Source of the DNA: Syntrophales bacterium
GTDB lineage: Bacteria > Desulfobacterota > Syntrophia > Syntrophales > UBA5619
Assembly (NCBI GenBank): GCA_023229765.1
Contig: JALNYO010000010.1
Location: forward strand, 40,003-104,002
Direction: 5' to 3'
Length of the DNA stretch: 64,000 nucleotides
Shown here: positions 1 to 64,000 of the stretch, in pieces
How the letters are laid out: the number at the start of each line of letters is the position of its first letter
How positions within the stretch are numbered: position 1 is the stretch's first letter
Made by a program: the position numbers and the translations under genes
The notes under the pieces: generated by a model
Told to the model about the DNA's origin: nothing
What the model saw: the letters and a program-made list of their open reading frames with translations, nothing else
The model's database searches: none

Positions 1-1640
1 AGGGCGCCGGCTGCCGTTACCGCCTGCAACAGCCACTGCCAAGATATTGCAATTATTCCAAATAGTTCAAGGTAAAGGGTGGCGTCCGCCAGGAACAGCT
101 CCATTTCGCCTTTTGACCTTATCTCTAACAACGCTGTCGTGATTTCCCTTAGAGTTTCCATCGCCTCGGCTAAGGCTGCGGCGCAACTCTCGCACTCCGG
201 AATGGCCTTTCCTGCCGCGATGGTCTTTTCGAGTTCTCCCAGAAACAAAAGGAACGCCTTGCCGTCTTTCATGACCACCTTGCGTCCCAAAAGGTCTATC
301 CCCTGGATGCCGGTTGTTCCTTCGTGGATCGGGTGGATCCGGACATCGCGGTAGTACTGCTCCAAGGGAAACTCGTCGCAGTAGCCATATCCGCCGAGGC
401 ACTGGAGACCCTGGCTGACCGAGAGAATGCCCATCTCTGCCGGATAGCTCTTGGCGATCGGCGTGAGAAGATCAAGCAGGAGCGAATATCTTTCCCGCTC
501 CTCCCCCGTTGTAACGGACGACAAATCAACATAGCGTGCACATTGGAGAGTCAGGGAAAGCGAACCTTCGACGACCGCGCGCTGAAAGAGAAGCATCCTT
601 TTTACATCGGCATGCTCTATGATCGGAACCTGAGGCGTCAGCGGCTCTTTGGCCATTACTGGGCGGCCCTGAGGTCTCTGTTTTGCGTATTCCCAAGACG
701 CGTAATAGGCTGCGGAGGCGATCGCCGCCGCCCCCATCCCCGCATAGATTCTCTCTTCGTTCATCATCTGGAACATATAACTCAATCCATTGTTGGGTTT
801 ACCGACCAGCCAGCCCCGGCAGTCGTCGTTGTCGCCCAAAGAAAGTTGGGTTATCGGGGCGCCGCGGTAACCGAGCTTATGGTATATCCCTATGCATTCC
901 AGATCGTTGGTAATTATCCCGCCGTTCCCATCTGGTCTCTTTTTAGGGACAACAAAAAGGGATATCCCTTTTACACCGGGAGGCGCTCCCTCAATTCTGG
1001 CCAGCAGTAAATTTACAATGTTCTCCGTTGATTCATATTCGGAACAGGAGATAAATATTTTCTGCCCTTTGATTTTGTAATAGCCTTCAGAGGTAGGATA
1101 GGCCGTAGTAGTGAGGTCGGTAAGCGAAGAGCCGGCCTGAGGCTCTGTCAGGGCCATCGTTCCCTGCCACTCGCCCGCAAACATCTTAGGTACATAAGTT
1201 TTAAGCAGTTCGGGAGAGCCGAAGGAGGTGATAAGATGGGCGGCATCGGCTGTCAGAAAAGGATAAACGGAAGCCGAGTAATTAGCCGCGCAAAAGATCC
1301 CCCAGAAGGATGTCATTATTATATTGGGAATCTGCTGCCCTCCGTGTTCATACGAATCCTGCGCGCCGATCCACCCCCCCTCGCCGCAGGCCTTCATAAC
1401 CTGCGCGGCCAAAGGATGCACAAACACCTTTCCCTCTCTGAACTCAGGAGGTTTCTTGTCCATTTCGTTCAAGTATGGATAAAGCAAGTCTTTTCCCATT
1501 CTCATCGCTGTATCTATAACCATATCGAATGTTTCTTTGCTGTGATCCTCAAAATAGGGATATTTTGTAAGCGCGGTCGCATCGAACATTTCGTGCAATA
1601 AAAATTGAAGATTTCTCAAACTGATAAACTTTTCTGCCAT
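1..1640 (-). CDS. Acyl-CoA dehydrogenase, long (>540 aa) type; C-terminus truncated by window edge
   Basis: Own reverse-strand translation from ATG at 1640-1638 reads MAEKFISLRNLQFLLHEMFD...GEWQGTMALTEPQAGSSLTDL...YRDVRIHPIHEGTTGIQGIDLLGRK and stays open to nt 1. It is absent from the ORF track because it has no stop in the window. A purine-rich RBS (AAGAGGATGAGGGAAAGG) lies upstream. The short ORFs listed in 67-1601 are out of frame or antisense to it. Confidence 0.85.
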   Translation of the reverse strand, partial: MAEKFISLRNLQFLLHEMFDATALTKYPYFEDHSKETFDMVIDTAMRMGKDLLYPYLNEMDKKPPEFREGKVFVHPLAAQVMKACGEGGWIGAQDSYEHGGQQIPNIIMTSFWGIFCAANYSASVYPFLTADAAHLITSFGSPELLKTYVPKMFAGEWQGTMALTEPQAGSSLTDLTTTAYPTSEGYYKIKGQKIFISCSEYESTENIVNLLLARIEGAPPGVKGISLFVVPKKRPDGNGGIITNDLECIGIYHKLGYRGAPITQLSLGDNDDCRGWLVGKPNNGLSYMFQMMNEERIYAGMGAAAIASAAYYASWEYAKQRPQGRPVMAKEPLTPQVPIIEHADVKRMLLFQRAVVEGSLSLTLQCARYVDLSSVTTGEERERYSLLLDLLTPIAKSYPAEMGILSVSQGLQCLGGYGYCDEFPLEQYYRDVRIHPIHEGTTGIQGIDLLGRKVVMKDGKAFLLFLGELEKTIAAGKAIPECESCAAALAEAMETLREITTALLEIRSKGEMELFLADATLYLELFGIIAISWQWLLQAVTAAGA

Positions 1641-1659
1641 TGCCTTTCCCTCATCCTCT

Positions 1660-2031
1660 TTAAAGTTGCAACATTCGGGACAAAAAATCGTTCAAATCCG
1701 TTGAGTCCACCTGCCCCAGGAGACGGCCTTTTTCAATTCCATTCATAAATAGCAGGAAAGTCGGAGTCCCCTTGACAGCAAAACTTTCCCTGAATGTTCT
1801 TAAAGCCTCATCCCCTAACAAATATACCTTCAATCTTCCTGCATAGTTTGTGCAAATATCTTTAATGGAGCCTATTTGTTCTTTGAATTCTGGGTCATGG
1901 CGCATAAATAAAACCAATACCGGGTTGCTGTCTTTAAGAACCTTCTCCTCGAATTCATCCAACCCAAGGGAAGCGATTGTCTTTTCGCTGTCTGAAAATT
2001 CATTTTCATTGGTTTTTTCTACAAGGATCAT
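1660..2031 (-). CDS. Thioredoxin-fold protein lacking the CxxC redox motif
   Basis: 123 aa with a thioredoxin-like pattern (PVLVLFMRHD...GTPTFLLF). The position of the WCGPC motif reads FMRHDPEFK, so no redox cysteines are present. It sits 19 nt upstream of the acyl-CoA dehydrogenase gene on the same strand. Confidence 0.5.
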   Translation of the reverse strand: MILVEKTNENEFSDSEKTIASLGLDEFEEKVLKDSNPVLVLFMRHDPEFKEQIGSIKDICTNYAGRLKVYLLGDEALRTFRESFAVKGTPTFLLFMNGIEKGRLLGQVDSTDLNDFLSRMLQL

Positions 2032-2165
2032 CTAATCTCTCGCCGTTCCTGGCTTGCAGAGGCATGAGCATTCACTCACAGCTTTGACAGGCTATCTTTT
2101 CATGGACATTTTCCCTTCCGGTTCCAGCTCATTTTGTAAATTTACAGCGTTTCATGCCTGGCGTA

Positions 2166-2181
2166 TGCAATCGGAATACCA
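2166..2181 (-). promoter_or_regulatory. Candidate sigma-54 (-24/-12) promoter for the thioredoxin-like/acyl-CoA dehydrogenase operon
   Basis: The minus strand reads TGGTATTCCGATTGCA, against the consensus TGGCAC-N5-TTGCW. GG and GC have the correct 12-nt register. The site is about 135 nt upstream of the ATG at 2031. Confidence 0.45.
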
Positions 2182-2319
2182 AAAGAAAGATATGGAGCGG
2201 TAAGTTTTTTTATCTAATGATTGAACGATATTAAACAAAGAAAATAACGGCGGATTACCACAATTGGGATGGATAATGTCGCATGCAACAATTGTGTATC
2301 ACTACATCTTTGTCGCATA

Positions 2320-4113
2320 CTACACATTCTCGGGTTTTGAGATATGATGCATTTTGATTTTTCTGTACAGGGTGCTTCGATCCATTCTTAAAAGACGGGC
2401 AGCTTTTGCTTTGTTCCAGTCGGTCTTGTGCAGCGCCTCGATAATCGCTCCCGGTCCCTCTTTGGACTCTTTTTTGAGTATCGACATCTTGCCTGTCAAA
2501 TATGCTGTTATTTCGGGTGGGATGTTCTCAATAACTATCAGCGGTCCCCGGCAAATGACAAAAGCGCTTTCCAAACTATGCTCCAGCTCTCGAACGTTTC
2601 CGGGCCAGGGATAGCTCATAAATGCCTTAAACACCCGGTCCGAAACCCCTTCTACATTCTTGTGGAATCTCTTGTTGAACAAATTACAGAAACTGCCAAC
2701 CAGCAGAGGAATGTCGTCGAGCCTTTCCCGGAGCGGCGGCATCGGCACCTCGACTACTTTCAGACGATAATAAAGGTCCTCCCGGAATTCCCCCAACCTG
2801 ATTTTTTCTTTCAGGTTTGCGTTTGTACAGGCAATAACTCGCACGTCAACCTTGATGGGGATAGATTCTCCAACCCTTTCAAATTCCTTTTCTTCAAGGA
2901 TTCTCAAAAGCTTCAACTGTATTCTGGGTGAAACGTCGCCTATTTCGTCTAAAATGATCGTCCCGCCCTGCGCAGACAGGAAGCGACCCTGGGAGTCTTT
3001 TATGGCGCCTGTAAAGGCCCCTTTGACATGGCCAAACAGCTCACTTTCCAGTAATGTTTCCGGCAACGCGGAGCAATTCACCGTTACCACGGGCTTGAGA
3101 ACCCTATTGCCGCTGTAATGGATGGCCTTGGCCGCCAATGATTTCCCCGTTCCGCTCTCTCCCGTAATCAGGACATTGGTTTCTAAATTAGCCAGATCTT
3201 CCAGCAGTTCATAGATGTTTTGCATCTTTTTGCTCTTGCCAATAATATTCTGAAATTGGTGTCTCTCTCTGAGCTCACGCTCCAGGTTGCTGAGGTGGGT
3301 TATATCCCTTATGACAAGAACCGTCCCATTGAATTCACCTTTCCTTCCCAGCAGCGGCAAACTTGTTGCGACGACTATCTGGAGCGGTTTTTTTGCATGT
3401 TCACATTCAATTCTGTATTCTTTGACATTGGCATCCTTCCTGAACGGCTGATTAAATAATTCCAGGCAGGATTTATTGCAGTCTGTCAGGCATTCGCTGA
3501 ATCGCTCCCCAATAATCGTCTTACGCTCTATCCCGCAAATATTATTGGTGGCATCATTTGCCTCAATCGCCACCCCGTCCTTATCTACGGTAATTATCGC
3601 ATCTTTTACGCTTCCAAAAATTGCCTGCATGAGATTGCGGTGTTTTTCCAAATCTTCTTCGGTCCGCTTCCGCTCTGTAATATCCCTCACAACACTTCTG
3701 AACCCAACCGGCCGGCCTTGCGAATCCTTTATCAGAGAGATTGAGTTTTCGATATTTCGGCTGATCCCGTCTTTTCTATTTATTTCGTATGTGAATGACT
3801 TGTTGGGCATTCCCGTCCGGAAGGTTTTATTGTATGCGTCATAAACGACTGTCGCCATACCTTCTTCCATGTACTTGCGAAAATCAAGGCCAAGAAGCTC
3901 CTCCTCCGGATATCCGATAATGTCGCGAAACGAATCATTCCAGAATACCAGTCTGCCCTTAAGATCAACCTCTATGTAACCCTCTTCAATATTCTGAAGG
4001 ACCGCCTGCTGCCTTCCCTCGACGTCTGGCATTGCCGCCTCAAATTTTTCCGCTTCCGGAACAGAGCTATTCGAAGGTGTGGTCATTTTTTTTAAATTAT
4101 AGTCGTATGCCAT
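2320..4113 (-). CDS. Sigma-54-dependent transcriptional activator (PAS-PAS-AAA+-Fis HTH)
   Basis: 597 aa. Two PAS-like segments sit at the N-terminus. The AAA+ domain has Walker A GESGTGKSLAAKAIH and the sigma-54 contact loop KGAFTGA. The C-terminal Fis-type HTH reads AARLLRMDRSTLYRKIK. Confidence 0.9.
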   Translation of the reverse strand: MAYDYNLKKMTTPSNSSVPEAEKFEAAMPDVEGRQQAVLQNIEEGYIEVDLKGRLVFWNDSFRDIIGYPEEELLGLDFRKYMEEGMATVVYDAYNKTFRTGMPNKSFTYEINRKDGISRNIENSISLIKDSQGRPVGFRSVVRDITERKRTEEDLEKHRNLMQAIFGSVKDAIITVDKDGVAIEANDATNNICGIERKTIIGERFSECLTDCNKSCLELFNQPFRKDANVKEYRIECEHAKKPLQIVVATSLPLLGRKGEFNGTVLVIRDITHLSNLERELRERHQFQNIIGKSKKMQNIYELLEDLANLETNVLITGESGTGKSLAAKAIHYSGNRVLKPVVTVNCSALPETLLESELFGHVKGAFTGAIKDSQGRFLSAQGGTIILDEIGDVSPRIQLKLLRILEEKEFERVGESIPIKVDVRVIACTNANLKEKIRLGEFREDLYYRLKVVEVPMPPLRERLDDIPLLVGSFCNLFNKRFHKNVEGVSDRVFKAFMSYPWPGNVRELEHSLESAFVICRGPLIVIENIPPEITAYLTGKMSILKKESKEGPGAIIEALHKTDWNKAKAARLLRMDRSTLYRKIKMHHISKPENV

Positions 4114-4297
4114 AAGGGTTCTGCCTCTGCAGGGAGCATCTGCTCAGCACTACAAAAAAACGGTTTTTGTGAATTAAGAAAATATAAATATCACGGCAGT
4201 TAATTCGTGAAGACCTTACTTTGTTTATGAGTAGTATATCCCCCGCTTCAAATGCAAGCAAAAAGTAAATTTACTTTCGAGGCAATTGCAAAACCAT

Positions 4298-4406
4298 TTG
4301 TCATTCCCGAATGTCTCTATCGGGAAAGCGAAGCTTAATGTTCATAATATGGTTTTTCAAGCAGTTAGAACCAGATTCCCGCTCAGAATCGTTGCGGGCA
4401 TGACAA
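4298..4406. mobile_element. MITE-like element copy B (109 bp) with about 30-nt hairpin-containing terminal inverted repeats
   Basis: The left end is TTGTCATTCCCGAATGTCTCTATCGGGAA and the right end is CCCGCTCAGAATCGTTGCGGGCATGACAA. The left end is near-identical to the copy at 61856-61936. No coding capacity is credible. Confidence 0.5.
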
Positions 4407-4516
4407 GAATGGGGAGTTTTGCAATTACCTCTTTTTTCTGTACAATTGCGGCGGACGGGAATAATATTATGCCCAGATGCGGCGGTTAGCGTACGACCAC
4501 ATTAAAATTATCAAAG

Positions 4517-4553
4517 TGATAGCGTATTATGTATCATGATGATAGCATATCAT
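4517..4553. promoter_or_regulatory. Tandem inverted repeats, candidate enhancer (UAS) for the sigma-54 activator
   Basis: TGATA-N10-TATCA at 4517-4536 and ATGATA-N3-TATCAT at 4539-4553. They lie 90-125 nt upstream of the -24/-12 element at 4641-4656. Confidence 0.35.
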
Positions 4554-4640
4554 ATATTTACGACTTAGTTTTAAGTTTATTCAATGCTTATTATTTCATA
4601 ATTATATGAAATTAAATGCAAAAAAATTATTTTCTCCCAT

Positions 4641-4656
4641 GGGCATGCCTATTGCT
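4641..4656 (+). promoter_or_regulatory. Candidate sigma-54 (-24/-12) promoter for the molybdopterin oxidoreductase gene
   Basis: GGGCATGCCTATTGCT matches TGGCAC-N5-TTGCW at GG, CA, G, TTGC and T with exact spacing. It is about 185 nt upstream of the start at 4840. The activator gene is divergent. Confidence 0.6.
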
Positions 4657-4839
4657 TTAAATATAATGGAATTGTTTTTAGAAAAGGAAGGTTCTTTGCA
4701 GCAGATGGAGAGCGTTAATACGTAAGGCATAAAGGAACCCCTGTCCCAAAGCCTGTTTTGTCTGAGAGGGTGTCGTTTCAGGAGAGATATTTCCCGGCAG
4801 GGTTTCGGAAACCAACAGAGATAGAAAGGAGATAGGAAA

Positions 4840-6888
4840 TTGGCGCAAACAGTTGAAGTGCTCACGGATTGCAGTCTATGTTATCATAGCTGCGGGTGCA
4901 AAGTCACCGTGGAGGATGGGAAGGCAGTAAAGGTTGAGGGTCTGGAGTCGCATCCTCTCAACCATGGTCAGCTCTGCCCGAAGGGATTAGGCACGCTGGA
5001 TAATGTGTACAGCCCGGCACGGATAAAGCACCCATTGAAGAAGGTGGGAGGGGTATTTCAGGAGATTTCGTGGGATCAAGCCCTGGACGAGATTGCGGCT
5101 AAACTTAAGGGTCTCAAGGAGCAGTTTGGCGCCCAGGTTTTGGGTGTTTTCTCCGGTTCGATCGGCGTGGAGAATCTGGAGATGGCAAGCCTGGTGCAGT
5201 TGTTTAAGGCCGCTTTCGGATCGCCCAATTTTTTCTCGGTGGAAAGCGTCTGCTACCGGATGCGCATTCGCACCCGACAGATCACCTTTGGCAAATACCC
5301 TACTGAAGAATTGGATTCCAAGCTTTACATTATCTGGGGACACAACCCCGAGCAATCGGATTTTCCACTCGAGCTTGCCCTTGAGGAGAATTTAGCCAAG
5401 GGCGCCAAACTGGTTGTCATTGATCCCAGGCGCATCAAGCTTGCCGACCGCGCCGACATGTATATGCAGATCAGGCCGGGAACGGATGGCGCCATGGCCC
5501 TGGCAATGATGAATGTAATCATCAATGAGAAGCTTTATGACCAGGATTTCATCGATAAGTACACGATGGGATTCGACAAGCTGGTTCCGCATGTGCAGCA
5601 ATACACCCCGGAATGGGCAGAGAAGATCACATGGGTCAAGGCGGAGGATATCCGGAAGTTAGCCCGAATGTTCGCAGGCACAAAAGGGGCAAGCATCTTT
5701 CAGGGCACCTGCACGCAGGATCAGACGGCCAATGGCACGCAGAACAGTCGCGCCTTTGCGATCCTGCAAATCATTACGGGCAACATCAATGTTCCCGGCG
5801 CCTGGACAATCAGCCCGCGCATTGCCTTTGGCAACGCGGGGATTCGTGTGGATGGAGATCCGATAGGTTCACATAAGTATCCTCTCTTCTTTGAGGTATG
5901 GGGCCGCAAAAGCCCCTATGGGGTGGTGACGCTGGTTCCCGAAAGCATCCCCGACAAGCTGAAGGCATTCATTGTGGTAGGCGGCAATCCCCTTGTCTCC
6001 ATGCCTGATACAAATGCCTTCACGGAAGCTTTCCGGAAGCTGGATCTTTTAGTGGTGCACGACCTGTTCATGACCGATACCGCCCGGGAGGCCCATTATG
6101 TGCTTCCGGCCTGTTCCCATCTCGAAAAATGGGGAGTGGCTTATACCTACAATGTTTGCCACTGCCTGCCTTTTTTGATGTTGCGGAAGAAATGCATTGA
6201 GCCGTATTACGACAGCTGGTCGGAATGGAAGCTTCTTACCGAACTTGCCCGGAGACTGGGCTTGGACGAATTCTTTCCCTGGAAGACGGAAGAAGAGCTT
6301 GTGGCTTTTGAACTTTCCAAGACAGGCCTTTCCTTCGATTACCTGCTTCATGAAAAGCCCGAAGGAGATTACTATCAACAGAAGGAATACGGCTTCAAGA
6401 GCGACCAGTTTTCAACCCCCTCGAAAAAGATAGAAATCTACAGCGAGGCACTGGAGAAGGTCGGGTTCGACCCGCTCCCCACCTATCTGGAGCCGTTGAG
6501 AAGTCCGGTGAACAGTTCCCCGGCATCGCTGAAGAAATATCCGCTGATACTTTCTACCGGGTTAAGAAGTCTCTATTACACCCACAGCCAGCACCGGGGA
6601 ATTTCGGAGCTGCATGAAAAGAATCCGGAGCCCTTCTTTGAAATGGGTCCCCTTACCGCTGCGCAGTATGGGGTTATGGATGGAGATGGAGTGGAGGTTG
6701 AAACGAATCGGGGTAAAGTGACGATGAAAGCCCACGTGGACGAAAGGGTTGCAGAAGGAATGGTGATTGTGCCGCACGGCTGGACCGGTAAGGCCAACGT
6801 CAATCTGCTTACGGATGTTAAATGTCTGGAGCCCATCATGGGCTATCCGGATATGAAATCACTGATGTGTTCAATAAGAAAGATTTAG
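4840..6888 (+). CDS. Cytoplasmic molybdopterin (bis-MGD, DMSO-reductase superfamily) oxidoreductase, substrate unknown
   Basis: 682 aa. The N-terminal motif CSLCYHSCGC...CPKG is a 4Fe-4S motif typical of formate-dehydrogenase/acetylene-hydratase-like enzymes. No Tat or Sec signal is present. TTG start at 4840, 8 nt after AAGGAG. Confidence 0.8.
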   Translation: MAQTVEVLTDCSLCYHSCGCKVTVEDGKAVKVEGLESHPLNHGQLCPKGLGTLDNVYSPARIKHPLKKVGGVFQEISWDQALDEIAAKLKGLKEQFGAQVLGVFSGSIGVENLEMASLVQLFKAAFGSPNFFSVESVCYRMRIRTRQITFGKYPTEELDSKLYIIWGHNPEQSDFPLELALEENLAKGAKLVVIDPRRIKLADRADMYMQIRPGTDGAMALAMMNVIINEKLYDQDFIDKYTMGFDKLVPHVQQYTPEWAEKITWVKAEDIRKLARMFAGTKGASIFQGTCTQDQTANGTQNSRAFAILQIITGNINVPGAWTISPRIAFGNAGIRVDGDPIGSHKYPLFFEVWGRKSPYGVVTLVPESIPDKLKAFIVVGGNPLVSMPDTNAFTEAFRKLDLLVVHDLFMTDTAREAHYVLPACSHLEKWGVAYTYNVCHCLPFLMLRKKCIEPYYDSWSEWKLLTELARRLGLDEFFPWKTEEELVAFELSKTGLSFDYLLHEKPEGDYYQQKEYGFKSDQFSTPSKKIEIYSEALEKVGFDPLPTYLEPLRSPVNSSPASLKKYPLILSTGLRSLYYTHSQHRGISELHEKNPEPFFEMGPLTAAQYGVMDGDGVEVETNRGKVTMKAHVDERVAEGMVIVPHGWTGKANVNLLTDVKCLEPIMGYPDMKSLMCSIRKI

Positions 6889-6971
6889 AAAAGCGGAAGG
6901 CGGATGTCGATCTTCAATGGTCGGCATCCAACCGCTCCTGCCGCCAGGGATTTTTGATAAACCTGATAAAA

Positions 6972-7027
6972 GCGGCGTGAGACAGACACCCTAACCCGGG
7001 TCTTGTCTCACACCGCTTTTAAAAAAA
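6972..7027. terminator. Bidirectional rho-independent terminator between convergent Mo-enzyme gene and bamI
   Basis: The stem is GCGGCGTGAGACA / TGTCTCACACCGC (13 bp, one mismatch). It is followed by TTTTAAAAAAA and preceded by an A-run, which gives a U-tract on both strands. Confidence 0.65.
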
Positions 7028-7045
7028 CTCGATAGAGACTGTTTC

Positions 7046-7660
7046 CTATTTATCCGCAGCCGACGCCTGGGAAATCTGGGGAAACGCAAACGCTTCGGCT
7101 AAGACGAAAGCGGACTGCAAGGCCGATGTAGGACAGAGCGAGAAGCATTCCTTGCAGCTATCACACTCCTTAGAGGCTATCTCCGGCACAAAAACTATCT
7201 CTCTTGTCGTCCCCCTGTCAACAAAAGTAACAGCGTTTTTCTTCTTTATTTCAGCGCAATATCTTACACATAGGCCGCAAAGAATGCAAAAAGAAGGCTC
7301 TTTCCCAAAGCGGTTTTTGTCTGCCCCATACTCCGTTGTCAATGCTTGCAAAACCGGCGCATCAGGGGCATGTGCCAGCATCAGCTCCAGAATGGTTCTG
7401 CGAATATTGATTACATTCTCCGATTTTGTTCTTACCACTAAATTATCTTCTACCGGGCAGGAGCAGGCAGTGTCGAGATTTATTCTACCCTTTTTTTCTA
7501 TTTCCACCGTGCAAATTCTACAGGCAGTATAGGGTTTCAACTTCTCATGATGACAAAGGGTAGGGATGGCGATGCCGGCGCTGAGCGCCGCTTCAAGAAC
7601 GGTCATGCCCTCTTTTGCTTTTACCTCTTTGTCATCAATCTTCAAGGTGACTGCACCCAT
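7046..7660 (-). CDS. bamI: Class II benzoyl-CoA reductase subunit BamI (NuoG-N-terminal-like 2Fe-2S/4Fe-4S protein)
   Basis: 204 aa with plant-type ferredoxin and 4Fe-4S cysteine patterns (TLCHH...CRICTVE...CILCGLCVRYC...CDSCKECFSLCP). It is the last gene of the bamB-I-ordered cluster. Confidence 0.75.
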   Translation of the reverse strand: MGAVTLKIDDKEVKAKEGMTVLEAALSAGIAIPTLCHHEKLKPYTACRICTVEIEKKGRINLDTACSCPVEDNLVVRTKSENVINIRRTILELMLAHAPDAPVLQALTTEYGADKNRFGKEPSFCILCGLCVRYCAEIKKKNAVTFVDRGTTREIVFVPEIASKECDSCKECFSLCPTSALQSAFVLAEAFAFPQISQASAADK

Positions 7661-7680
7661 TTTTTTACCTCACTTGTCTA

Positions 7681-9375
7681 TTATGATGGAGTAGAAGATA
7701 TCAATTCCTTGCATACAAGCGCTGGGCAGCGTTTTTGCTCAATATGAGCCTCATACTCATCCCTGAAATATTTAAGGCTGCTGAGCAGTGGGTTAGCGGC
7801 GCCTTTGCCCAGAGCGCATAATGCCGCCCCTTGCTGAGCCGCAGCTATCATTTCTAAAAGCGCGATGTCGCCTTTTTTCCCCTTGCCCTCGGTAATGTTA
7901 TTCAGAATCTTTATCATCTGCCGGAGGCCTTCCCGACAAGGGGTACACTTCCCACAGGATTCATTCGACAGGAACTTCAGAAAATATTTAACCATATCAA
8001 CGATACAGGTATTTTCGGCCGTGACAATCAAACCAGGCCCCATTGTCAAGCCGACTTTCGTCAATTCCTCAAAATCAACCGGCAAGTCAAGCATGCTCTC
8101 CGGCACGAAACCTCCCAAGGGGCCGCCTACCTGGACTGCCTTGAATTTTTTATCTCCCGGAATGCCGCCGCCGATATCAAAGACAATCTTTCTAAAGGTC
8201 GTTCCCATCGGCACTTCCACCAAGCCGCTGTTGTTAATCATCCCGGCCAGCGAAAAAACCCTTGTTCCCTTGCTGCGGCTGGTTCCTATCTTCCCATACC
8301 AATCAGCGCCCCGATTGATTATAAGCGGAACATTGGCCCATGTCTGTAAATTGTTCAGGTCGGTCGGGCTAGCCCACAGACCCCTTTCCGTCGCGTGATC
8401 ATACTTTGTGATGGGCTCGCCTACCCGGCCCTCCATTGAAGCCATAAGCGCCGTCGATTCTCCGCAGACATAGCCCCCGCCATCGATGCTAATCCGGATA
8501 TTGAGATCAAAACCGCAACCTAAAATATTTTTACCCAGCAGGCCGTACTCCTCTGCTTGCTTAATGGCGGTCTGGGTATTTTCTACAGTCAGGGGAAATT
8601 CATCCCCCACAAAGACATATCCCTCATTCGCCCCGATAGCATAGGCGCCGATTATCATCCCCTCTAAAATACTGTGAGGATTTCCTTCCATCATTCTTCT
8701 ATCGACAAAAGCGCCCGGGTCGCCCTCATGACAGTTGCAGATAATATACTTGGTTTCAGCCTCAGCATTGCGGCACGCTTCCCACTTTATGCCGGCAGGA
8801 AAACCGCCGCCGCTGCGTCCGCGCAGGTTAGACTGCTTGATTTCGGCGATCACCTGTTCCGGCGACATGTTCAGGAGCGCGTTCACCAAAGCGGAATAGC
8901 CGCCTATCGCCAGATAATCATCGATACTTTTAGGATCAATCTTGTTATTGTCGCCGATAAGAAGCGGCAACTGGTTTTTGTAAAAGGGTATTTCCTGCTG
9001 ATGCACTATTTTTTCGCCGGTATGGGGGTCAGTATAGAGCAGCCGGTCAATGACTTTCTTCCCAACTACAGTCTGAGAAATAATCTCCGGGGCATCTTCC
9101 GGAGTTACACCCAGATAGCAGATCCCCTCGGGATAAATAATAACGATAGGTCCTTTTTCCCCAAATTCAGGGCAGCCAGTTTTTTTGACATCAACCTTGT
9201 TTTGTAAATCCTGTTTTTTAATTTCTTTTTCAAGGGCGCTGATAACGCTATCGTTACCGAGGCCGATGCAGCCGGTTCCGTCATATATCGCAAGAAAAGG
9301 CTTATCGGGATTTCTTTTCGATAAGACGCCTTTCCTGATTTCTTCCAATTCGGCAGGTGAATTTATCCTCGGCAT
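7681..9375 (-). CDS. bamH: BamH (NuoF-like FMN/NAD(P)H-binding, 4Fe-4S subunit)
   Basis: 564 aa with NuoF signatures GRSGGGFPAGIKWE and ESCGKCTPCREG. The position matches bamH. Confidence 0.8.
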   Translation of the reverse strand: MPRINSPAELEEIRKGVLSKRNPDKPFLAIYDGTGCIGLGNDSVISALEKEIKKQDLQNKVDVKKTGCPEFGEKGPIVIIYPEGICYLGVTPEDAPEIISQTVVGKKVIDRLLYTDPHTGEKIVHQQEIPFYKNQLPLLIGDNNKIDPKSIDDYLAIGGYSALVNALLNMSPEQVIAEIKQSNLRGRSGGGFPAGIKWEACRNAEAETKYIICNCHEGDPGAFVDRRMMEGNPHSILEGMIIGAYAIGANEGYVFVGDEFPLTVENTQTAIKQAEEYGLLGKNILGCGFDLNIRISIDGGGYVCGESTALMASMEGRVGEPITKYDHATERGLWASPTDLNNLQTWANVPLIINRGADWYGKIGTSRSKGTRVFSLAGMINNSGLVEVPMGTTFRKIVFDIGGGIPGDKKFKAVQVGGPLGGFVPESMLDLPVDFEELTKVGLTMGPGLIVTAENTCIVDMVKYFLKFLSNESCGKCTPCREGLRQMIKILNNITEGKGKKGDIALLEMIAAAQQGAALCALGKGAANPLLSSLKYFRDEYEAHIEQKRCPALVCKELISSTPS

Positions 9376-9384
9376 AATCTTCCT

Positions 9385-9873
9385 CTAATCGTAGTTTTTC
9401 AATATATCTTTTGCCTTGTCGGGGGTCATATTGCTGTAATAATTTCCATCCACTATCATTACCGGACCGGGCGCACCGTAGCCGAGGCAGTTAACTGTCT
9501 CCAGACTGAACTTCAGCTCTGTATCCGTTTCCCCCGGTTTAATGCCAAGCATTTCCTCAACTGCAGCGAGGATGCGCGGCGCACCCTGCACATAACAGGC
9601 AGTGCCCATGCAAATTTGAACTTCATGACGTCCCTTGGGCATTAAACTAAAGGCCTTATAAAAGCTTGCTATATGCTGTAGTTTGCTTAACGGCAAAGGA
9701 GTTTGCAATTCCTTATTGACCTTCTCCAGCACTTCCTTGGAAAGCCAATGATGTTCTTTCTGAATATCCAGTAATATTTGGATCAGTGAGCCGGCATCAC
9801 CCTGATATTTATTAACAATCTGATCGATTTTATCGTCATCCATAACTACTGTTTTCACCTTCTTCCTTCCCAT
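9385..9873 (-). CDS. bamG: BamG (NuoE-like thioredoxin-fold 2Fe-2S subunit)
   Basis: 162 aa with a NuoE/HoxE-like pattern ICMGTACYVQGA...NCLGYGAPGPVMIVDG. Only three cysteines are present in the whole protein (see findings). Confidence 0.75.
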   Translation of the reverse strand: MGRKKVKTVVMDDDKIDQIVNKYQGDAGSLIQILLDIQKEHHWLSKEVLEKVNKELQTPLPLSKLQHIASFYKAFSLMPKGRHEVQICMGTACYVQGAPRILAAVEEMLGIKPGETDTELKFSLETVNCLGYGAPGPVMIVDGNYYSNMTPDKAKDILKNYD

Positions 9874-9892
9874 AATCCCTATGCATACTCCT

Positions 9893-10678
9893 TCACTTTA
9901 AGACGGGAGAAAAGCGCTTCCGGCTTTCATCGAACCGGACTAAGCCCTGTCTTGCCGAAACCTTCAGGTGTCTGGATACGTCAGAGGGGTTTATGCCTAA
10001 AGTACTGGATATTTCTGCTGCGGAAAGGGGACTTTTTCGCAGCAAAAACATAATTTGGGCGATTGCCAATTTCTCTGCAACTAACTCCCGAAACATCATC
10101 TCGACATCGTCGCTGGCGAAATACTCATCATATTCTTCAACTGTTTCAAAATGAACCCTCAGCCGTTCCCTTTCGACCAGCTTGAGTTGGGGAACCAAAT
10201 TTTTCCCTGTTTCCAGTTTGAAATTCAATTCATCCCTGTCCATCCCCTCGCTCGCGCCGATTGGGCCTAACTCCTTGAGTTTATGCGTAAAGTCAGTTAC
10301 TACTTCGGCAAAACGGATCCCCTCAGAGGCAGAGACCCACTCGATCCTTAGCCTTTCAGGGTTAATCCCCAGCAGTTTCAGCAATTTTCTTAGTATATGC
10401 ATCATGCTCAAGGCATGGTAATTCCCCTCCACGCCATAATGGCATTCACCAAGCCAGCAACCGCCGATAAAAACCCCATCTGCCCCGTTGGCGAAGGCCT
10501 GAAGGATAAATTCCGGATCGACTCTGCCGGAGCACATCAGTCTTATCACTCTTATGTTAGATGGATATTGATACCGCGCAACCCCCGCAAGGTCTGCCCC
10601 GGCGTAGCAGCACCAATTGCATAAAAATCCCAAAATATTCGGTTCAAACTTGTGCCCAATAGCCATTCTTAACTCCAT
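9893..10678 (-). CDS. bamF: BamF (MvhD-like 2Fe-2S domain fused to a C-terminal winged-helix domain)
   Basis: 261 aa. The N-terminal MvhD signature reads FLCNWCCYAGADLAG...RLMCSGRVD. The C-terminal ~60 aa resemble an ArsR-type wHTH (LLRKSPLSAAEISSTLGINPSDVSRHLKVSARQGLV). Confidence 0.75.
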   Translation of the reverse strand: MELRMAIGHKFEPNILGFLCNWCCYAGADLAGVARYQYPSNIRVIRLMCSGRVDPEFILQAFANGADGVFIGGCWLGECHYGVEGNYHALSMMHILRKLLKLLGINPERLRIEWVSASEGIRFAEVVTDFTHKLKELGPIGASEGMDRDELNFKLETGKNLVPQLKLVERERLRVHFETVEEYDEYFASDDVEMMFRELVAEKLAIAQIMFLLRKSPLSAAEISSTLGINPSDVSRHLKVSARQGLVRFDESRKRFSPVLK

Positions 10679-10706
10679 TCCTTGGCAGTAATCCCTGTTT
10701 TTCCCA

Positions 10707-13700
10707 TTATTGCACTTCTACAGGAGCTGGGAATGCCACGTTAATCTGGGAAAGTATCTCTTTATTGGTATAGTGTTTCAGGGAGATAGCGCCTACCGGA
10801 CACTTTGAGTTGCAAAGCCCGCATCCTTTGCAGAGGATGGAGTTGACCCGCACCCTGCTGCCCTGCGGCGTCTCATGAAACTCTATAGCGCCGTCCGTAC
10901 AGGCAGAAAGACACGCCCCGCAGGCAATGCACTCGTTCTCATTCACCTCGCAAACAGCGCCCGAGGCGATAAGCGTATCCCGCGCGAGAATAGTTACCGC
11001 CCGGCTGGCAGCCCCATAAGCCTGGCTGATCGTCTCGGATATGTGCTTGGGATAATGGGCCATCCCGCACAGAAAAACGCCGCTCGTAGAAAAATCAACC
11101 GGCCTTAATTTTACATGGGCTTCCTGGAAGAAGCCGTCCTGGTTCAAAGGCACCTTGAAGAATTGTGATATTTCTTCACTCGTCGCCGCCGGAATGACGG
11201 CAGCGGCCAAAGCAAGCAAATCAGCATCAAGAGCCAGCTTCTTTCCCAAAACCGGATCGGTGACGGTAACCCGGAGGATTTTCCGGCCCTCCTCCTCGGC
11301 GGCCTCCACAACCGGTTTGTCATTGGCCTCATAGCGGACGAACTTTATCTCCTGATTGGCCGCTTCCCGGTAATAATCCTCACTGAACCCGTAGGTTCGC
11401 ATATCCCGAAAGAGAATATAGACATCCATCTGGGGGTTTATCTCTTTTAACTTCAGGGCATTCTTGACAGCCTGGCTGCAACAGACCCGGCTGCAGTAAT
11501 TGCGATCTGCCTGTCGGCAACCGACGCACTGAATCATCACCAGGCTCTGAGCGTTCATCAGCCTTTCTTCCTTTTTGACGATTTTCTCCTCTAATTCCAG
11601 CAGGGTCAATACCCTGTCGTCTTTGCCATAGAGGTACTCGGCAGGCTTATATTCTTCGGCGCCTATAGCAATAATGGATACCCCATGATGTAGCTCCTTG
11701 ACGCTTCCCCCGGATTTTACCCTGGTTGTAAAATTCCCCACGAACCCGGAAACTTCCATGATGGCGGCGCCCTTGGATACATGAATGAGGGGGTGCTGAT
11801 AAACCTTGCGGATCGTGTCACGCAAATATTCTTGAACATCCAAACCTTCCAGGGTGTATGCAAGTCTGCGCGCCACCCCTCCCAGTTCCTTGTCTTTTTC
11901 CAGCAGATAAACCTCAAATCCCTGATTGGCCAAGGCGAGCGCACTGGTCATGCCGGCGATGCCCCCTCCGACCACCAAAGCCCTTTTGTCAACCGGCAGC
12001 TCAAATTCCTGGAGCGGCTGCAAAAGCGAAGCCCGCGATACCGACATCCGGATTAAATCCTTTGCCTTTTTGGTGGCAGATTCCTGCTCGCGGGAGTGCA
12101 CCCAGGCGCAATGCTCCCGAATATTGGCAAATTCAAAGAAATAGGGATTAATCCCCCCTTCACGAACCGTATCCCGGAAGAGCGGCTCATGGGTGCGGGG
12201 GGTGCAGGCGGCGACAACCACGCGATTGAGTCCTTTTTCCCGGATTGTATCCGAGATCTGCCGGGCATTGTCAGTAGAGCACGCAAAGAGGCTTTCCTGA
12301 GCATGAACAACGTTTTTCAGGGTCGAAGCATATTCCGCCACAGAGGGAACATCCACAACTCTTCCGATATTGGTCCCGCAGCGGCACACAAAGACGCCTA
12401 CCCGCGCCTCCTCATCCGAGACATCCTTTTCCACGGGATACATTCTTGCTCTGGCCAGGTCCCCCCGCTGAAAGGCAAGAATTTGACCGCAAAGGGACGC
12501 AGCCCCGCTGGCCCCCATAACCGATTCGGGGATATCCATCGGCCCCTGAAAGGCGCCGCTTACAAAAATCCCCGGACGAGTGGTCTCCATCGGGTTAACA
12601 GGGTTGGTTTTACAGAATCCCTGGGCATTAAGCTCTATGCCGAATTTATTTGCAAATTCCACGGCGCCGGCAGGAGGCGTTAATCCTACGGATAATACCA
12701 CCAGATCGAATTCCTCCTCCTTTACCCCATCTTCGAGAGTCGAGTACCGGATCGTTACATTCTTGCTGTCCGGGATTTCTTTTCCTATCGATACATAGCT
12801 TCTGATAAATCGCACCCCGGGAAGCCCTTCCGCCCGTTGGTAAAATCGCTCGAAATCCTTGCCATAGGCCCTGATGTCGTTATGAAATACCGTACACTCG
12901 ACTGCCGGGTCATGGTCTTTTGTTAAAATTACCTGTTTCTGGGTATATGTGCAGCAGACAGCGGAACAATAGCTGTGTCCGCCCGGGACAACCTGTCGGG
13001 AGCCGACACACTGAATCCAGGCCAGCTTGTGGGGATACTTCCTGTCCGAAGGACGCAGAACCTCGCCTGCGAACGGCCCGGTGGAAGACAGCAGCCTCTC
13101 AAAATCAAGGCTGGTTATTACATTCTGCATCTGACCGTAGCCGTAGTCGCCCCGTGGCTTGGGATCAAATATCTCATAACCCGGCGCCAGAACTATTGCC
13201 CCAACGCTTATTTCCAGCTCCTCCGGCTTTTGTGTAAAATCTATGGCGCCGTTCTTACATATTCCCAGGCAAATGCTGCATTTTTCGTCGTTCAGGTAAA
13301 GGCAGGCTTCCGGGTCAATGTAAGAGATAAGCGGCACTGCCTGAGAAAAATGGATGTGGATTGCTTTGCTCAACGATAATTTTTGGTTATATGGATCAGG
13401 GACCTTCACCGGACAGTACTCTGAACAGGCCGTGCAGCCCGTGCATTTGTCCACATCAACGTACCGGGGCTTTTTAATCAGGGTGGCCTTGAAGTCCCCT
13501 GCTACGCCTTTGACTTTGTCAACTTCCGTGTAGGTCAGGATCTCTATATTGGGATGTCTGTCGCATTCGATAAACTTTGGCGATTCAATGCACATGGAAC
13601 AGTCATTCGTGGGGAACGTCTTATCAAACTGGGACATCTTGCCGCCAATTGTCGTTGATTTCTCAACCAGATAAACCTTGAACCCCATATCCGCAAGGTC

Positions 13701-13808
13701 GAGGGCAGCCTGAATGCCGCTGATCCCTGCGCCGACGACCATCACATCGCCCCAATTGCTTTCTGTGAGACTTTTGCAAGGCTGTCCCGCCACTGCTTCT
13801 TTTCCCAT
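10707..13808 (-). CDS. bamE: BamE (double HdrA-like FAD/FeS protein with ferredoxin inserts)
   Basis: 1033 aa. Two FAD-binding Rossmann starts are present (VMVVGAGISGIQAALDLA and ALVVGGGIAGMTSALALA), along with several CxxCxxCxxxCP ferredoxin motifs. Size and position match bamE. Confidence 0.8.
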   Translation of the reverse strand: MGKEAVAGQPCKSLTESNWGDVMVVGAGISGIQAALDLADMGFKVYLVEKSTTIGGKMSQFDKTFPTNDCSMCIESPKFIECDRHPNIEILTYTEVDKVKGVAGDFKATLIKKPRYVDVDKCTGCTACSEYCPVKVPDPYNQKLSLSKAIHIHFSQAVPLISYIDPEACLYLNDEKCSICLGICKNGAIDFTQKPEELEISVGAIVLAPGYEIFDPKPRGDYGYGQMQNVITSLDFERLLSSTGPFAGEVLRPSDRKYPHKLAWIQCVGSRQVVPGGHSYCSAVCCTYTQKQVILTKDHDPAVECTVFHNDIRAYGKDFERFYQRAEGLPGVRFIRSYVSIGKEIPDSKNVTIRYSTLEDGVKEEEFDLVVLSVGLTPPAGAVEFANKFGIELNAQGFCKTNPVNPMETTRPGIFVSGAFQGPMDIPESVMGASGAASLCGQILAFQRGDLARARMYPVEKDVSDEEARVGVFVCRCGTNIGRVVDVPSVAEYASTLKNVVHAQESLFACSTDNARQISDTIREKGLNRVVVAACTPRTHEPLFRDTVREGGINPYFFEFANIREHCAWVHSREQESATKKAKDLIRMSVSRASLLQPLQEFELPVDKRALVVGGGIAGMTSALALANQGFEVYLLEKDKELGGVARRLAYTLEGLDVQEYLRDTIRKVYQHPLIHVSKGAAIMEVSGFVGNFTTRVKSGGSVKELHHGVSIIAIGAEEYKPAEYLYGKDDRVLTLLELEEKIVKKEERLMNAQSLVMIQCVGCRQADRNYCSRVCCSQAVKNALKLKEINPQMDVYILFRDMRTYGFSEDYYREAANQEIKFVRYEANDKPVVEAAEEEGRKILRVTVTDPVLGKKLALDADLLALAAAVIPAATSEEISQFFKVPLNQDGFFQEAHVKLRPVDFSTSGVFLCGMAHYPKHISETISQAYGAASRAVTILARDTLIASGAVCEVNENECIACGACLSACTDGAIEFHETPQGSRVRVNSILCKGCGLCNSKCPVGAISLKHYTNKEILSQINVAFPAPVEVQ

Positions 13809-13841
13809 TTTTATCTGTCCTTATCAGGTTGCTTCGGTTAC

Positions 13842-14993
13842 CTAAATCAGCTCCTGGATGATTTCCGTAATATCTTTAATCGCCAGCGCTTCGCTATCCT
13901 GCATGTTCAAGCGGCTGTCCTCGAAATTGGTGATGCAGTAAGGACAGGCCGTTACCAGCTCCTCGGCCCCTGCCTCCACCGCCTGCGCCAACCGCAGATC
14001 GGAGAACCGCTCGCTCTTGGGCGTCTCCATCCAGATCCGCCCTCCGCCCCCGCCGCAGCACAGACTGTCCTGCCGGTAATCGGCCATCTCCAAAAGCTCC
14101 AGTCCGTCTATCTTCTTCAAAACCTCCCGCGGCTCGTCGTATATCCCGTTGTGCCGTCCCAGGTAACAGGGATCATGCCAGGCAACCTTCTTTTCGTAAC
14201 CCTTCGCAAGCTTCAGCCGGCCTGAATTGATCAGCTCAAACAGGTACTGGGTGCTGTGAACCAGCTCAAAGTGCACCATGAATTCGGGATATTCGTTCTT
14301 GAAGGTGTGGTAGCAGTGAGGCGAGGAAACCAGAATCTTCTTCACCCCGTTTTCGATAAAAGTCTTGATGTTGGCCCGGGCCAGACGTTTGAATAACTCC
14401 TCATCCCCCGCCTTGCGGATGCTCTCCCCGCAGCAGCCTGCCTGCGCACCCAGAATCCCGAAATCAACCCCTGCCTTGTTGAGGATATTAACCGTCGCGA
14501 CCGCAACCTTTTTCATCCGGGGGTCATAGCTGGGATAGCAGCCGGGAAAATAAAGCAGCTCCATCCCCTCGGCAAACGTCTTTACAGACAGACCTTTTGC
14601 CCAGTCCCCCCGCTTCTCCCGCTTTTCATTCAACGGATTGCCCTCGGCCATCAGGCTGGAGCTGATGCCGCGGAGCGGGCGGACGGAAGTGGGGAACACC
14701 CCGTATTCCGTGGCAACCCGGCGCAGGGAAACCCCCAGCTCGATGATCTTGACGCCGCGGGGACAACGCTGCGGGCAGCGGCCGCAGGTGGTGCAGCGCC
14801 ACATATCGTCGCTTTCGATCTCCGTCAAACCGAAGGTGGCCTGGCGGATGAGCTTGCGCATGCTGAACTTGATCACCCGGTTCCACGGACAGACAGAGTC
14901 GCACATCCCGCATTGATAGCAGAACTTGAAAACCTCTCCGCCGTTTTCCTTGATGACGTCTATTATCTCCCTGTAAGGAGCTACTGTCTCCAT
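13842..14993 (-). CDS. bamD: BamD (HdrD-like FeS protein with CCG domains)
   Basis: 383 aa with two 4Fe-4S motifs (CYQCGMCDSVCP, CTTCGRCPQRCP) and two CCG motifs (AGCCGES, SLCCGGGGG). Confidence 0.8.
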   Translation of the reverse strand: METVAPYREIIDVIKENGGEVFKFCYQCGMCDSVCPWNRVIKFSMRKLIRQATFGLTEIESDDMWRCTTCGRCPQRCPRGVKIIELGVSLRRVATEYGVFPTSVRPLRGISSSLMAEGNPLNEKREKRGDWAKGLSVKTFAEGMELLYFPGCYPSYDPRMKKVAVATVNILNKAGVDFGILGAQAGCCGESIRKAGDEELFKRLARANIKTFIENGVKKILVSSPHCYHTFKNEYPEFMVHFELVHSTQYLFELINSGRLKLAKGYEKKVAWHDPCYLGRHNGIYDEPREVLKKIDGLELLEMADYRQDSLCCGGGGGRIWMETPKSERFSDLRLAQAVEAGAEELVTACPYCITNFEDSRLNMQDSEALAIKDITEIIQELI

Positions 14994-15029
14994 TGCGTTC
15001 CTCTATGCTCTTGTTTCGCCTTAATAATT

Positions 15030-15602
15030 TCAGCCCTTCTGGGACATGGACATCCGGGCAACGGCATCGGTTACCTTCTGCGAGCCATATTTGTTTACCA
15101 AGGACTCCAAGCCTATTTTCAAATCTTCCGGCTTTGCCTCTTTTTCCTTCCCCTCTTCCTCAAACGTTTCTTCATAAGTCAGGGCGCCGAAAGTGCAAGC
15201 CTGCACGCACATCGGCTCCGACAGGGGCGGTTCGTCTTCACACATATCGCATTTTAGAGGAAGACCTGAATCGGGTTCCTTAAAGTGATCCCTGGAGGGG
15301 CAGGAAGCGCCGCAGAAGCTGCACTGGCTGTATTCTTTTTTATCGATAATATAAGATTGTCTGCCGCTGCATTCGGCTGGCGTATAATTAGTGGCGCGCA
15401 CCGGAACGTACAAATCAGTCCGTTCATAAATGAAAACCCGAATCCGGGCCCTCGCCGGATTAATGCTGCTATATCTTGGCGAAGCGTGGAATGCGGCGCA
15501 GGAAAGCTCACAAGCCCGGCAGCCAGTGCACTTATCAACATTAACTTTTATTTCTTTAACTGTTTTCTTTTTTACCCCACCATTCACGGTTAGCACCCCC
15601 AT
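15030..15602 (-). CDS. bamC: BamC (poly-ferredoxin electron-transfer subunit)
   Basis: 190 aa with CTGCRACELSC, CSFCGASCP and CDMCEDE...CVQAC cluster motifs. It lies directly downstream of bamB. Confidence 0.8.
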   Translation of the reverse strand: MGVLTVNGGVKKKTVKEIKVNVDKCTGCRACELSCAAFHASPRYSSINPARARIRVFIYERTDLYVPVRATNYTPAECSGRQSYIIDKKEYSQCSFCGASCPSRDHFKEPDSGLPLKCDMCEDEPPLSEPMCVQACTFGALTYEETFEEEGKEKEAKPEDLKIGLESLVNKYGSQKVTDAVARMSMSQKG

Positions 15603-15625
15603 AGACTTTATTGATGAACATGAAG

Positions 15626-17575
15626 CTACGCTTTTTTCTCTTTTCCGGCCGAAGCAGCTTCGTTATCCTTCAGGATTCCCTTCTGGAGGAAGTCTTCGCT
15701 GACGTAGTCCAAGCCCAGTTTGTCCAACGTCTCTTTGGTAGGAATACCGTCTTTATTCCATCCCTTGAATTCATAATAATCGTCAAGCAGCTTTTGCTCA
15801 TAATCATGGTCTCTGATTGCCCAATGGTCTTCAGGAGGCTTTTCATCAATTCTTCTCATGCCCCTTCGGACATTTAGGGCTCTGACCAGGGTCCGGTTCC
15901 TTTGAAACACTTCCCACAGCAGGGTTTCATCCATCTTTATCCCTGTCGCAAACGATATTAAAGGCGGCATATTATGGATATGGTAAGCCGACCTTCCGCC
16001 AAACTGACCGCCTCGGAATGATGAAAGAAATCCGCAGATCCCGGTGGCATCATCCAGGTAATGCATCGCCTCGTTCCAATCGCAAATGGCGCAAGACGCC
16101 TCATTGGAGATGGTGTCGCGCTTTTCCCATTCCATAAAATATTTTTTAAACTTTTCATCAGGCACCGAAACCCACCCATTTACAAACTCTTTTCTCTGCT
16201 CTATGGTGGGAAGGGGATCCTGGGGGAAGGAGCCTTCAATCTGGGTAATCGCCATCTTCTCACCCGTGGCCAACATGAGAAAATAAACGGGATTCAGCCT
16301 TCCCAGCTTGATAGGCAACTGCTCAAATCTTTTGATGGTGTTATGATCATACGCCTCGGCGCCGTTGCCGATCTGACGCGCCGCCAAAGAAACGCCATTG
16401 GCTAAGATATCCCCGATCCCTTCCCGGTGAACAATTTTTTCCAGCAGATAGAAGAATCGTTCCCTGACGTTTACCGGCATTCCCGGAAAATCATGGTCTT
16501 TCAAAATGCCGGCTTCGTACAGCTCAAGGGCAAAGGCGATAACCTGCGGCGTTGAGTATGAGTCCAAACCGTACTCCTGAGAAATGCCGAGTATCTCATA
16601 ACTGAAGTCCAACTCTTGAAAGGCCGCCATATGATAGGTGTCTTTCCCGTAGCATTTATAGGAGAATGTTGGTTTTCCCGGAAAGGAGATCACATTGTGG
16701 CAGACCTTGGGGCAGTTATAGCAGCTTGTCTGCCGGTTCATATACTTATATTTGAGATTGCGCCATCTCTCTTCGAGTTCCTTGCTCCAGAAATCCCTTC
16801 TTCGCACCCGCGCATTGCCCCAGGAAAAATTGTTGTGGTGAAAACTGTCATCCTCATCAGTCGCCATCCAGTCTCCGACATACGGGTTTTCAGCAATTGA
16901 CTTCCTTAGGTTTTGGCACATCTCAAAAAGCTCTGTCGGCCTTGCGATATTCAGGTCCTTCGTCCCGCGAATCGCTATCGCCTTCAGCCGTTTATCGCCC
17001 ATGATCGAGCCTACGCCGCGGGCCGCGCTGGAGTGGCTGTGATCGATGGAAGCCATATTGACCCTGTTTTCGCCGGCCGGGCCGATAGCCGCCACCTGAA
17101 TTTTTTCGCTCTTCAAATCTCTTTTAATTTGTTCGGCAGTTTCCTGGCAGCCCATACCCCGCAGATGACTGGCATCGCGTATTTCCACCTTGTCATTGTT
17201 TATCCACAAATAAACCAGCTCGGATGATCTGCCACTGATGACTATTTTGTCATAACCGGCATGCTTGAGTTCCGCTCCAAAATATCCCCCCAATAATGAA
17301 TGGGCATGCAAGTTGGTCTGGGAGGAAAAGGTATTAACAATGGTGCGGTTGGCGCCGGGAACAGGGGTTCCTACTAAAAGACCTGAGCTGAAAATTAATA
17401 CATTTTCGGGGGAGAAGGGTTCAACTTCCGCAGGAACCCTGTCCCACAGTATCTTGTCGGCAGTGCCCTGACCACCCAGAAAAAGCTCGGTTAATTTCGG
17501 GTCAGTTTCGACCCTGTCAATGCTTCCCTGGGATAGATCAATCTCTAAATTAAAACCTGTCTCTCCGTACCTCAT
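15626..17575 (-). CDS. bamB: BamB, tungsten-containing aldehyde:ferredoxin-oxidoreductase-family catalytic subunit of class II benzoyl-CoA reductase
   Basis: 649 aa. The N-terminus MRYGETGFNLEIDLSQGSIDRVETDP...ILWDRVPAEVEPFSPEN...VYLWINNDKVEIRDASHLRG is near-colinear with my recollection of Geobacter metallireducens BamB. The gene order B-C-D-E-F-G-H-I is retained. Confidence 0.9.
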   Translation of the reverse strand: MRYGETGFNLEIDLSQGSIDRVETDPKLTELFLGGQGTADKILWDRVPAEVEPFSPENVLIFSSGLLVGTPVPGANRTIVNTFSSQTNLHAHSLLGGYFGAELKHAGYDKIVISGRSSELVYLWINNDKVEIRDASHLRGMGCQETAEQIKRDLKSEKIQVAAIGPAGENRVNMASIDHSHSSAARGVGSIMGDKRLKAIAIRGTKDLNIARPTELFEMCQNLRKSIAENPYVGDWMATDEDDSFHHNNFSWGNARVRRRDFWSKELEERWRNLKYKYMNRQTSCYNCPKVCHNVISFPGKPTFSYKCYGKDTYHMAAFQELDFSYEILGISQEYGLDSYSTPQVIAFALELYEAGILKDHDFPGMPVNVRERFFYLLEKIVHREGIGDILANGVSLAARQIGNGAEAYDHNTIKRFEQLPIKLGRLNPVYFLMLATGEKMAITQIEGSFPQDPLPTIEQRKEFVNGWVSVPDEKFKKYFMEWEKRDTISNEASCAICDWNEAMHYLDDATGICGFLSSFRGGQFGGRSAYHIHNMPPLISFATGIKMDETLLWEVFQRNRTLVRALNVRRGMRRIDEKPPEDHWAIRDHDYEQKLLDDYYEFKGWNKDGIPTKETLDKLGLDYVSEDFLQKGILKDNEAASAGKEKKA

Positions 17576-17931
17576 TTTTTCCCCCTTCTTGATTGCCTGA
17601 ACCCGTTGTAGATTAAATACTTATCTAACTGGATCATGCATTTCATGCAAAACGGCCTGCGCCTGCACAAGGCCAAGACTTAAATACTGGTTAAATTTAT
17701 AAAGCTTTGCTACATTAATATTTATGCCATGGTTTCAGTAACGAATACAACTCTGGCGGCCCCTTTGAAAAGCGACCCAAGGAAAAACCTGATTTATGAC
17801 ATAAGAACCATTCCAACACTCCAAACTCGGTCGGGACTTACAAACAGATTTAAAAAATAATGTCAAGTTTTTTGTATGCAGTATCAAAGCCCGGAGGAAA
17901 ATTTTTCATTAGCGCCGTGCGGCATCGATAT

Positions 17932-18963
17932 TTACACATTAAACCGGAAATTGATGATCTCGCCGTCCTGAACAATATACTCCTTGCCCTCGAGACGGAG
18001 TTTCCCCTGGCTTCTGACCCCGACGTAGCTGCCGCCGCAGGCGATGAACTCCTCGTAGCCAATAACCTCGGCCTTGATGAACCCCCGTTCGAAATCGTTA
18101 TGGATGACCCCGGCGGCTTTCGGGGCCTTTGTTCCGGCGGGGATTACCCAGGCCTTGACCTCGTCCTCGCCGACGGTGAAGTAGGAAATCTGGCCGAGGA
18201 GGGAGAAAGCGGCTTTAATCACCCGTCCAAAGGCGGCCTCGGCGATGCCAAGCGACTGGAGAAATTCATTGCGTTCTCCAACGGGCAGGGCGATCAGTTC
18301 CGCCTCGATTTCACAGCAGATGCCGATGCCGGGAACATCCGTTCCCAATGCCTGCAAAAAGGCAACGGCGACCGATGGATCGTCCTCCGGGGTATTGACG
18401 ACCACAAGTTCCGGGCGAATTGTCCAGAAGGAAAAGCTCCTCAGGCCGTGCTTCTCTTCATCGGAAAGCGGCAATCCCCGGAGCGGCTTGCCGCCCTCAA
18501 GCTGTTCCAGAAGCCTCGGCAGGACCGCGGCGTGCAGGGCATCCTGCGGGGTCATCGGTTTTTTTGCCGTTTTGGCGAGCCGTTCCAGGCGGTTTTCCAC
18601 GATCAGCAGGTCGGAAAGAATCAGCTCGTCTTCAAGCTTGCGGTAGCGGCCAAGCGCCTCCGCTAGATCAAGCGCGGTGAAGGCGTCAACGATATGGACA
18701 AGCCCATCGGCACCGGAGAGGCTCTGACGGACGGCATTCCATGCCTTCTCACCTGCGGCGTTAACATCGCTGAAGGGGATTCTGGCGGGTGAAACCTTGA
18801 CCGGCGCGAAGATTTCGACCAGCCTCTCGAAGCGTGGGTCGGGCACGGCAGCGAGCCCTCGCACGCAGGTCTCACCGTGCAGATCGCGGCTCTTGACGCC
18901 GGTCATGATCTCAAACAGGGTGCTTTTCCCGCTTTGCGGCAGGCCGATAATTCCAATTTCCAT
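17932..18963 (-). CDS. ychF: Ribosome-associated ATPase/GTPase YchF
   Basis: 343 aa with P-loop GIIGLPQSGKSTLF and the typical C-terminal TGS-like end GKEYIVQDGEIINFRFNV. Confidence 0.85.
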   Translation of the reverse strand: MEIGIIGLPQSGKSTLFEIMTGVKSRDLHGETCVRGLAAVPDPRFERLVEIFAPVKVSPARIPFSDVNAAGEKAWNAVRQSLSGADGLVHIVDAFTALDLAEALGRYRKLEDELILSDLLIVENRLERLAKTAKKPMTPQDALHAAVLPRLLEQLEGGKPLRGLPLSDEEKHGLRSFSFWTIRPELVVVNTPEDDPSVAVAFLQALGTDVPGIGICCEIEAELIALPVGERNEFLQSLGIAEAAFGRVIKAAFSLLGQISYFTVGEDEVKAWVIPAGTKAPKAAGVIHNDFERGFIKAEVIGYEEFIACGGSYVGVRSQGKLRLEGKEYIVQDGEIINFRFNV

Positions 18964-18998
18964 TTATTGTTTCCTCAGGCAAAGGCCTTTTATGAACA

Positions 18999-20168
18999 TT
19001 AAGCTACGCTCTCAATACGGGCCATCGCCTCTTCCAGCCGTTTATCCGGTACAGTCAGCGAGATGCGGACAAATCCTTCGCCGTACTGCCCATAGGCGGT
19101 GCCGGAGGCCACGACAACGGCCGCCTTCTCGAACAGGTGGTTGGTGAATTCAAGAGAACTCATCCCTTGCGGGGTCGGAATCCACAGGTAGAAGGTACCC
19201 TTTGGCGGATTGAAGTCTATCCCGATCTTGGCGAGCGTCTGTAAAACCCGTTTGCGTCGGGCAGCGTAGATCTGGAGCATGCGGTCTATGTTTCCGCCTT
19301 CGCTTCGCAGCGCTTGAATCCCCGCGAACTGGATCGGGTTGAAGATGCCGGAGTCGGTGTTTTCCTTGACTTTGCTCATCGCGGCAATCAGCTCCCTGTT
19401 GCCGATGGCCATGCCGATCCGCCAGCCGGCCATGTTGTAAGGTTTGGAAAGGGAGTTCAGCTCAACGCCCACCTCCTTCGCCCCCGCGGCGGACATGAAG
19501 CTCAATCGCTCCTGGCCTGCGAAGACAACCTCGCTGTACGGGTTGTCGTAGCAAACGGCGATGTTGTTTTTCTTCGCGAAGATGACCAGTTTATCAAAAA
19601 AGTCACGGGTCGCGCAGGCCCCTGTCGGGTTATTCGGATAGTTCAAAAACATCCCCCGGGCCTTTTGCAGCACATCTCCGGGTATTTCCTCAAAGACGGG
19701 CAGATATCCATTTTCCGGCCGGATAGGAACACTCCAGGGAATGCCGCCTCCCAGCAGGATGCTTGCCCGGTAAGCCGGGTATCCGGGATCGGTCATCAGC
19801 ACAATGTCCCCGGGGTTTATGCAGGCCATGATAAAATGGTGACAACCCTCCTTGGAACCGATGAGACCAAGTATCTCAGTCGCCGGGTCAAGGCTGACAT
19901 CATATCGCTTCTTGTACCAGGAGGCGACCTCCTGGCGAAAGGCGAACATCCCCTTCTCCTCGTCCGTCGGATAGCGGTGGTTCTCCGGGTCGCGAGCCTG
20001 AAGGCAGAGCTCCGCGATGATCGCCTCTGGGGTCGGCTCGACCGGATCCCCGATCGCGAGGCTGATCACGTCAACGCCGGCCGCCTTGGCGGCGGCGATC
20101 TTTTTCCTCAATTCCATAAACAGATAAGGCGGTATTTTTGTCAAACGCTCGGCAATCTGCACGCTCAT
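18999..20168 (-). CDS. dapL: LL-diaminopimelate aminotransferase-type class I aminotransferase
   Basis: The sequence reads IPPYLFMELRKKI...NNPTG...SLSKPYNMAGWRIG (PLP lysine motif). It lies directly downstream of dapF with an ATGA start/stop overlap. I prefer the ATG at 20168 (preceded by GGAGGAAGGGGGA) over the track start at 20183. Confidence 0.65.
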   Translation of the reverse strand: MSVQIAERLTKIPPYLFMELRKKIAAAKAAGVDVISLAIGDPVEPTPEAIIAELCLQARDPENHRYPTDEEKGMFAFRQEVASWYKKRYDVSLDPATEILGLIGSKEGCHHFIMACINPGDIVLMTDPGYPAYRASILLGGGIPWSVPIRPENGYLPVFEEIPGDVLQKARGMFLNYPNNPTGACATRDFFDKLVIFAKKNNIAVCYDNPYSEVVFAGQERLSFMSAAGAKEVGVELNSLSKPYNMAGWRIGMAIGNRELIAAMSKVKENTDSGIFNPIQFAGIQALRSEGGNIDRMLQIYAARRKRVLQTLAKIGIDFNPPKGTFYLWIPTPQGMSSLEFTNHLFEKAAVVVASGTAYGQYGEGFVRISLTVPDKRLEEAMARIESVA

Positions 20169-20992
20169 TCCCCCTTCCTCCATGCTTCATCCCACAGTTT
20201 TCCCTGATATACGACAGTGACCTTTCCCTCTAAATAAACATCCGTAAAGCCGTCGTTTGTCTTTTTAAAGTATATTGTCAGTATTTCGCCGCTCTTGACA
20301 TGGACCGCAACCGGCGACTGGACGAACCCCTTGCGGGCGGCGATCAGGGCCGAGGCTACGGAGCCGGTTCCACAGGCGAGGGTTTCATTCTCGACGCCCC
20401 GCTCATAAGTCCGCACCCGGAGCGTGTGGTCGTCAACAATCAGGACAAAATTGGCGTTAGTCCCGGCTGGCTGGTAATGGGCATGCCGGCGTATTTCCCG
20501 TCCGACATGAAAGACGTCGAACTGATCAATATCTTCTATAAAATGAATCGCATGGGGGACTCCGGTATCCACGCTGTGGATGGCAATGTCGCTTCCTCCC
20601 ACCTTGATCTGGTCATCCATCGCCAGGCTGTGCGGGGCGGTCAGGTGAATCTTGGCGACATCATTTTTTACCTCGGCATCAATGACGCCTGCAATCGTTT
20701 CAAAGGACATCCGCGCTCCGGCGATTCCCTTGAGGAAGGCAAAGCGCGCGGCGCAGCGCCCTCCGTTGCCGCACATCGCCGCTTCCGAACCATCGGCGTT
20801 GAAAAAACGCCAACGGAAATCGACCTTGTCGGAAGGTTCGATCACAATAAGGCCGTCCGCTCCAACGGAAACCTGCCGCGCACAGACGGTTTTTGCAAAG
20901 GAAGCCAGCTCTCCGACCTGAAGATTTCTGTCCATATTGTCGATAAATATGAAATCATTGCCGCTGCCGCTTAGCTTATAAAATTCAATCAT
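20165..20992 (-). CDS. dapF: Diaminopimelate epimerase
   Basis: 275 aa. The N-terminal FYKLSGSGNDFIFID and the two catalytic Cys contexts (MCGNGGRC, ACGTGS) are typical of DapF. Confidence 0.9.
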   Translation of the reverse strand: MIEFYKLSGSGNDFIFIDNMDRNLQVGELASFAKTVCARQVSVGADGLIVIEPSDKVDFRWRFFNADGSEAAMCGNGGRCAARFAFLKGIAGARMSFETIAGVIDAEVKNDVAKIHLTAPHSLAMDDQIKVGGSDIAIHSVDTGVPHAIHFIEDIDQFDVFHVGREIRRHAHYQPAGTNANFVLIVDDHTLRVRTYERGVENETLACGTGSVASALIAARKGFVQSPVAVHVKSGEILTIYFKKTNDGFTDVYLEGKVTVVYQGKLWDEAWRKGE

Positions 20993-21004
20993 CAGAACCT
21001 TTCT

Positions 21005-21032
21005 GTACGAGCGGTTCGCGAACCGCCCCTAC
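21005..21032 (-). repeat. REP-like element (GTAG + palindrome), copy 1
   Basis: The minus strand reads GTAGGGGCGGTTCGCGAACCGCTCGTAC. The 16-nt perfect palindrome GCGGTTCGCGAACCGC lies in the dapF/PBP1A intergenic gap. Confidence 0.45.
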
Positions 21033-21040
21033 CCAAACGA

Positions 21041-23098
21041 TCAATCCGACTCCTCTTCCGCTCTCGGGATTGCTGTGGGCAGGTTTTCCGGGAGGATCGT
21101 CTCGACGCCATCGGGGGTTGTCCCTTCGAGGAAACACTCATAGATCACATCCTTGCCCGATCCTTGAGCCGGCAAACCGGTTTTTTGCCTGACCTTGACG
21201 AAAACGATTCCCTCCGGGGCGGGAAATTGCTCGGCAGGCGATTCTTCCAGAGCCTTTTGTGCAAAATAGAGCCAGATCGGCGCCGCCGCCCGGCCACCCA
21301 CCTCCTGTCGCGCCATCGATCTTTCCTGATCGAATCCCACCCATGCCCCTGCAACCAGCGACGGGGTGAAGCCAAGGAACCAGGCGTCGCGGGTATCGTC
21401 GGTTGTTCCGGTTTTTCCGGCAACCGGTCTTCCGAGCTTCTTTATCATCTGCGCCGTACCACTTTCAACAACATCCTGCATGACCCATGTCGTCATGAAC
21501 GCGATCCGCGGGTCCATCACCTGTTCAGACTTTGGCTGGGTCTCTTCAAAGACATGTCCGGTGCGATCGACGATCTTTTTGATGAAGAAGGGCTGAACCC
21601 GCTGCCCCCCGTTGGCAAGCACGCCGTAAGCCTGGACAAGTTCCTGCAGGGTAACGCCGGCGGTGCCGAGGGCCAGTGAGAGGTTGCGTGCCAGGGGCGA
21701 GGTTATTCCCATGTTTTTAGCATAGGCAATCGCATAATCCACCCCTATTTCTTCCAGAATCTTGATCGAGATGATGTTCCGGGAATGGATCAAGCCATTG
21801 TGCAAAGTCGTCGGTCCGAGAAATTTCCGGTCAAAATTTTGAGGCGTCCACACCCCATCCGGCTGCTGGGGATCGGGATAGACGATCGGGGAATCAACGA
21901 TAACCGTGGAGGGCGTCATTCCCTTGTCGAAGGCGGCGGTGTAGATCAGCGGTTTAAAAGCCGAACCCGGCTGGCGCCTGGACTGAGTCGCCCGGTTGAA
22001 CTCGCTGTGTTGGAAATTACGTCCTCCCACCATCGCCAGCACGGCGCCTGTTTTCGGATTCATCGCGTACAGGGAACCCTGAAGCTCCCCTTTTTTGTAG
22101 CCTTCCCGCTCTTCTACTTCACTTACACCGCGTTCAACGGCATCTCGCGCCGCCATCTGCATCTTGATGTCGAGCGTTGTGTAAACCTCCAGACCTTCCT
22201 TGTAAAGGACGTCTCCGCCGTATTTTTCCAGGATGTAGCGGCGAATGTTTTCGATGAAATAAGCGGCGATCTTGTCTTTTGGCTTTATCGAGCGCAACCG
22301 CACCTTTGTCGCCAGCGCCCGGTCCCGCTCTTTGGCCGTTATGTATCCATCCTCCAGCATCCTGTCGAGGACGTAGGCCTGCCGCTGGTAAGATTTATCA
22401 GGGTGCAGGTAGGGGGAATAAGCACTGGGCGCCTTTGGAAGTCCGGCCAGGATCGCGACTTCGGCAAGCGTCAGCTCTTTTGCGCTTTTCCCGAAATATC
22501 CCTGGGAGGCCGCCTCTATCCCGTAGGTCCCGTGGCCGAGATAGATATGGTTCAAATAGAGGGTGATAATCTCCTCTTTGGTCAGATATTTTTCAATCTT
22601 GAGGGCGAGGAGCGCCTCCCTGATCTTGCGCGTGTAGCTCTTCTCCGGGGAGAGGTAAAGCAGTTTTGCCACCTGCTGGGTAATAGTGCTTCCCCCTTGG
22701 ACGATGTGTCCCGCCCGGACATTCTTGAAAAAAGCCCGAAACAGGCTCTGCGTGTCGAAGCCGCCATGCTGGAAAAAACGCGAGTCTTCGGCGGCGATAA
22801 AGGCCTGGATAGCTATCTTCGGGATATCCTCGTACTTGACAACCTTGCGGTCCTCGAGAAAAAACTCGTCGATCAGTTCGTTGTTGTCCGCATAGACCCT
22901 GGTCGTGATGCTCGGGCGGTAATCCTTCAGGGCTGCAATACTGGGCAGCTCCTGCAGCAGCGCGAAATATACCAGACTGCTTCCCGCGAGGGCGGCGCCT
23001 ACGAAAAGCACTATAAAAGCAATAACGGCGATCCCCAGAAGGGAGCGGCGCGAGGCTGAGCGCTTCTTCTTTGGCAGGGTGGAATGTCTAATCGTCAT
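21041..23098 (-). CDS. mrcA: Penicillin-binding protein 1A (bifunctional glycosyltransferase/transpeptidase)
   Basis: 685 aa with an N-terminal membrane anchor. GT51 motifs are EDSRFFQHGG and GGSTITQQVAK. The transpeptidase motifs are SAFKP and KTGTT. Confidence 0.85.
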   Translation of the reverse strand: MTIRHSTLPKKKRSASRRSLLGIAVIAFIVLFVGAALAGSSLVYFALLQELPSIAALKDYRPSITTRVYADNNELIDEFFLEDRKVVKYEDIPKIAIQAFIAAEDSRFFQHGGFDTQSLFRAFFKNVRAGHIVQGGSTITQQVAKLLYLSPEKSYTRKIREALLALKIEKYLTKEEIITLYLNHIYLGHGTYGIEAASQGYFGKSAKELTLAEVAILAGLPKAPSAYSPYLHPDKSYQRQAYVLDRMLEDGYITAKERDRALATKVRLRSIKPKDKIAAYFIENIRRYILEKYGGDVLYKEGLEVYTTLDIKMQMAARDAVERGVSEVEEREGYKKGELQGSLYAMNPKTGAVLAMVGGRNFQHSEFNRATQSRRQPGSAFKPLIYTAAFDKGMTPSTVIVDSPIVYPDPQQPDGVWTPQNFDRKFLGPTTLHNGLIHSRNIISIKILEEIGVDYAIAYAKNMGITSPLARNLSLALGTAGVTLQELVQAYGVLANGGQRVQPFFIKKIVDRTGHVFEETQPKSEQVMDPRIAFMTTWVMQDVVESGTAQMIKKLGRPVAGKTGTTDDTRDAWFLGFTPSLVAGAWVGFDQERSMARQEVGGRAAAPIWLYFAQKALEESPAEQFPAPEGIVFVKVRQKTGLPAQGSGKDVIYECFLEGTTPDGVETILPENLPTAIPRAEEESD

Positions 23099-23874
23099 GA
23101 TTGGTCGGCTTCCTCGTTTTCGGCTTCTTCGGGGGATGATTTTTTCTTGCCGGCGAATTTTGTCAGAACAATGCTGACCTCGTAGAGAATCAGGAGCGGA
23201 CCTGCCATTAGAATCTGACTGATTGCGTCCGGAGAAGGTGTGAGAACGGCGGCGGCAATAAAAATAATCAGAATGGCATAGCGCCGCTGCTTTGCCAGCA
23301 TTTTTGAGTTGACGATCCCGATCTTGGCAAGAAAAAACAGGAATACCGGCATCTCGAAACTGAGACCGAAGGCAAGCAGAAATTTAAGCGTCAAACTCAG
23401 ATATTCACGGAACGAGATCATCGGCTTTAAAAAGTCTGTCGAAAAGCTGACAAAAAAACGAAAGGCCGGCGGCAGGGCAATAAAATAACCGAACAGCACC
23501 CCGCCGGCGAAAAGCAGTGAGGAGAAGAAGACAAACGGAACGACCGCCCGTTTCTCTTTTTTGTAAAGCCCGGGAGAGATGAAGCGCCAGATCTCGAACA
23601 GGGTATAGGGGGCAGTCAGCAGCAGAGAGGCAAAAAGGGCGATCTTCATGTGGATGAAGAATGCCTCTGGAAGTCCCGTGAAGATCATCGAACTTTGCGC
23701 CGGCATCGCCTCGACCAGCGGCTTGGTGATTACCTTGAAAGACCAGTCCTTAAACAGATAGCAGACCCCGAAGCCGATGGCGACAACGATCAGCACCCGG
23801 ATCAGGCGCGCCTTCAGCTCTTCGAGATGCGAGGTCAGGGGCAGTTTTTCTTCTTCTGAATTTTCCGTTTCCAT
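23095..23874 (-). CDS. tatC: Twin-arginine translocase subunit TatC
   Basis: 259 aa polytopic protein with an N-terminal LTSHLEELKARLIRV motif typical of TatC. It overlaps the PBP gene start by 4 nt. Confidence 0.9.
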   Translation of the reverse strand: METENSEEEKLPLTSHLEELKARLIRVLIVVAIGFGVCYLFKDWSFKVITKPLVEAMPAQSSMIFTGLPEAFFIHMKIALFASLLLTAPYTLFEIWRFISPGLYKKEKRAVVPFVFFSSLLFAGGVLFGYFIALPPAFRFFVSFSTDFLKPMISFREYLSLTLKFLLAFGLSFEMPVFLFFLAKIGIVNSKMLAKQRRYAILIIFIAAAVLTPSPDAISQILMAGPLLILYEVSIVLTKFAGKKKSSPEEAENEEADQS

Positions 23875-23916
23875 AGATTTATCGGTAAAAAAATGTTTAG
23901 AGGCGCCGTCGGAAGG

Positions 23917-24246
23917 CTATACATGAGGTTTGCGTTCGTCGCCTTTGGGGGAATTCTTTTTATCCTCGGCCGCGGTAGAATCGGGAGCGGCGTTTTTTGT
24001 CTCTTCCTTGCCACCATGTTCCTTGCCACCATGAAGCAGGGCATCTTTTATGCCGTCCATGTCCTTTTTCAGCTCGTCGGTTTTCAGCGTCTCCTTGATC
24101 GTTTCCGTTGCGCCGTCGGCCGCCCTGCGAAATTCGGAAAGCCCTTTTCCCAATGCTTTGGCAATATCCGGCAGCTTCTTGGGACCAACCACAAGCAGGG
24201 CGACTACCGCGATTACCAACAACTCCGGCATACCAATACCAAACAT
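23917..24246 (-). CDS. tatA: Twin-arginine translocase TatA/TatB-family protein
   Basis: 109 aa. The sequence MFGIGMPELLVIAVVALLVVGPKKLPDIAKALGKG is the TatA/E/B TM helix plus amphipathic helix signature. Confidence 0.85.
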   Translation of the reverse strand: MFGIGMPELLVIAVVALLVVGPKKLPDIAKALGKGLSEFRRAADGATETIKETLKTDELKKDMDGIKDALLHGGKEHGGKEETKNAAPDSTAAEDKKNSPKGDERKPHV

Positions 24247-24615
24247 GACCGCACCTCTAACGAATCTAACATCCCTTTATTGCGGGACCATGAAAATTCC
24301 CAAACGCATTTTCCCGAGGCGCTTATAACCGCAGCAGGAAAATTTTGTCAATATCTTTTCCGGGGTTGTAATTTTATAGAGTTGCCGCTTCGTCCCGGAT
24401 ATTTATCGGCGAAAAGAGTTTGACAGCGGGCAGCCTCCTATATTACTAATGGCCGCGTTTCTTCCGGGAGCGGTAATGTTCAGGAATGAGCCAGAAACCT
24501 TTTCTGACGTTCTCCCTGTCGTTCGTGTTTTAACCCCGACATATGTTCCGGCGGTTGTACATGAGCTTTTCCCCGGAAGCGGCCTGAAAAACTTGACCGG
24601 CAGCAAAGGAGCCAG

Positions 24616-25677
24616 ATGGCAAAAAATACCGGAATCGTCAAGAATGCGCAATATGTGCGGCACGGCGGCGTCTTTAGCCAGCCCGAGTCTCCCGAGCGGC
24701 TGAGCGCCATCTACGATATGCTCGAAAATCCAGATATGTCATGGAAATTCAACAACATCGATGCGCGATACGCCACGCGCAGAGAACTGGAGATGGTGCA
24801 TCTCCCCTCGTATATCGATGCTATCGCCGCTACGGCCGGGAAAAACCTGACAATGCTCGATCCCGACACCGCCGCAACCGCCGACACGTTTGATGCGGCA
24901 AGACTGGCCGCAGGCGGGTTTATCGCCGCCATTGACAGCGTTGTTTCTGGAGAGACGGACAACGCCTTCGCTATGGTGCGACCGCCCGGTCATCATGCGG
25001 CAGCAAATGCGGCGGCTGGTTTTTGCATCTTCAATAACATTGCCATCGGGGCCAGATACGCCCTGGATCGGCTGGGGATGAAACGGGTATTGATCGTGGA
25101 CTGGGATCTCCATCACGGCAATGGCACCCAGCAGGCCTTCTACGAAGATGACAATGTGTTGTATTTTTCGACGCATCAGTCTCCTGCCTATCCGTGGACG
25201 GGCCGCCCGGAGGAAACCGGAAAGGGGGAGGGCGCCGGCTATACGATCAACGTTCCTCTGCGGCCCGGTGCGGGTGATGCCATGTACATACGCGTCTTTC
25301 AAGATATTCTTCTGCCGGTAGCCCATAAATTCCGCCCGGAGATTATCCTGGTTTCGGCAGGGTTCGACCCCTATGAAGGCGATCCGCTCGGAGAGATGAA
25401 GGTGACGCCGGCGGGATTTGCCGGCCTTGCCCGGATTCTGCTCGATCTGGCGGAAGAGGTTTGCGGCGGCCGCGTTGTGGCGGCGCTGGAGGGCGGGTAT
25501 AACGTCTTGGGGTTGGTAAAGTGCGTCCGGGCGGTTTTACTGGAGTTTCTGGGAGAAACCCGGGCCACGCAAGAAGCGGTGGCGCGTCTTGCGAGCAAGG
25601 CCGATTTGGATAACGAACCGGCAATAGAAAACGTGCGGAAGCTGCAAGCGGCATATTGGCCGATTTTGAATGGATAA
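24616..25677 (+). CDS. Histone-deacetylase-family (AcuC/Aph-like) deacetylase
   Basis: 353 aa with motifs RPPGHHA, DWDLHHGNGTQ and EGGY, which are characteristic of zinc-dependent class I/II deacetylases. Confidence 0.85.
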   Translation: MAKNTGIVKNAQYVRHGGVFSQPESPERLSAIYDMLENPDMSWKFNNIDARYATRRELEMVHLPSYIDAIAATAGKNLTMLDPDTAATADTFDAARLAAGGFIAAIDSVVSGETDNAFAMVRPPGHHAAANAAAGFCIFNNIAIGARYALDRLGMKRVLIVDWDLHHGNGTQQAFYEDDNVLYFSTHQSPAYPWTGRPEETGKGEGAGYTINVPLRPGAGDAMYIRVFQDILLPVAHKFRPEIILVSAGFDPYEGDPLGEMKVTPAGFAGLARILLDLAEEVCGGRVVAALEGGYNVLGLVKCVRAVLLEFLGETRATQEAVARLASKADLDNEPAIENVRKLQAAYWPILNG

Positions 25678-25785
25678 CGCCATCAATGTCTTATCCCGGC
25701 AATCCGCGTTGCCATAGCGCAAGGTCAGGAGATTGGGAAGCCTTCGGCAGCGGCGCCGCAATCGCTTGATCAGTTTGTCGTATCG

Positions 25786-25805
25786 CCAATAAATTTGCCT
25801 TGACA
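25786..25805 (+). promoter_or_regulatory. Half-site AAATTTGCC overlapping a TTGACA -35 box upstream of the ArsR-type gene
   Basis: CCAATAAATTTGCCTTGACA shares AAATTTGCC with the perfect palindrome at 26196-26211. Confidence 0.35.
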
Positions 25806-25861
25806 AAAGATTGGTTGGAAGGCATATCGACGGCGGCTTAGCGATTTGAAGGAGCAAGTAT

Positions 25862-26179
25862 TTGATAACATTTTCCGAAGCGGAATTGAGGGCTAAGGTT
25901 GTTAAGGCGATGGGCCATCCCGTGCGGATGATGGTCATCGGATTTATCCTGGATGGTGAACGCTCCTTTTCCGAAATATTCAAATTATTCAATTTGGATA
26001 AATCCACTATTTCCAAACATCTGCTTGTTCTGAAAGAATCAGGCATCATTTCTTCACGGAAAGTCGGCAGGGAAATGATCTATAGACTCGAAGAGACATG
26101 TGTGGCGAATTTCTTTTCATGTGCGACGGCCGTTGTTCAGAACAAGGTGGAGAAGCAATTGGAGGGGCTGAAGAGATAA
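25862..26179 (+). CDS. ArsR/SmtB-family transcriptional regulator
   Basis: 105 aa with wHTH GHPVRMMVIGFILDGERSFSEIFKLFNLDKSTISKHLLVLKESGII. It has no alpha-3 CxC metal site but does have a C-terminal CVANFFSC (C-X7-C) pair. TTG start after AGGAG. Confidence 0.8.
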   Translation: MITFSEAELRAKVVKAMGHPVRMMVIGFILDGERSFSEIFKLFNLDKSTISKHLLVLKESGIISSRKVGREMIYRLEETCVANFFSCATAVVQNKVEKQLEGLKR

Positions 26180-26195
26180 TTTTTTTTACGTTATG

Positions 26196-26211
26196 TTGGC
26201 AAATTTGCCAA
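26196..26211. promoter_or_regulatory. Perfect 16-nt palindrome TTGGCAAATTTGCCAA, candidate ArsR-type operator upstream of the extH-like operon
   Basis: It lies between the ArsR-family gene stop (26179) and the extH-like start (26332). The dyad symmetry is typical of ArsR/SmtB operators. Confidence 0.45.
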
Positions 26212-26331
26212 TCAACCTTTTGCGGGTAAGCGTCTATAGAACTGAAAAGACAGTCCAAGAGAAGAAGGGGGGTGAAGGCGGGCACTTTGTAACGTCAGGA
26301 GGAAAATCCATCAATGATATGAGGAGGAGGT

Positions 26332-27774
26332 ATGTATAAAGACATGTTGAAAAATGGCAAAATGCGTTTGGTTTCATTGTTAGGTGCGATAGCAATAGTT
26401 TTTTTTGTTCTCTGGGGCTGCGGCGGTGGGACATCAAGTTATGATGCTGTCAATTACGACCCGGTGTTGACAAAAACCGCCAATGCGTTAGTCGATGCCA
26501 CAACATTGAAGGGCTGGATGGATCAGGGGCTTGTACAGGGAGTGTCTTCTCCATTCGTTGCAGGTGAAAAAGTCGTTATCCTTGATTACAAGGATGCAAC
26601 GGCCTATGCCAGTGGTCACATTCCGGGTGCCGTCAGGGTGGACGGCGGCGAACTGCTGCTTACCCGTCTCGAAGGCGTTGCGGAAATGGGGTCGCTTGTC
26701 ACTGACGGTCCGCATATGGATGCAATTATACAAAGGGCCGGCATCGATGCAAATACAACAATTGTTTTCACAAGCTCCAGTGTTTCCAACGCAACCAGAG
26801 CATATGCCACATTCCGCTATTGGGGATTCCCTAAGAGCCGGTTGAAAGTGCTCGATGGGGTCGATACCGTCTGGAAGGCTGCAAATCCAATGAGTCTGGC
26901 CACCCCGACTATAAAGCCCTCCAGTTATTGCGTTACGCCGAACGGCGTCAATCGCGTCCAGACGCAGCTTCGCGCTTCGCTGGGCGAAATGATGCATGCA
27001 GTTCAGAATTATGATGGGACGAAACACGCCATCATCGACGATCTGAGCAATCCGGCGAACGGCCTGGCAGTGCCGGTGACTTCGACTTCCACCTGGTCGG
27101 GGAATATTTACAAGGGGATTCCCGGATCGACATCGGGGTTACTTCCCTATGCAGTCAGCGCCACGACGGAATATGTGGTTTTTGAAGGACATATGAAAAA
27201 TGCCGTAAATTTGTACGCTACGAACATGTATGCTGGCAACGTATTCTTCCCCGCAGACGATGGCACTCCCGCCAGCCTCAAAAGCAAGTTCAACGCCGTC
27301 GGGATGGACGAGACAAAAACCGCTTATATCTACTGCCGCGCTGGCAACTTCGCGACGATTGAATTCTTTGCCCTGGATGGCATCTTGAACTGGAACGTCG
27401 TATGGTATGACGGTTCCTGGGGACAGTGGGCGCTCATGGCGGACAAGAAGGGCGGCAAACTAAAAGCGGGATCGATCTGGTCAACATACCCGCTCAGCGT
27501 TTCCGATCCCGTGCCGAACACTACCGATACGCTTCTGCCGAAATATGTAAGGGATGCGGTTGACGGAGTCACCTACAACACGGACAACACACCGGTCGGA
27601 AGTGCCGTAAAATATCCGATACAGCCTTTGCCCTATTACATTAATCTGGATGTCTTTACCTCGGTCACCGATCCGGCGGCAAACCAGATAGAAGCGACGG
27701 ACAAGGCTTACAAAAGCCCGCTTAGCTCACCCTCGGGCGGTTCTTCCGGCGGTTCCTCCGGCGGCGGCTGCTAA
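26332..27774 (+). CDS. extH: Tandem-rhodanese lipoprotein (ExtH-like) with Gly/Ser tail ending in Cys
   Basis: 480 aa. The lipobox is VLWGC. The first rhodanese domain is inactive and the second carries the catalytic loop YCRAGNFAT. The C-terminus reads SSPSGGSSGGSSGGGC-stop. The rhodanese-porin-small protein-pentaheme order matches my recollection of Geobacter ExtHIJK. Confidence 0.7.
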   Translation: MYKDMLKNGKMRLVSLLGAIAIVFFVLWGCGGGTSSYDAVNYDPVLTKTANALVDATTLKGWMDQGLVQGVSSPFVAGEKVVILDYKDATAYASGHIPGAVRVDGGELLLTRLEGVAEMGSLVTDGPHMDAIIQRAGIDANTTIVFTSSSVSNATRAYATFRYWGFPKSRLKVLDGVDTVWKAANPMSLATPTIKPSSYCVTPNGVNRVQTQLRASLGEMMHAVQNYDGTKHAIIDDLSNPANGLAVPVTSTSTWSGNIYKGIPGSTSGLLPYAVSATTEYVVFEGHMKNAVNLYATNMYAGNVFFPADDGTPASLKSKFNAVGMDETKTAYIYCRAGNFATIEFFALDGILNWNVVWYDGSWGQWALMADKKGGKLKAGSIWSTYPLSVSDPVPNTTDTLLPKYVRDAVDGVTYNTDNTPVGSAVKYPIQPLPYYINLDVFTSVTDPAANQIEATDKAYKSPLSSPSGGSSGGSSGGGC

Positions 27775-27844
27775 AAGGAAGGCTATGGATTGAGTCTGCT
27801 CGTGAAAAGAAAAAATTAAAACAACCTAATAAAAGGAGAACCCT

Positions 27845-29053
27845 ATGCCAAAAAACAGAATAACAGCAAAACTCGCAGCAGTTGTCCTTGGTGTGGCGCT
27901 GCTCGCCGGGACCGCCTATGCCGGTCCGCAAGTGAAGTTCGGGCCGAAAGATGAAGGTCTGCTGCAACTCGACTACAAGGGGCAATTGCAGATGACCATG
28001 CGCGACAATGGTTCCGGGACCAACAAGGAATCTGCCACCTATGATTTCAACTTTCGCCGCAACCGCCTGGCTCTCATGGGCAAATATGGCGAGCTGATAA
28101 GCATTTATGTGCAGACGGAGTACACCGAGCATCAGGATCTTGGCACGCTCACTGTAAGCGATACCGACAGCGGTTACGAGTTTCAGATGCTCGACGCGGT
28201 AGTGCGGTTCAACTTCGCTGATGCGTTCAAGGTGAACGCCGGCAAGTTCAAATACAACCTTTCGCGTGAAAACCTGGAAGCATGTGAAATGCCTCTTACC
28301 CTCGATCGGTCTCTCTTCATCCGCGCCCCCTATGTGACCACCCGTGACAAGGGTATCGCGATCTGGGGGAACCTGTTTGATGACATGTTCCAGTATCGGG
28401 CCGATGTCATGGAGGGGAGAAATGCCACTACCGCGGCCGCTCCCCAGCCGGAATCGAGTTTCCGGTATTCGGTGCGCGGCCATGTGACGCTTCTGGATCC
28501 GGAAAACGACTATGGCTATAAAGGGACCTATCTGGGGAATAAACAGGTTCTGACCATCGGCGCCGCCTATCAGTTTGAACCAGACGTCGCTTATGCGGAT
28601 ACCGTTGCCAAAACCGACGCGAAGGATTACAAGGCGTGGACGGCCGACATCTTTTTTGAATACCCCATAGAGAATTTTGGCACGGTTACCGCTTCCGCCG
28701 CCTATGAGGATATCGATCTCGGCAACGCATACAAGGGTTTTAATCCCGATCCAGATACGATTGGATTAAAGGGGGAGAAGAACGGTTTTTACGTAAAGGC
28801 CGGCTACATGCTGCCGAATACCCCGCTGCAGTTCTTTGCCAGATATGAAAAGTGGGCGTTTGCAAACCTGAATGGCATTGTCGACCAGGAGGTGGAATGG
28901 TACGGTGGAGGCTTCAATTACTACATCCGGGGCCAGAACCTGAAGATCACGCTTGAAGCGAGCAATACAAGTTTTGACAAGGGGACCGGGACCAGCGCCG
29001 ACAGTACCGAAAGTTTTATGACTTTCGTCGCGCAGCTTCAGGTTATCTTCTAA
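27845..29053 (+). CDS. extI: Outer-membrane beta-barrel porin (ExtI-like)
   Basis: 402 aa. The signal peptide ends in AGTAYA-GP. Alternating beta-strand periodicity is visible, and the C-terminal FVAQLQVIF has the terminal Phe typical of OMPs. Confidence 0.75.
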   Translation: MPKNRITAKLAAVVLGVALLAGTAYAGPQVKFGPKDEGLLQLDYKGQLQMTMRDNGSGTNKESATYDFNFRRNRLALMGKYGELISIYVQTEYTEHQDLGTLTVSDTDSGYEFQMLDAVVRFNFADAFKVNAGKFKYNLSRENLEACEMPLTLDRSLFIRAPYVTTRDKGIAIWGNLFDDMFQYRADVMEGRNATTAAAPQPESSFRYSVRGHVTLLDPENDYGYKGTYLGNKQVLTIGAAYQFEPDVAYADTVAKTDAKDYKAWTADIFFEYPIENFGTVTASAAYEDIDLGNAYKGFNPDPDTIGLKGEKNGFYVKAGYMLPNTPLQFFARYEKWAFANLNGIVDQEVEWYGGGFNYYIRGQNLKITLEASNTSFDKGTGTSADSTESFMTFVAQLQVIF

Positions 29054-29071
29054 GAAAAAAAGATCATATCC

Positions 29072-29114
29072 ATACGCCAGGCCGCATAATTTCGAATACG
29101 GCGGCTTGGCGTAT
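29072..29114 (+). other. Strong intercistronic stem-loop between porin and small-protein genes
   Basis: ATACGCCAGGCCGC pairs with GCGGCTTGGCGTAT (14 bp including one G-U) around a 15-nt loop. No U-tract follows. Confidence 0.5.
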
Positions 29115-29142
29115 CAAAACACTAAATGAAAAGGAGGATAAG

Positions 29143-29463
29143 ATGTCCGGAAGAATCAGGATCGGGATTATGGCGTTTTTGCTGGTTGTTTTAATGTCGG
29201 CATCGGCGATTGCGGCGGAGAAAATTAACTGCAAGGTTGCGAAGGTATCCGGGGACAAGGTTACCGTGGCAATCGAGGGAGCGGTTCCCCCGTGGGTGAA
29301 GAGCGGGGCTACGGTTATCGGCGGCGGCGGCGCCCCGAAGATTGTTTCAATGAAGGGCAATGAAGTTGTTCTGCGCTTCAGCAGAGCCAAGGCTGCCAAA
29401 ATCAAGGTTGACTCAACGATTTCCCTGGAAGAGTCGTCTGGGGATGAGCTTCAGGGCTGCTGA
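29143..29463 (+). CDS. extJ: Small secreted protein (ExtJ-like) ending in Cys
   Basis: 106 aa. The signal peptide reads MAFLLVVLMSASAIA-AEK and the mature protein is about 80 aa. The C-terminus is SSGDELQGC-stop. RBS AAAGGAGG lies upstream. Confidence 0.6.
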   Translation: MSGRIRIGIMAFLLVVLMSASAIAAEKINCKVAKVSGDKVTVAIEGAVPPWVKSGATVIGGGGAPKIVSMKGNEVVLRFSRAKAAKIKVDSTISLEESSGDELQGC

Positions 29464-29552
29464 TTCTAAAGAGGGGGGCGACCGCACTTTCGCGTGTAAG
29501 GAGCTTTCAACATGCGGTTGTCTTCCCTAAAACAGGTTAGAGAGAGGTGGGT

Positions 29553-30905
29553 ATGATAAAAATACCAATGAAAGGTCTGCTGTTGGCGGTTATAGGGATC
29601 ATCGCCTTCGCTTCTCTTTCGTTTGCGGAAAAGGCCGGGATCGGTTGGAAAGAAACCATCGTCGCCAAATCCGGAAAGGCAAAGAGCGTTGCAGAGCTGG
29701 CAAAGATGTATGATTCGAGCTCGTGCGTTGAATGTCACAAGGAGCAGCATGACGAGGCTCAGAAGTCTATTCATTCGCGCTCGATTTTCGGCACGGCGCG
29801 TACAGCGATGACGATCATGAGCTCTATTGAAAATGGCTGGATGGAACAGCCTTATTCGGGGGTGAAGAGTCCGAAAGATGTGAAGGTGGAGCATCTGATG
29901 GGATGTGCGAAGTGCCATCTGCCGCAGCTTGCGGACGCCGAGGACTCGGTTGCCCAGGAGATTGTTACGTCTCTTTACCGCTGGAAAGACGCTCTGAAGA
30001 GGAAGGACAAGGAGACGGCGCAGAAGGAAGAAGCCAAACTGAAGAGCGTTTCCATTAACTGTCTTGTCTGCCATAACCGTAACGCCATCACCCATAAATG
30101 GCAGGATGGCTATCCGAAGGCGGGCGTTGTTTACGGCTCGAAGGATGGGGATCATCCCTCGGATGCTTTTCCGAAGATGGCAGTCAGTCCCATTATGAAA
30201 GAGGCGATTCAGTGCGGCCAGTGCCACGGGCTCGGCCCGAATTTCGAGCTGGACGAACCGACCCAGTGCTGCACTTCTTACGGCAGCTATCTTTGGTCGT
30301 ACAAATCCGAGGTGGGACAAGAGTCCTGTCAGGGTTGCCACATGGAAAAGAGCAAGCTCGGTCATAATATCCAGGGATATAGGGACCCGGCGATGATTAA
30401 GGATGCGGTCGACTTCAAGGTCGAGGCATTCGGATACTACTGGCGCGACATAACCGACCTTGTTCCGAAGGTTGTGGTGAAGGTGGAGATGATCAACCGG
30501 TCGGGACACTCCATCCCCGATGGGTGACCGACCCCCAACCGACTGGTTCTGTCGGTAATTGCAACAACGAAGGATGGCGAAGAGGTTTTCAATCAGGAAA
30601 AGGTTTACATGCCGGTGCCGCAGCAATTGGCCCGGGGGGACCGGATGGGACGAGGCCCTTATGAAAAGAGCGGGATAATCGAGGATACTGGTCTCCCTCC
30701 CGGCAAGGCTGTTCATGAGCGTTTCGATATTCTTTATCCGTTCGGCGATGTAAAGGAGAACGGGAAGACGGTCAATAAACAGCTGGCGCACGATCTGAAT
30801 GTCGAAGTGAAGCTCTGGTACCTTCCGTTCGGGTCGATGAATTCGAATGCGTTTCTCTGGCGTGAATTCAAAAAGACCGTCAGCGTCAGCACGAAAGGGA
30901 AATAG
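29553..30905 (+). CDS. extK: Periplasmic pentaheme c-type cytochrome (ExtK-like), probable selenoprotein with UGA at 30525-30527 read as Sec
   Basis: Signal peptide plus five CxxCH motifs (CVECH, CAKCH, CLVCH, CGQCH, CQGCH). Track ORFs 29547-30527 and 30609-30905 share one frame. The 81 nt between them contain no stop. The UGA falls inside a contiguous beta-rich domain (VKVEMINRSGHSIPDG-U-PTPNRLVLSVIATTKDGEEV). A SECIS-like hairpin follows (see feature 30525-30556). Confidence 0.65.
30525..30556 (+). other. In-frame UGA plus SECIS-like hairpin
   Basis: The UGA is at 30525-30527. The stem ACCGAC (30538-30543) pairs with GTCGGT (30551-30556) around the 7-nt loop UGGUUCU, which contains GGUU. 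The first loop G is 20 nt from the U of UGA. Confidence 0.55.
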
Positions 30906-30959
30906 CAGACACGGGGACAGTTAAGTCCGGTGTCGGACAACAGCAAGCAGTTGAAAGCG

Positions 30960-30992
30960 ACCGACGGGGGGAAATCCCGTCGGTTCTTTTTT
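30960..30992 (+). terminator. Rho-independent terminator ending the extHIJK-like operon
   Basis: ACCGACGGG-GGGAAAT-CCCGTCGGT (9-bp GC-rich stem) is followed by TCTTTTTT, 55 nt after the stop at 30905. Confidence 0.75.
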
Positions 30993-31092
30993 GAGAATTC
31001 GTGCAAACAGCTTGACTGAGCGATGAGTTGATTATAGAAGCATTCCGTAAAGACGATCAGCGCAACTGCTGACATAACCGTGATCGACGCCA

Positions 31093-32931
31093 ATGGTTTA
31101 TAACCGGCTTTTTCCGTCATTTTTGATTCTGCTGTCTCTTCTCGGCTGTAACCAGCCGGATATGCGGACATCGACCTGCGAATCCTGCCACAGGGGCATC
31201 GAGATACTCTCTCCTGCTCACCATTCCTGTGTTTCCTGCCATCGCGGAGACGACCGGACGCTCGATGCCAAAAAAAGTCATCAGAACATGCTGGGACCGA
31301 AGAATCCATCCGCTCCCGATACCTGGGAAAAGGGCTGCGGAGAGTGTCACTACCACCAGCTAAGCCGCATGCGTTCCAATCTGATGTACACGACGACTGG
31401 CATGATCAAGAATATCCAGTTGACCTGGGAAGGTGAAAACGGGCGTCTTTACGCGGGCAAGGCCGACCGGGTGTTCGACGCCCGGGGGCATGAGCTGCTG
31501 CTCAACGGTGTCGCCGATCTCGATCATCTCTCCGGCGAATTGTACCGCAAGTTCTGTTCCCAGTGCCATGTGGGGATCGATACCACCAACGTTTACACGG
31601 CGAGCCACGCGGCTGGCTGCGCGGCCTGCCATTTCCCATACAACGACCGGGCGACTTACGAAGGGAAGGAGCCGTCGCTCAAAGGTAAATCACCCTATTC
31701 CGCAAGCCACCAGATGGAAAAACTTCCAGACAACAAGGTTTGCGTTCGCTGTCACAACCGCAGCGGCCGGATCGCCCTTTACTACGAGGGATTCAATGAT
31801 GGCAGCAACTCTCTCGTGCCGACCAGAAACGGATCTCCCGGACCGGTCATGTTGAGCGGCAACCGCAATGCCACCCACATCGCCCCGGACGTTCATTTTG
31901 TCGCGGGCATGGACTGCATAGACTGTCATACTTCGCGGGACGTCATGGGGGACGGTTACGCGTATGAAAACATGTATCTCCAGACGGAGATCAGTTGCGA
32001 GGATTGCCATGGCGGGGGAGATTCCCGGCCCCGGTACCGCGAAATAACGAGGGAAAGCGATGAGGCGCTGCGCGAGTCTCAGCAGTACAAGATCAAGATG
32101 CGTCCGGGGATGAAGATGATGCTTACCGCCAAAGGGCGGATGTATTCCAATGTTTTTTACCAGGATGGGATTGTCTATGTTCTCGGCAAAAGGAGCGGGA
32201 AACTGTTCAAAAGCAAGGTTATTTCCGGAACTCCGGAGCATGCCGTCTTCGGGCATGACCGTCTGGAATGCTATGCCTGCCATTCGCGCACGGTGGCCCA
32301 GTGTTATGGATGCCACACCAACTATGACAAAACAAAGCCGGGGATAGATTATATCAAGCAAATGGTCACCCCCGGCCGCTTCAGCGAGACCGAGGATTAC
32401 CGGGCGCTCTATCCGTTTCCACTGGCGCTGAATCAGCGGGGCAAGATTTCCCCTGTCACGCCCGGTTGTCAGACTTTTGTCACCGTCATCGAGGCGGATG
32501 GAACTGTTTCCAAAAACGAATACGTGGCAAAGTTCAAAGGAAAGAGTCAGTTGCGTTTTGCCCCGTTTTATTCGCATAATACCGGAACGAAGGCGATCGG
32601 GTGCAATGAATGCCACGCCAATCCATCATTTCTCGGTTTCGGCCAGCATGTGGTCGAGGGAAACAGCATAAACGCCACGATGATCTGCGAAAAATCGGAG
32701 AGCAAGCCGCTGGACGGCTATATCACCATGGAACAGGGAAAGGTGCGGTCCTTCTCCGCCATCACCCGTGAAAATTCCCGCCCTTTGAACGGAAAAGAGG
32801 TGCGGCGCACGCTCGCCGCCAATCTCTGCATCGTTTGTCATGACAAGGCAAAAGACCCGATTTACCGAAAGGAACTTGATTATAATGCGCTTGATGATAA
32901 GCTGCATCGCCGCCTGCTTGCTGTTCATTAA
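31093..32931 (+). CDS. Dodecaheme c-type cytochrome lipoprotein
   Basis: 612 aa. The lipobox is LSLLGC. I counted 12 CxxCH motifs: CESCH, CVSCH, CGECH, CSQCH, CAACH, CVRCH, CIDCH, CEDCH, CYACH, CYGCH, CNECH, CIVCH. Confidence 0.85.
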   Translation: MVYNRLFPSFLILLSLLGCNQPDMRTSTCESCHRGIEILSPAHHSCVSCHRGDDRTLDAKKSHQNMLGPKNPSAPDTWEKGCGECHYHQLSRMRSNLMYTTTGMIKNIQLTWEGENGRLYAGKADRVFDARGHELLLNGVADLDHLSGELYRKFCSQCHVGIDTTNVYTASHAAGCAACHFPYNDRATYEGKEPSLKGKSPYSASHQMEKLPDNKVCVRCHNRSGRIALYYEGFNDGSNSLVPTRNGSPGPVMLSGNRNATHIAPDVHFVAGMDCIDCHTSRDVMGDGYAYENMYLQTEISCEDCHGGGDSRPRYREITRESDEALRESQQYKIKMRPGMKMMLTAKGRMYSNVFYQDGIVYVLGKRSGKLFKSKVISGTPEHAVFGHDRLECYACHSRTVAQCYGCHTNYDKTKPGIDYIKQMVTPGRFSETEDYRALYPFPLALNQRGKISPVTPGCQTFVTVIEADGTVSKNEYVAKFKGKSQLRFAPFYSHNTGTKAIGCNECHANPSFLGFGQHVVEGNSINATMICEKSESKPLDGYITMEQGKVRSFSAITRENSRPLNGKEVRRTLAANLCIVCHDKAKDPIYRKELDYNALDDKLHRRLLAVH

Positions 32932-34135
32932 CCCGGCGGGCGGCGCTGCCGGTAAAAACTGCACATCCTGTCATCAGGTTGTATTGAAAGGCATCCATGC
33001 GGCGCTTTCGTGCGCATCCTGCCACCGCGAAAAGCCGGACGTCATCGCCGATCCGGCATCCGGAAAGCATCATGCCGCCGGCTGCGTCGGCTGCCATCAG
33101 GGTTACGGCGCCCTGTTCGATCATGCCATGGCGACCAGAAGCAGGGAGAAGCTCTTTGTTCAGCGAACTATCGGCAACAGCGACTCCGGTTTTTTCGGAA
33201 AAAACTGCGGCTCCTGCCACCTGAAGAGTTGCACCGACTGCCACGGGGGGAAGGGGCACAACATCGTCAAGGCAGCGGACAAAAGCTGCATGGCCTGTCA
33301 CAAGGGGTATTACGTCGGGATGGAGTACTACGGGATGGCGCCCCGGGAAGACAGCAGCCGTTACCAGAGAGGCAAGGCAGCTTTTGGCGAAAAATCCCTG
33401 AAAATGCTCCCGGACGTTCACGCGGAGGCGGGCATGACCTGCGGGGCCTGTCACTCCATGAAAAGCCTCGTTACGGGGGCGAAGTCTTCCCGGAAATGCG
33501 TCGATTGCCATCAGGCGCAGAAAACCGTCGTCGAGCACCGCATAAAGGCTCACATGGAAAAGCTGGAATGTTATGCCTGCCATTCCGCCTGGGCGGCGCA
33601 GGAGTACGGAACCTTCTATCTCCGTTTTATAAACAGCCCAGTGCAGAGGGAGTTTGAGGCAGTCAAAAACAGAGGGGAATATGTGAAAAGTTCCTATCTC
33701 AAGAAACAGGATGCCCCGCCTTTGGGGGTCAATGCCGCAGGCAGAGTCAGTCCAATCCGGCCCGAGTTTATTTTCTACGGAACGACCGTCAAAAACAACC
33801 GGCCGGAAGGAAAGGAAAGCCGGCTGCTTGCCGCCGAATGGAAGGCCTTTTTCCCGCATACGATAAGGCGGGGGACTCTCATGTGCGATGGCTGCCATGA
33901 AAATTCCCGGCGTTTTATTATGGAAAAAAAAGAGGACAGGATTTATAACCTTCCTGCCGACGGGATGACGCTCCCCTCTTTCTGGGAGCGAACTGGCCAG
34001 AAGGTTGTCAATGGAGATTTTCTGCCCCGTGAACGCTATCTGCGGATGTCGAAAAAAACGCCGGCTTATTGGAGAGGATACCTGGAAAAATGGCAAAAAC
34101 TGGTCAATCGCGTCGACGGTTCCTCGTCGCATTAG
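32885..34135 (+). CDS. Decaheme c-type cytochrome
   Basis: I counted 10 CxxCH motifs: CTSCH, CASCH, CVGCH, CGSCH, CTDCH, CMACH, CGACH, CVDCH, CYACH, CDGCH. I prefer the start at ATG 32885 (MRLMISCIAACLLF..., a short signal or possible lipobox IAAC), which overlaps the upstream gene end. Confidence 0.8.
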   Translation: MRLMISCIAACLLFINPAGGAAGKNCTSCHQVVLKGIHAALSCASCHREKPDVIADPASGKHHAAGCVGCHQGYGALFDHAMATRSREKLFVQRTIGNSDSGFFGKNCGSCHLKSCTDCHGGKGHNIVKAADKSCMACHKGYYVGMEYYGMAPREDSSRYQRGKAAFGEKSLKMLPDVHAEAGMTCGACHSMKSLVTGAKSSRKCVDCHQAQKTVVEHRIKAHMEKLECYACHSAWAAQEYGTFYLRFINSPVQREFEAVKNRGEYVKSSYLKKQDAPPLGVNAAGRVSPIRPEFIFYGTTVKNNRPEGKESRLLAAEWKAFFPHTIRRGTLMCDGCHENSRRFIMEKKEDRIYNLPADGMTLPSFWERTGQKVVNGDFLPRERYLRMSKKTPAYWRGYLEKWQKLVNRVDGSSSH

Positions 34136-34482
34136 CGTTTCTGGCAACAGGGCTTCTCTCGCTGACGAGGTTTTTGAAACCGGCCGCCAAGAGCAAAAAG
34201 ACGTTGCTCGCCGTGGCCGAGAAAGACATTCCGAGTAACGGCGCCCTCGTGTATAAGGAGGCGCGAGTCGCCATCATCAGGGAGTCGGGTAAAATATCTG
34301 CCGTCAGTCTGGTTTGCACCCATCTGGGCTGCACCGTTTCCGCGACGACCGATGAGCTTGTCTGTCCGTGCCACGGAAGCAGTTTTGACTGGAAGGGAAT
34401 CGTCATCAAGGGACCGGCGGACCGGCCTTTGCCGCAGTACAAGGTGGAAGAACGCGACGGACGGATTGTGGTACTGCTGTAA
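34090..34482 (+). CDS. Rieske 2Fe-2S protein with Tat signal and membrane anchor
   Basis: The twin-arginine motif SRRRFLVALAFLATG is present. Rieske boxes are CTHLGC and CPCHGS (bc1/b6f type). I prefer ATG 34090 over the TTG at 34069. Confidence 0.85.
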   Translation: MAKTGQSRRRFLVALAFLATGLLSLTRFLKPAAKSKKTLLAVAEKDIPSNGALVYKEARVAIIRESGKISAVSLVCTHLGCTVSATTDELVCPCHGSSFDWKGIVIKGPADRPLPQYKVEERDGRIVVLL

Positions 34483-34515
34483 TTATGGATTGACAGAGAC
34501 AAGAAGCGGAAACAT

Positions 34516-35178
34516 TTGCCAATTTTGACGGCAATCCCTCAGCGAGGAGAAGATTTTTTGTTCAAGGATTTTTTTAAACACATATTTCCCCGGATTGTAC
34601 TGCTGGGCAATCTGCGGATAACCTATACCTTCTGCCTGGGCGGGCTGGCCTTTACCACGTTTTTACTGCTTATCGCCTCCGGGCTGCTGCTCCTTTTTTA
34701 TTACCAGCCTGCGCCGGAACGGGCGTTTCAATCCATCCTGTTTCTGGAAGAATCGGTCTGGGGGGGGCGGTATCTGCGGAGCCTGCACCGGCTTTCTTCC
34801 CACTTTTTTCTCGTCCTCATTTTTCTCCACACCCTGCGGGTCATACTTACCGGGGCCTACCGCAAGCCGCGTGAGTTCAACTGGGCGATCGGGTTTTCAC
34901 TCCTCTGCATTACGATTTTCGATGCGTACACCGGCTATCTGCTGCCAATGGACCAGCTCAGCCTGTGGGCGACCCAGACGGGGATGGAGCTGGTCGGGAC
35001 AACGTTTCCGGGACCGCAGGTACGGGGGATCCTTGTGCCCGACGGAGTCGGCCAGCCGATGTCGCTGCTGCGTTTTTATATACTGCACATCGTGCTGCTG
35101 CCACTGTCGGTACTTTCTCTTTCCGTTCTCCATTTCTACCGCATCCGGAAAGACCGGGGACTTTTGCCGTATCTGTGA
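34516..35178 (+). CDS. Cytochrome b (b6-like N-terminal half, four-helix heme-b domain)
   Basis: The sequence carries RSLHRLSSHFFLVLIFLHTLRVILTGAY and RFYILHIVLLPLSVLSLSVLHFYRIRK, the conserved His pairs of helices B and D. The start is uncertain: TTG 34516, or TTG 34558 preceded by GAGGAG. Confidence 0.85.
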   Translation: MPILTAIPQRGEDFLFKDFFKHIFPRIVLLGNLRITYTFCLGGLAFTTFLLLIASGLLLLFYYQPAPERAFQSILFLEESVWGGRYLRSLHRLSSHFFLVLIFLHTLRVILTGAYRKPREFNWAIGFSLLCITIFDAYTGYLLPMDQLSLWATQTGMELVGTTFPGPQVRGILVPDGVGQPMSLLRFYILHIVLLPLSVLSLSVLHFYRIRKDRGLLPYL

Positions 35179-35211
35179 GTCTTTTTTCATCTTAGTCGCT
35201 GAGGTGCGATT

Positions 35212-35628
35212 GTGAAAGATTACATAAAGAGTTCGCCGCATTTTTTTCGCCTGATAAAACTGGCGGCAGCGCTTTTCTGCGGGGCGGTTTTCGTGCTGGC
35301 GTTCTTTATCACGGCGCCGCTTCAGGCGCCGGCAGACATCCGCCATGTTCCCAATCCGGTCAAGTCGGCATGGTTTCTGCTCTGGATTCAGGAACTTGTC
35401 AGCTATTCCCGCTATCTTTCGTATCTGGTCGCCGCGATCGGAGCTTTTTTTCTGCTCATCCCCTGGCTGCCGATCAGCCCCCCGGCCACCCGGGCCAGAT
35501 GGTTTGCCGGCGGCCAGTTCCCGGTGACAGTCATCACGGTTGTCACGTTTACGGCCATTTTAGCGTTGACGATTATAGCCATGTTCTTCAGGGGTGAAAA
35601 TTGGTCTTTTATCGCGCCTGTCTGGTAG
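35212..35628 (+). CDS. Cytochrome b C-terminal-half / subunit-IV-like membrane protein
   Basis: 138 aa with 3 predicted TM helices. PNPVKSAWFLLWIQELVSY occupies the position of the PEWYF-type motif of PetD/cytochrome b C-terminal domains. GTG start after GAGGTG. Confidence 0.6.
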   Translation: MKDYIKSSPHFFRLIKLAAALFCGAVFVLAFFITAPLQAPADIRHVPNPVKSAWFLLWIQELVSYSRYLSYLVAAIGAFFLLIPWLPISPPATRARWFAGGQFPVTVITVVTFTAILALTIIAMFFRGENWSFIAPVW

Positions 35629-36422
35629 CAATATTACTTGCGGTCTCTCTCGCGGATTACGCCTTTCCCGCCCGGCAGAGCGTCTGTATCACCTGCCACC
35701 AGCCTCACTATTCCGGCAAGGGGAGCTGTGTGAGCTGTCACAGGGGTGACGACCGTACCGGGCGTAAGGAAATCGCCCATTATGATCTTGTTGCCGGCAG
35801 ATTTGCCCACTATAAAATCGAGGGGAGTCCGGTGGCGGAGCGGGGGAAAAAACTTCTGGAGCGATTCTCCTGCCGGCGCTGTCATCGTTACGCGGAAAAG
35901 GGGAACCATCTGGCGGGGAGTCTCGATGTGACGGGAGCGACTGGAAAGGTCCGTGATATCTACGAGTCAATCAGGGTGCCGGTGCTCTTCATGCCGAACT
36001 TCCATGCGAACGACGCCCAGATTGCCGATCTGGTGAACGCCATCCTGGCGCGTGCAAAATTTCAAAAGCCGCCGGTGGGAGAAACCGCCCTTATAGTTCA
36101 TTTTCAGGACGTGAAAAATATCCGGAAGAACGTATTTGCCGGAAAATGCGGCAAGTGCCACAAAATCCTCAGCGAACAATCGGGCGGGCTGGGGAGCGGC
36201 TATATTGGTCCGAACCTGTCCGGGCTTTTTTCCGAATTTTATCCCAGGACGTATCGCGACGCGGAATCATGGAATCCCGACAAGCTCAAGAAATGGCTGG
36301 AAAATCCACGTGATATCAGGATAAACGCCATGATGCCGCCGGTGCGGCTTGCACCCGAGGAGTTTGAGCAGCTGCGGGGAATCATCCAGCTCGATAAATC
36401 CTTGCCCGATGCACCCAGGTAG
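35601..36422 (+). CDS. Tetraheme c-type cytochrome (last domain class-I-like with Met ligand region)
   Basis: 273 aa with a signal/anchor ACLVAILLAVSLA. Four CxxCH motifs are present (CITCH, CVSCH, CRRCH, CGKCH). The C-terminal GPNLSG...WLENP...MMPP is typical of class I cytochrome c. Confidence 0.8.
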   Translation: MVFYRACLVAILLAVSLADYAFPARQSVCITCHQPHYSGKGSCVSCHRGDDRTGRKEIAHYDLVAGRFAHYKIEGSPVAERGKKLLERFSCRRCHRYAEKGNHLAGSLDVTGATGKVRDIYESIRVPVLFMPNFHANDAQIADLVNAILARAKFQKPPVGETALIVHFQDVKNIRKNVFAGKCGKCHKILSEQSGGLGSGYIGPNLSGLFSEFYPRTYRDAESWNPDKLKKWLENPRDIRINAMMPPVRLAPEEFEQLRGIIQLDKSLPDAPR

Positions 36423-36665
36423 TTTTTAAGCGTTGAATATTCGGTTGATTGAAGTGAGCTCCCCCCTTCTCTTACATGTTGTAAGTACAGCGATTCCTTT
36501 TTGATGGCATTATCAGAAAATAAGAACCCTTTGGGCCTGCCCTTTGCTCTATAGCCAATTGCATTGTCTTCAGAAATGTGTATATATACATCTACACATG
36601 AAGTGTATGGTCTGCTTTTTATGATTGTTAAACCTCTATAAGAGAAAGGGCTGAAGGAACAAATC

Positions 36666-36938
36666 ATGAAAAATGTTAACGCGTTGAAGATAAGAAATCA
36701 GTTAGGCGCAATCTTGGAGGAACTCAGCGAAACCGGAGAGCCGGTTCTTATCAGCAAGGGACGAAAGGTTCGGGCCGTGTTGGTTACACCCGAACAGTTT
36801 GAAAGACGGTTTCTCGATTTTCAGACGGAAGAAAAAAAGCGGGAGCTTCTTGAGAAGATAGAATCCCTTCGGGCCGGGCGAATCGGGGGAAAAAGCAGCA
36901 CGGATGTGCTACGAGAGTTAAGAGGGTATGAAGTATGA
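36666..36938 (+). CDS. Type II antitoxin, Phd/YefM family
   Basis: 90 aa. The N-terminus VNALKIRNQLGAILEELSETGEPVLISKGRKVRAVLV is the Phd/YefM fold signature. It overlaps the downstream PIN gene by 4 nt (ATGA). Confidence 0.8.
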   Translation: MKNVNALKIRNQLGAILEELSETGEPVLISKGRKVRAVLVTPEQFERRFLDFQTEEKKRELLEKIESLRAGRIGGKSSTDVLRELRGYEV

Positions 36939-37363
36939 TCTGGATCGTTGATGCCTCCGTTACCGTGAAGTGGTTCCTTGCAGAAGAGCGCAATTCCCCT
37001 GCCGATGCCGTGTTGAAGCGCTGGATCGATCAGCCGGAATTTTTTGCGATTCCGGAGCTGTTCTGTTTTGAGGTGTTTTCCGTTCTCTGTCGCATTCATC
37101 CCCGCGGGCGTGAAGTTTTCGTCGAGGGCGTTCTGCCGCTGATTCAGGGTGGAGTTCTCCGGCAGCCAATGACCGAGCAACTGGCCAGCGATGCGGCAAA
37201 CTTAGTGGCGGACGGGCTCACCGGTTACGACGCGTGTTACGCGGCGCTTGCCCGCCAGTTGGGAGGCATGTGGCTCACCTTCGATGCGCGTGCTCATCGC
37301 CTGATCGCCTCCGAGGCCATTTCCCACAATCTGGCCGAAGGCCTGCCGGCGGGGTGGCTTTAA
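36935..37363 (+). CDS. vapC: PIN-domain toxin VapC
   Basis: 142 aa. The sequence MIWIVDASVTVKWFLAEE carries the first acidic PIN residue, and further conserved D/E positions are present (E in ELFCFEV, D in YDACY). Confidence 0.8.
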   Translation: MIWIVDASVTVKWFLAEERNSPADAVLKRWIDQPEFFAIPELFCFEVFSVLCRIHPRGREVFVEGVLPLIQGGVLRQPMTEQLASDAANLVADGLTGYDACYAALARQLGGMWLTFDARAHRLIASEAISHNLAEGLPAGWL

Positions 37364-37597
37364 TTGCTTAAATATCTCTAACAGAAAATGAAAAACTTGA
37401 CGCTGCCGTGTGCATCTTTGCCGCCGAGGTATTGATGTAGCTCGCCCGAATAAAAATTATCTTAAAACCCGTTTGGACACCATTCGGTAAAAACGGCTTG
37501 ATTTTCACGGCTGAAAGAAATATTACTCCCGAACATTATAAGGGTAAGTTGGCAGCGCGTTTTCGCCGTTGGATAATTGAAAAACGAGGTGATTTAA

Positions 37598-37894
37598 TTG
37601 GATAATATCAAGATCAGCAAGGATGAAGTCGCCTATGTGGCCCATCTGGCACGTCTCGAATTCAAGGAAGAGGAAACGGAAAAATTCACCGCCCAGATGA
37701 ACGATATCCTCAGTTATATGGATAAGCTCTCCGAGGTGGATACGGCAGGGGTGACGCCGCTGGCCAACGCGACCCTGCGCAAGAACGCCTTCCGGACGGA
37801 CGTCGTCGGAGAGTCCCTTCCCCCGGAGCAGTCGCTCGCCAATGCGCCGGAGACACGCGGCGGGTTTTTCCAGGTGCCGAAGATAATCGAATAA
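37598..37894 (+). CDS. gatC: Asp/Glu-tRNA(Asn/Gln) amidotransferase subunit C
   Basis: 98 aa. The sequence ISKDEVAYVAHLARLEFKEEETEKFTAQMNDILSYMDKLSEVDT is canonical GatC. TTG start. Confidence 0.9.
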   Translation: MDNIKISKDEVAYVAHLARLEFKEEETEKFTAQMNDILSYMDKLSEVDTAGVTPLANATLRKNAFRTDVVGESLPPEQSLANAPETRGGFFQVPKIIE

Positions 37895-37991
37895 CGAGGA
37901 GAAATCGTAACAAATCGTCACGCCGGTGCAAACCGGGGGTCACGAAAGATCAGTGGCTGTCCCCAATTAAGAGAAGAAAGAGAAATGCTTT

Positions 37992-39449
37992 ATGGAATTG
38001 AATCAACTGACAATTCACGAACTTAAAGAAAAACTCCGTTCCGGCGCGACCACCGCCGAGGAGATAACGGCCTCATCCTTTGCCCGAATTGAGGCGGTGG
38101 AAAAGGATGTCCATGCGTATATCACGCTGATGAAAGAGACGGCTTTTGCCGAGGCGAAACGGGCTGACGAGGCGATTAAAAAAGGCGAAGGCGGGCTGCT
38201 GGCCGGCATCCCGATCGCGCTGAAGGACATCGCCTGCACAAAGGGAACCCTTACGACCTGCGGCTCCCGGATGCTTTCCAATTTCGTGCCGCCGTACGAC
38301 GCGGCCGTCATTGAGAAACTGCGCGAGGCGGGGGCGGTATTCACCGGTAAGACCAACATGGATGAATTTGCAATGGGCTCCTCCACCGAGACATCGTTTT
38401 ATGGCACATCCAGAAACCCGTGGGATTTAGAGAGAATTCCCGGCGGCTCCAGCGGCGGTTCGGCGGCGGCTGTAGCGGCAGACGAGTGCATCGCCGCGAT
38501 CGGCTCTGACACGGGCGGCTCAATTCGCCAGCCGGCGGCTCTTTGCGGCATCGTCGGAATGAAGCCTACCTACGGCCGGGTTTCCCGGTATGGGCTCATT
38601 GCCTTTGCCTCCTCTCTCGACCAGATCGGCCCGTTCACAAAGGATGTGGAGGACTGCGCGCTCATGATGAATGTCCTTTCCGGCTACGACAGACGCGATT
38701 CGACGTCGGCTGATCAGGAAGTACCCGATTACCGGCAGTTTCTCGGCAAGGGAATCGCTGGCTGGAAAGTTGGCATTCCGAAGGAGTATTTTGTAGGCGG
38801 GCTCGACCCCGAGGTTGAGGAGGCGGTCCGCGGGGCAATCAAAACCATCGAGGAAGCCGGCGCCCAATGCGTGGAGGTTTCGCTTCCCCATACGGAATAC
38901 TGCCTCGCCGTTTACTATATCGTGGCGCCGGCGGAGGCCTCCTCGAATCTCGCCCGTTACGACGGCGTTAAATATGGCTTCCGTTTTCCGGAGGGGCGCG
39001 ACCTTTTAGACATGTATAAAAAAACCCGTTCGGCAGGGTTTGGAAACGAGGTAAAAAGGCGCATTATGATAGGTACTTATGCGCTTTCATCGGGGTATTA
39101 TGACGCCTATTATAAGAAGGCCTCTCAGGTGCGCTCGCTGATCAAGCGGGATTTCGACGAGGCGTTCAAGACCTGCGACGCGCTTCTGACGCCGACGACG
39201 CCGACCCCAGCCTTCCGCATCGGCGAAAAAACGGACGACCCGATGCAGATGTATCTTTCCGATCTTTTTACCATTTCGACAAATCTGGCGGGAATTCCCG
39301 GGATATCCGTACCCTGCGGCTACAGCGCCTCCGGTCTGCCGATTGGGGTACAGTTTCTGGCGGGGCACTTCCAAGAGGGCCGTCTGCTCCAGATCGCCTC
39401 GGAGTACGAAAAACACGCCCAAATCGAGAAAAGGAGACCTAATCTCTAA
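37992..39449 (+). CDS. gatA: Amidotransferase subunit A
   Basis: 485 aa with the amidase signature [13 protein letters not shown]...[13 protein letters not shown]. Confidence 0.95.
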
Positions 39450-40882
39450 TGAATTTTGAACCTGTAATCGGGCTGGAGGTGCACGCCCAGCTTTTGACTG
39501 ATACCAAGATCTTCTGCGACTGCTCCACCAAATTCGGCGCGGAGCCGAACAGCCATACCTGCCCGGTCTGCCTCGGGATGCCCGGGGTGCTGCCGGTGCT
39601 GAACAAAAAGGTCGTCGATTTTCTGCTGAAAATGGCGATGGCAACCAATTGCAAGATCAACCGGGAATCGAGTTTCGCCCGAAAAAACTATTTTTATCCA
39701 GATCTTCCGAAGGGCTACCAGATATCCCAATACGCCGAGCCGCCCGTTGAACATGGCTGGATCGATATCGAAACCGAGGGCGGCAAAAAGCGGATCGGGA
39801 TAACCCGCATCCACATGGAGGAGGATGCGGGCAAGCTGATTCACGACGAAAACAGTCCGGCGAGCTATGTCGATCTGAACCGCACCGGGGTGCCCCTGAT
39901 CGAGATCGTGGGCGATCCGGACCTTCGCAGCGCTGAGGAAGCGGCGGCTTATCTCCGGCGGATTCACGAAATCCTTGTCTATCTGGAGATCTGCGACGGC
40001 AACATGGAGGAGGGGAGCTTCCGCTGCGACGCGAATATCTCCCTGCGTCCGGTCGGACAGAAGGAATTCGGCACCAGGACCGAGCTCAAGAACATGAATT
40101 CCTTCCGGAATGTTCAGCGCGCCCTCGAATACGAGATCAAACGTCAGCAATACCTGCTCGAAAGCGGCGGCGTGGTGGTGCAGGAAACCCGCCTGTGGGA
40201 CGACGCTGCGGGGGTGACCAAATCGATGCGGAGCAAGGAGGAGGCCCACGACTACCGCTATTTCCCCGAACCTGATCTTGTTCCCATAGTGGTTGACGAC
40301 GAGTGGCAAGACGAAATCCGCCGCGCCATGCCGGAGTTGCCCCTGGAAAAGCGGGAGCGTTTTTCCAGCGAATACCAGCTTTCCGCCTATGACGCCGGGG
40401 TGCTTACCCAAAGCCGGGCGCTTGCCGACTATTTCGAAGAGGTCGCCCGCCTTTCCGGACAGCCGAAGGCGGCCGCGAACTGGGTAATGGGCGATATCCT
40501 GCGGTTTTTGAACGACGAGAAGAAAACCGTCGGGGAGTGCCCGGTTTCCCCAGCCAACCTCGCCGCGATGATCAGGCTGATTCAGGAGGGGACGATCAGC
40601 GGCAAGATGGCCAAGGATATCAGCGAGGCGATGTACAAAACCGGCGGAACGCCGGAAGAGATCATCAAGGAAAAGGGTCTCGTCCAGATCACCGACGGGG
40701 ATGCCCTCGCGGCAACACTTTCCGCAATCCTGGCAAAAAACCCCGGGCAGGTCGCCCAGTATCAGTCCGGAAAGGAAAAGCTCTTCGGTTTCTTTGTCGG
40801 TCAGGCGATGAAGGCGACCGGAGGCAAGGCCAATCCCCAGATGCTTAACGACCTGCTGAAAAAAATGCTGGCAAAACATTAA
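39449..40882 (+). CDS. gatB: Amidotransferase subunit B
   Basis: 477 aa. The sequence [15 protein letters not shown]...KIFC...[13 protein letters not shown] is canonical GatB. Its start overlaps the gatA stop by 1 nt. Confidence 0.95.
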
Positions 40883-42024
40883 TGGATCCCCTGAAGGACC
40901 CGATCCAGACGCTTTTCTGGAAAGACAACGCCGTCATCCTGCTTGATCAGCGGGCCCTGCCGATCGAGGAGAATTATCTGACCTGCACCGATTACCGGCA
41001 GATTGTCGCTGCGATCAAAAACCTGACGGTCCGCGGCGCTCCGGCCATCGGCGTCGCGGCGGCAATGGGAATCGCCCTCGGCGCCCTTTCCCTCTCCGGC
41101 GAGTCACCCCTCCAGATAGAGCATAATTTTGACGAAATATGCAGTCAATTCTCGGCCTCCCGCCCGACCGCCCGGAACCTGTTCTGGGGGATAGAGCGAA
41201 TGCGCGGCCGTTTTAACGAATCCCTGAAGCAGTTGTCAAAAAACGGTCAAAGTTTGGAAAATCACAATTATTTATCCCCAGCCAGTTCTCCCCAGTCAAT
41301 CAGTGCAACGGATATCGCGGTTATTCAAAATATCCTGATCGCCGAGGCCATTCAGATATGCGAGGAGGATATCGCGATCAACATCCGCCTCGGCCAAAAC
41401 GGCAGCGATTTAATACCCGACGGCGCCCGGATCCTTACCCACTGCAACGCCGGGGCGCTCGCCACCGCCGGCTATGGAACGGCCCTCGGCGTCGTTCGGG
41501 CGGCCTGGGAAAAAGGCAAAAAACTCCACGTTTACGCCGACGAAACACGCCCGGTTCTCCAGGGGGCAAGGCTTACCGCATGGGAACTGACCCGCGAAGG
41601 CATCCCCTGCACACTGATTACCGACAATATGGCGGCTTTTCTGATGAAACAAAAGAAGGTCGATCTGGTGATCGTTGGGGCCGACCGCATCGCCGCGAAC
41701 GGCGATACTGCAAACAAGATCGGTACTTATGGACTCGCAGTCCTTGCCCGCGCCCACGGACTCCCCCTCTATGTCGCCGCCCCCCTCTCGACAATCGATA
41801 CCTCCCTCGCCGATGGCAGCCAGATCCCCATCGAGGAGCGGGATCACGCCGAGGTAACTCACTGCGGCGGCGCCCAGACCGCCCCGGCAGGCGTCTGCGT
41901 CTGGAATCCCGCCTTCGACGTCACCCCGGCAGACCTCATAACCGCGATCATCACCGAAAAGGGCGTCATCCGTCCGCCCTTTGACGCCGGCATCAAATCT
42001 CTTCATCAGCCGTCCGCAAAATAA
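40882..42024 (+). CDS. mtnA: S-methyl-5-thioribose-1-phosphate isomerase (eIF-2B alpha/beta/delta family)
   Basis: 380 aa with the sequences LDQRALP...VRGAPAIGVAAAMG...THCNAGALAT...VGADRIAANGDTANKIGTY. It is translationally coupled to gatB (TAATG). Confidence 0.85.
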   Translation: MDPLKDPIQTLFWKDNAVILLDQRALPIEENYLTCTDYRQIVAAIKNLTVRGAPAIGVAAAMGIALGALSLSGESPLQIEHNFDEICSQFSASRPTARNLFWGIERMRGRFNESLKQLSKNGQSLENHNYLSPASSPQSISATDIAVIQNILIAEAIQICEEDIAINIRLGQNGSDLIPDGARILTHCNAGALATAGYGTALGVVRAAWEKGKKLHVYADETRPVLQGARLTAWELTREGIPCTLITDNMAAFLMKQKKVDLVIVGADRIAANGDTANKIGTYGLAVLARAHGLPLYVAAPLSTIDTSLADGSQIPIEERDHAEVTHCGGAQTAPAGVCVWNPAFDVTPADLITAIITEKGVIRPPFDAGIKSLHQPSAK

Positions 42025-42086
42025 TTCGACCGGGGTTTTTGCTGTGGCGCCGACCCTGCGGTCCGGGAAGCCTGAGCCGATTTCTC

Positions 42087-42115
42087 TTGACACATCCCTG
42101 CCTTATTTCTATAAC
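42087..42115 (+). promoter_or_regulatory. Candidate sigma-70 promoter for kup
   Basis: TTGACA (42087-42092) - 17 nt - TATAAC (42110-42115), about 47 nt upstream of the kup start. Confidence 0.45.
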
Positions 42116-42161
42116 TGCCCGGCCGGAAAAAGATTAGACATGAAGAAAGGTTGTTATTGAA

Positions 42162-44225
42162 TTGAATTCTTCTCCCGCAGCAACAGACGTTGAGGGCGGC
42201 GTTTCCAAAAAGACAAGCTTGCTGGTGCTGGGCATTTCCGCGCTGGGGGTGGTGTACGGCGATATCGGGACGAGCCCCCTATATGCGATAAAACAGACCT
42301 TCTTCGGGGCGCATCCGCTGGCGCGGAATCTGGAAAATGTTCTGGGCGTTCTGTCACTGGTTTTCTGGACTTTGCTGCTTATCGTGTGCCTCAAGTATGT
42401 TCTTTTGGTGCTGCGCGCCGACTTTCACGGCGAAGGGGGCATCTTCGCCCTCCTCGGGATCATCAGGGAACAGCATGCCAAAGACGTAAAGCCCAAAAGG
42501 TTTATGTGGGTAGTTACTACTGCCGTCATGATCGGCGCGGCCACTCTTTACGGCGATGGCGTCATCACTCCGGCGATCTCGGTGCTTTCGGCCTATGAGG
42601 GGCTCGAGGTGATAACGTCGGCCTTCAAACCTGCCATCATCTGGCTGACCGCGGTTACGCTGCTGCTGCTTTTTCTGTTCCAGAGTCGCGGCACGGCGCG
42701 CGTCGGCGGCACCTTCGGACCGATCATGGTCGTCTGGTTCATCACCATCGGCGTGGCTGGGCTCGTCTGGATCATCGCTCATCCCGTTGTGCTTAAGGCG
42801 GTCAATCCGCTGTATGCCCTCCAATTTCTCCATGCCCACGGCATCCGGGTGGTCTTCGTGCTGGGGGCGATTGTGCTCGCCATCACCGGCGTTGAGGCCC
42901 TTTATGCCGACATGGGCCATTTCGGTCGCCGGGCAGTCCAGTTTTCCTGGTACTCGTTCGTTTTTCCCTGCCTGCTTTTAAACTATTTTGGTCAGGGGGC
43001 GCGGCTGCTCGACAGTGCGCCCGTTCCCAACAACAATCTCTTCTATGCCCTCTTTCCGCAGTACGATCCGATCATCTATCTGGTCGTCGCGTTGGCGACT
43101 ATGGCCACGGTGATCGCCTCGCAGGCGCTGATTTCGGGCGCCTTCAGCATGACCAGGCAGGGAATTGTCCTGGGGTTTTTCCCCCGCATCAACATTGTCT
43201 TCACGTCGGCCGAAATCGAAGGGCAGATTTACATCCCCGCGGTGAACTGGCTTCTCCTGGCCGGCTGCCTGCTTCTGGTGATAGGCTTCAGAACGTCGAG
43301 TTCGCTGGCTGCGGCTTATGGCATCGCGGTTACGGCAACAATGGCCATCACAACGTTCATCTTTTATTTGGTAGCGCGGGGCTGGAGATGGAAGCGGCAG
43401 TTGATCGGTCCGGCCTGCCTTTTGTTCCTCCTGATCGAGCTTGCCTACTTTTCCGCCAACACCCTGAAGTTCCTTGACGGCGGTTTCGTTCCGATCGTGA
43501 TCGCCCTGTTCCTTTTTTATCTGATGAAGACCTGGCAGTGGGGGAGGGCGCAATTGGCCTTCGCCTTTTCCGAGTTTCTGAATGTTCCCCTCCAGCGTTA
43601 CCTGGAGTTGAAGCAGCAAATGACCGAAAGCCCGCACCTGCGCACCCAGTTTGGCATGCGCAGCATAGCCCAGGTCGAACGGGCCATTGTTTTTATGACC
43701 TCCAGACCCATCCTGTCGCCCGCAGACCCCTGCCCAATCGGCCTGAGAATCTATATCCGGCGCAACGGCGCAATGCCCAAACACATTATCCTGCTGAACG
43801 TCGCCCAGTTAAGCAGGCCGGTCGTTCCCGACGCGGAGCGCTTTGACGTGATTTCACTCGGCGTGAATACCGTAGCTGTCAACGCCCGCTATGGCTACAC
43901 GCAGAAACCCGATGTTCCTGTTCTGCTGCGGACGCTCAAGAGGAAAGGGCTCTTACGGATAAATGAGAGGCGCTGGACCATTCAAGTCGGCGAGGAGGAG
44001 ATATTGCTCGACTCCTCTTTACGGCTTTTCCGACGGCTGATGTTGAGATTTTTCCTGACGATCATGCGCTTTACCAATTCCGCCGATCGCTATTTTGGTC
44101 TGCGCGAGTTTGCCGGGCGCAACAAAACGATCATCCCGGTTGTCATCGGGCGCAAATTCGCCCACGTGATCGTCCTCGACGACGATCCCGCCGAGCTGAA
44201 ATCAGGCATGGATTTAAAGAAATAA
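42162..44225 (+). CDS. kup: KUP-family potassium transporter
   Basis: 687 aa with the hallmark LGVVYGDIGTSPLYA followed by about 12 TM segments and a cytoplasmic C-terminal domain. TTG start. Confidence 0.9.
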   Translation: MNSSPAATDVEGGVSKKTSLLVLGISALGVVYGDIGTSPLYAIKQTFFGAHPLARNLENVLGVLSLVFWTLLLIVCLKYVLLVLRADFHGEGGIFALLGIIREQHAKDVKPKRFMWVVTTAVMIGAATLYGDGVITPAISVLSAYEGLEVITSAFKPAIIWLTAVTLLLLFLFQSRGTARVGGTFGPIMVVWFITIGVAGLVWIIAHPVVLKAVNPLYALQFLHAHGIRVVFVLGAIVLAITGVEALYADMGHFGRRAVQFSWYSFVFPCLLLNYFGQGARLLDSAPVPNNNLFYALFPQYDPIIYLVVALATMATVIASQALISGAFSMTRQGIVLGFFPRINIVFTSAEIEGQIYIPAVNWLLLAGCLLLVIGFRTSSSLAAAYGIAVTATMAITTFIFYLVARGWRWKRQLIGPACLLFLLIELAYFSANTLKFLDGGFVPIVIALFLFYLMKTWQWGRAQLAFAFSEFLNVPLQRYLELKQQMTESPHLRTQFGMRSIAQVERAIVFMTSRPILSPADPCPIGLRIYIRRNGAMPKHIILLNVAQLSRPVVPDAERFDVISLGVNTVAVNARYGYTQKPDVPVLLRTLKRKGLLRINERRWTIQVGEEEILLDSSLRLFRRLMLRFFLTIMRFTNSADRYFGLREFAGRNKTIIPVVIGRKFAHVIVLDDDPAELKSGMDLKK

Positions 44226-44361
44226 GCGACTTTTAAATATCTTTTTTTATAGACTGAAATTCCTCAAAACCATGCTGTCTCCTCAAGCCAACATCTTGTT
44301 TTCGCCATGTCCGCCCAGAGCATTGCGAAATTACATCAAAAGAAATGCAGGGTCCCGAAGT

Positions 44362-45960
44362 TCAAGTCCTTTTTTTATATTCCGCATCCAACGCCTCTTT
44401 TGCCGGTTTTACATAAAAATCCCGTAGTTTGGGTTTTTCAATCTTACCGGAGGGGTTACGGGGAACAGGGGCAAAAATGATCTTTTCCGGCCATTTGTAT
44501 TTCGCAAAATCACTCTTTTTGCAGAAATCAAGGATCTCGCCTTCGGTTAGCGTTTCGCCTTCTTTGGCCTCGATTACGGCAAAGACAATTTCCACGAGCC
44601 GGACATGGGGGAAGCCCATAACGGCGACGTCCCGCACCTTCGGATGCCTTCTTAGGAAATCCTCGATCTCGACGGGAAAGATGTTTTCTCCCCCCCGGAT
44701 GATGAGATCCTTGGCCCGGTCGGCAAAGAAAATGAACCCCTCCTCATCCTTGTAGGCAAGATCGCCGGTATGGAGCCAGCCGTCAACAATGGTCTTAGCC
44801 GTCATCTCGGGGTTGAAGGCGTATTCCTTCATCAGTCGGGGCCCCTTGAGGAGCAGCTCGCCGATTACTCCCGGCGGAACCTCCTTGTCGTTGCTGTCAA
44901 CAATTCTGATCTCCATAAAGGCGGTAGCCTTGCCGATAGAGCCCGGCTTCTCCAAAAGATGCTCGTCCTGGCAGAGTGCGGTGAACCCTCCCCCCCCTTC
45001 GGTGATTCCATAGGTAATGCCAAACTTGATCTTGGGGAATATTCGCTTGGAATCTTCCAGAAGCACGTGGGGCACCGGCTGGGCGCCCAGCTCTATATGT
45101 TTCAAGGCCGAAAGATCATAGTCTTTAAGGTCAATCTTTCCCGCCTTGATGGCATTAATCAGGTCAGACCAGGTGGGAACGGTATTGAATCCCCCCGTGC
45201 ATTTTTCTTCTGCCAGGGATCTTATGTAATACTCCGGTTTAAACTCCATCGGCATCAGTATTTTGCCGGCGGCGATGTAAGAGGGGAATGAATGGAAGAG
45301 CGAACCGCTGTGATAGAAAGGATGAGGTGTAAGATAAACGCTGTAATAGCCGTCGTTTAAGGAAAGGCCGTTGCCTATCCCTGTAAAGAAAAGGCTTTTA
45401 TGGGTATGGGAGACCGGCTTCGGCGCCCCGGTGGTGCCGGAGGTAAACATCAGCTCCGCCATGTCGTCGTCGGCCGTTTCCACGCAAATCTCTGTGCTGT
45501 CGCCCTTTTCCGCTATCTCCCGATAGGAGATCATCCCCTCCGGGACGTTGTCGCCGAGGCAGATGAAATATTTGCAGTAGTCCATTTCCTTCATGAGGGG
45601 CTGAATTTTCGGCAGGAAAACCTCATCGAAGATGAAGACCCTGCATTTGGCGACGTCGGCGGCATACTTGATATCGCCGCTCGCGAAGCGGAAGTTCAAA
45701 GGGGTCACCGTCGTTCCTGTCTTTAATACCCCGATGTAGCTTGCGTGCCATTCTATCGAGTTCATCATCAGGTGCAGGACGATGTCGCCTTTTTTAATGC
45801 CGCAGTTTTTCAGCAGGTAATTGGCAATCCGGTTGGCCTGCTCGTTGTACTGCCGCCAGGTGAAGCTTCTCCGGAAATTCCGGGAAGGATAACTCTCGAT
45901 AATGAATTCTCTTTCCGGAAATTTACTCGCGTTCAATCCTGAAAATGTTGCAAGATTCAA
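44362..45960 (-). CDS. AMP-forming acyl/aryl-CoA ligase
   Basis: 532 aa with adenylate-forming motifs FTSGTTGAPKPVSHTH, YGITEGGG, GWLHTGDL and the C-terminal PRNPSGKIEK. The context suggests an aromatic acid substrate. Confidence 0.85.
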   Translation of the reverse strand: MNLATFSGLNASKFPEREFIIESYPSRNFRRSFTWRQYNEQANRIANYLLKNCGIKKGDIVLHLMMNSIEWHASYIGVLKTGTTVTPLNFRFASGDIKYAADVAKCRVFIFDEVFLPKIQPLMKEMDYCKYFICLGDNVPEGMISYREIAEKGDSTEICVETADDDMAELMFTSGTTGAPKPVSHTHKSLFFTGIGNGLSLNDGYYSVYLTPHPFYHSGSLFHSFPSYIAAGKILMPMEFKPEYYIRSLAEEKCTGGFNTVPTWSDLINAIKAGKIDLKDYDLSALKHIELGAQPVPHVLLEDSKRIFPKIKFGITYGITEGGGGFTALCQDEHLLEKPGSIGKATAFMEIRIVDSNDKEVPPGVIGELLLKGPRLMKEYAFNPEMTAKTIVDGWLHTGDLAYKDEEGFIFFADRAKDLIIRGGENIFPVEIEDFLRRHPKVRDVAVMGFPHVRLVEIVFAVIEAKEGETLTEGEILDFCKKSDFAKYKWPEKIIFAPVPRNPSGKIEKPKLRDFYVKPAKEALDAEYKKRT

Positions 45961-45982
45961 TGTCGTTCCTCCCTTATCAGCC

Positions 45983-46008
45983 GAGGCGGGTGTGAAACCC
46001 GCCCCTAC
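45983..46008 (-). repeat. REP-like element (GTAG + palindrome), copy 2
   Basis: The minus strand reads GTAGGGGCGGGTTTCACACCCGCCTC, with stem GGCGGG/CCCGCC. It lies in the iorB/CoA-ligase intergenic gap. Confidence 0.45.
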
Positions 46009-46024
46009 ATTTTATAATATGTCG

Positions 46025-46624
46025 TTAATGAATAGCGCCGGAGCTTACGGCATAGCCCAGATCAAAGGCCTTGAGGTTCATTTCCAGAAAGGCCTTCTTT
46101 GTTTTTTCGCTGATCGTCTGTTTCAGCATGTCCGCCGAGACGGGTATCAGCCCGGTTCCGGCCAGAGCGCCCAGCATCACCATGTTAAGACTCAATAAAG
46201 TTCCCGCTTGGCGAGCCAGACTCGAGGCGTCGAAGGCGATGTTTTTCCTAACCTGCGCGCCGATCAGGTTCATCGTTTCCTCAACCGGCGGATAGACGCC
46301 CATGCCGATTGCCACGGTGAAGGGGGGCAAAGGCGCGGTGTTGGAAAGGACTATAGAGTCTTTATTGCATTTTCCAATGGCTCTTAGGGTTTCCAGCGGT
46401 TCAAAACTAACCAGGATATCCGCTTCGCCTGGGGAGATTATATTGCTTTGCGCTTTGCCCAGCAGGATGGAGGATTCTACAACCCCGCCCCTTTGCGCCA
46501 TCCCGTGAATTTCGCTGATCTGCACAGGCACCTCATGCGCCAGGGCCGCTTCTCCCAACAGGTGGGAGGCAAGGAGGTTCCCCTGGCCGCCCACGGCAAC
46601 AATGACAATTCTTATCATATCCAT
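46025..46624 (-). CDS. iorB: Indolepyruvate:ferredoxin oxidoreductase beta subunit-type 2-oxoacid oxidoreductase
   Basis: 199 aa. The sequence IVIVAVGGQGNLLASHLLGEAA...MAQRGG is an IorB/PorC-gamma-like signature. It lies 2 nt after iorA. Confidence 0.8.
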   Translation of the reverse strand: MDMIRIVIVAVGGQGNLLASHLLGEAALAHEVPVQISEIHGMAQRGGVVESSILLGKAQSNIISPGEADILVSFEPLETLRAIGKCNKDSIVLSNTAPLPPFTVAIGMGVYPPVEETMNLIGAQVRKNIAFDASSLARQAGTLLSLNMVMLGALAGTGLIPVSADMLKQTISEKTKKAFLEMNLKAFDLGYAVSSGAIH

Positions 46625-46626
46625 TA

Positions 46627-48477
46627 TTATTCTCCTATCTTATTGAGTCTTATGGCATTTTCCGGGCAGACCTGAACGCAGAGCGTACAGCCGATGCAGC
46701 TTGCTTCATCAATTTCCACCTGCTCCCCTTCCAGATAGAACGCCGGGCAGGCCAGCGTATTGAGGCAAACCCGATGATTCTTGCACTTGCTGTGGTCAAC
46801 AAAGTATGACCGTTTTTCCTGTTTTTTGAAGGTCTTTTCATACATGGGGCATATTTCGCGGGAAATGATTACGGAAAGCCCCGGGAAGGCGATGGCCTCC
46901 TTGATTTGCTCCACCGTCTTTTTGAACTTGAACGGTTTGACGACGGTCACATGCTTGACCCCGATGCCGTTCACCAGGGCTTCGATCGAGACGCTCAGGT
47001 TGTTGAAGCCCATATTTTCCATGGCTGTGCCGGGATCAGGCTGAAAGCCGGTCATCGAGGTTGTCCCGTTGTCCATGATGACGACCGTCTGGTTGTGGCC
47101 GTTATGCAAGGCGTTTATCAGCCCCGGGATTCCCGAATGAAAGAAGGTGGAGTCGCCGATGAAGGAGACAACCTTTCTGCCCGTTGCCGTGCCTATGCCG
47201 GAGCCCATGCCGATGCTGGCCCCCATGCAGATGGACAAATCCGACATGCTTAAGGGGGGAAGCACCCCCAGCGTGTAACAGCCGATATCGTTTGTGTAAA
47301 TCGGTTCGTCTCCGCAGGCCTGACGCATGGCGGCATAGGTTGCCCGATGGGGACAGCCGGCGCACAGGTTGGGGGGGCGCTGAGGAATATTGGGGATGTC
47401 GATGTTTACCGCCTCCTTCGTCGGGCACGCTACCCCAAAGTAGGAAGCGATAACCTTGCGCACCATGCTGGGGCTGAATTCATAGGCCCGGGAAAAAAGC
47501 CCGTAGCCCTTCCCCTTGATCGGGATGACGCTGCCGATTTCCTGGGCTTTAACCTTCACCCCCTCTTCCAGATAGGGTTCCAGCTCTTCAACGACCAGAA
47601 TTTTCTCACATTTGGCGATAAAATCCTTGATCAGCCTGTCCGGCAGCGGATGGGAAAAACCGATGCGCAGGACGCTTACCCGGGATGTCAGCGCGAGATC
47701 CTGCAGGGCGTCGCTCACGTAATTGAAGCTTACGCCGCTGGTGATTATCCCCAACTTGCCCTCGCCGGAAACAAAATTGTACGGGGATTGGTCGGATTCC
47801 CCGGCGGCCTTTTCATAATTGGCAAGCAGGACCTTGTGCAATTTCGTCGAAACGCTCGGAATAAGGGTATTTCTCAAGGGTTCCTTCGGAAAAGAGCCTT
47901 TGGAATTTTTCCCGGCGATCGGTCCCAGCGAAATAACCCCGGTGGAATGGTTAATGCGCGTGGTGGTTCTCAGGATAACCGGTTCCTGCAGCATTTCGGA
48001 AAGGTCAAAGGCATAGCGGGCCATCTCTTTGGCTTCGGCAATGGAGGACGGCTCCAGAACCGGCAGGCCGGAGAACTTGCCGTACATGCGGTTATCCTGT
48101 TCGTTTTGGCTGGAAAACATGGAGGGGTCGTCCGCCGAGACAAGGACAAAGCCGCCCTTCACCCCCTCGTAGGCAAGCGACATCAGGAAATCAGCGGCAA
48201 CATTCACGCCGACATGCTTCATGCTGCACATCGCCCGTACCCCTGCAATGGCCGCCGCAGCGGCAACCTCCATGGCGACCATTTCGTTGATGGCGTATTC
48301 GAAATAAACGCCGCTTTCCTTTTGGATTTTGAAAAAGGTGTCCCCGATCTCCGAAGAGGGGGTTCCGGGGTAGCAGGTTGCAACCGCCACGCCCGCCTCG
48401 ATTGCGCCCCGGACAATGGCTTCATTGCCGAGCATCAGCATTTTTTTCTCTGGACTATCCAGCAATAACTCGTTCAT
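46627..48477 (-). CDS. iorA: Indolepyruvate:ferredoxin oxidoreductase alpha subunit-type (TPP, 2x4Fe-4S)
   Basis: 616 aa. The N-terminal LMLGNEAIVRGAIEAGV, the TPP motif GDSTFFHSG and the C-terminal CxxCxxCxxxCP pair (CIGCTLCVQVCP) are all present. Confidence 0.85.
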   Translation of the reverse strand: MNELLLDSPEKKMLMLGNEAIVRGAIEAGVAVATCYPGTPSSEIGDTFFKIQKESGVYFEYAINEMVAMEVAAAAAIAGVRAMCSMKHVGVNVAADFLMSLAYEGVKGGFVLVSADDPSMFSSQNEQDNRMYGKFSGLPVLEPSSIAEAKEMARYAFDLSEMLQEPVILRTTTRINHSTGVISLGPIAGKNSKGSFPKEPLRNTLIPSVSTKLHKVLLANYEKAAGESDQSPYNFVSGEGKLGIITSGVSFNYVSDALQDLALTSRVSVLRIGFSHPLPDRLIKDFIAKCEKILVVEELEPYLEEGVKVKAQEIGSVIPIKGKGYGLFSRAYEFSPSMVRKVIASYFGVACPTKEAVNIDIPNIPQRPPNLCAGCPHRATYAAMRQACGDEPIYTNDIGCYTLGVLPPLSMSDLSICMGASIGMGSGIGTATGRKVVSFIGDSTFFHSGIPGLINALHNGHNQTVVIMDNGTTSMTGFQPDPGTAMENMGFNNLSVSIEALVNGIGVKHVTVVKPFKFKKTVEQIKEAIAFPGLSVIISREICPMYEKTFKKQEKRSYFVDHSKCKNHRVCLNTLACPAFYLEGEQVEIDEASCIGCTLCVQVCPENAIRLNKIGE

Positions 48478-48502
48478 GTTAGCTTTCTCCTTTTTTTATA
48501 TT

Positions 48503-49279
48503 TTAAGCAACGTTCTCTTCGGCTATGATGGCCGCTCCATAAGCCGCCATGATTTGAGGTTCGAGGGGGACGATAAATTCATGCCCCGCTATCTCCTGTA
48601 TGGCCTTGATTAGACCCATATCTTTAGCCCCGCCCCCGATCAATGCGCAATCCTGCTCGATGCCGATCCGTTCCGCAAGGGTATAGAGCTGCGCCGCCAG
48701 GGCCAGATGGATGCCGGCCAGCAGGTCTTCTTTGGCCAGGCCCTCGGCAATTCTCGAGACAGCTTCTGTTTCTGCAAAGACGGCGCACTGCGTATTAAAT
48801 CTGACGGGGTTTTGCGAGGTAAGCGACAAAGGGCCTATTTCCTCAATCTTTACCTGTAAAACCCGCGCAATCACCTGCAGAATTCGGGCGCTTCCCCCCG
48901 CGCATTTGCCGCTCAACAAAAAAGCGACTGTTTTTCCGCTTTGGTCAATCCGGGAGACCTTGCTGGAAAGGTCTCCCACGTCAACAATCGTTCGCACCGA
49001 CGGATGAAAACGGGAAACCGCCCGTCCCTGGCATAAAATATCAGACGAAGTCTTGTCTGCGCAAGCTACATTGACTGCCCCGCCGCCCGTGGCGACTATG
49101 CAGGCGATATCGCCGCGGGAGAGCTCCGCCTTTTTCAGCGCGGCGTCAAGAACAACTTCTGCCGCCATTTTGTAGTTTCCACCCGAGGGGATTATGTGCC
49201 GGGAAAGCAGCTTGCCGTTGGCAACTATAACCGCCTTTGAAGAACCTGCCCCGATATCAATGCCGGCTACGTGCTGCAT
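48503..49279 (-). CDS. BcrA/BcrD/HgdC-family ATPase subunit (BzdQ-like) of an ATP-dependent aryl-CoA reductase
   Basis: 258 aa acetate/sugar-kinase-fold ATPase (GIDIGAGSSKAVIV...GGGAKD). It is the fourth gene in an N-O-P-Q-like order. Confidence 0.75.
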   Translation of the reverse strand: MQHVAGIDIGAGSSKAVIVANGKLLSRHIIPSGGNYKMAAEVVLDAALKKAELSRGDIACIVATGGGAVNVACADKTSSDILCQGRAVSRFHPSVRTIVDVGDLSSKVSRIDQSGKTVAFLLSGKCAGGSARILQVIARVLQVKIEEIGPLSLTSQNPVRFNTQCAVFAETEAVSRIAEGLAKEDLLAGIHLALAAQLYTLAERIGIEQDCALIGGGAKDMGLIKAIQEIAGHEFIVPLEPQIMAAYGAAIIAEENVA

Positions 49280-49303
49280 CCGTCCGGTTTTCCTTCCCCA
49301 ATG

Positions 49304-50164
49304 CTAATTAAAAAACGTTACTTCACCCCAATTGCGGGGTCTTTTCGGCAGTTCCCCGGCAGGCGTCGCCTGGAATTTATCCTTTCCCAGCAGCGCCGCG
49401 CCGATGGCCCCGGTTACCAGCGGCTCCGGGGGAACCAGAACCGCATATCCCAACCTTTCCGCGAGCACCTTCACCAGATGCCCGTTTTTGGCGCCGCCGC
49501 CGGTAACAACAACCTCTTTTTCCACAGCAAGCCGGCTGACTGTACGGAGAATGCGCTCGGCGACCGATTGGTGGATGCCGGCGACCAGATCGCCCAAGAG
49601 CGCTCCTTCGGATAAGCGGGACGCCACCTCCTGGGCGGCAAAAACGGTGCATAAGCTGCTTATCCGTGCCGGGTTTTTGCTTTCCTCGGCAGTTTTGCTC
49701 AGCGCGACCAGCTCTATCCCCAGCGTTCCGGCAATAACCTCCAGAAATCTGCCGGTGCCGGCCGCGCACTTGTCATTCATCACAAAATCGACTGGTTTGC
49801 CCTTGGCGTCTATCTTGATCCCCTTGACATCCTGCCCGCCGATATCGATTATCGTTCTTGCCTGCGGAAAGATACTGTTTACGCCCCGGGCGTGGCAGGA
49901 GATTTCCGTTATCTGCTTGTCCGCGAAAGGCACGTTGATTCTGCCATAGCCGGTAGCGACCAGATAGCTTATTTCCTCAAAGGAAAGGCCGGCCTTCTTC
50001 AAGGCTTCCTGCATTACTTTACCCGCCAGTTTCCTTTGTTCCGGGCCGGTTGGGCCGATCACGGAACATACTATTCCCCCATTAACTATTACTGCCTTGG
50101 TCATGGTAGAGCCGATATCAATGCCGGCGAAATATTTTGAAGATGAAGCCTTGCTTTCTGTCAC
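49304..50164 (-). CDS. Second BcrA/BcrD-family ATPase subunit (BzdP-like)
   Basis: 286 aa paralog of the previous gene (GIDIGSTMTKAVIV...DKCAAGTGRFLE...TGGGAKN). Having two distinct ATPase genes argues for a heterodimeric benzoyl-CoA-reductase-type module rather than a single dehydratase activator. Confidence 0.75.
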   Translation of the reverse strand: MTESKASSSKYFAGIDIGSTMTKAVIVNGGIVCSVIGPTGPEQRKLAGKVMQEALKKAGLSFEEISYLVATGYGRINVPFADKQITEISCHARGVNSIFPQARTIIDIGGQDVKGIKIDAKGKPVDFVMNDKCAAGTGRFLEVIAGTLGIELVALSKTAEESKNPARISSLCTVFAAQEVASRLSEGALLGDLVAGIHQSVAERILRTVSRLAVEKEVVVTGGGAKNGHLVKVLAERLGYAVLVPPEPLVTGAIGAALLGKDKFQATPAGELPKRPRNWGEVTFFN

Positions 50165-51540
50165 GACGCCTCTTTATGGGCCTTCAGCGATTCCAGCGTT
50201 TCGATGAAGGCGTCTATCTTGCTCCTGGTTTCCACCTCGGAGTAGGAGCTCATATCGACGATGTCGCTTTCCAGGATGAGCGAGGGGTTTTCCCTGTTCA
50301 CCGTCTTACCGAGGCTCAAAACCGGGATCGGCCGGTAAATCTTTTTCAATTGGTTCAACTGCCAGATCAGCCCCAGATGCCAGGTTCGGCAGGAAAAAGC
50401 CTCGTGCATGACAATGCCGTCAATCTGATAATCTTCAATATACTGGATTAAACGTTCTACATCCGGCTCCGATCCGGGCCGTTTTTTTGCCTTGTCATAC
50501 CAGTACGTCCAGTAGCGGAGCCATCGCCAGGCGAGTCGCTCAACGGGGTCGCTGGTTCTGGGGATGTTCAGCCGGTCGATGGGCTCAATCATGCGGTATG
50601 TCGTCTCTGCCGGGAAGACCGCCCCTTTGCTGTTGAAATAATTAAAATCGGTAAGCGCAAACCAGGAGGGGAGCCCTCCGCCCCAGAGCAGCCGGTATTT
50701 TTCATCCTCGATGACGCCCTCTTTACGGGCAATTCTTTCCTCCAGCTCCCGGTGCAGATCCAAATAAAAATCATACGCCTCCTGGGTTCCCATCATGAAC
50801 ACCATGGGGACCATCGTGTTCATTGCGTCGCCCGTGTCCATCGGGGTCGGCACAGCCCTTCTTAATTCATAGGTCTCCCAGATCAAATCCCAGGTGCGTT
50901 CGCTCAAGGCAACAATTTCAGCGAGCCGGTCATAGTCCATCTTCCGGCCGGTCTGCTTCTCCAGAAAACTGATCAGTCCGTGCAGTTCCTCCATAATATG
51001 CTTTATATAATAATCGGCGACATCGGCCACTTCGACATTATCCTCGTACAGCGGCCACGGCAGGTCAACATTATAAACGGGGACGTCCGGCATAAACTGC
51101 TGTGCGGCCTGGTACCATTTGTTTCTCGGGTCGCACAGGATCTGGCCGCTCGAAAGCATCATGTCGGGTCTTGTCTGTCCGCCCCAGGGGGCATTGGGAG
51201 GCATGCCGCCGAGCTCTTCGCGCATATGGTCAAAGCCGAGCCCGCACAGCGCATACGTGCATAAAGAGCGGGAAAGTCCCAAAGACTCCGCCCTTTCCAG
51301 GAACCTGTTGACGTCGCGCTTTACGCCGCAGATGCCGGCATAATTCTCCGTCCAGACGGGGACTATGTCCATTGCCCGGATTATCTCATCGTAACTGGAA
51401 CTTATAAAGGTGTAGGCAGACTTTTTTCCTTCCTGCCGGGCCTTCAGGGCGCCGCCGATGGTCGCCTTTACCATGCCGCCGATTCTGCCGGCGGCCGCGG
51501 TTGCTGTCCTTCTTTTCTTTTTCTCCGCTACTTCAGCCAT
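50161..51540 (-). CDS. Benzoyl-CoA reductase/2-hydroxyacyl-CoA dehydratase family large subunit (BzdO/BcrB-like)
   Basis: 459 aa with family-typical segments (DIVPVWTENYAG, SRSLCTYA, ESDIVDMSSYSE...IDAFIETL). Confidence 0.75.
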   Translation of the reverse strand: MAEVAEKKKRRTATAAAGRIGGMVKATIGGALKARQEGKKSAYTFISSSYDEIIRAMDIVPVWTENYAGICGVKRDVNRFLERAESLGLSRSLCTYALCGLGFDHMREELGGMPPNAPWGGQTRPDMMLSSGQILCDPRNKWYQAAQQFMPDVPVYNVDLPWPLYEDNVEVADVADYYIKHIMEELHGLISFLEKQTGRKMDYDRLAEIVALSERTWDLIWETYELRRAVPTPMDTGDAMNTMVPMVFMMGTQEAYDFYLDLHRELEERIARKEGVIEDEKYRLLWGGGLPSWFALTDFNYFNSKGAVFPAETTYRMIEPIDRLNIPRTSDPVERLAWRWLRYWTYWYDKAKKRPGSEPDVERLIQYIEDYQIDGIVMHEAFSCRTWHLGLIWQLNQLKKIYRPIPVLSLGKTVNRENPSLILESDIVDMSSYSEVETRSKIDAFIETLESLKAHKEAS

Positions 51541-51570
51541 TTGTCAGCGCCTCCCCAAAGTGAATCGGCA

Positions 51571-52740
51571 TTACTCAATTACCTCGAGAAACGCCTGAAT
51601 CCTTGTTCTCAGGCTGCCGATGGTACCTGCGGAATACTCATCTTCAATATAGAGAACCGGCACATTCAGCGATTCAAGGTAGGCCTTTCTTGCCGGAATC
51701 TCAAACCCGAAGGGATCGCAGTATTTGTAGATGTAGAGGATTACCCCGTCCACGGCGTAATCCCGGATCAAGGCGCCCATATCGCCGAATCTCGACTCCA
51801 GATCGTCGGCAAAGGTCTCTCCCTCTTTTCGCTCTTTGCAGGTCCGCGGGCAATTTATCCTTTTCAGATAACGATCAGCAATGCCGTCCAGAGGATCAGC
51901 CGTGATCGGCGTTTGCGGCCAGAATTCCCTTGTCCCGATGCAGAGATTGTCCACAACGACATTGGCCCCGCTCTCTTCTATGAGACTCATGAAGGCGGGA
52001 TTGTCTATCGTACTGCCGAAGACCATTATCCGGGGCAGCTTTTTGATGCCGTTTTCCTTTCTCCCGCTGATTTCCTCATGCACTTCAATAAGCAATTGAT
52101 TCGCTTCCTGAACCGGCAAGCTCAAACATGCCAGCAGAATCTTAATCATTTCCGAGCCGGCAAGCAGGGGCGGATCCTGCCTTCTCAACTCGTACAGGGC
52201 CCTTACCTTTCGTCTGTTCTCGTTGTACAGCTCAACATAATGGGCCAGGTCAGAGTCGGATATTTTTTTATTCGCAAATTGTTCCAGGCTTTTGCGGAAA
52301 TTTTCGATATCCGCCCTGAAAAAATCCAGAGAGGAGCCATTGGCGGTATGGGGGACATTAACAAAATGGGAGTAGGGGAAGTCGAGCACATACCGCCAGA
52401 CGCTGTAGGTTCTGGCGATGCTGTCGCAACTGTGGGGGATTGCCAAACCGTCGCAAAAGCTGTACCGGCCCTTCACGGAAACGTCAAAGCAGCTTCTTGC
52501 GTAGGGGCAGGCGATTGTCTCCAGGTTAACGTCGCCTTTGGTAATCGGCTCATTGACGTCGCCCCTTATCCGGAGCGGGATGAAGCCCGCGGCCGCGATG
52601 ATCTCCAAGGGAACGAGGGCGCAGACGTAGGCAATAACCTTTTGCCCCTGCTCCTTCAGCTCTTTTACCCTGACACCATAGTTCCAGTATAATCCCTCCG
52701 CTTTGGATAAGCCATAGCCGGCGATCTTCTCTTCTGACAT
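51571..52740 (-). CDS. Benzoyl-CoA reductase/2-hydroxyacyl-CoA dehydratase family subunit (BzdN/BcrC-like)
   Basis: 389 aa with the sequences VIAYVCALVPLEIIAAAGFIPLRIRG...CPYARSCFD...HSCDSI. It is the first gene of the four-gene operon. Confidence 0.75.
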   Translation of the reverse strand: MSEEKIAGYGLSKAEGLYWNYGVRVKELKEQGQKVIAYVCALVPLEIIAAAGFIPLRIRGDVNEPITKGDVNLETIACPYARSCFDVSVKGRYSFCDGLAIPHSCDSIARTYSVWRYVLDFPYSHFVNVPHTANGSSLDFFRADIENFRKSLEQFANKKISDSDLAHYVELYNENRRKVRALYELRRQDPPLLAGSEMIKILLACLSLPVQEANQLLIEVHEEISGRKENGIKKLPRIMVFGSTIDNPAFMSLIEESGANVVVDNLCIGTREFWPQTPITADPLDGIADRYLKRINCPRTCKERKEGETFADDLESRFGDMGALIRDYAVDGVILYIYKYCDPFGFEIPARKAYLESLNVPVLYIEDEYSAGTIGSLRTRIQAFLEVIE

Positions 52741-52766
52741 AGGTTACCTTTTCCAGTCGCTTCGCT

Positions 52767-52775
52767 TTATGGATA
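52767..52775 (+). promoter_or_regulatory. TTATGGATA motif, site 1 (27-35 nt upstream of the Bzd-like operon start codon)
   Basis: Exact 9-mer shared with sites at 52976, 53131 and 60136. Confidence 0.4.
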
Positions 52776-52956
52776 TGAAGCTTCGCTTGATTACTAATAA
52801 CATTCTCAATATTGGACAACGAATGATGAGAACATGCATAATTCAGTAAACAATTTCACGTAAATTCCGAGTAAGTGGAGAGGCGTGTTCTCAGACGAAA
52901 TCGCTAATGCTTTCTCCCGGGCAGGTGCTGAATGCATGATCATTTTATAGCCATAG

Positions 52957-52984
52957 ATAAGTTTAATGCTGGGACTTATGGATA
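52957..52984 (+). promoter_or_regulatory. ATAAGT-N11-ACTTATGGATA, motif site 2 with dyad symmetry
   Basis: A perfect 6-bp inverted repeat is separated by 11 nt and carries the shared CTTATGGATA. Confidence 0.4.
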
Positions 52985-53119
52985 AATTTTCCTTCCTTGT
53001 CAAGAGCTTTTTTCTTTCAGGATGTTGACTCCACTGACCCCAATGACAGGAATTTGAACGCGCATCATCAGCGCATCTGTTACGGCCTGCCGGACGTCCA
53101 GTTCGGGTGCGCATATTTC

Positions 53120-53139
53120 ATAAGTTTATCTTATGGATA
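53120..53139 (+). promoter_or_regulatory. ATAA-N7-TTATGGATA (LysR T-N11-A type box), motif site 3
   Basis: ATAAGTTTATCTTATGGATA has the same architecture and spacing as the site at 60125-60144. It lies just upstream of a TTGACA box (53157). Confidence 0.45.
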
Positions 53140-53460
53140 TTATAAAAATAATAGCGTTGACAAGGGGATTTTCTCTATAATATAAGGCCAGCCATAGAGG
53201 GATATCCTCAAATCTCAAGAACTGCCACTTTACAACAACAGAATATGATTTTCCGCGTATGCTTTTTACGGGCTATAAAGCATGCGCGGCCTTTTCACAA
53301 TGGAGGATGTTGATAAGTATTTCAGCATGCTGATGATTGGAAATTACAATTATCTGACCATTAGTCGAGGAAGGAGGGGGCAGACAGGTCAATTATGCTG
53401 GCCGCGTAGCGTGGAATTCAGGAGACCGGAACAATTTTTTATAAAAAGGGGGGTTTTATT

Positions 53461-55305
53461 ATGGCAGAAGAAAAAAAGTTTCCTTATGCAGAAGAAGTAA
53501 AGTTCCCGCCGGCAATGGCAGGCTGGGAGGAGATGTACCCGCCGCATCGTTTATTCAGCAGTGATAGAGATGATTGGGAAAAGAGGCATTTCTGGTATCA
53601 GGATAAGATCCATGATCCGGAAGCGCTGTATCCGCTCGATGATATCTTCAATGAGGCATGGCAGATATCTCTTTCCCAATATACCACGAGGGTTTTCTGT
53701 ATCCCTCCTGCCCAGGGGGTGCAGCAGAGGATGTTAGGCTGCTATATGTATATATCGGCTGTTGAACCGCCGCCGCCAGAGGTTATCGGAGAAAAGGCGG
53801 AAGTTTTTGGGAAAAGGCTGCCCTACATCCTGCAGAATTACGATATGCTATGGGAGAAATGGCTTGAGAAGTTCAAGGCTCTCGGAAGGGATATGCAAAA
53901 TGTAAAGGTGCCGGAAGAACTTCCAAAGTATGTGCCGGATGAGGATATTTTCCCTGTGACAAAAGGCTATACCCCGGCGTATGAAGTGATAGCGGCGTTC
54001 AATACATTAGTAAACCAGATATTTTTAGGATGGCAGTACCACTTTGAGTATCTGAACCTCGCTTACCTTGCCTATCTGATGTTTGTGGATACAGCCAAAA
54101 AATTATTCCCGGGTATAAAAGAGGGCGCGGTTATGAAAATGGTTGCTGGCATTGATGCAGCCATGTTCCGCCCTGATGAAGAGTTGTGCAGATTAAGCAG
54201 ATTGGCTGTGGCGCAGCGGCCTGTTGGCGACATTCTTAAAAAGAATATATCGGCTGACGAGAAGATGAAAGAATTGCAGAGCACACACGAGGGCCGGGCA
54301 TGGCTGGAGGAGCTTGAGAAGATAAAGGATCCATGGTTCTTTGTATCCTGTGCAAGCGGCTGGTTTCACTATGAAGGTAGTTGGATAACCAAACTGGACG
54401 TGCCTTTCAGCTATATGCAGAGCTACGTGGAAAGGCTTGAGAAAGGGGAAAAGATCGAGCGGTCGTTCGCGGCCATCGAAAAAGAGAGGGAAGGCATTGT
54501 TGAAGAGTACAAAAAGCTCATAATGGCTGAGGATGATAGAAAGTCTTTTGAAGATGCCTATAATGCGGTCAGAACAATATATCAGTTCACCGAAAACCAC
54601 ATCTTCTGGGTAGAGAACTGGTTCCATACGATATGGTTCGATAAGGTAAGGAAGTTTGGAAATCTGCTGGTAAAGTATAATGTATTGAAGAAGACGGACG
54701 ATATCTTTCTCTTCAATAGATTTGAAGTGCCAATGCTGCTGGAGGATATGGTGACCGCCTGGGCATTGGGCGTGGGCGCCCCTACGAGAAGTAAATACTG
54801 GATGGAGAAGGTAGAGAAGAGAGAAAAGATACTTGCGGCTGCAAGAGAATGGGAGCCTGTCCCCGGACTGGGAATGCCGCCTGAAGAGGTGTCAGAGCCA
54901 TTTACCGTGATGCTTTGGGGTATAACCAGCGACAAGGTTGAAGAGTGGCTGAAGGGCGCCGATTTATCTGCAAACGAAATAAAAGGATTTGCATCATCGT
55001 CAGGGGTTGTTGAAGGACCGGCAAGGGTAATCAAACTTGCCCAAAATATTGTTGAACTCAAAGCCGGCGAGATTCTGGTTTGTCCATCCACCAACCCATC
55101 ATGGGCGCCGGTCTTTACAAAGATAAAGGCTGCCGTGACCGACATTGGCGGACTTACATGTCACGCTTCCATAGTCGCGCGCGAGTATGGCTTGCCCTCT
55201 GTAACGGGCACTGGAGTTGCAACCTCAATCATTAAGACAGGCGACATATTAAGGGTTGATGGCGGTAATGGGATTGTCACAATAGTGAAAAGGGCAGGAG
55301 CTTAA
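53461..55305 (+). CDS. Phenylphosphate-synthase alpha-subunit-like protein (PEP-utilizing phosphohistidine swivel domain at C-terminus)
   Basis: 614 aa. The segments GWEEMYPPHRLF...FWYQDKIHDPEALYPLDDIFNEAWQISLSQYTTRVFCIPPAQG...CWQYHFEYLNL are colinear with my recollection of Thauera aromatica PpsA. The C-terminal GGLTCHASIVAREYGLPSVTG carries the phospho-His. Confidence 0.8.
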   Translation: MAEEKKFPYAEEVKFPPAMAGWEEMYPPHRLFSSDRDDWEKRHFWYQDKIHDPEALYPLDDIFNEAWQISLSQYTTRVFCIPPAQGVQQRMLGCYMYISAVEPPPPEVIGEKAEVFGKRLPYILQNYDMLWEKWLEKFKALGRDMQNVKVPEELPKYVPDEDIFPVTKGYTPAYEVIAAFNTLVNQIFLGWQYHFEYLNLAYLAYLMFVDTAKKLFPGIKEGAVMKMVAGIDAAMFRPDEELCRLSRLAVAQRPVGDILKKNISADEKMKELQSTHEGRAWLEELEKIKDPWFFVSCASGWFHYEGSWITKLDVPFSYMQSYVERLEKGEKIERSFAAIEKEREGIVEEYKKLIMAEDDRKSFEDAYNAVRTIYQFTENHIFWVENWFHTIWFDKVRKFGNLLVKYNVLKKTDDIFLFNRFEVPMLLEDMVTAWALGVGAPTRSKYWMEKVEKREKILAAAREWEPVPGLGMPPEEVSEPFTVMLWGITSDKVEEWLKGADLSANEIKGFASSSGVVEGPARVIKLAQNIVELKAGEILVCPSTNPSWAPVFTKIKAAVTDIGGLTCHASIVAREYGLPSVTGTGVATSIIKTGDILRVDGGNGIVTIVKRAGA

Positions 55306-55306
55306 A

Positions 55307-55353
55307 GATGCACTTGTTGTCTGGGGGTACAAGAACAGTACCCCCAGTGCATC
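55307..55353 (+). other. Extended 16-bp hairpin immediately after the PpsA-like stop codon
   Basis: GATGCAC/GTGCATC (7 bp) and TGGGGGTAC/GTACCCCCA (9 bp) pair around the loop AAGAACA, with an 8-nt left bulge. No clear U-tract follows. Confidence 0.5.
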
Positions 55354-55478
55354 ATCAGAGGGTTTTGTTAATAGTGCCGGAAGGAAGGGATATTATTAAT
55401 CAGGAAGAATTATTGTCACTTATTGCGTGGTATTGCAGCAGAAAGTTCCAGCAAAAATAAAAAATAGGGGGGTGCATT

Positions 55479-56582
55479 ATGAATCAAAAAGGAGAAATTA
55501 CGCAGCCTTTATTGGGTATTTTGGGAACAGCGGTTGTATTTTTCATCGCCTTTGGCATTATCACCTGGTTTAAGCCAGAGACATTTATCCCCTGGGCAGG
55601 GGAGCTGGCCATGTGCCTCATCCCATTTTCCATCATCATAGGAATGGTCTGGAAAGCCGACTACCCGGCGCCCGCGGCAAAATTAGAGCAACCCTTGAAA
55701 GGGCTGTATCTTTTATTGTTAAACATGATCGTCGGGTCTGTTGTCGCTGCATGGTCGATCAAGACCGTGGGAGGCTTCGTGACGCCACCCACGCCGCCTC
55801 TTATATTCTTCACGATTATGACAGTTATTATGACATTTTGGTGCGTCGTTGTATGGGGCTGCTGGCCGGCATCCGGCATCAAGGGCGACCACCCCGCCTT
55901 CGTGGGTTTTGGCACGCTTATAGTTGCTTACGCATTATCCTGGATACTCTTCAAGACATTATTCAATTTTGATTTCATGAATGGCGCCCCTTTCTACGCA
56001 GCGGTTATGCCCCCAAGCGGAGCGTTTAATGCCTTTTCGAGCTTAGCCTTCTTTCTTACGGCCCTGGCCGTCATTCTGGCCTGGGTGGAACTCGACTTCT
56101 GGCCATTAAGCCTTATTCCGCCGAAGGCCCCTGCCTTTGGCAAACAACCCATCTGGGGAATTGTGGTCAGTATCGTGGCAATCATCAGCGCGTATATAAT
56201 CAAGGTGATTTTTGTAGATAACATGGGAATGGACGTGTTTGCATTCACTGTGAGAGTTCCGATCAGCATAATCTTTGGAGAGTTCATTATGCTTCTTTTG
56301 CTGCAGACTTCTCCGGTGCAGACTATGAAACAACCAGGAAAAGGGATAATCCTGATCATCCTCAATATCATTCTCGCAGTCGTCATGTACTATCTCTATC
56401 GCTGGTTCAGCTTGCTCATCGCCGGTCCTCTGCCAAGTGGAAGCGCCGCTGGTTATGTGCAGGAACTCTGGATCGCCACCGCACTTTTGGGCTTTACCTT
56501 TCCTGTTATTGCCGCTTACACGGGGTTTTTCAATTTCTGGCCGCTGACTGAGCCAAAACCGCCAGCGCCGCCAAAGGCGTAA
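55479..56582 (+). CDS. Polytopic membrane protein of unknown family (about 9-10 TM helices), Pro-rich C-terminal tail
   Basis: 367 aa, strongly hydrophobic throughout, ending in EPKPPAPPKA. RBS GGGGGG lies before the ATG. I recognise no family motif. Confidence 0.7.
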   Translation: MNQKGEITQPLLGILGTAVVFFIAFGIITWFKPETFIPWAGELAMCLIPFSIIIGMVWKADYPAPAAKLEQPLKGLYLLLLNMIVGSVVAAWSIKTVGGFVTPPTPPLIFFTIMTVIMTFWCVVVWGCWPASGIKGDHPAFVGFGTLIVAYALSWILFKTLFNFDFMNGAPFYAAVMPPSGAFNAFSSLAFFLTALAVILAWVELDFWPLSLIPPKAPAFGKQPIWGIVVSIVAIISAYIIKVIFVDNMGMDVFAFTVRVPISIIFGEFIMLLLLQTSPVQTMKQPGKGIILIILNIILAVVMYYLYRWFSLLIAGPLPSGSAAGYVQELWIATALLGFTFPVIAAYTGFFNFWPLTEPKPPAPPKA

Positions 56583-56640
56583 AGGGTAAGGAAGCTTGCG
56601 GATAATTAAAGGGGCTTGCGCCCTGAAGTCAAAGCAACCC

Positions 56641-56675
56641 GGAAGCGCGGTCGCCGTGCGACCGTGCTTCCCTAC
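56641..56675 (-). repeat. REP-like element (GTAG + palindrome), copy 3
   Basis: The minus strand reads GTAGGGAAGCACGGTCGCACGGCGACCGCGCTTCC, a 14-bp stem (one G-U) with a 3-nt loop. It lies between the membrane gene and the PpsB-like gene. Confidence 0.45.
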
Positions 56676-56698
56676 TGTATTCACCGACATAAGGGGGT

Positions 56699-57778
56699 AT
56701 GAAGATGGCGGAAAAATGGATATACTGGCTAAAAGATGTTTGTCAGGAACACAACAATATTATTGGTAAAAAATGCGCCAACCTTGGAGAGTTGACGAAG
56801 GCGGGGTTTAACGTCCCCCCTGGTTATGCCCTTGGCGTGGACGCCTACAGCAGATTTATGAACGAGACAGAAGCCACAAAACTTATATTGAAGTATTTAG
56901 AGGACTTTAAGGCTGATCCCAACGATTTGGCGGAGACCCTGAAATACGAAAAGGCGGCCCAGGATATAAGGGAAATTGTGGAAAGGATAAAAATGCCTCC
57001 TGATATGGAGGAGACCGTAAAAAGCCACTACGGGGAATTGTGCAAAATTGCGGGATGTGAAAATATATATGTAGCTACCCGTTCCGCAGGGCCTGCAAGC
57101 CATCCCGGGCAGTATGAGACATATTTGAATGTAAGCGGGGCAGATGATGTTGTTGCCAATGTGGTGCGCGTCTGGGGGAGCACGTTCAATGCCCGCTCTA
57201 TAATAGCAAGGGCAAGGCTCAATTTGCCGCTGCATTATGACCCGATAGGAGTGGCTGTATTGACAATGGTTGATGCAAAGGCGGCCGGGGTTATGTTTAC
57301 CATAAACCCTGTTAATGGCGATGTATTAAAGGTAGCGATAGAAGGGAGCTTCGGTTTTGGTGAAGCTGTGGTTTCCGGGAATGTAACGCCTGACAGGTAT
57401 CTGGTTGATAAAGTTAGTTTGACGATTGAAGAAAAGATAATTTCCGATAAGGGAAGTGAATTTGTCTATAACCCGGAGACCAAAGAGATGGAATATACAG
57501 AGCTGCCTCCGGAGCAAAGGAAGGCTCAGTGTCTGGAAGATAGAGAAGTTATCGAGCTTACGAGGATTGCGAAAAGGGTTGAAGCGCATTTCGGCTGCCC
57601 CCAGGATACAGAGTGGTCTATCTCGAGAAGCCTTCCCTTTCCGGATAATATCTTTCTGGTGCAGGCTCGTCCGGAGAGCGTGTGGGGCAAGAAAAAGAGG
57701 GGTTCTGTGCTTGGTAAAAAGACTGGGTTGGAGTTGCTGCTTGAAAAGGCTGTCACCCCAACTAAAGTTAGAATTTAG
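56699..57778 (+). CDS. Phenylphosphate-synthase beta-subunit-like protein (PEP synthase/PPDK N-terminal ATP-grasp domain)
   Basis: 359 aa. The sequence IGKKCANLGELTKAGFNVPPGYALGVDAY...DTEWSI is the PPDK_N nucleotide-binding domain. Its size matches the roughly 40-kDa PpsB type. Confidence 0.8.
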   Translation: MKMAEKWIYWLKDVCQEHNNIIGKKCANLGELTKAGFNVPPGYALGVDAYSRFMNETEATKLILKYLEDFKADPNDLAETLKYEKAAQDIREIVERIKMPPDMEETVKSHYGELCKIAGCENIYVATRSAGPASHPGQYETYLNVSGADDVVANVVRVWGSTFNARSIIARARLNLPLHYDPIGVAVLTMVDAKAAGVMFTINPVNGDVLKVAIEGSFGFGEAVVSGNVTPDRYLVDKVSLTIEEKIISDKGSEFVYNPETKEMEYTELPPEQRKAQCLEDREVIELTRIAKRVEAHFGCPQDTEWSISRSLPFPDNIFLVQARPESVWGKKKRGSVLGKKTGLELLLEKAVTPTKVRI

Positions 57779-57813
57779 ATTTGGAGCGTAGGAACAGAAG
57801 CGCAGGAGCGGCG

Positions 57814-59034
57814 ATGGAAGAGGATAGGGCAATTGCAGTAATAGGAACATTTGATTCGAAGGCGGAAGAACATCTGTTTCTGAGGGACGTCATTCAAGAG
57901 CGGGGTTTTAAAACAGCAATGGTTCACCTGGGGACAAAGGGGCCGTCCCCCTTTAAGGCCGACTATGACCTGTATGCGGACGTTATCGCCCCGAATCCGC
58001 GAAAAAATCTCAGCAGGGATGAGGCAATTGAACTGGTCATTGACCATGCCGGGCCATTAATCAGAAAACTGCACTCGCAGGGGCGCATTTGCGGCCTGAT
58101 ATCGGCCGGCGGAGGAACCGGAACGTATATCAGCACTGCCCTGATGCGTCAGCTCCCCATAGGAGTCCCCAAGGTGATGGTTTCTACCGTGGCGTCTCGC
58201 GATATGGCGAAAACTGTCGGCACCAAGGACATCACGATGATTCATAGCGTGGTGGATATTTTGGGCGTCAACAGCATTTCGGGCAGGATTCTGGATATGG
58301 CTGCCGGCGCCGTCTGCGGCATGGCCGCAAGGAAGTGGAGCCCCGCTTGCGAAAAGCCTCGAATTGCCATGTCTTTTTTTGGATTTGTCACACGTGCCGC
58401 AGAGAATATCAGGGGTCATCTGGAGTCGCAGGGATATGAGGTTATTCCGTTTCATGCCAATGGCACAGGTGGAACGGCAATGGAAGAGCTGGCCGCCGAG
58501 GGTTACTTTGCGGGTATCCTGGATCTCGCCACGCACGAGCTGGCCGATGAGCTGATGGGCGGATACTGCAAAGGGATCAAACCGAACAGACTGATGTCAA
58601 ACAATGGGAAGAGCATCCCGCGCCTGGTGATTCCCGGGGGGTTGGATTGCGCGGTCTTCGAGTTTACCCGCGAGACGATCCCCGCTGAATTTGCCGAGCG
58701 GAAGCTGTTTTTTTACGATTTTCGTTCCGCAATTCGCTTGGACTATCAGGAGACCGGGCAGATAGCTGCCCAACTGATCGAAAAACTGAATGCCGGCACG
58801 GCTTTGGTCAAGGTGCTTATTCCCAGTCGGGGCTGGTCCGAAGCTGATGGGGAAGCCTGCCCCTTATGGGATCCCGAGGTCAGTCAATCCTTTGTGGGCG
58901 CAATCAGGCAGGGGCTGCGTTCCGATATCAGCGTGATTGAGTCTGACAGCCATATTAACGATCCCTCCTTTGGCAGGCAGGCGGCGGAAGTAATGCACGG
59001 CATGGTTCAGCAGTCCGCATCTGAGCTTCTGTGA
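57814..59034 (+). CDS. UPF0261 (Tm-1-like N-terminal ATP-binding domain) family protein, copy 1
   Basis: The sequence reads MEEDRAIAVIGTFDSKAEEHLFLRDVIQERG...GGGTGTYI...VPKVMVSTVAS...HANGTGG. I prefer ATG 57814 (AGGAG 5 nt upstream) over the track TTG at 57781. Confidence 0.7.
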   Translation: MEEDRAIAVIGTFDSKAEEHLFLRDVIQERGFKTAMVHLGTKGPSPFKADYDLYADVIAPNPRKNLSRDEAIELVIDHAGPLIRKLHSQGRICGLISAGGGTGTYISTALMRQLPIGVPKVMVSTVASRDMAKTVGTKDITMIHSVVDILGVNSISGRILDMAAGAVCGMAARKWSPACEKPRIAMSFFGFVTRAAENIRGHLESQGYEVIPFHANGTGGTAMEELAAEGYFAGILDLATHELADELMGGYCKGIKPNRLMSNNGKSIPRLVIPGGLDCAVFEFTRETIPAEFAERKLFFYDFRSAIRLDYQETGQIAAQLIEKLNAGTALVKVLIPSRGWSEADGEACPLWDPEVSQSFVGAIRQGLRSDISVIESDSHINDPSFGRQAAEVMHGMVQQSASELL

Positions 59035-59035
59035 T

Positions 59036-60004
59036 TTAATCCCTGGTTGTTGGATAATATCCTGGCTGCACGCGTAGTCTGCTTATAATATCGGTGATAT
59101 CAGCGGATGCCATGTTCGCGGGGGTCATGTCAACCAGCATGTCTATGAACGCCTGAGCCGCCTTGGAAAGGGATTGGCCTCGGAGATAGGCAATGCTGAT
59201 ATTCATCCAAAGTTTGATATCGCCTATCGGGGCTGTAAGAATTTGGCCATTCTCAAGTTCCGCGGTCAACAGCGGTTTTACCAAAAAAGAAATCCCTTCG
59301 CCCCTTTTCACCATCTCGATTATTAGCCCATCATTGCTTGTCTCCATAAGAATATTGGGACTGAATTGATATTCAGCAAAAAACCTGTCGAGCACGCGGC
59401 GCGTGCCGGAACCGCCATGCTTCATGATTATTGGTTCCTGGCTGATGTCGTTCAGGGTTATGGATTCCTTTCCCGCCAGACGGTGGTCGGGGGCCATGAT
59501 GAGCATTATTTCTTCACGGGCAAAGGGGATAAATGTCAGATCAGTTCTGTTTTCAGGCGTGGCAATGAAGCCCACTTCGATCTGCAGGTCGTGCAGGCTC
59601 TGGGTAAGATCGGTTGAATTCCCTTCGTTTACATTTATCTTGACCAGGGGGTGCAGCAGATGAAAGGCATGGATAAGAAAGGGCATGATATATAGAGTGT
59701 ATGCCTTTGACGCCCCCACCCTCAGAACGCCTCTCTTTAATTGTCGCATGTCCTGGATGACATTTTCAATCTCCTTTTCATACTCAAACACCCGGAGGGC
59801 ATAAGCATAAAGGGTTTTTCCTTCATCGGTCAGGCACAGCCCCCGGCCTTTTCTCTTGAATAATTTTATATCGCAGCAGTCTTCAAGGGATTTTACCTGG
59901 GCAGTCACGGCCGGCTGAGTAATAAAAAGTTCTTTGGCCGCGAGGGTAAAACTCAAAGTTCTGGCAGCGTGATAGAATACCCGGAGCTGATTAAAATTAA
60001 GCAT
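59036..60004 (-). CDS. LysR-type transcriptional regulator
   Basis: 322 aa. The N-terminal HTH reads MLNFNQLRVFYHAARTLSFTLAAKELFITQPAVTAQVKSLE, followed by a C-terminal substrate-binding domain. It is transcribed divergently from the UbiD-like gene. Confidence 0.9.
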   Translation of the reverse strand: MLNFNQLRVFYHAARTLSFTLAAKELFITQPAVTAQVKSLEDCCDIKLFKRKGRGLCLTDEGKTLYAYALRVFEYEKEIENVIQDMRQLKRGVLRVGASKAYTLYIMPFLIHAFHLLHPLVKINVNEGNSTDLTQSLHDLQIEVGFIATPENRTDLTFIPFAREEIMLIMAPDHRLAGKESITLNDISQEPIIMKHGGSGTRRVLDRFFAEYQFSPNILMETSNDGLIIEMVKRGEGISFLVKPLLTAELENGQILTAPIGDIKLWMNISIAYLRGQSLSKAAQAFIDMLVDMTPANMASADITDIISRLRVQPGYYPTTRD

Positions 60005-60040
60005 AACCGATCAGTCCTCTTTAATATAACAATCAACCGG

Positions 60041-60062
60041 CTGATAATACTCTGATTATCAG
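60041..60062. promoter_or_regulatory. Perfect inverted repeat CTGATAAT-N6-ATTATCAG upstream of the LysR gene
   Basis: It lies 37-58 nt upstream of the LysR start codon (60004, minus strand). It is a candidate autoregulatory operator. Confidence 0.35.
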
Positions 60063-60124
60063 AGCGCTCAGCAAAACGGCAGAGTGCCTGTATTGATAAC
60101 TATGGAGATTTTCTATCGCTATTT

Positions 60125-60144
60125 ATAATTTATACTTATGGATA
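60125..60144 (+). promoter_or_regulatory. ATAA-N7-TTATGGATA (LysR T-N11-A type box), motif site 4 in the LysR/UbiD divergent region
   Basis: ATAATTTATACTTATGGATA has the same spacing as site 3. It is embedded in GCTAT-N19-ATAGC dyad symmetry. Confidence 0.45.
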
Positions 60145-60353
60145 GCATAAAAAAATTGAAATTGACAATTTTTTTTAAATCGGTAATCTAACAGTCACAT
60201 GGAAAAAACTGAATAAGCGGCAAACGTCAGCACCAATGTATGCTTCCCTGTAACGATTATTTGCAGCCCAAATTAATGATGTCGGTCCCGGCGACAAAAG
60301 GTTTTGTTCGCATATTGGCAGATTGAACCCATTTAAAGGAGGTATTGATTGCG

Positions 60354-61757
60354 ATGAAAGACATGAGAGATTTTATAGCGTTATGCGAAAAAGAAGGAAT
60401 TTTGAAGCGGATTACAGCCGAGGTTGATTGGAATCTGGAGCTTTCGACCATCGCGAAGGTCAACGAAGAGAAGGGTGGCCCGGCGCTCCTTTTTGAAAAT
60501 GTTAAAGGTTACAATACCCCGGTTCTGATGAGCGCCTTTGGCACGACCGAACGTTTGTCCCTGGTCATGGGCATGCCTATCGGCTCGACTCTGGTCGATC
60601 TGATGCGGAAATGGGTGGAAAAAGGGGGAATTAAGATTCCCCCCAAGTGGGTGGATAAGGCGCCCTGTAAAGAGAATATCCTCAAGGGCGATGATATTGA
60701 TCTGTTCAAGTTCCCGGTTCCCAAGTTTTATCCGCTGGATGGCGGTCGCTATTTCGGCACAGCCCACTATATTGTTTCGAAAGACCCGGATACGGGGTGG
60801 GTCAACCTCGGGACATACAGGGCGCAGCTTCTCAACAAGAATCACCTGGGCGTCCAGTTTATCAAAGGCAAGCATGCGGACATTATGCTGAAAAAGTATG
60901 CGGCGAGAAAACAATCCATGCCGGTTGCCTCGATCGTGGGGAGCGATCCGCTGCTCTTTCTGATGGGTGGGGCCCGTTTGTCGGCATTTGATTCCGAATA
61001 TGATTTTGCCGGCGCCTTGCGAGAGGAGCCGGTGGAGGTCATCAAGGGAGAAACGGTTGATTTGCCTATCCCTGCGCATGCGGAAATCGTTGTCGAGGGC
61101 GAGGTGGATCCCGAGGCCTTTATGGACGAAGGGCCTTTCGGCGAATATACCGGCTATTACTCCGGGGTGGGAACAGACCCACGTAATTTTATCAAGGTCA
61201 ACTGCATTACCCACCGGAACAATCCCATTTTCTGGGGAACTACCGTCGGCAAGGCTGTAACCGATACCCATATGACCCTGGCCTTGACATACGGGGCCAC
61301 TCTGTGGCAGCAGCTCGTTGCCATGAGGATTCCCGGCCTCAAGGCCGTTTACTGCCCTCCTGAAGCCGCGGGGAGATTCATAGCTATAATCTCCGTCAAA
61401 CAGATGTACCCCGGACATGCCGATCAGGTTGCCACGGCGGCCATCTCTACGGAAATGGGCGCCTATGGTCTCAAGACCGTCATTGTTGTCGATGACGATA
61501 TTGATCCTTGGGACATCCCCAGGGTCCTTTATGCGTTAGCTTTCCGCTTCCAGCCCAACCGATCGCAGGTCATCAAGCGTGGCCGCTCGACGCCGCTTGA
61601 CCCCTCGCTGCCGATTGACGCCCGGTGGATCACGGGGCGCTTGCTCATTGACGCGACTATCCCGTATGAATGGAAGGAGAAGCCGATCCCGGTCGAGCTT
61701 GATCCCGACGTCCTAAAAAGGGTAAAGGAGAGATGGTCGGAGTTGGGTTTGGCGTAG
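60354..61757 (+). CDS. UbiD-family prenylated-FMN-dependent (de)carboxylase
   Basis: The sequence reads MKDMRDFIALCEKEGILKRITAEVDWNLELSTIAKV...GGPALLFENVKGY...GPFGEYTGYY. I prefer ATG 60354 (AGGAGG 11 nt upstream) over TTG 60345. Confidence 0.85.
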   Translation: MKDMRDFIALCEKEGILKRITAEVDWNLELSTIAKVNEEKGGPALLFENVKGYNTPVLMSAFGTTERLSLVMGMPIGSTLVDLMRKWVEKGGIKIPPKWVDKAPCKENILKGDDIDLFKFPVPKFYPLDGGRYFGTAHYIVSKDPDTGWVNLGTYRAQLLNKNHLGVQFIKGKHADIMLKKYAARKQSMPVASIVGSDPLLFLMGGARLSAFDSEYDFAGALREEPVEVIKGETVDLPIPAHAEIVVEGEVDPEAFMDEGPFGEYTGYYSGVGTDPRNFIKVNCITHRNNPIFWGTTVGKAVTDTHMTLALTYGATLWQQLVAMRIPGLKAVYCPPEAAGRFIAIISVKQMYPGHADQVATAAISTEMGAYGLKTVIVVDDDIDPWDIPRVLYALAFRFQPNRSQVIKRGRSTPLDPSLPIDARWITGRLLIDATIPYEWKEKPIPVELDPDVLKRVKERWSELGLA

Positions 61758-61830
61758 TTCATGGCGTTAAGTTAAACGCATGCCCCCTCCCGTGGGAAGA
61801 AGTAATATCCCCCGGCGAGGGGCCTGATTT

Positions 61831-61962
61831 GTAACTATTCAGCACTTAAAAAAGATTGTCATCCCCGAGTGTCTCTATCGGGGATACGGGTTTAAAACCG
61901 GTACCATATTCCCGATTACACCCTCGGGAATGACAGATTTTATTATCATGCTGAATAGTTAC
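61831..61962. repeat. 14-nt perfect inverted repeat flanking MITE-like copy A
   Basis: GTAACTATTCAGCA (61831-61844) and TGCTGAATAGTTAC (61949-61962) bracket the element. Copy B is bracketed by a different 11-nt inverted repeat, AATTGCAAAAC (4284-4294) / GTTTTGCAATT (4416-4426). Confidence 0.5.
61856..61936. mobile_element. MITE-like element copy A (81 bp)
   Basis: The left end is TTGTCATCCCCGAGTGTCTCTATCGGGGATAC. The reverse complement of the right end is CTGTCATTCCCGAGGGTGTAATCGGGAATATGG. Each end contains a CCCGA...TCGGG hairpin. The left 30 nt are near-identical to the copy at 4298. Confidence 0.5.
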
Positions 61963-62027
61963 CATGATTTTTGATATCCGGCCTCCATTTCCTATCACGG
62001 CCGGACGACTTGGAGCGGAGGCAGAAG

Positions 62028-63299
62028 ATGACCATTGCAGTAATCGGCATGCTGGATGAAAGAGAAGCGGGCCTGGCCCTGATCAAGAAAACCATTGAAA
62101 AAAGAGGCCACAAAATTGCGCTGATTGATATCAGCATCGGCACCGGGGCCATTAAATCCGCCCTGAAAGCCGACATCACCAATGAAGAGCTGGCCCGAAG
62201 CGGTGGGACAACGGTTGGGGCAATCGCCGGCATGCTGGCTAAGGAGCGGGATAAAGCCACTTCCACGGTTGCGGCGGCGCTGGGGGAAAAACTCACAGAG
62301 ATGCTGGCGTCGGGAAATCTCCAGGGCGTTATTGCCGTGGGCGGCATGACGGGTACATTTATTAGTCTTTCGGCGATGAAAATGCTGCCGTTTGGCCTCC
62401 CTAAACTGCTCATTTCGAGTGTGGCGGCCATGCCTGCTTACGCCAAAAAACTTGCCGAGTTTTTCGGCGTTCGCGACATTACTGTCATGCACAGCGTGGT
62501 TGATACGGTCGGCCTCAACCCGCTGGTGCGAAACCTGATGATCAACGGCGCCGGCGCGATCTGCGGCATGGTGGAATCCTATGAACCTCGCCTGAAGGAA
62601 GGAAGGCCGGCGATTGCCATCACCGAATTTGGCTTTGCCGATAAGGGCGCCCACTATGTACGTGAATTACTTGAGGATCGTTTCGATATAATCTCCTTCC
62701 ACGCAACCGGGATGGGAGAAAAGGCGGCAGGCGACCTTGTCGGCCAGGGGCTTTTCGAGGCCTTTATCGATATAGTGCCGGGCGGGTTCAGCGAATATCT
62801 GCTGGGCGGAAACAGGGCGGCGGGGCCGGATCGCTTAGATGCGGGCTGCCGTCAGGGGAAGCCCTACATCCTCTCTCCGTGCGGTTTTGACATGATCAGT
62901 TGCGGCCCCCTTCAAAGAAGGGATGAAAAAGATCAGCTCTGGGTCTCCAGGAAGTTGGCGGAAAGAAAGCTGCTGCTTCAGGATTCCATCCGGGTGCAAG
63001 CCCGAACAAACCCGGAAGAAATGAAGATGATTGCCGAAGCTGTTGCCGAAAAGCTCAACCGGTGCCCCAACCCGAAACTCGTAAAATTTGTGATTCCGAA
63101 GAGGGGATTTTCATCCCTGAGCGTCGAAGGAGGCGCGTTATTCGACCCCGCATCCGACCAGACATTCATTGACGAGCTGAAAAAGAATCTCTCTTCCCAG
63201 ATAGAGGTGATTGAGGTAGATACCCATCTCAATACGCCTGAGTTTGCCCGGGCAGTTGTTGCCGCCCTGGATCAGGCCATCCGGGATATGCAGGCATAA
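62028..63299 (+). CDS. UPF0261 (Tm-1-like ATP-binding domain) family protein, copy 2
   Basis: The sequence reads MTIAVIGMLDEREAGLALIKKTIEKRG...GGMTGTFI...LPKLLISSVAA...HATGMGE, a paralog of 57814-59034. I prefer ATG 62028 (GGAGG upstream) over the track start at 61971. Confidence 0.7.
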   Translation: MTIAVIGMLDEREAGLALIKKTIEKRGHKIALIDISIGTGAIKSALKADITNEELARSGGTTVGAIAGMLAKERDKATSTVAAALGEKLTEMLASGNLQGVIAVGGMTGTFISLSAMKMLPFGLPKLLISSVAAMPAYAKKLAEFFGVRDITVMHSVVDTVGLNPLVRNLMINGAGAICGMVESYEPRLKEGRPAIAITEFGFADKGAHYVRELLEDRFDIISFHATGMGEKAAGDLVGQGLFEAFIDIVPGGFSEYLLGGNRAAGPDRLDAGCRQGKPYILSPCGFDMISCGPLQRRDEKDQLWVSRKLAERKLLLQDSIRVQARTNPEEMKMIAEAVAEKLNRCPNPKLVKFVIPKRGFSSLSVEGGALFDPASDQTFIDELKKNLSSQIEVIEVDTHLNTPEFARAVVAALDQAIRDMQA

Positions 63300-63310
63300 T
63301 AGGCAGTAAT

Positions 63311-63688
63311 ATGGATAGTTTTGATATTTCAGAAAAACATGGCGCCCTTGAGGTTTCTGCACGCACGATGTTTGTGGGTGCGGACGTGCTGGTTGTCCTC
63401 ACGGGCGGCCGCGCCCATATCGGCGCCGTGGCGATTGCCCAGCCGCGGCCGGGCATCAGCGACCCCAACAGGATAGGCTCAACCAGTTCGGTTTTTACCC
63501 TTGTGGGCCATAAGGAAGATGTGATTGCCAAGTCCATGTCGGAAGAGCTTTCCCGAAAGCTCAACCGGGTGGTGTCGGTTGTCGCAGGGATTCACTGGGA
63601 CAGCTTGACGCAAGCAGACATTGTCGTTGTGGTTGAGATGTGCGCGGCGATTGGGAAAAGGATTATTGGGGAGGCGGCCAAACGGTGA
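63311..63688 (+). CDS. LpdD-like small subunit / prenylated-flavin chaperone of UbiD-type decarboxylases
   Basis: 125 aa. The segments VLVVLTGGRAHIGAVAIA and VVAGIHWDSLTQADI resemble my recollection of Lactobacillus plantarum LpdD (VVTGGTNPHIGDV, AGIHVNQIT). It overlaps the ubiX start (GTGA). Confidence 0.6.
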   Translation: MDSFDISEKHGALEVSARTMFVGADVLVVLTGGRAHIGAVAIAQPRPGISDPNRIGSTSSVFTLVGHKEDVIAKSMSEELSRKLNRVVSVVAGIHWDSLTQADIVVVVEMCAAIGKRIIGEAAKR

Positions 63689-64000
63689 AACGGATTATAG
63701 TAGGAATTACCGGCGCGTCCGGGGTGATTTACGGGATACGGCTCCTGCAGGTTCTCAAGGATGCGCAGGTTGAAACGCATGCGGTTATTTCCGAGGCGGC
63801 GAAAAAGAATATCCTGATCGAAACGGATTTTTCCGTCGAGGATGTGGAGAAGCTGGCTTATAAGGTTCATGATGAAAAAAACATGGCCGCCTCGATCTCC
63901 AGCGGCTCTTTCAAGACAGACGGGATGGTCGTCGTTCCCTGCACCATCAAGACGCTGTCCGGCATCGCCAATTCCTTTAACGACAATTTGGTGATCCGCG
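63685..64000 (+). CDS. ubiX: Flavin prenyltransferase UbiX (N-terminal 105 aa; truncated by window edge)
   Basis: Own translation from GTG 63685 reads VKRIIVGITGASGVIYGIRLLQVLKD...ISSGSFKTDGMVVVPCTIKTLSGIANSFNDNLVIR, canonical UbiX/Pad1. It is absent from the ORF track because no stop lies in the window. Confidence 0.9.
   Translation, partial: MKRIIVGITGASGVIYGIRLLQVLKDAQVETHAVISEAAKKNILIETDFSVEDVEKLAYKVHDEKNMAASISSGSFKTDGMVVVPCTIKTLSGIANSFNDNLVIR

Follow-up and report, generated by a model that had tools for sequence, protein, structure and literature searches.

How polysulfide crosses the outer membrane to reach the periplasmic reductase MccSep of Geobacter sulfurreducens has been given as unknown (PMC13510729), and a gene cluster of an uncultured Syntrophales bacterium raises the same question. 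We have analyzed it within a stretch of 64,000 nucleotides (the window), for which a preliminary description had proposed a unit similar to extHIJK of G. sulfurreducens. The reading frames are located exactly where it had put them, and the rhodanese lipoprotein, porin, small periplasmic protein and five-CXXCH cytochrome are all present. The four proteins encoded between 26332 and 30905 exceeded the curated cut-offs, i.e., those of the NCBIfam equivalog models named for single Ext proteins, which bears out the proposed similarity.

26332..27774, + strand: ExtH, rhodanese lipoprotein of 480 aa (NF040901, 356 bits against a cut-off of 200).
27845..29053, + strand: ExtI, outer-membrane porin of 402 aa (NF040900, 680 bits against a cut-off of 150; Pfam Porin_O_P).
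29143..29463, + strand: ExtJ, secreted small protein of 106 aa with signal peptide (NF040942, 59.9 bits against a cut-off of 52.5).
29547..30905, + strand: ExtKL, equal to MccSep, periplasmic pentahaem selenoprotein of 452 aa including Sec327, with five CXXCH.
30525..30527, + strand: in-frame TGA for selenocysteine, motif HSIPDG-U-PTPNR, TGA in 33/33 intact related loci.
30538..30556, + strand: SECIS-like hairpin ACCGAC-UGGUUCU-GUCGGU (minimum-free-energy fold).

The unit had also been called a self-contained operon. The terminator after extKL is real and conserved (hairpin and T-run at this site in 22 of 25 loci, mostly with a different stem sequence), but genes on the same strand run on up to 36422, and these are the syntenic extMNOPQS (31093-36422).

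31093..32931, + strand: ExtM, 12-haem c-type cytochrome with lipobox LLGC (NF040943, 1075 bits against 800; 12 CXXCH).
32840..34135, + strand: ExtN, 10-haem c-type cytochrome (NF040967, 654 bits against 200; 10 CXXCH).
34069..34482, + strand: ExtO, Rieske iron-sulfur protein with Tat-type signal SRRRFL (Rieske/PetC models, E 1e-12 to 1e-16).
34516..35178, + strand: ExtP, cytochrome b6-like membrane subunit (best model NF040969, 220 bits, below its cut-off of 290; cytochrome b6, 157 bits).
35212..35628, + strand: ExtQ, membrane subunit with three hydrophobic segments in a hydropathy scan (NF040970, 188 bits against 150).
35601..36422, + strand: ExtS, four-haem c-type cytochrome, last gene of the cluster (NF040971, 326 bits against 100; 4 CXXCH).

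The curated models were passed by ExtH, ExtI, ExtJ, ExtKL, ExtM, ExtN, ExtQ and ExtS. Judged by its sequence, the region is a complete orthologous copy of G. sulfurreducens extHIJKL-extMNOPQS; the type of system was already known from the Geobacter ext cluster, and what is new is a further copy, in Syntrophales. Ten genes, in identical order, are common with GSU2940-GSU2930, as is a terminator 3' of extKL. ExtO was recognized here through Rieske-protein models. The two differ in that ExtP matched the ExtP model best but under its cut-off, that the host is a Syntrophales MAG and not a member of the Geobacteraceae, and that a co-directional ArsR-type regulator and a palindrome are found instead of a divergent LysR. 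The Syntrophales ExtH was only 34-41% identical to the Geobacterales copies in related loci.

Conserved synteny, which the preliminary description implied, was found in at least 30 of 80 related loci, where the order H-I-J-KL appears again, and an ExtH-like rhodanese precedes ExtI wherever upstream sequence was available. In about 21 of the 80, H-I is followed directly by MNOPQS, without J and KL, so that H-I does not strictly depend on a nearby MccSep. ExtJ is missing where ExtM directly follows ExtI, and an ExtJ-like frame ending in G-C accompanies every ExtKL locus, including two (L075 and L080) in which KL lies apart from H-I. Six loci have no MccSep behind H-I-J but a PsrA/PhsA-like molybdoenzyme with Tat export, together with a 4Fe-4S subunit and either an NrfD or a cytochrome b subunit. 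This is a non-orthologous replacement of MccSep by another type of sulfur reductase.

The pentahaem cytochrome had been correctly described as far as its five CXXCH and its Ext family are concerned, but its in-frame selenocysteine had been overlooked. A single protein ending at 30905 holds only if the TGA at 30525-30527 encodes selenocysteine; public gene calls break it into 324 and 98 aa. Model NF040886 matched both halves (428 and 130 bits), the part before the TGA on its own exceeding the cut-off of 250. The SECIS-like stem begins 13 nt past the U of the UGA, within 33 nt 3' of the TGA that are nearly invariant over 34 sequences. Third-codon-position entropy falls to 0-0.38 bit at codons +4 to +9, versus 1.3-1.8 bit at other four-fold sites, and the SECIS sequence is the same in 33 related loci. 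An Rfam search with the hairpin gave no family match, and the window showed neither selABCD nor a tRNA.

ExtKL aligned with the structures of G. sulfurreducens MccSep (PDB 9wt8/9wt9) at 784 bits and 75% identity, and all the catalytic residues are kept (R85, H124, C241, U327 and K374, corresponding to R83, H122, C239, U325 and K372). Because of this identity and these residues the MccSep function can be transferred. MccSep is a soluble periplasmic polysulfide reductase that cleaves S-S bonds using Sec and a Cys ligating haem 2; S0 induces it, and a deletion mutant no longer respires S0 (PMC13510729). By transfer from this orthologue, the Syntrophales protein is an S-S-cleaving selenoenzyme that would use U327 and the haem-2-ligating C241. 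The preliminary description had suggested an S or Se oxyanion as the solute of the porin. A solute channel is in agreement with our data (see below), but since ExtKL is the polysulfide reductase MccSep, polysulfide sulfur, and not an oxyanion, is probably the substrate in the living cell. At a probability of roughly 0.7, we read the whole cluster as a system for periplasmic reduction of S0-derived polysulfide, with selenite as a side substrate, ExtH, ExtI and ExtJ supplying the substrate, and control by the terminator and the ArsR-type protein. We know of no sulfur-respiring Syntrophales.

The NCBIfam models carry another name, that of a selenite/tellurite uptake and reduction operon, which would serve chalcogen-oxyanion detoxification or selenium acquisition with polysulfide as a secondary substrate. 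Mutants without extI do reduce less selenite and tellurite and are more sensitive (PMC5877670), selenite uptake is impaired in such a mutant (Jahan 2019, as relayed in PMC8981825), and among the MccSep crystal structures (PDB 9wt8-9wtc) selenite sits at R83 beside Sec, in keeping with the reduction of selenite by this enzyme (PMC13510729). We consider this explanation unlikely. MccSep favours polysulfide, with a K0.5 about five-fold lower (0.19 mM versus 0.99 mM for selenite) and a Vmax/K0.5 seven-fold higher (PMC13510729), and both the S0 phenotypes and the Psr/Phs-like sulfur enzymes behind H-I-J in the six loci argue against it. So does the cost, presumably large for a trace element, of a Rieske/cytochrome b complex that has 26 haems and the scale of a respiratory system. 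For the polysulfide reading, extMNOPQS probably supplies the electrons: as inferred from family membership, they would pass from the quinol pool to ExtO (Rieske), the cytochrome b6-like ExtP/ExtQ and the cytochromes ExtM, ExtN and ExtS, and from there to MccSep.

The original meaning of Ext was an outer-membrane electron conduit, with ExtI as a sheath for contact between redox proteins and electrons delivered to extracellular Fe(III), Mn(IV) or electrodes. The barrel of MtrCAB/PioAB-type conduits, MtrB, has 26 strands and about 700 aa. The likeness lies in the clustering of genes for a barrel in the outer membrane, a lipoprotein and multihaem cytochromes (5, 12, 10 and 4 haems); ext was originally listed as a conduit of this kind. 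The ext barrel differs, having 402 aa and 16 strands in an AlphaFold (AF2) model of moderate confidence (pLDDT 60). OprP (2o4v) and OprO (4rjx) were its top Foldseek hits, OmpF-class porins were also among the best PDB matches, and no MtrB-type structure appeared among the 50 best PDB matches listed. The argument of the preliminary description, that so small a porin may be a solute channel and not an insulating sleeve, is upheld by this strand count, and the model supports a 16-strand barrel of OprP/OprO type for ExtI. OprP and OprO, the phosphate- and diphosphate-selective porins of Pseudomonas aeruginosa, share with ExtI the Pfam family PF07396, the modelled 16 strands and many conserved basic residues, but identity is about 15%. 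Phosphate-binding residues are mostly lost in ExtI, which is not induced under phosphate limitation (PMC5877670).

As further departures from a conduit, the lipoprotein is a rhodanese instead of a cytochrome, and the adjoining cytochrome is a catalytic enzyme, soluble in the periplasm, with its active-site haem blocked by the Cys ligand (PMC13510729). On the other side, a G. sulfurreducens strain deleted for extHIJKL retained about 65% of wild-type Fe(III) citrate reduction, and a strain with only extHIJKL reduced Fe(III) and Mn(IV) oxides at 50-75% of wild type (PMC6148476), a result that a conduit explains too. An indirect effect through a sulfide/S0 shuttle could account for the metal-oxide phenotype, and we regard the conduit as very unlikely.

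How, then, could sulfur reach MccSep? Strictly conserved cysteines in ExtH, ExtI and ExtJ suggest a way across the outer membrane. ExtH has a lipobox (VLWGC), two rhodanese stretches (Pfam PF00581) with the catalytic Cys335, thiosulfate sulfurtransferases as matches in the PDB, and a tail of 20 Gly/Ser-rich residues whose last residue is Cys480. Cys30, Cys335 and Cys480 are kept in 97-100% of 59 homologues, and all ExtH reading frames end in G-C but two, both partial matches. The tails are hypervariable in sequence, uncharged and Gly/Ser-rich, with 18-27 residues (median 21, mostly 19-23). ExtI has a single cysteine, Cys147, which is present in 80/80 loci and belongs to the near-invariant motif GKFKYNLSRENLEACEMPLTLDR. 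This motif is in the segment connecting modelled strands 5 and 6, which by its position would be the eyelet loop L3 (pLDDT <50). In a search of 1.84 billion representatives the Cys marked the subfamily and was lost exactly at the subfamily boundary, other residues occupying its position in more distant members of the porin family. ExtJ, modelled (AF2) as a small six-strand beta-barrel (pLDDT 75.6, tail 49) with a probably flexible tail, ends in an invariant Q-G-C (Cys106, 26/26 sequences); a PDB search gave no match at E<=1e-3.

The uncharged tail of ExtH, the terminal Gly-Cys of ExtH and ExtJ, the Cys of ExtI, the presence of ExtJ with every ExtKL and the six Psr-like replacements, all of them new here, point to an outer-membrane sulfur-supply module for MccSep, possibly a thiol relay. 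ExtH, at the outer membrane, would take up sulfane sulfur on Cys335, ExtI would let sulfur pass as a 16-strand channel of anion-porin type, and ExtJ would offer it to MccSep on its C-terminal Cys. No S0 phenotypes of extH, extI or extJ mutants were found in the literature cited on the cluster. A simpler pore through which free polysulfide diffuses to MccSep, the G-C termini and Cys147 serving in folding, partner binding or haem/metal contact, is also a reasonable possibility, if somewhat short of even odds. In vitro, MccSep needs no partner to reduce free polysulfide, 21 basic ExtI positions conserved at >=95% fit an anion channel, and persulfide adducts on the three proteins are purely hypothetical. 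A passive pore would hardly lead one to expect that three unrelated proteins each hold a single exposed Cys across 25-98% sequence divergence, that the hypervariable ExtH tail keeps its length and lack of charge, or that the ExtI Cys vanishes exactly at the subfamily boundary.

Parallels for a sulfur-supply module exist. Sud of Wolinella succinogenes is a periplasmic polysulfide-sulfur transferase of rhodanese fold, with one active Cys that takes up polysulfide sulfur and passes it to a periplasmic or membrane-bound reductase, feeding the polysulfide reductase PsrABC. The pairing of rhodanese and polysulfide reductase is similar, and in the six related loci ExtH-I-J is itself paired with a PsrABC-like enzyme. 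However, Sud is soluble and single-domain, without porin or lipid anchor, whereas the ext module has in addition its own porin and a further small carrier, and the reductase here is a haem/selenocysteine enzyme. SoxYZ, which acts in sulfur oxidation, holds the Cys that carries sulfur in a GGCGG sequence, on a swinging arm at the C-terminus. The Gly-rich flexible arm with one invariant Cys resembles the low-complexity or low-confidence tails of ExtH (GGGC) and ExtJ (QGC), but the proteins are unrelated in sequence and in fold, both Ext chains end with the Cys itself, and its loading with sulfur is hypothetical. A third parallel is E. coli RcsF, a lipoprotein with a flexible segment through the lumen of OmpA/OmpC/OmpF that acts as stress sensor without sulfur chemistry. 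It is a precedent for a porin-threaded lipoprotein, and deletion of extI upsets the outer-membrane localisation of ExtH (Jahan 2019, as relayed in PMC8981825); by analogy, and purely hypothetically, ExtH might thread through ExtI.

The palindrome and the strong terminator of the preliminary description are both present.

25862..26179, + strand: ArsR/SmtB-family HTH regulator of 105 aa with Cys80 and Cys87 (NF033788, 68.6 bits against a cut-off of 55; Pfam HTH_5).
26196..26211, no strand: perfect 16-bp palindrome TTGGCAAATTTGCCAA, candidate operator.
30959..30992, + strand: intrinsic terminator or attenuator after extKL (11-pair stem, 7 G-C, T-run).

The ArsR/SmtB-family protein is a candidate regulator of the cluster. 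The palindrome lies 17 nt 3' of its stop codon and 120 nt 5' of extH, and is single in the window (chance expectation 0.02). Together they probably control extHIJKL here, replacing the divergent LysR that occupies the place of the regulator in Geobacterales loci. Related locus L002, whose synteny stops at ExtS, has a regulator copy 92% identical at the same place and the palindrome with one mismatch; both are missing in L001. The genes extHIJKL would be transcribed together, with termination or attenuation at the conserved hairpin, the stem of which differs from the near-identical one of L001 and L002 by one change, which is compensatory.

We have found in the window the entire extHIJKLMNOPQS cluster, described before for G. 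sulfurreducens (PMC5877670; PMC6148476). The genes are all on one strand, in the order H-I-J-KL followed by M-N-O-P-Q-S.

Genes of the ext cluster (window positions)
26332-27774, same strand as the rest of the cluster: extH, 480 aa, with a lipoprotein signal (…FFVLWGC)
27845-29053, same strand: extI, 402 aa, Porin_O_P family (Pfam)
29143-29463, same strand: extJ, 106 aa, small secreted protein
29547-30905, same strand: extKL, five CXXCH motifs, frame broken by a TGA
31093-36422, same strand: the next genes, coding for ExtM, ExtN, a Rieske protein (ExtO), ExtP, ExtQ and ExtS

NCBIfam holds curated equivalog models for the Ext proteins ('selenite/tellurite reduction operon'), and these were used to score identity. 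ExtH reached 356 bits (cut-off 200), ExtI 680 (150), ExtJ, which has no Pfam domain, 59.9 (52.5), ExtKL before the TGA 428 (250), ExtM 1075 (800), ExtN 654 (200), ExtQ 188 (150) and ExtS 326 (100). The part of ExtKL after the TGA gave 130 bits with the same model, while ExtP, with 220 bits, was under its cut-off of 290, the ExtP model being nonetheless its best match. The matches from ExtH to ExtKL, together with ExtM to ExtS downstream on the same strand, are the basis for assigning the whole cluster. A preliminary description of this DNA had proposed an ExtHIJK-like operon with a palindrome upstream and a terminator downstream. Our computations confirm what it observed, since four ORFs on the same strand, the palindrome and a hairpin with a T-run are all present within 26196-30992. 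It was right on the identity of the genes, all four products being above the curated cut-offs, and largely right on the porin. The pentahaem cytochrome that it named does carry five CXXCH motifs, but the in-frame stop codon of its gene went unmentioned. As the system is already known and annotated, this locus adds a member to it. What is added here is the selenocysteine correction, the conserved terminator, a wider taxonomic range and the evidence from conserved cysteines and gene replacement, which together make the question of sulfur entry directly testable. It is a long-standing question how insoluble S0, or polysulfide derived from it, gets to a reductase in the periplasm, and extH, extI and extJ, located directly 5' of the gene for the polysulfide reductase MccSep (ExtKL), are the obvious candidates for this step.

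Several reading frames of the cluster overlap as listed, extM/extN by 92 nt (32840-32931), extN/extO by 67 nt (34069-34135) and extQ/extS by 28 nt (35601-35628), and tblastn coordinates gave similar overlaps in many other loci, the start codons being provisional. The surroundings are ordinary housekeeping genes: TatC, TatA and a histone-deacetylase-family gene just 5' (23095-24246, minus strand, and 24616-25677) and GatA, GatB, MtnA and Kup downstream (37992-44225). Directly 3' of extS there is a Phd/YefM antitoxin and PIN-domain toxin pair (36666-37363), and the similarity to L002, one of the two closest of the related loci that we compared (handles L001 to L081), stops exactly at this pair.

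The in-frame TGA of extKL is located at 30525-30527, in the context HSIPDG-TGA-PTPNR (a D-G-U-P loop), and the CXXCH motifs are at positions 60, 120, 172, 223 and 261. When read through, the protein matched MccSep of G. sulfurreducens (PDB 9wt8-9wtc) with 784 bits and 75% identity. MccSep is a periplasmic homotetramer, induced by S0 and required for S0 respiration, that reduces polysulfide and, less well, selenite; its essential residues are R83, H122, C239, U325 and K372, of which H122/C239 give haem 2 its His/Cys ligation and R83 and K372 are substrate residues (PMC13510729). All five align with residues of the window protein (R85, H124, C241, U327 and K374), so that haem 2 is predicted to be ligated by H124/C241. 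We conclude from these alignments that the cytochrome is the selenoenzyme MccSep, with selenocysteine incorporation and polysulfide reductase activity both predicted. All 33 intact related loci have TGA at this codon. The 33 nt that follow it are nearly invariant over several phyla, third-codon-position entropy at codons +4 to +9 being 0-0.38 bit, compared with 1.3-1.8 bit at other four-fold sites with an equally invariant amino acid. This conserved stretch folds into a SECIS-like hairpin, ACCGAC-UGGUUCU-GUCGGU (30538-30556), whose stem is kept despite rare changes in other loci (in L062 and L080, G·U replaces an A-U pair). No SECIS or other Rfam family was matched, either over the whole window at gathering thresholds or over 30400-31100 with permissive settings, and hence the support for a SECIS comes from the fold and the synonymous-site conservation. 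For the 72-nt stretch, RNAfold gave a z-score that is not significant (z = 0.95) and that we do not count as evidence. Selenocysteine machinery was not found within the window. Automatic annotation still cuts the MccSep selenoprotein in two, as in the public gene calls for the window (324 and 98 aa). The same split was made earlier in the original annotation of GSU2937/GSU2936, and in L081 (5709-7061, the DNA of window 29553-30905) an internal Met serves as the start of the second 'gene'.

A hairpin with 11 pairs (7 G-C) and a T-run is located after extKL, at 30959-30992. We found the same arrangement in 22 of the 25 loci with KL and M adjacent, with a stem sequence that differs in most of them, and this indicates that extHIJKL is a conserved transcriptional module. 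The sole change in the stem with respect to the near-identical L001 and L002 is compensatory (GACCGACGGGGGG…CCCGTCGGTT in the window, GACCGGCGGGAGG…CCCGCCGGTT in L001). The operon is thus delimited as had been proposed, but it is only partly self-contained, being always embedded upstream of probable electron-supply genes. On the other side, at 26196-26211, there is a perfect 16-bp palindrome, TTGGCAAATTTGCCAA, that is unique in the window (0.02 expected by chance) and was confirmed by pattern search, its 8-nt arms being under the 10-nt minimum of the repeat search. We infer that it is an operator. A sigma-54 promoter (TGGCA...GCCAA) was rejected by inspection, the GG-to-GC offset being 9 nt, compared with 12 nt in the consensus. 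Nearly all Desulfuromonadales clusters have a divergent LysR-type regulator upstream of extH (PMC6148476), and we detected one in Geobacterales loci (Pfam HTH_1 and LysR_substrate in L003, L005, L031 and L049). The window has instead a co-directional ArsR/SmtB gene at 25862-26179 (NF033788, 68.6 bits, cut-off 55). L002 shares both this regulator and the palindrome and L001 lacks both. LysR is an accessory, not a defining, feature of the cluster. The ArsR-type protein has Cys80 and Cys87 seven residues apart near its C-terminus (CVANFFSC), and the sulfite-sensing repressor BigR is among its weak best specific matches (48 bits, cut-off 155). Conceivably, it could sense persulfides.

Species-representative genomes were scanned once with ExtI as the anchor, and all window proteins were mapped by tblastn onto the 80 loci obtained. 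The two closest loci come from Syntrophales and Syntrophus MAGs (L001 and L002). An ExtH-like rhodanese was found 5' of ExtI wherever upstream sequence was available. The full H-I-J-KL-MNOPQS order appeared in Syntrophales, in many Geobacterales (Geomonas, Geotalea, Citrifermentans, Geomobilimonas) and in several 'Deltaproteobacteria' MAGs (L001, L002, L005-L009, L012-L015, L020, L031, L079 and others). Related clusters were present in MAGs labelled Vicinamibacteria or Acidobacteriota, Eisenbacteria, Krumholzibacteriia and Myxococcales. ExtI had been stated to be confined to Geobacteraceae (PMC5877670), which no longer holds, the cluster reaching beyond this family with full synteny in Syntrophales. 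In about 21 loci (e.g., L003, L004, L011, L017, L028, L029, L032, L035 and L039) MNOPQS comes directly after H-I, and both J and KL are missing. Some MAGs carry two ExtH-ExtI sets on separate contigs (L003 and L023; L022 and L026).

In six loci the H-I-J module is followed by an enzyme other than MccSep.

Regions of the replacement enzymes, all behind ExtH-ExtI-ExtJ-like genes (positions in each locus)
L026, 11952-16038
L055, 3255-7434
L067, 11133-14483
L068, 4639-8708
L069, 11149-15309
L073, 1650-6013

In L026, L055, L067 and L069, family searches identified it as a molybdopterin enzyme exported by Tat and most similar to PhsA/PsrA (549 bits in L067); its partners are a 4Fe-4S subunit and a subunit of either the NrfD type or the cytochrome b type. 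We placed L068 and L073 in this PsrA/PhsA-like set because their gene order, protein sizes and N-terminal sequences match. The PsrABC-like set of L069 lies exactly between ExtJ and ExtM. A TorD-like chaperone gene is also found in L026. L025, with neither MccSep nor a molybdoenzyme between ExtJ and ExtM, has there (11656-12471) a 271-aa protein that belongs to the 'putative redox-active' C_GCAxxG_C_C family and may carry a Tat-type signal.

ExtI matches Pfam PF07396 (51.4 vs 20.9 bits). A sequence search against PDB gave no matches and we used fold comparison instead. The AlphaFold2 model, built from a 29-sequence alignment, is a 16-strand barrel (pLDDT 60, pTM 0.62), and Foldseek placed OprP (2o4v) and OprO (4rjx), with which ExtI shares both the Pfam family and the 16 strands, at the top, followed by OmpF/OmpC-class porins; no MtrB-type structure appeared among the 50 best PDB matches listed. 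MtrB-type sheaths have about 26 strands and some 700 aa and are flanked by periplasmic and outer-surface decahaem cytochromes. ExtI, unlike them, has 402 aa and 16 strands and is flanked by a lipoprotein that is a rhodanese. An electron conduit, the role to which the metal-reduction phenotypes would point (PMC6148476), fits poorly with such a barrel, with a rhodanese lipoprotein and with a cytochrome that is catalytic. OprO/OprP porins are characterized by an arginine ladder, a lysine cluster and phosphate-binding residues, and by induction when phosphate is limiting. For G. sulfurreducens ExtI, 12 strands (PMC5877670) and 21 strands (PMC6148476) had been predicted earlier; it keeps only D94 and K121 of the OprP phosphate site and shows no phosphate response (PMC5877670). 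The strand count and the OprP/OprO matches, with MtrB missing from the 50 listed, support the earlier suggestion of a solute channel rather than a cytochrome sheath. For the cargo an S or Se oxyanion had been suggested, but it is likely to be polysulfide sulfur.

Across the 80 loci 21 basic positions of ExtI are at least 95% conserved, and Cys147 is present in all 80, being the sole cysteine in most homologues. It is located inside the near-invariant motif GKFKYNLSRENLEACEMPLTLDR, which in the model, with low local confidence, lies in the stretch that follows strand 5 and precedes strand 6. In porins of 16 strands this is where loop L3 forms the eyelet, and we take Cys147 to be within that loop. 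When 1.84 billion representative proteins were searched with a profile, the cysteine was kept in 21 of 21 relatives of the ExtI-like group that cover the motif; in more distant Porin_O_P proteins the position is always Gly, Ala, Ser, Thr or Pro. A purely passive porin in which the conserved cysteines are structural is a serious possibility, to which we would give somewhat less than even odds. L075 has, apart from its ExtH-ExtI pair, a second, longer porin paralogue (19412-20809, minus strand, 465 aa) with the loop-L3 cysteine motif …NLDDCFAPLTYDRS, directly 5' of ExtJ-like and ExtKL genes.

ExtH contains two rhodanese stretches (Pfam PF00581), and thiosulfate sulfurtransferases in PDB match its residues 81-210 and 285-369. 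Cys335 (CRAGNFAT), in the loop of the C-terminal rhodanese domain, is invariant in 59 of 59 sequences. ExtH is therefore a tandem-domain rhodanese with predicted sulfurtransferase activity. Identity among homologues falls to 25-40%, and still three cysteines are kept in 97-100% of the 59, namely Cys30 at the lipid anchor, Cys335 of the rhodanese domain and the last residue, Cys480. The Gly-Cys terminus was found in all but two of the ExtH reading frames examined, both exceptions being partial matches. The tail that follows the conserved Tyr460 has 18-27 residues (19-23 in 50 of 56 sequences), 71% of them Gly/Ser/Thr and 2.8% charged.

ExtJ also ends in cysteine, with Gln-Gly-Cys at the C-terminus of 26 of 26 close homologues. 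Wherever ExtKL is present, a small, divergent ORF for a secreted protein with Gly-Cys at its end is found between ExtI and ExtK, including loci where tblastn missed ExtJ; in L075 and L080, with KL detached from H-I, it is directly 5' of ExtK, and it is absent from the loci with ExtM directly after ExtI. The N-terminal Cys30 of mature ExtJ was dropped as a relay member, nearly all homologues having Gly there. The ExtJ model is a barrel of six strands, with pLDDT 85-90 for residues 28-97 and low confidence in the tail. The fold search against PDB gave no match at E<=1e-3, just generic barrels of six strands (the crown domain of F1-ATPase and the N-domain of riboflavin synthase) with E of at least 1.4e-3, from which we draw no functional inference. 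SoxY has a C-terminal GGCGG arm bearing covalent sulfur adducts; ExtJ does not have its fold, and what SoxY shares with ExtH and ExtJ is solely the principle of a flexible arm that contains Gly and bears an invariant Cys.

Family membership suggests that ExtO, ExtP and ExtQ would act as a Rieske/cytochrome b quinol oxidase, with ExtM, ExtN and ExtS carrying electrons to MccSep, which, as has been shown elsewhere, would reduce polysulfide in the periplasm. The comparisons made here suggest that ExtH, ExtI and ExtJ bring the sulfur substrate across the outer membrane. Such a supply role fits the replacement of MccSep by Psr-like enzymes behind H-I-J and several published results. Deletion of extI decreases selenite and tellurite reduction (PMC5877670) and, as cited from Jahan 2019 in PMC8981825, impairs selenite uptake, while the localization of ExtH depends on ExtI (same source); the August 2026 paper that defined MccSep calls the outer-membrane route of polysulfide unknown (PMC13510729). 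The selenite and tellurite activities for which the operon was named are real biochemistry, yet probably a side activity. For OprO/P-like porins and lipoprotein sulfurtransferases near Psr or Ttr genes, comparable ideas have been put forward informally by authors working on Desulfurivibrio and Dissulfuribacter.

A more speculative proposal, to which we give roughly one chance in four, is that sulfane sulfur crosses the outer membrane to MccSep by a covalent relay of thiols on ExtH, ExtI and ExtJ. Sulfur from outside would be taken up by ExtH, as a persulfide on its rhodanese Cys335, and passed to Cys480, then to Cys147 of ExtI, Cys106 of ExtJ and finally Sec327 of MccSep. The uncharged Gly/Ser tail bearing Cys480, with about 21 residues and some 70 Å when extended, would be long enough to enter the ExtI pore. 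Persulfidated ExtJ, and not free polysulfide, would be the true MccSep substrate and would dock with its terminal carboxylate at the R85/K374 anion site. The swinging arm of SoxY is a precedent for the chemistry and RcsF-in-porin for the topology. If true, the same relay would feed the Psr-like molybdoenzymes of other phyla. The 80 loci offer experimental handles: the single invariant cysteines at the ExtH C-terminus, the ExtI L3 stretch and the ExtJ C-terminus, the presence of ExtJ in every MccSep locus and the Psr-like enzymes replacing MccSep behind H-I-J.

ExtH also diverges in close comparisons, being 65% identical even where the other cluster proteins are mostly 90-99% (97-99% for ExtI and ExtKL between the window and L002). 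At the DNA level, extH (26400-27800) is 52-76% identical to L002 and the surroundings of extJ 75-81%, while the rest of the cluster is mostly at 90-98%. This island of divergence suggests fast evolution or allele replacement of a probably exposed lipoprotein.

Follow-up and report, generated by a model that had tools for sequence, protein, structure and literature searches.

SoxY carries sulfur intermediates on a cysteine of a swinging arm (PMC5336275), the residue being flanked by glycine on a flexible C-terminal peptide that takes covalently bound sulfur from one periplasmic enzyme to another. Sud of Wolinella succinogenes, a periplasmic polysulfide-sulfur transferase, and SbdP of Aquifex are rhodaneses that bring polysulfide sulfur on a cysteine to a respiratory sulfur reductase (as cited in PMC6378623). 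Sud, a soluble single-domain protein with one cysteine, lacks a tail and delivers to the molybdoenzyme Psr. DsrC, by its two-Cys C-terminal swinging arm, and thioredoxin reductase, by its Gly-Cys-Sec-Gly arm, also move a redox-active chalcogen on a flexible peptide between a fixed site and a substrate. The thioredoxin reductase parallel has been drawn for MccSep by the authors who described it (PMC13510729). MccSep, i.e. ExtKL, is a periplasmic polysulfide and selenite reductase essential in S0 respiration (2026; PMC13510729), and according to the same authors the route by which sulfur enters, past the outer membrane and on to the enzyme, and the additional sulfur-transfer components are unknown. 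Here, we analyse ExtH, a predicted rhodanese lipoprotein encoded close to ExtKL, which ends in a low-complexity thread tipped by a cysteine.

The window, i.e. the whole stretch of 64,000 nucleotides analysed here from a Syntrophales bacterium, contains the gene and the two sites that define it:

26332-27774, + strand: extH, tandem-domain rhodanese lipoprotein of 480 aa (NCBIfam NF040901, Pfam Rhodanese)
26419-26421, + strand: Cys30 of the lipobox LWG-C, predicted lipid attachment site (invariant in alignment A1, codon checked)
27334-27354, + strand: rhodanese active-site loop C335-RAGNFA (Cys335 codon at 27334-27336, invariant in A1)

The identity of ExtH comes from a whole-protein HMM, NF040901, described as selenite/tellurite reduction operon rhodanese-like protein, which scores 356.2 bits for a cutoff of 200. 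The match spans residues 9-460 and stops short of the tail. Two stretches of ExtH match Pfam Rhodanese, and the best Foldseek matches of its AF2 model (pLDDT 79.6) are the tandem rhodaneses SseA 3hzu, 1uar and 1rhd (E 1e-14 to 1e-16). ExtH is on these grounds a predicted tandem-domain rhodanese, i.e. a sulfurtransferase. Its N-terminal region, compared with the pattern of a signal peptide and then a lipobox [LVI][ASTVI][GAS]C, reads ...VFFVLWG-C30, invariant in homologues; the protein is predicted to be lipid-anchored at Cys30, and residues 25-42 form a disordered tether in the AF2 model. The six-residue catalytic loop begins with Cys335 in the C-terminal rhodanese domain, where C335-RAGNF is invariant in A1, and the loop CRAGNFA named in a preliminary description of this DNA is present.

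The genes found 3' of extH match, in order, the NCBIfam models of ExtI, ExtJ, ExtKL, ExtM, ExtN/O, ExtP (220.5 bits, under the curated cutoff of 290), ExtQ and ExtS. This is the operon context expected of an ExtH (extI, extJ, extKL, extM-S), and it includes the reductase:

29547-30905, + strand: extKL (MccSep), pentahaem selenoprotein with Sec327 at the in-frame TGA 30525-30527 (NCBIfam NF040886)

ExtKL has five CxxCH motifs, and its SIPDG-U-PTPNR stretch corresponds to the Sec peptide known from the enzyme of G. sulfurreducens (PMC13510729), a species that likewise has an extHIJKL operon. ExtH shares an operon with a polysulfide reductase, and as with Sud and SbdP it would supply that reductase, here ExtKL/MccSep, with sulfur. 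Yet it does not have the soluble, single-domain, single-Cys build of Sud. ExtH is a tandem-domain lipoprotein with three conserved cysteines, one of them a second, terminal thiol, and it has a dedicated porin.

The C-terminal end of ExtH is composed of the following elements:

27679-27711, + strand: conserved helix spanning residues 450-460 (ANQIEATDKAY), the ordered part from which the tail extends (alignment A1, AF2)
27712-27768, + strand: low-complexity linker KSPLSSPSGGSSGGSSGGG, residues 461-479 (pLDDT, family composition)
27731-27764, + strand: 12-nt tandem repeat coding GGSS units (Tandem Repeats Finder, 2.8 copies, 86% matches)
27769-27771, + strand: TGC codon of the terminal Cys480, with the TAA stop at 27772-27774

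Codons 465-480 (27724-27771, + strand) spell SSPSGGSSGGSSGGGC, which confirms the Gly/Ser tail with a C-terminal cysteine noticed in the preliminary description. The tail is thin, nearly uncharged and occupies the last 20 residues. Among the 48 open reading frames of at least 200 aa in the window, only that of ExtH ends in Cys. The base of the tail is confidently modelled, with a helix placed by AF2 at residues 452-459 and a mean pLDDT of 90 for the block 451-460, and A450, Q452, E454, D457 and Y460 are invariant in A1. Residues 466-480 have pLDDT below 50, and the tail is predicted to be disordered.

The tail had also been described as encoded by a thrice-repeated 12-nt unit. The repeat exists, but the third copy is poor: by manual count units 1 and 2 match at 11 of 12 bases, whereas unit 3 (ggcggcggctgc) matches unit 1 at only 7 of 12. 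The tract thus amounts to some two and a half GGSS units, then GGGC. Since the repeat is not kept in ExtH relatives, in which every linker is different, it is not what selection maintains. One might still see in the tail a neutral low-complexity extension produced by slippage of the repeat, given that the repeat is there and that linkers are hypervariable. This is effectively refuted by conservation, for the Gly-Cys end is invariant, the window of lengths is narrow and the coupling with ExtI is tight across phyla. The C-terminal Cys is present in 117 of the first 120 ExtH homologues listed, and Cys480 is invariant in A1. Gly immediately precedes the Cys in 228 of 243 unique Cys-ending tails. 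Family linkers measure 16-36 aa (median 21, sd 3.2) and consist mostly of G (33%), S (19%), A (10%), T (10%) and P (9%), bulky or charged residues making up about 10%. Their sequence drifts freely while the terminal Cys, the Gly before it and the length are kept, from Geobacterales to Nitrospirota. The terminal Gly-Cys is far beyond chance. Alignment of homologues, the check suggested at the outset, hence finds the tail neither absent nor unconserved.

We propose that the tail works as a tethered thiol, passing sulfane sulfur or selenium among a pore, the rhodanese site and acceptors in the periplasm. The chemistry is our inference, and we see the chances of this reading as evenly balanced. 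Retention of the terminal Cys and Gly at a held length while the linker drifts argues for it, as do the disorder of a tail set on a confidently predicted helix and the precedent of SoxY (PMC5336275). The preliminary description had already likened the tail to the carrier arm of SoxY, and this is partly supported. The tail is indeed conserved, predicted to be disordered and coupled to a porin, but ExtH does not belong to the SoxY family and a Tyr-ending subclass is left unexplained. Pfam and NCBIfam reveal no homology of ExtH or ExtJ to SoxY/SoxZ, and Pfam finds only Rhodanese in ExtH. The C-terminal GGCGG motif of SoxY is absent from ExtH, whose end, GGGC-COOH, is similar in kind. Contrary to SoxY, the Cys is the very last residue, with no Gly-Gly after it, the arm of ~20 residues is part of a catalytic rhodanese lipoprotein, and an outer-membrane pore takes part in a pathway that reduces polysulfide or selenite. 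Compared with DsrC and thioredoxin reductase, the arm of ExtH bears only one Cys, its low-complexity sequence is far longer, and there is no DsrC or flavoprotein fold; the two conserved arm cysteines of DsrC/TusE, ~10 residues apart, have no counterpart, as a second Cys occurs in none of the 243 linkers. The ExtH tail would be a variant of the SoxY/DsrC carrier-arm idea. In agreement with what had been stated in the preliminary description, our literature searches found no earlier account of a swinging arm on a rhodanese lipoprotein. In the same searches the terminal cysteines of ExtH and ExtJ went unmentioned, the 2019 work on where ExtH is localised being covered via a review.

The gene that follows extH encodes the pore:

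27845-29053, + strand: extI, OprO/OprP-like anion porin (NCBIfam NF040900, 680 bits; Pfam Porin_O_P), 70 nt downstream of extH
28283-28285, + strand: Cys147 (TGT), the sole Cys of ExtI, in the long loop 133-169 (motif conservation, strand topology)

The AF2 model of ExtI (pLDDT 62.6) is a 16-strand barrel whose best Foldseek matches are OprO 4rjw and OprP 2o4v, which were reached by fold comparison only, a profile search of PDB sequences with ExtI giving no match. ExtI reportedly mediates selenite uptake. An ExtI relative lies directly 3' of ExtH in 66 of the 68 tail-bearing genome loci and in 0 of the 6 loci of tailless relatives (Fisher p = 1.5e-7). In the reverse direction, a Cys-ending ExtH is directly upstream of ExtI relatives in 70 of 72 metagenome loci. 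Loci of Nitrospirota have ExtH and ExtI, while ExtJ, ExtKL and cytochromes are absent within 10 kb. The most conserved partner of ExtH is the porin ExtI, not the cytochromes; delivery of sulfur to either had been envisaged in the preliminary description. That the tail tracks ExtI in both directions, and that Nitrospirota keep this pair, argues for the tethered thiol. A 'GCC-lipobox' subgroup (loci L003, L008 and L087) has a Gly-Cys tail without an adjacent ExtI. One tailless relative adjoins PsrA-like, NrfD and Fer4 genes.

The co-occurrence of tail and porin in both directions also fits a docking or anchoring thread, i.e. a tail that inserts into ExtI and holds ExtH on the porin, or gates the porin, and carries no sulfur. 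The terminal carboxylate, the tail's only fixed charge, would be drawn into the anion-selective pore, the terminal residue would fit a pocket, and in the Gly-Cys class a structural disulfide would form with ExtI Cys147. A lipoprotein linker threads a porin lumen in RcsF-OmpA/C/F. RcsF resembles ExtH as an outer-membrane lipoprotein with a disordered segment, coupled functionally and physically to a beta-barrel, but it threads its N-terminal linker, for surface exposure and signalling and with no thiol chemistry, whereas threading by ExtH is a proposal. According to a review (PMC8981825) on Jahan 2019, outer-membrane localisation of ExtH needs ExtI, which suits docking and the tethered thiol alike.

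Some ExtH proteins end in APGY-COOH: they retain the Gly-rich tail, finish in Pro-Gly-Tyr and have no terminal thiol. At another locus (L084), an ExtI relative has as neighbours an ExtJ-like protein and a Big_2 lipoprotein that each end in Gly-Tyr. The APGY subclass is not accounted for by a pure sulfur-carrier model, and it suggests that the tail has some Cys-independent role, perhaps docking; a tail kept with a conserved non-thiol end and the Gly-Tyr ends of L084 beside an ExtI relative both speak for such a role. Yet a small secreted protein ending in CSC, CGC or CCC (Cys-x-Cys) is found between ExtH and ExtI in all five loci with a Tyr-ending ExtH, which indicates that the thiol itself is under selection. 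The terminal Cys thus appears, from sequence, to be supplied in trans where the ExtH tail has none, and this argues for a carrier or relay role. Upstream of one tailless relative we found a 66-aa secreted protein ending in SGC. Docking is further at odds with the lipid anchor that ExtH already has, and with the presence of the same Gly-Cys end on ExtJ, which is soluble and linked to ExtKL rather than ExtI; a lasting disulfide would also be improbable in a sulfide-producing periplasm. We consider a docking thread without sulfur carriage unlikely.

The tethered thiol would find partner cysteines in both ExtI and ExtJ. In ExtI, Cys147 belongs to the motif RENLE[AD]C[EF].PL[TS]LDR, which all 62 genome loci and all 120 database homologues examined have, as do 78 of 80 metagenome loci; of the two without it, one is cut by the end of its contig. 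The motif lies in the most conserved segment of the protein, a 37-residue loop between strands 128-132 and 170-177 of the AF2 model, which judging from porin topology is a putative constriction loop L3. The model is weak around Cys147 (pLDDT below 50 at residues 127-168), so placement in the lumen is by strand topology and not by coordinates. Cys147 does not co-vary with the tail class of ExtH and is also kept in APGY-class loci. A porin partner with an invariant Cys of its own argues for a relay, and so does the invariant Gly-Cys end of the next protein:

29143-29463, + strand: extJ, small secreted beta-rich protein ending in ...DELQGC-stop (NCBIfam NF040942), with Cys106 at 29458-29460

ExtJ has no Pfam match and is like SoxY in being small, secreted and beta-rich. 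All 24 genome loci with ExtK show its [LM][QM]GC end, and so do all 32 complete metagenome copies. We considered that the TGA stop of ExtJ might encode Sec, giving a Gly-Cys-Sec end as in thioredoxin reductase, and rejected it. Homologues use all three stop codons (TGA 45, TAA 16, TAG 8), which are thus true stops, and nothing is conserved downstream of them.

The active site of ExtH bears on the chemistry. Its column holds Cys in 230 of 243 aligned relatives. Seven of the 80 genome loci have an in-frame TGA there, interpreted as Sec, which points to nucleophilic or redox chemistry. A SECIS search 3' of this TGA in the Sec-type relatives gave a small conserved hairpin with an energy close to that of shuffled sequence (z -1.1 to +0.1). 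The Sec variants retain the tail, and catalytic and terminal Cys occur together in 190 sequences; Ser at the active site occurs in only one. Such co-occurrence, and Sec at the active site, support the tethered thiol. They are also what one would find if the arm served only the catalytic cycle of ExtH itself, Cys480 folding onto Cys335 to resolve the rhodanese persulfide and release sulfide, or making a Cys-S-Se-S-Cys selenotrisulfide from selenite. A 20-residue tail would be long enough to fold back, and in the Sec variants a selenenylsulfide would be possible, as in the Gly-Cys-Sec-Gly arm of thioredoxin reductase. But the thiol can come from a separate protein, the minimal length of 16 residues probably exceeds the needs of fold-back, and the tail follows the porin and not merely the catalytic domain, since some relatives have an intact active site but no tail. 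An intramolecular second thiol seems to us decidedly improbable.

Cysteine and tyrosine are metal and haem ligands, and both alternate at the terminus of ExtH. The terminal thiolate and carboxylate, or the phenolate in the Tyr class, might thus bind iron, another metal or the haem of a partner cytochrome, and ExtH and ExtKL are reportedly Fur-regulated (PMC5877670). However, the tail has no metal-binding motif, MccSep ligates its haem with an internal Cys (PMC13510729), and the Nitrospirota loci keep only ExtH and ExtI, with no cytochromes nearby. This makes a ligand role very improbable.

How would the tethered thiol operate? The anatomy of the tail, its conservation, its constrained length, its predicted disorder and its gene coupling are observations. 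From them we infer loading of the terminal thiol, its access to the pore Cys and the sequence of transfers. Lipid-anchored ExtH would work with the anion porin ExtI, its thread fixed at the base by the helix ANQIE..D..Y and tipped by the invariant Gly-Cys-COOH. The terminal Cys would be loaded with sulfane sulfur, as persulfide or polysulfide, or with selenium, as selenosulfide or perselenide. A first station would be ExtI Cys147 in its constriction-type loop, or substrate arriving via the pore, and a second the rhodanese Cys335. The third would be the soluble periplasmic acceptors, i.e. ExtJ, with the same Gly-Cys end, and then or directly ExtKL/MccSep. A polysulfide and selenite reductase whose sulfur route is unknown (PMC13510729) argues for such a relay, and ExtKL is the likely final acceptor of the sulfur or selenium. 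Against the tethered thiol stand the APGY subclass, the 'GCC-lipobox' loci, the low confidence of the ExtI model at Cys147, and Sud, a rhodanese able to hand sulfur straight to acceptors with no arm.

One might go further and see in ExtH, ExtI and ExtJ a thiol relay across the outer membrane, although we hold these precise steps to be doubtful. The eyelet Cys of ExtI would catch external sulfane sulfur (polysulfide or S0) or selenium. The tail of ExtH would enter the pore from the periplasmic side, terminal carboxylate first, and take the sulfur chain by thiol-persulfide exchange. It would then pass it to the rhodanese site and to ExtJ, as a SoxY-like carrier, and from there to the haem-selenocysteine polysulfide reductase.

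Elemental sulfur respiration is widespread, and the terminal enzyme of S0 respiration in Geobacter, MccSep (ExtKL), was identified only in 2026 (PMC13510729). The Cys of ExtI, the Cys-tipped thread of ExtH and the Gly-Cys of ExtJ provide a concrete hypothesis for the missing sulfur route to MccSep, one that point mutations can test, and the same holds for the uptake and reduction of selenite and tellurite. For annotating metagenomes, a Gly/Ser linker that finishes in a terminal Gly-Cys and the RENLExC motif of the porin can serve as simple markers of this module. If the tethered thiol is true, the carrier-arm principle, which SoxY illustrates for sulfur oxidation and DsrC for sulfite reduction, would reach sulfur reduction and the outer membrane. 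And if the outer-membrane relay is true, an insoluble electron acceptor would be imported via a porin in covalent, protein-borne form.

The protein that bears the tail belongs to the ExtH family and to the tandem rhodaneses. It matches the NCBIfam ExtH model (NF040901) with a score of 356 bits (cutoff 200), and carries a signal peptide with a lipobox (LWG-C30), two Pfam rhodanese domains and the catalytic loop C335-RAGNFA. Structure comparison places its core with tandem rhodaneses such as SseA, bovine rhodanese and MST; identity to them is about 20%, and the matched proteins all lack a tail of this kind. A database protein 99% identical to it comes from a Syntrophales metagenome-assembled genome.

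26332-27774, forward strand: ExtH, 480 encoded residues

ExtH ends in SSPSGGSSGGSSGGGC, followed by TAA, and the interval assigned to the tail in the preliminary description (27724-27774) covers exactly its last 16 codons and the stop. The 12-nt unit said to be repeated three times is a real tandem repeat, of 2.8 copies rather than three clean ones. Since the NF040901 match stops at residue 460, the curated model does not reach the tail. An AlphaFold2 model (pLDDT 79.6, pTM 0.82) predicts an ordered ANQIE..D..Y helix where the tail begins and disorder over residues 466-480 (pLDDT <50).

The tail is conserved in orthologues: 117 of the first 120 ExtH homologues end in Cys. These 120 are 33-99% identical to ExtH and fall into two size classes, near 450 and near 825 aa. 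In an alignment of 31 sequences the only invariant cysteines are those of the lipobox (Cys30), the catalytic loop (Cys335) and the end (Cys480), and Gly479 is likewise invariant. Pooling the database homologues with representatives of 50%-identity clusters and with 80 genome loci gave 243 unique Cys-ending tails; Gly directly precedes the Cys in 228 of them, and all 243 linkers are free of further Cys. Across pooled tails the linker is 33% Gly, 19% Ser, 10% Ala, 10% Thr and 9% Pro, and 16-36 residues separate the conserved D..Y helix from the end (median 21, sd 3.2); the 20 residues of the window's tail fall at the mode. The linker sequence is thus free to drift, and its length, its slimness and the end are constrained. 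That the tail is a neutral extension seems extremely unlikely, and less likely than the two leading readings discussed below.

Cytochromes or a porin had been proposed to receive the cargo of the tail, and the most conserved partner proves to be the porin rather than the cytochromes. Among genome loci with enough downstream DNA, 66 of 68 tail-bearing genes have a relative of the porin ExtI on their 3' side, usually within 100 nt. In Nitrospirota the ExtH-ExtI pair stands alone within 10 kb, and ExtK, ExtM and ExtN are found in some lineages only. None of six tailless ExtH relatives has an ExtI gene directly downstream (p = 1.5e-7, Fisher's exact test for tail versus downstream ExtI); in one of them (L084) an ExtI relative sits two genes upstream. 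Conversely, of the 72 metagenome ExtI loci that extend upstream of the gene, 70 show a Cys-ending ExtH relative as the immediate upstream neighbour. A 'GCC-lipobox' subgroup (L003, L008, L087) has the tail without an adjacent ExtI. The L087 paralogue, with a Gly-Cys tail, lies 3' of two YeeE/YedE-type (Sulf_transp) transporter genes (7829-10368). In L081 (1-6938) a tailless relative follows PsrA-like, NrfD and 4Fe-4S genes as well as the gene of a secreted 66-aa protein, rich in Lys/Glu and ending SGC, and precedes an ExtM homologue. Both contexts point to sulfur metabolism.

27845-29053, forward strand: ExtI, downstream of extH
28241-28351, forward strand: long loop of ExtI holding Cys147, 37 residues
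28283-28285, forward strand: Cys147, the sole Cys of ExtI, in the motif RENLEACEMPLTLDR

ExtI belongs to the OprO/OprP family by domain match and fold comparison. Its Cys lies in the most conserved part of the protein and is invariant across Desulfobacterota and Nitrospirota, an unusual trait in a porin; the motif RENLE[AD]C[EF].PL[TS]LDR is present in 62/62 genome loci, 120/120 database homologues and 78/80 metagenome loci. The loop joins strands five and six of a predicted 16-strand barrel, where classical porins carry constriction loop L3. We infer that it may be the L3 equivalent, in a region where the model is weak.

A second Gly-Cys end occurs on ExtJ, a secreted beta-rich protein of roughly 80 residues (NF040942) that co-occurs with ExtKL.

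29143-29463, forward strand: ExtJ, ending ...DELQGC-stop, terminal Cys106 at 29458-29460
29547-30905, forward strand: ExtKL, one gene with an in-frame TGA at 30525-30527 (SIPDG-U-PTPNR)

The end [LM][QM]GC closes ExtJ in all 24 ExtK-bearing genome loci and all 32 complete metagenome copies (56/56), and the stop codons that follow are true stops. By analogy, ExtJ resembles a SoxY-type carrier that would serve the polysulfide reductase, though no SoxY homology was detected in it. Two Geobacter-type loci have a second small ORF ending [LM]QGC between the ExtK and ExtM regions (L004, about 17388; L009, about 11415), which may be a duplicated ExtJ-like gene. ExtKL, which ORF callers break in two at the TGA, has five CxxCH motifs and a Cys pair (241-242) that we tentatively equate with the haem-ligating Cys239 of G. 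sulfurreducens MccSep. ExtM, N/O, P, Q and S also lie downstream of extH. ExtKL has been named MccSep, a periplasmic pentahaem selenoenzyme that S0 respiration requires and that reduces polysulfide better than selenite; the same paper does not discuss ExtH or ExtJ (Mihara et al. 2026, PMC13510729). Two further papers, by Jahan et al. (2018) and by Otero et al. (2018), present ExtH as a rhodanese-like lipoprotein only, and its C-terminus is mentioned in neither. As summarised in a review (PMC8981825), Jahan et al. 2019 found that ExtI mediates selenite uptake and that ExtH localises to the outer membrane in an ExtI-dependent way, an indication that the two are in direct contact. We found no published description of the terminal Cys of ExtH or ExtJ, the curator notes of NCBIfam entries lying outside this scope.

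In a subclass of ExtH relatives the Gly-rich tail is kept and ends in [AV]PGY. All five complete loci of this APGY class encode, between the ExtH-like gene and ExtI, a short secreted protein of low complexity that ends CSC, CGC or CCC (within KYRD..C[SG]C or DCCC). The inserted gene occurs only where the tail ends APGY; Gly-Cys class loci have no space for it. The L029 copy has no Pfam or NCBIfam match.

L016, 2054-2342: inserted Cys-ended protein
L029, 3797-4081: inserted Cys-ended protein
L033, 11599-11859: inserted Cys-ended protein
L042, 11650-11925: inserted Cys-ended protein
L089, 7744-8004: inserted Cys-ended protein

We propose, with about an even chance of being right, that the ExtH tail is a tethered thiol relaying sulfane sulfur or selenium among the pore, the rhodanese site and periplasmic acceptors. 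The pore station would be ExtI Cys147 or substrate emerging from the pore, and the acceptors would be ExtJ and MccSep. We favour this because selection keeps the thiol, a separate flexible protein can supply it, ExtJ bears the same Gly-Cys end, the linker is slim enough for channels, and reduction of polysulfide and selenite is now established as the chemistry of the operon. The main rival, a docking or anchoring thread, is rather unlikely: the APGY tails speak for it, as do Gly-Tyr ends on other proteins beside the ExtI relative of L084, but it leaves unexplained both the Gly-Cys end of ExtJ and the Cys-ended proteins supplied in trans. That locus (2775-7217) encodes, in order, an ExtI relative retaining the pore Cys, a Big_2 lipoprotein with the end LQSGY, a Big_5-rhodanese that lacks a tail and an ExtJ-like protein of 91 aa with the end SAAGY, so that Gly-Tyr replaces Gly-Cys on several proteins of one locus. 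Tethered thiol and docking thread are not exclusive; one tail may serve both purposes.

Catalytic and terminal Cys occur together in 190 sequences, and one sequence has Ser at the rhodanese active site. The terminal Cys might be an intramolecular resolving thiol, which is unlikely, or the end a metal or haem ligand, which is very unlikely; both are less likely than the two leading readings. Seven of the 80 genome loci, mostly Nitrospirota, have an in-frame TGA at the catalytic codon (..HVY-U-RTGVIASS..), beyond which the frame runs on to the tail.

L014, 10958-10960: catalytic-codon TGA
L029, 3084-3086: catalytic-codon TGA
L042, 10937-10939: catalytic-codon TGA
L061, 10901-10903: catalytic-codon TGA
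L072, 10811-10813: catalytic-codon TGA
L033 and L034: catalytic-codon TGA

From their sequence these are probable selenocysteine variants, and the family list of selenoproteins already includes the rhodanese type. A hairpin that follows the UGA does not reach significance by folding energy. Gene callers truncate these relatives.

Known carriers offer parallels to a tethered thiol. SoxY holds sulfur intermediates on the Cys of a swinging arm (PMC5336275), and sulfur reductases receive sulfur from the rhodaneses Sud and SbdP (PMC6378623). The SoxY-like arm of the preliminary description survives as a conserved Cys on a flexible, Gly-rich and predicted disordered tail, but not as membership: the defining features of SoxY, DsrC and Sud, each tested, are absent from ExtH, which therefore belongs to none of these families. 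Its tail would work like their carrier arms. The boldest reading, a covalent thiol relay passing through the porin, is fairly improbable; if true, it would be new in kind.

Follow-up and report, generated by a model that had tools for sequence, protein, structure and literature searches.

As judged from NCBIfam matches, gene calls and Pfam families, extKL sits in a complete extHIJ-KL-MNOPQS cluster within the 64-kb stretch of DNA analysed here (the window; Table 1). An open reading frame at 29547-30527 is closed by the TGA at 30525-30527 and lies in frame with a second one at 30609-30905, and all 27 codons linking the two (30528-30608) are free of stops, so that translation confirmed what the initial annotation had reported on both points. 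The residues that flank the TGA in the read-through translation, ...KVEMINRSGHSIPDG before it and PTPNRLVLSVIATTKDGEEVF after it, are those that had been quoted, and five CxxCH motifs (CVECH at residue 58, CAKCH at 118, CLVCH at 170, CGQCH at 221 and CQGCH at 259) bear out the description of the product as a pentaheme cytochrome. Public gene calls divide extKL into pieces of 324 aa and 98 aa, labelled here as two hypothetical proteins. As the start of the gene, ATG 29553 is likelier than the alternative GTG 29547, because AGAGG stands 6 nt upstream of it and because the public 324-aa call starts there. The mature N-terminus of G. sulfurreducens MccSep has been Edman-sequenced as EKAGIGWQETIVAKS, beginning at residue 26 (PMC13510729). 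The window protein begins with MIKIPMKGLLLAVIGIIAFASLSFA followed by EKAGIGWKETIVAKS, its residues 26-40 equal those of MccSep except for K in place of Q at the eighth position, and cleavage is predicted before EKAGIGW, giving the mature end EKAGIGWKETIVAKS.

Table 1. Features of extKL and of the ext cluster around it, with positions in the window.
Feature	Position	Strand	Basis
ext cluster	26332..36422	+	NCBIfam matches, gene calls, Pfam families
extH	26332-27774	+	NCBIfam equivalog above cutoff
extI	27845-29053	+	NCBIfam equivalog above cutoff
extJ	29143-29463	+	NCBIfam equivalog above cutoff
extKL / mccSep, complete CDS (450 codons, TGA = codon 325)	29553..30905	+	read-through translation, NF040886, PDB 9wt9
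Predicted signal peptide, residues 1-25	29553..29627	+	Edman N-terminus of MccSep; cleavage inferred
Region with five CxxCH heme-c motifs, H122 and C239	29724..30341	+	motif coordinates; invariant in homologue alignment A1
CxxCH motifs	29724-29738, 29904-29918, 30060-30074, 30213-30227, 30327-30341	+	motif search
H122	29916-29918	+	role from MccSep crystal structure (PMC13510729)
C239, heme-2 ligand	30267-30269	+	role from MccSep crystal structure (PMC13510729)
UGA codon 325, very probably read as selenocysteine (catalytic Sec325)	30525..30527	+	U325 column of MccSep; TGA in 102/102 loci; TGC in Cys-type homologues
10-nt spacer CCGACCCCCA between UGA and hairpin	30528..30537	+	sequence; reduced synonymous variation at +1 to +3
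Putative SECIS stem-loop	30538..30556	+	5' arm ACCGAC 30538-30543, loop UGGUUCU 30544-30550, 3' arm GUCGGU 30551-30556
C-terminal domain past Sec, with K372 (30666-30668)	30528..30905	+	NF040886 match; MccSep structure alignment
extM	31093-32931	+	NCBIfam equivalog above cutoff
extN	32885-34135	+	NCBIfam equivalog (N/O) above cutoff
Rieske protein at extO position	34090-34482	+	general Rieske models only
extP	34558-35178	+	221 bits, under cutoff 290
extQ	35212-35628	+	NCBIfam equivalog above cutoff
extS	35601-36422	+	NCBIfam equivalog above cutoff

The profile and structure matches identify the fused product as a full-length member of the ExtKL/MccSep family and an orthologue of MccSep. It matches NF040886, a curated NCBIfam equivalog model with a cutoff of 250 bits, at 588 bits (E 9e-177) and from end to end (profile positions 6-422 of 423), and the separate halves hit this one model at 6-314 for the N-terminal piece and at 343-422 only for the 98-aa C-terminal piece. 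The title of the model, "multiheme c-type cytochrome (seleno)protein ExtKL", bears the database name that the initial annotation had mentioned for ExtK/ExtL-type cytochromes. The PDB entries of MccSep (9wt8, 9wt9, 9wta, 9wtb and 9wtc) match fused ExtKL at E 2e-235, with a gap-free alignment of query residues 12-450 to residues 13-450 of 9wt9 chain A and a mature-protein identity of 325/425, about 76%. The numbering of R83, H122, C239, C240, the TGA at 325 and K372 is identical to that of MccSep, and the TGA, between SIPDG and PTPNR, aligns with position 325 of the PDB chain. The two proteins also share a length of 450 aa, the signal-peptide boundary, the five CxxCH motifs, the predicted ligation of heme 2 by H122 and C239, R83 and K372, the motif SIPDG-U-PTPNR, and the extHIJ-KL-MNOPQS gene neighbourhood; they differ in that the host is here apparently a Syntrophales MAG and not Geobacter, and in that ExtKL is known here from sequence alone. 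Homologue alignment A1 shows no variation in the five CxxCH motifs, H122 or C239, and almost none at K372. The 98-aa 'ExtL' frame that is annotated separately forms part of the C-terminal domain, whose counterpart in MccSep is an Ig-like beta-sandwich stem (PMC13510729).

That ExtKL/MccSep is a selenoprotein is already known: the prediction dates back years, NCBIfam holds a curated model, and proof in Geobacter came in 2026. PMC5877670 cites an earlier in-silico prediction, and the ExtKL family is counted among prokaryotic selenoproteins in PMC13188914. In G. sulfurreducens, MccSep is ExtKL (gsu2937-2936) and has Sec at residue 325, as seen by ESI-MS in the peptide VEMTNHAGHSIPDGUPTPNR, and the protein contains 0.96 Se per subunit (PMC13510729). 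The same study reports crystal structures of a single chain, including one at 1.75 A (PDB 9wt8/9wt9), an antibody to the downstream piece that sees only a 49-kDa protein, loss of function in the variants U325A, U325C (nearly inactive) and C239H, and a sulfur-respiration defect in the delta-mccsep strain (PMC13510729).

At the Sec column, TGA was present in 102/102 related loci that cover the site, with 55-98% identity; these are 22 genome contigs and 80 metagenome contigs, and they include cultured Geomonas, Geotalea and Citrifermentans strains. More distant homologues, with about 47-51% full-length identity, resemble ExtKL in having the five-heme N-terminal domain and the C-terminal beta domain but, unlike it, lack an in-frame stop. 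The Cys-type genes carry TGC at the column, in the motif PDGCPT (e.g. P0094, P0099, P0104 and P0115), and the non-Cys genes have the motif PDS-V/I/T-S (P0068, P0079 and others), with Val, Ile, Thr, Leu, Gly or Ser at the column. C239 and H122 are invariant in both of these types as well, and at the three loci fetched the non-Cys copy adjoins the Cys copy as a tandem paralogue. The initial annotation had proposed asking whether Cys or Sec occupies this column, and the answer was Sec (UGA) for all the close relatives, Cys for the PDGCPT types, and a residue other than Cys for some of the homologues at about 50% identity.

Downstream of the TGA, the initial annotation had described a SECIS-like hairpin with the stem ACCGAC/GUCGGU, the loop UGGUUCU, and a GGUU that begins 20 nt past the U of the UGA. 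These elements are present as described; the spacer, which had been given as eleven nucleotides, is 10 nt long, the stem starting at the 11th. The bSECIS consensus is the model of Zhang and Gladyshev, as summarised in PMC13188914, and it sets an apical loop of 3-9 nt, an upper stem of 4-16 bp, a UGA-to-loop spacing of 16-37 nt, an MFE <= -7.5 kcal/mol, and a G in loop positions 1-2 followed by G or U (PMC13188914). The window hairpin falls within all these limits, with a loop of 7 nt, a stem of 6 bp, a spacing of 16 nt, an energy in context of -9.1 kcal/mol, and G at position 2 of the loop, followed by G. Like the consensus element, it is part of the coding sequence and follows the UGA directly on the 3' side; it differs in that its spacing is at the lowest allowed value and in that it has no bulged U. 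The upper stem-loop that SelB binds in E. coli fdhF is situated about 11 nt from the UGA, with a GU in the loop being recognised, a geometry similar to that of the window hairpin. By these constraints the hairpin is SECIS-like, as had been claimed; by its energy alone it is unremarkable. Of the UGA triplets in the window, 6.5% precede a hairpin that passes the bSECIS constraints and 3.8% precede one at least as stable, the 61-nt fold is not unusually stable (z = +0.32), and the 42-nt fold from the UGA was equalled or bettered by 8/200 shuffles (z = -1.88). Searches of Rfam, over the whole window at gathering thresholds and over 30450-30650 at E up to 10, returned chance hits only and no SECIS or other meaningful family.

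It is by conservation that we judge the hairpin to be probably more than chance, because variation at synonymous sites is suppressed where it lies. When entropy was computed at degenerate codons with a conserved amino acid, the mean synonymous entropy was 0.39 bits at codons +1 to +9 versus 1.40 bits elsewhere, the two sets having no overlap (Mann-Whitney p = 4e-5). Unusual codons are fixed in this stretch (Arg CGA in 81/88, Val GTT in 76/88, Ser TCG in 82/82, and Leu CTG in 86/86 and 88/88), and the UGGU of the loop, including the wobble G of a Leu codon, is invariant in 60/60 distinct sequences. The suppressed synonymous variation over the nine codons past the TGA indicates selection on the RNA. 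Across the same 60 distinct sequences, the pairing of the stem is kept in 94.7% of cells, and the only variants at stem sites that tolerate synonymous change, AAC to AAU (a U-G pair) and CGA to CGG (a G-U pair), preserve it. The stretch from the TGA to the hairpin is identical or 1-2 bases off in most of the Geobacter-group loci fetched, a set that does not include the G. sulfurreducens locus; the 6-bp stem is absent from a small Sec-type lineage whose +9 residue is Glu or Tyr. Among the Cys-type genes fetched, the hairpin is missing in two of three and the third has a different fold. Of the non-Cys copies, one shows nothing like the hairpin, another folds differently, and L106, which has no UGA, retains a similar one, so that the hairpin may in part be owed to the encoded peptide or to ancestry.

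Compensatory double base changes were not seen among the 60 distinct sequences for any of three candidate pairings tried, since PTPNRLVLSV, the peptide encoded here, itself hardly varies, and the alignment can therefore not choose among the three, two alternative pairings fitting it as well as the simple hairpin. There are two copies of ACCGAC, one at 30527-30532, made up of the A of the UGA and the first five bases of the spacer, and one in the 5' arm of the hairpin at 30538-30543. Either could pair with GUCGGU, the only 3' arm; an alternative extended fold that takes in the A of the UGA is more stable, at -11.5 kcal/mol. This duplication could make a two-state SECIS driven by the ribosome, which we regard as unlikely. 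Free mRNA would adopt the extended fold, with the UGA hidden and the GGUU held inside a helix. A ribosome reaching this point would open the upstream arm, the 3' arm would pair anew with the second ACCGAC, and only during decoding would the UGGU loop become accessible to SelB. Such a switch, if true, would explain why synonymous variation is reduced also at codons +1 to +3, within the spacer.

The remainder of the window, a small sample of the genome, was surveyed for Sec machinery and for other selenoprotein genes. ARAGORN found no tRNA genes in the 64 kb, selA, selB and selD were not among 20 further large ORFs of the window scanned against NCBIfam, and, when the single-TGA junctions of long same-frame ORFs in the window were scanned, no other selenoprotein gene was evident and only extKL stood out. 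The HdrA-like and Fdh-alpha-like genes of the window are uninterrupted.

Were the TGA to terminate translation, the region would hold two genes, one for ExtK (324 aa) and one for ExtL (98 aa), as publicly annotated. No stop, however, interrupts the 27 codons that lead from the TGA to the ATG at 30609, and the first ten of them encode the nearly invariant PTPNRLVLSV, which is unexpected for an intergenic spacer. That ATG does open the second frame, its Met codon (+28) is conserved in 88/88 distinct sequences, and gene callers split the region accordingly; yet both pieces match consecutive stretches of one family model, the full-length Cys-type homologues are single polypeptides, and in G. sulfurreducens the 49-kDa protein was all that the antibody to the downstream piece detected and the crystal held a single chain (PMC13510729). 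We consider two separate genes extremely improbable. The source being a metagenome-assembled genome, where errors happen, the TGA might also be a sequencing or assembly error, or a nonsense mutation that makes this copy a pseudogene, as the initial annotation had itself allowed. Against this, 102 independent genome and metagenome assemblies, cultured strains included, have TGA in the identical column, and the downstream codons are under strong purifying selection; the conservation of the TGA effectively excludes this explanation.

Read-through of the UGA without Sec, either by near-cognate Trp or Cys or by leakage after loss of the Sec machinery, would leave the fused protein intact in length, and we give it only a slight chance. 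Constraint on the RNA directly 3' of the UGA is a prediction of SelB-dependent decoding, and the lineages that gave up Sec here switched the codon to TGC. The orthologue takes up Sec stoichiometrically and its U325C variant is nearly inactive (PMC13510729), so that a product without Sec would be largely non-functional. What favours such read-through is that the window yielded neither Sec machinery nor a further selenoprotein gene, but 64 kb samples little of a genome.

Our results therefore argue that the TGA very probably encodes selenocysteine (Sec325) in one continuous periplasmic pentaheme cytochrome of 450 residues, orthologous to MccSep. Every refutation test of the initial annotation that was run favoured selenocysteine, and its proposal of a probable Sec agrees with the NF040886 match, with Sec325 in MccSep and with the TGA of all related loci that cover the site. 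What we observed here is the reading frame, the family to which the protein belongs, the conserved catalytic residues, the TGA in all close relatives and the constraint on the RNA; Sec incorporation, structure and enzyme activity come from the literature on the orthologue. For the Syntrophales host we infer decoding by SelB and a SECIS element, and a choice among the three pairings. Following the general bacterial mechanism, the hairpin 10 nt past the UGA would show its UGGU loop to SelB-GTP-Sec-tRNA(Sec), SelB, competing with RF2, would deliver Sec, and translation would run on into the C-terminal beta-sandwich domain. Maturation would comprise export via the 25-residue signal peptide and attachment of five c-type hemes. 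By homology to MccSep, Sec325 would lie beside heme 2, ligated by His122 and Cys239, and would act as the nucleophile on polysulfide and, less efficiently, on selenite; a Se-(S/Se)-S bridge to Cys239 would form and would then be reduced by electrons from the heme chain, R83 and K372 assisting.

The placing of Sec beside a Cys-ligated heme within a multiheme chain is of interest in itself, but is already published (PMC13510729). The authors of the MccSep study liken the Cys-ligated catalytic heme to those of TsdA and SoxAX, which are His/Cys-ligated multiheme sulfur enzymes, and the Sec/Cys redox pair attacking chalcogen bonds to that of mammalian thioredoxin reductase; folds and sequences of these proteins are unrelated to MccSep, and the resemblance is at the level of mechanism only. 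Added here are a quantified RNA-level constraint on the nine post-UGA codons across about 100 loci, and the point that the alignment does not fix which of the three possible SECIS pairings is the working one. The apparently Syntrophales host is likely a selenocysteine user and would carry the full ext cluster for the reduction of periplasmic polysulfide (elemental sulfur) and selenite. The practical value lies in mending a split annotation, since the correct reading restores a complete catalytic enzyme: here and in hundreds of public assemblies, ExtKL is misannotated as a 324-aa "hypothetical protein" or "cytochrome C" and a 98-aa orphan.

Our results support the reading of the in-frame UGA in this pentaheme cytochrome gene as a probable selenocysteine codon. 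Judged by sequence, the site is best described as codon Sec325, with its SECIS region, in an orthologue of ExtKL/MccSep, a reading that draws on the family model NF040886, the alignment to Sec325 of MccSep and the TGA found in 102/102 loci. As the initial annotation had described, the ORF 29547-30527 is terminated by the TGA at 30525-30527, the ORF 30609-30905 lies in the same frame, and the 27 codons that separate them are stop-free. Read-through translation returned the flanking peptide it had reported (...KVEMINRSGHSIPDG*PTPNRLVLSVIATTKDGEEVF..., the asterisk marking TGA), and the fused ExtKL protein carries five CxxCH motifs. Translation is likely to start at ATG 29553 rather than at GTG 29547: this ATG has AGAGG 6 nt before it and is where the public call starts. 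Public gene calls divide the region into 324-aa and 98-aa products, and the value of the present reading is that it mends an annotation error widespread in public assemblies.

In NCBIfam the fused protein, given Cys as a placeholder for the TGA, hits model NF040886 with 588 bits (cutoff 250), spanning profile positions 6-422 of 423. Run individually against that model, the 324-aa piece covers positions 6-314 and the 98-aa piece 343-422. The title of this model, "multiheme c-type cytochrome (seleno)protein ExtKL", agrees with the database naming that the initial annotation had mentioned. In the PDB the protein matches MccSep of Geobacter sulfurreducens, "multiheme cytochrome c selenoprotein" (9wt8, 9wt9, 9wta, 9wtb, 9wtc; E 2e-235), and aligns with it without gaps (residues 12-450 against 13-450), with 325/425 identities across the mature protein. 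Numbered from ATG 29553 the TGA is codon 325; R83, H122, C239, C240 and K372 stand at identical numbers in both proteins, and the peptide VEMINRSGHSIPDG*PTPNR is the same site as the MccSep Sec peptide.

The selenoprotein itself is already known: its family is a curated (seleno)protein family, and biochemical, structural and genetic work has characterised the orthologue. An earlier in-silico prediction of gsu2937-gsu2936 as one cytochrome-like selenoprotein was cited by Jahan et al. 2018, who named it ExtKL (PMC5877670), and NF040886 is among the prokaryotic selenoprotein families of a 2026 review (PMC13188914). In G. sulfurreducens, Mihara et al. 2026 (PMC13510729) detected a single 49-kDa periplasmic product with an antibody against the downstream piece, found 0.96 Se and 4.9 Fe per MccSep subunit, identified the Sec peptide VEMTNHAGHSIPDGUPTPNR by ESI-MS, and placed U325 next to the His122/Cys239-ligated heme 2 in 1.75 Å structures. 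The enzyme is a polysulfide reductase with weaker selenite reductase activity; the variants U325A, U325C and C239H have lost activity, and the mccSep deletion mutant is defective in sulfur respiration (PMC13510729). The same authors retrieved 637 homologues, including 394 via UGA read-through, and predicted SECIS-like hairpins in each clade (PMC13510729). If the published mechanism applies here, Sec325 would be the nucleophile beside the Cys-ligated heme 2, heme 2 would be supplied through the five-heme chain, and ExtKL would reduce polysulfide or selenite in the periplasm; the UGA would be decoded via SelB and the SECIS.

The initial annotation had also proposed asking whether Sec or Cys occupies this column in homologues. 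Among 23 loci from a species-representative genome scan, where the closest were Syntrophus/Syntrophales MAGs, and 80 from a metagenome scan, TGA stands at the Sec column in all 102 that cover the site (55-98% protein identity), including cultured Geomonas, Geotalea, Citrifermentans and Geomobilimonas strains. Together with a 100%-identical public protein from a Syntrophales bacterium, the closest loci place the source in Thermodesulfobacteriota, to which most of the family belongs. Stop-free full-length homologues, at about 47-51% identity, are of two types, one with Cys (PDGCPT, codon TGC) and the other with Val, Ile, Thr, Leu, Gly or Ser. In 3/3 fetched Cys-type loci a non-Cys copy adjoins the Cys copy, the upstream one carrying Thr, Val or Leu and the downstream one Cys (TGC), whereas Sec-type clusters hold a single MccSep copy. 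The homologues thus show the classical Sec/Cys pair, and the non-Cys sequences, which look paralogue-like, are no argument against Sec in the TGA lineage. The tandem paralogues may form a heteromeric or subfunctionalised pair.

Regarding the RNA, the proposed SECIS-like geometry was borne out, with the 6-bp stem, the UGGUUCU loop and GGUU starting 20 nt past the U of the UGA; only the distance of eleven nt was imprecise, the spacer being 10 nt. The hairpin lies within published bSECIS constraints (loop of 3-9 nt, G then G or U at the loop start, spacing of 16-37 nt). By energy it is not exceptional (z = +0.32 for the 61-nt fold, z = -1.88 for the UGA with the next 39 nt), and of the window's 2021 UGA triplets 6.5% are followed by a hairpin within these constraints. 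Codon usage points to constraint on the RNA. At 4- to 6-fold degenerate, amino-acid-conserved codons of 88 distinct sequences, mean codon entropy was 0.39 bits at the first nine codons after the TGA against 1.40 bits in the flanks (codons -22 to -1 and +10 to +45), with no overlap between the two sets (Mann-Whitney p = 4e-5). Within +1 to +9 both Leu codons are invariably CTG (86/86, 88/88) and Ser is TCG (82/82), while Arg is CGA in 81/88 and Val GTT in 76/88, minority codons at the other tabulated Arg and Val columns of the same genes. Where the stem tolerates synonymous change, only AAC to AAU (C-G to U-G) and CGA to CGG (A-U to G-U) were seen, and both preserve pairing. Two of the three fetched Cys-type genes lack the hairpin and the remaining one folds differently. 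The hairpin alignment holds no double changes of the compensatory kind, as the peptide it encodes, PTPNRLVLSV, hardly varies.

The alignment accommodates three pairings almost equally well. The hairpin of the initial annotation has 94.7% of cells paired at -9.1 kcal/mol. The hexamer ACCGAC occurs twice, as the 5' arm of that hairpin and at 30527-30532, where it contains the A of the UGA, and either copy can pair with the sole GUCGGU; an extended fold joins the upstream copy to the same 3' arm, and AACC to GGUU (94.8% paired), and at -11.5 kcal/mol is the free-RNA minimum. A third pairing, GACCG/UGGUU, reaches 99.3% at only -1.9 kcal/mol. We favour the annotated hairpin as the probable working SECIS pairing, since it is the only one of the three within the bSECIS constraints and becomes the minimum-energy fold of the RNA left uncovered once the ribosome occupies roughly the first 10 nt past the UGA; in five loci CCC at codon +1 breaks the extended fold and leaves this hairpin intact. 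A minor Sec-type lineage with Glu (L084, L087, L091, L097, L100) or Tyr (L021) at +9 lacks the 6-bp stem, retains the invariant UGGU and has Arg as AGG or CGG and Val as GTC; its SECIS must pair in another way, such as CAGG/CCUG around CUGGU or GACCA/UGGUC. The non-Sec paralogue of locus L106, whose Sec column (around position 875) holds CTG for Leu, encodes HRLVLSV and keeps a SECIS-like hairpin (CACCGGC/UGGUCCU/GUCGGUG; 42-nt fold -15 kcal/mol); this hairpin may be left over from a Sec ancestor, or may indicate that the peptide is partly what shapes it. The SECIS register is of modest remaining interest, including the duplicated 5' arm, which could support a two-state element.

Features in the window and tandem homologues in fetched loci (the latter in coordinates of each locus)
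Feature	Coordinates	Strand	Remarks
SECIS-like hairpin	30538-30543, 30544-30550, 30551-30556	+	5' arm ACCGAC, loop UGGUUCU, 3' arm GUCGGU
ArsR/SmtB-family regulator	25862-26179	+	directly upstream of extH
ExtN	32840-34135	+	NF040967 (ExtN) 654 bits; NF040968 ("FeS_ExtO") 660 bits
PhdYeFM antitoxin / PIN toxin pair	about 36666-37363	+	directly after extS, ahead of gatC/gatA
Fdh-alpha-like molybdopterin protein	4840-6888	+	
NuoF-like flavoprotein	7681-9375	-	
HdrA-like fusion	10707-13808	-	1033 aa
HdrB/C-like protein	13842-14993	-	
Aromatic-metabolism genes	46627-48477, 50161-51540, 53461-55305, 56699-57778, 60345-61757	-, -, +, +, +	
Tandem MccSep homologues, L105	4628-5995, 6001-7377		
Tandem MccSep homologues, L107	6001-7368, 7374-8726		
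Tandem MccSep homologues, L106	2-1240, 1246-2694		

The 64-kb window holds no tRNA gene and no other evident split selenoprotein gene, and none of another 20 large ORFs matched selA, selB or selD in NCBIfam; as 64 kb is a small part of the genome, this says little either way. Around extKL lie ExtH (rhodanese-like), ExtI (porin), ExtJ, ExtM, ExtN, a Rieske protein, ExtP, ExtQ and ExtS, the full ext "selenite/tellurite reduction" cluster, in keeping with the selenite-related operon suggested at the outset. The ArsR/SmtB protein resembles the sulfite-sensing repressor BigR, though below threshold, and could regulate the cluster. ExtN scores nearly equally on two models, neither of which is matched by the actual Rieske protein (34090-34482); NF040968, or else its description, seems to take in ExtN-like sequences. 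The Fdh/Hdr-like four-gene group resembles an electron-bifurcating module, its Fdh-alpha-like protein scoring below the Fdh cutoff. The families concerned often include selenoproteins; the genes of this group contain no in-frame TGA. Finally, the aromatic stretch encodes an indolepyruvate ferredoxin oxidoreductase alpha, a benzoyl-CoA-reductase/dehydratase-like protein, two PEP-synthase-like proteins of the kind composing phenylphosphate synthase, and a phenylphosphate carboxylase beta (UbiD family), a gene set consistent with an anaerobic degrader of phenol or benzoate of the Syntrophales type.
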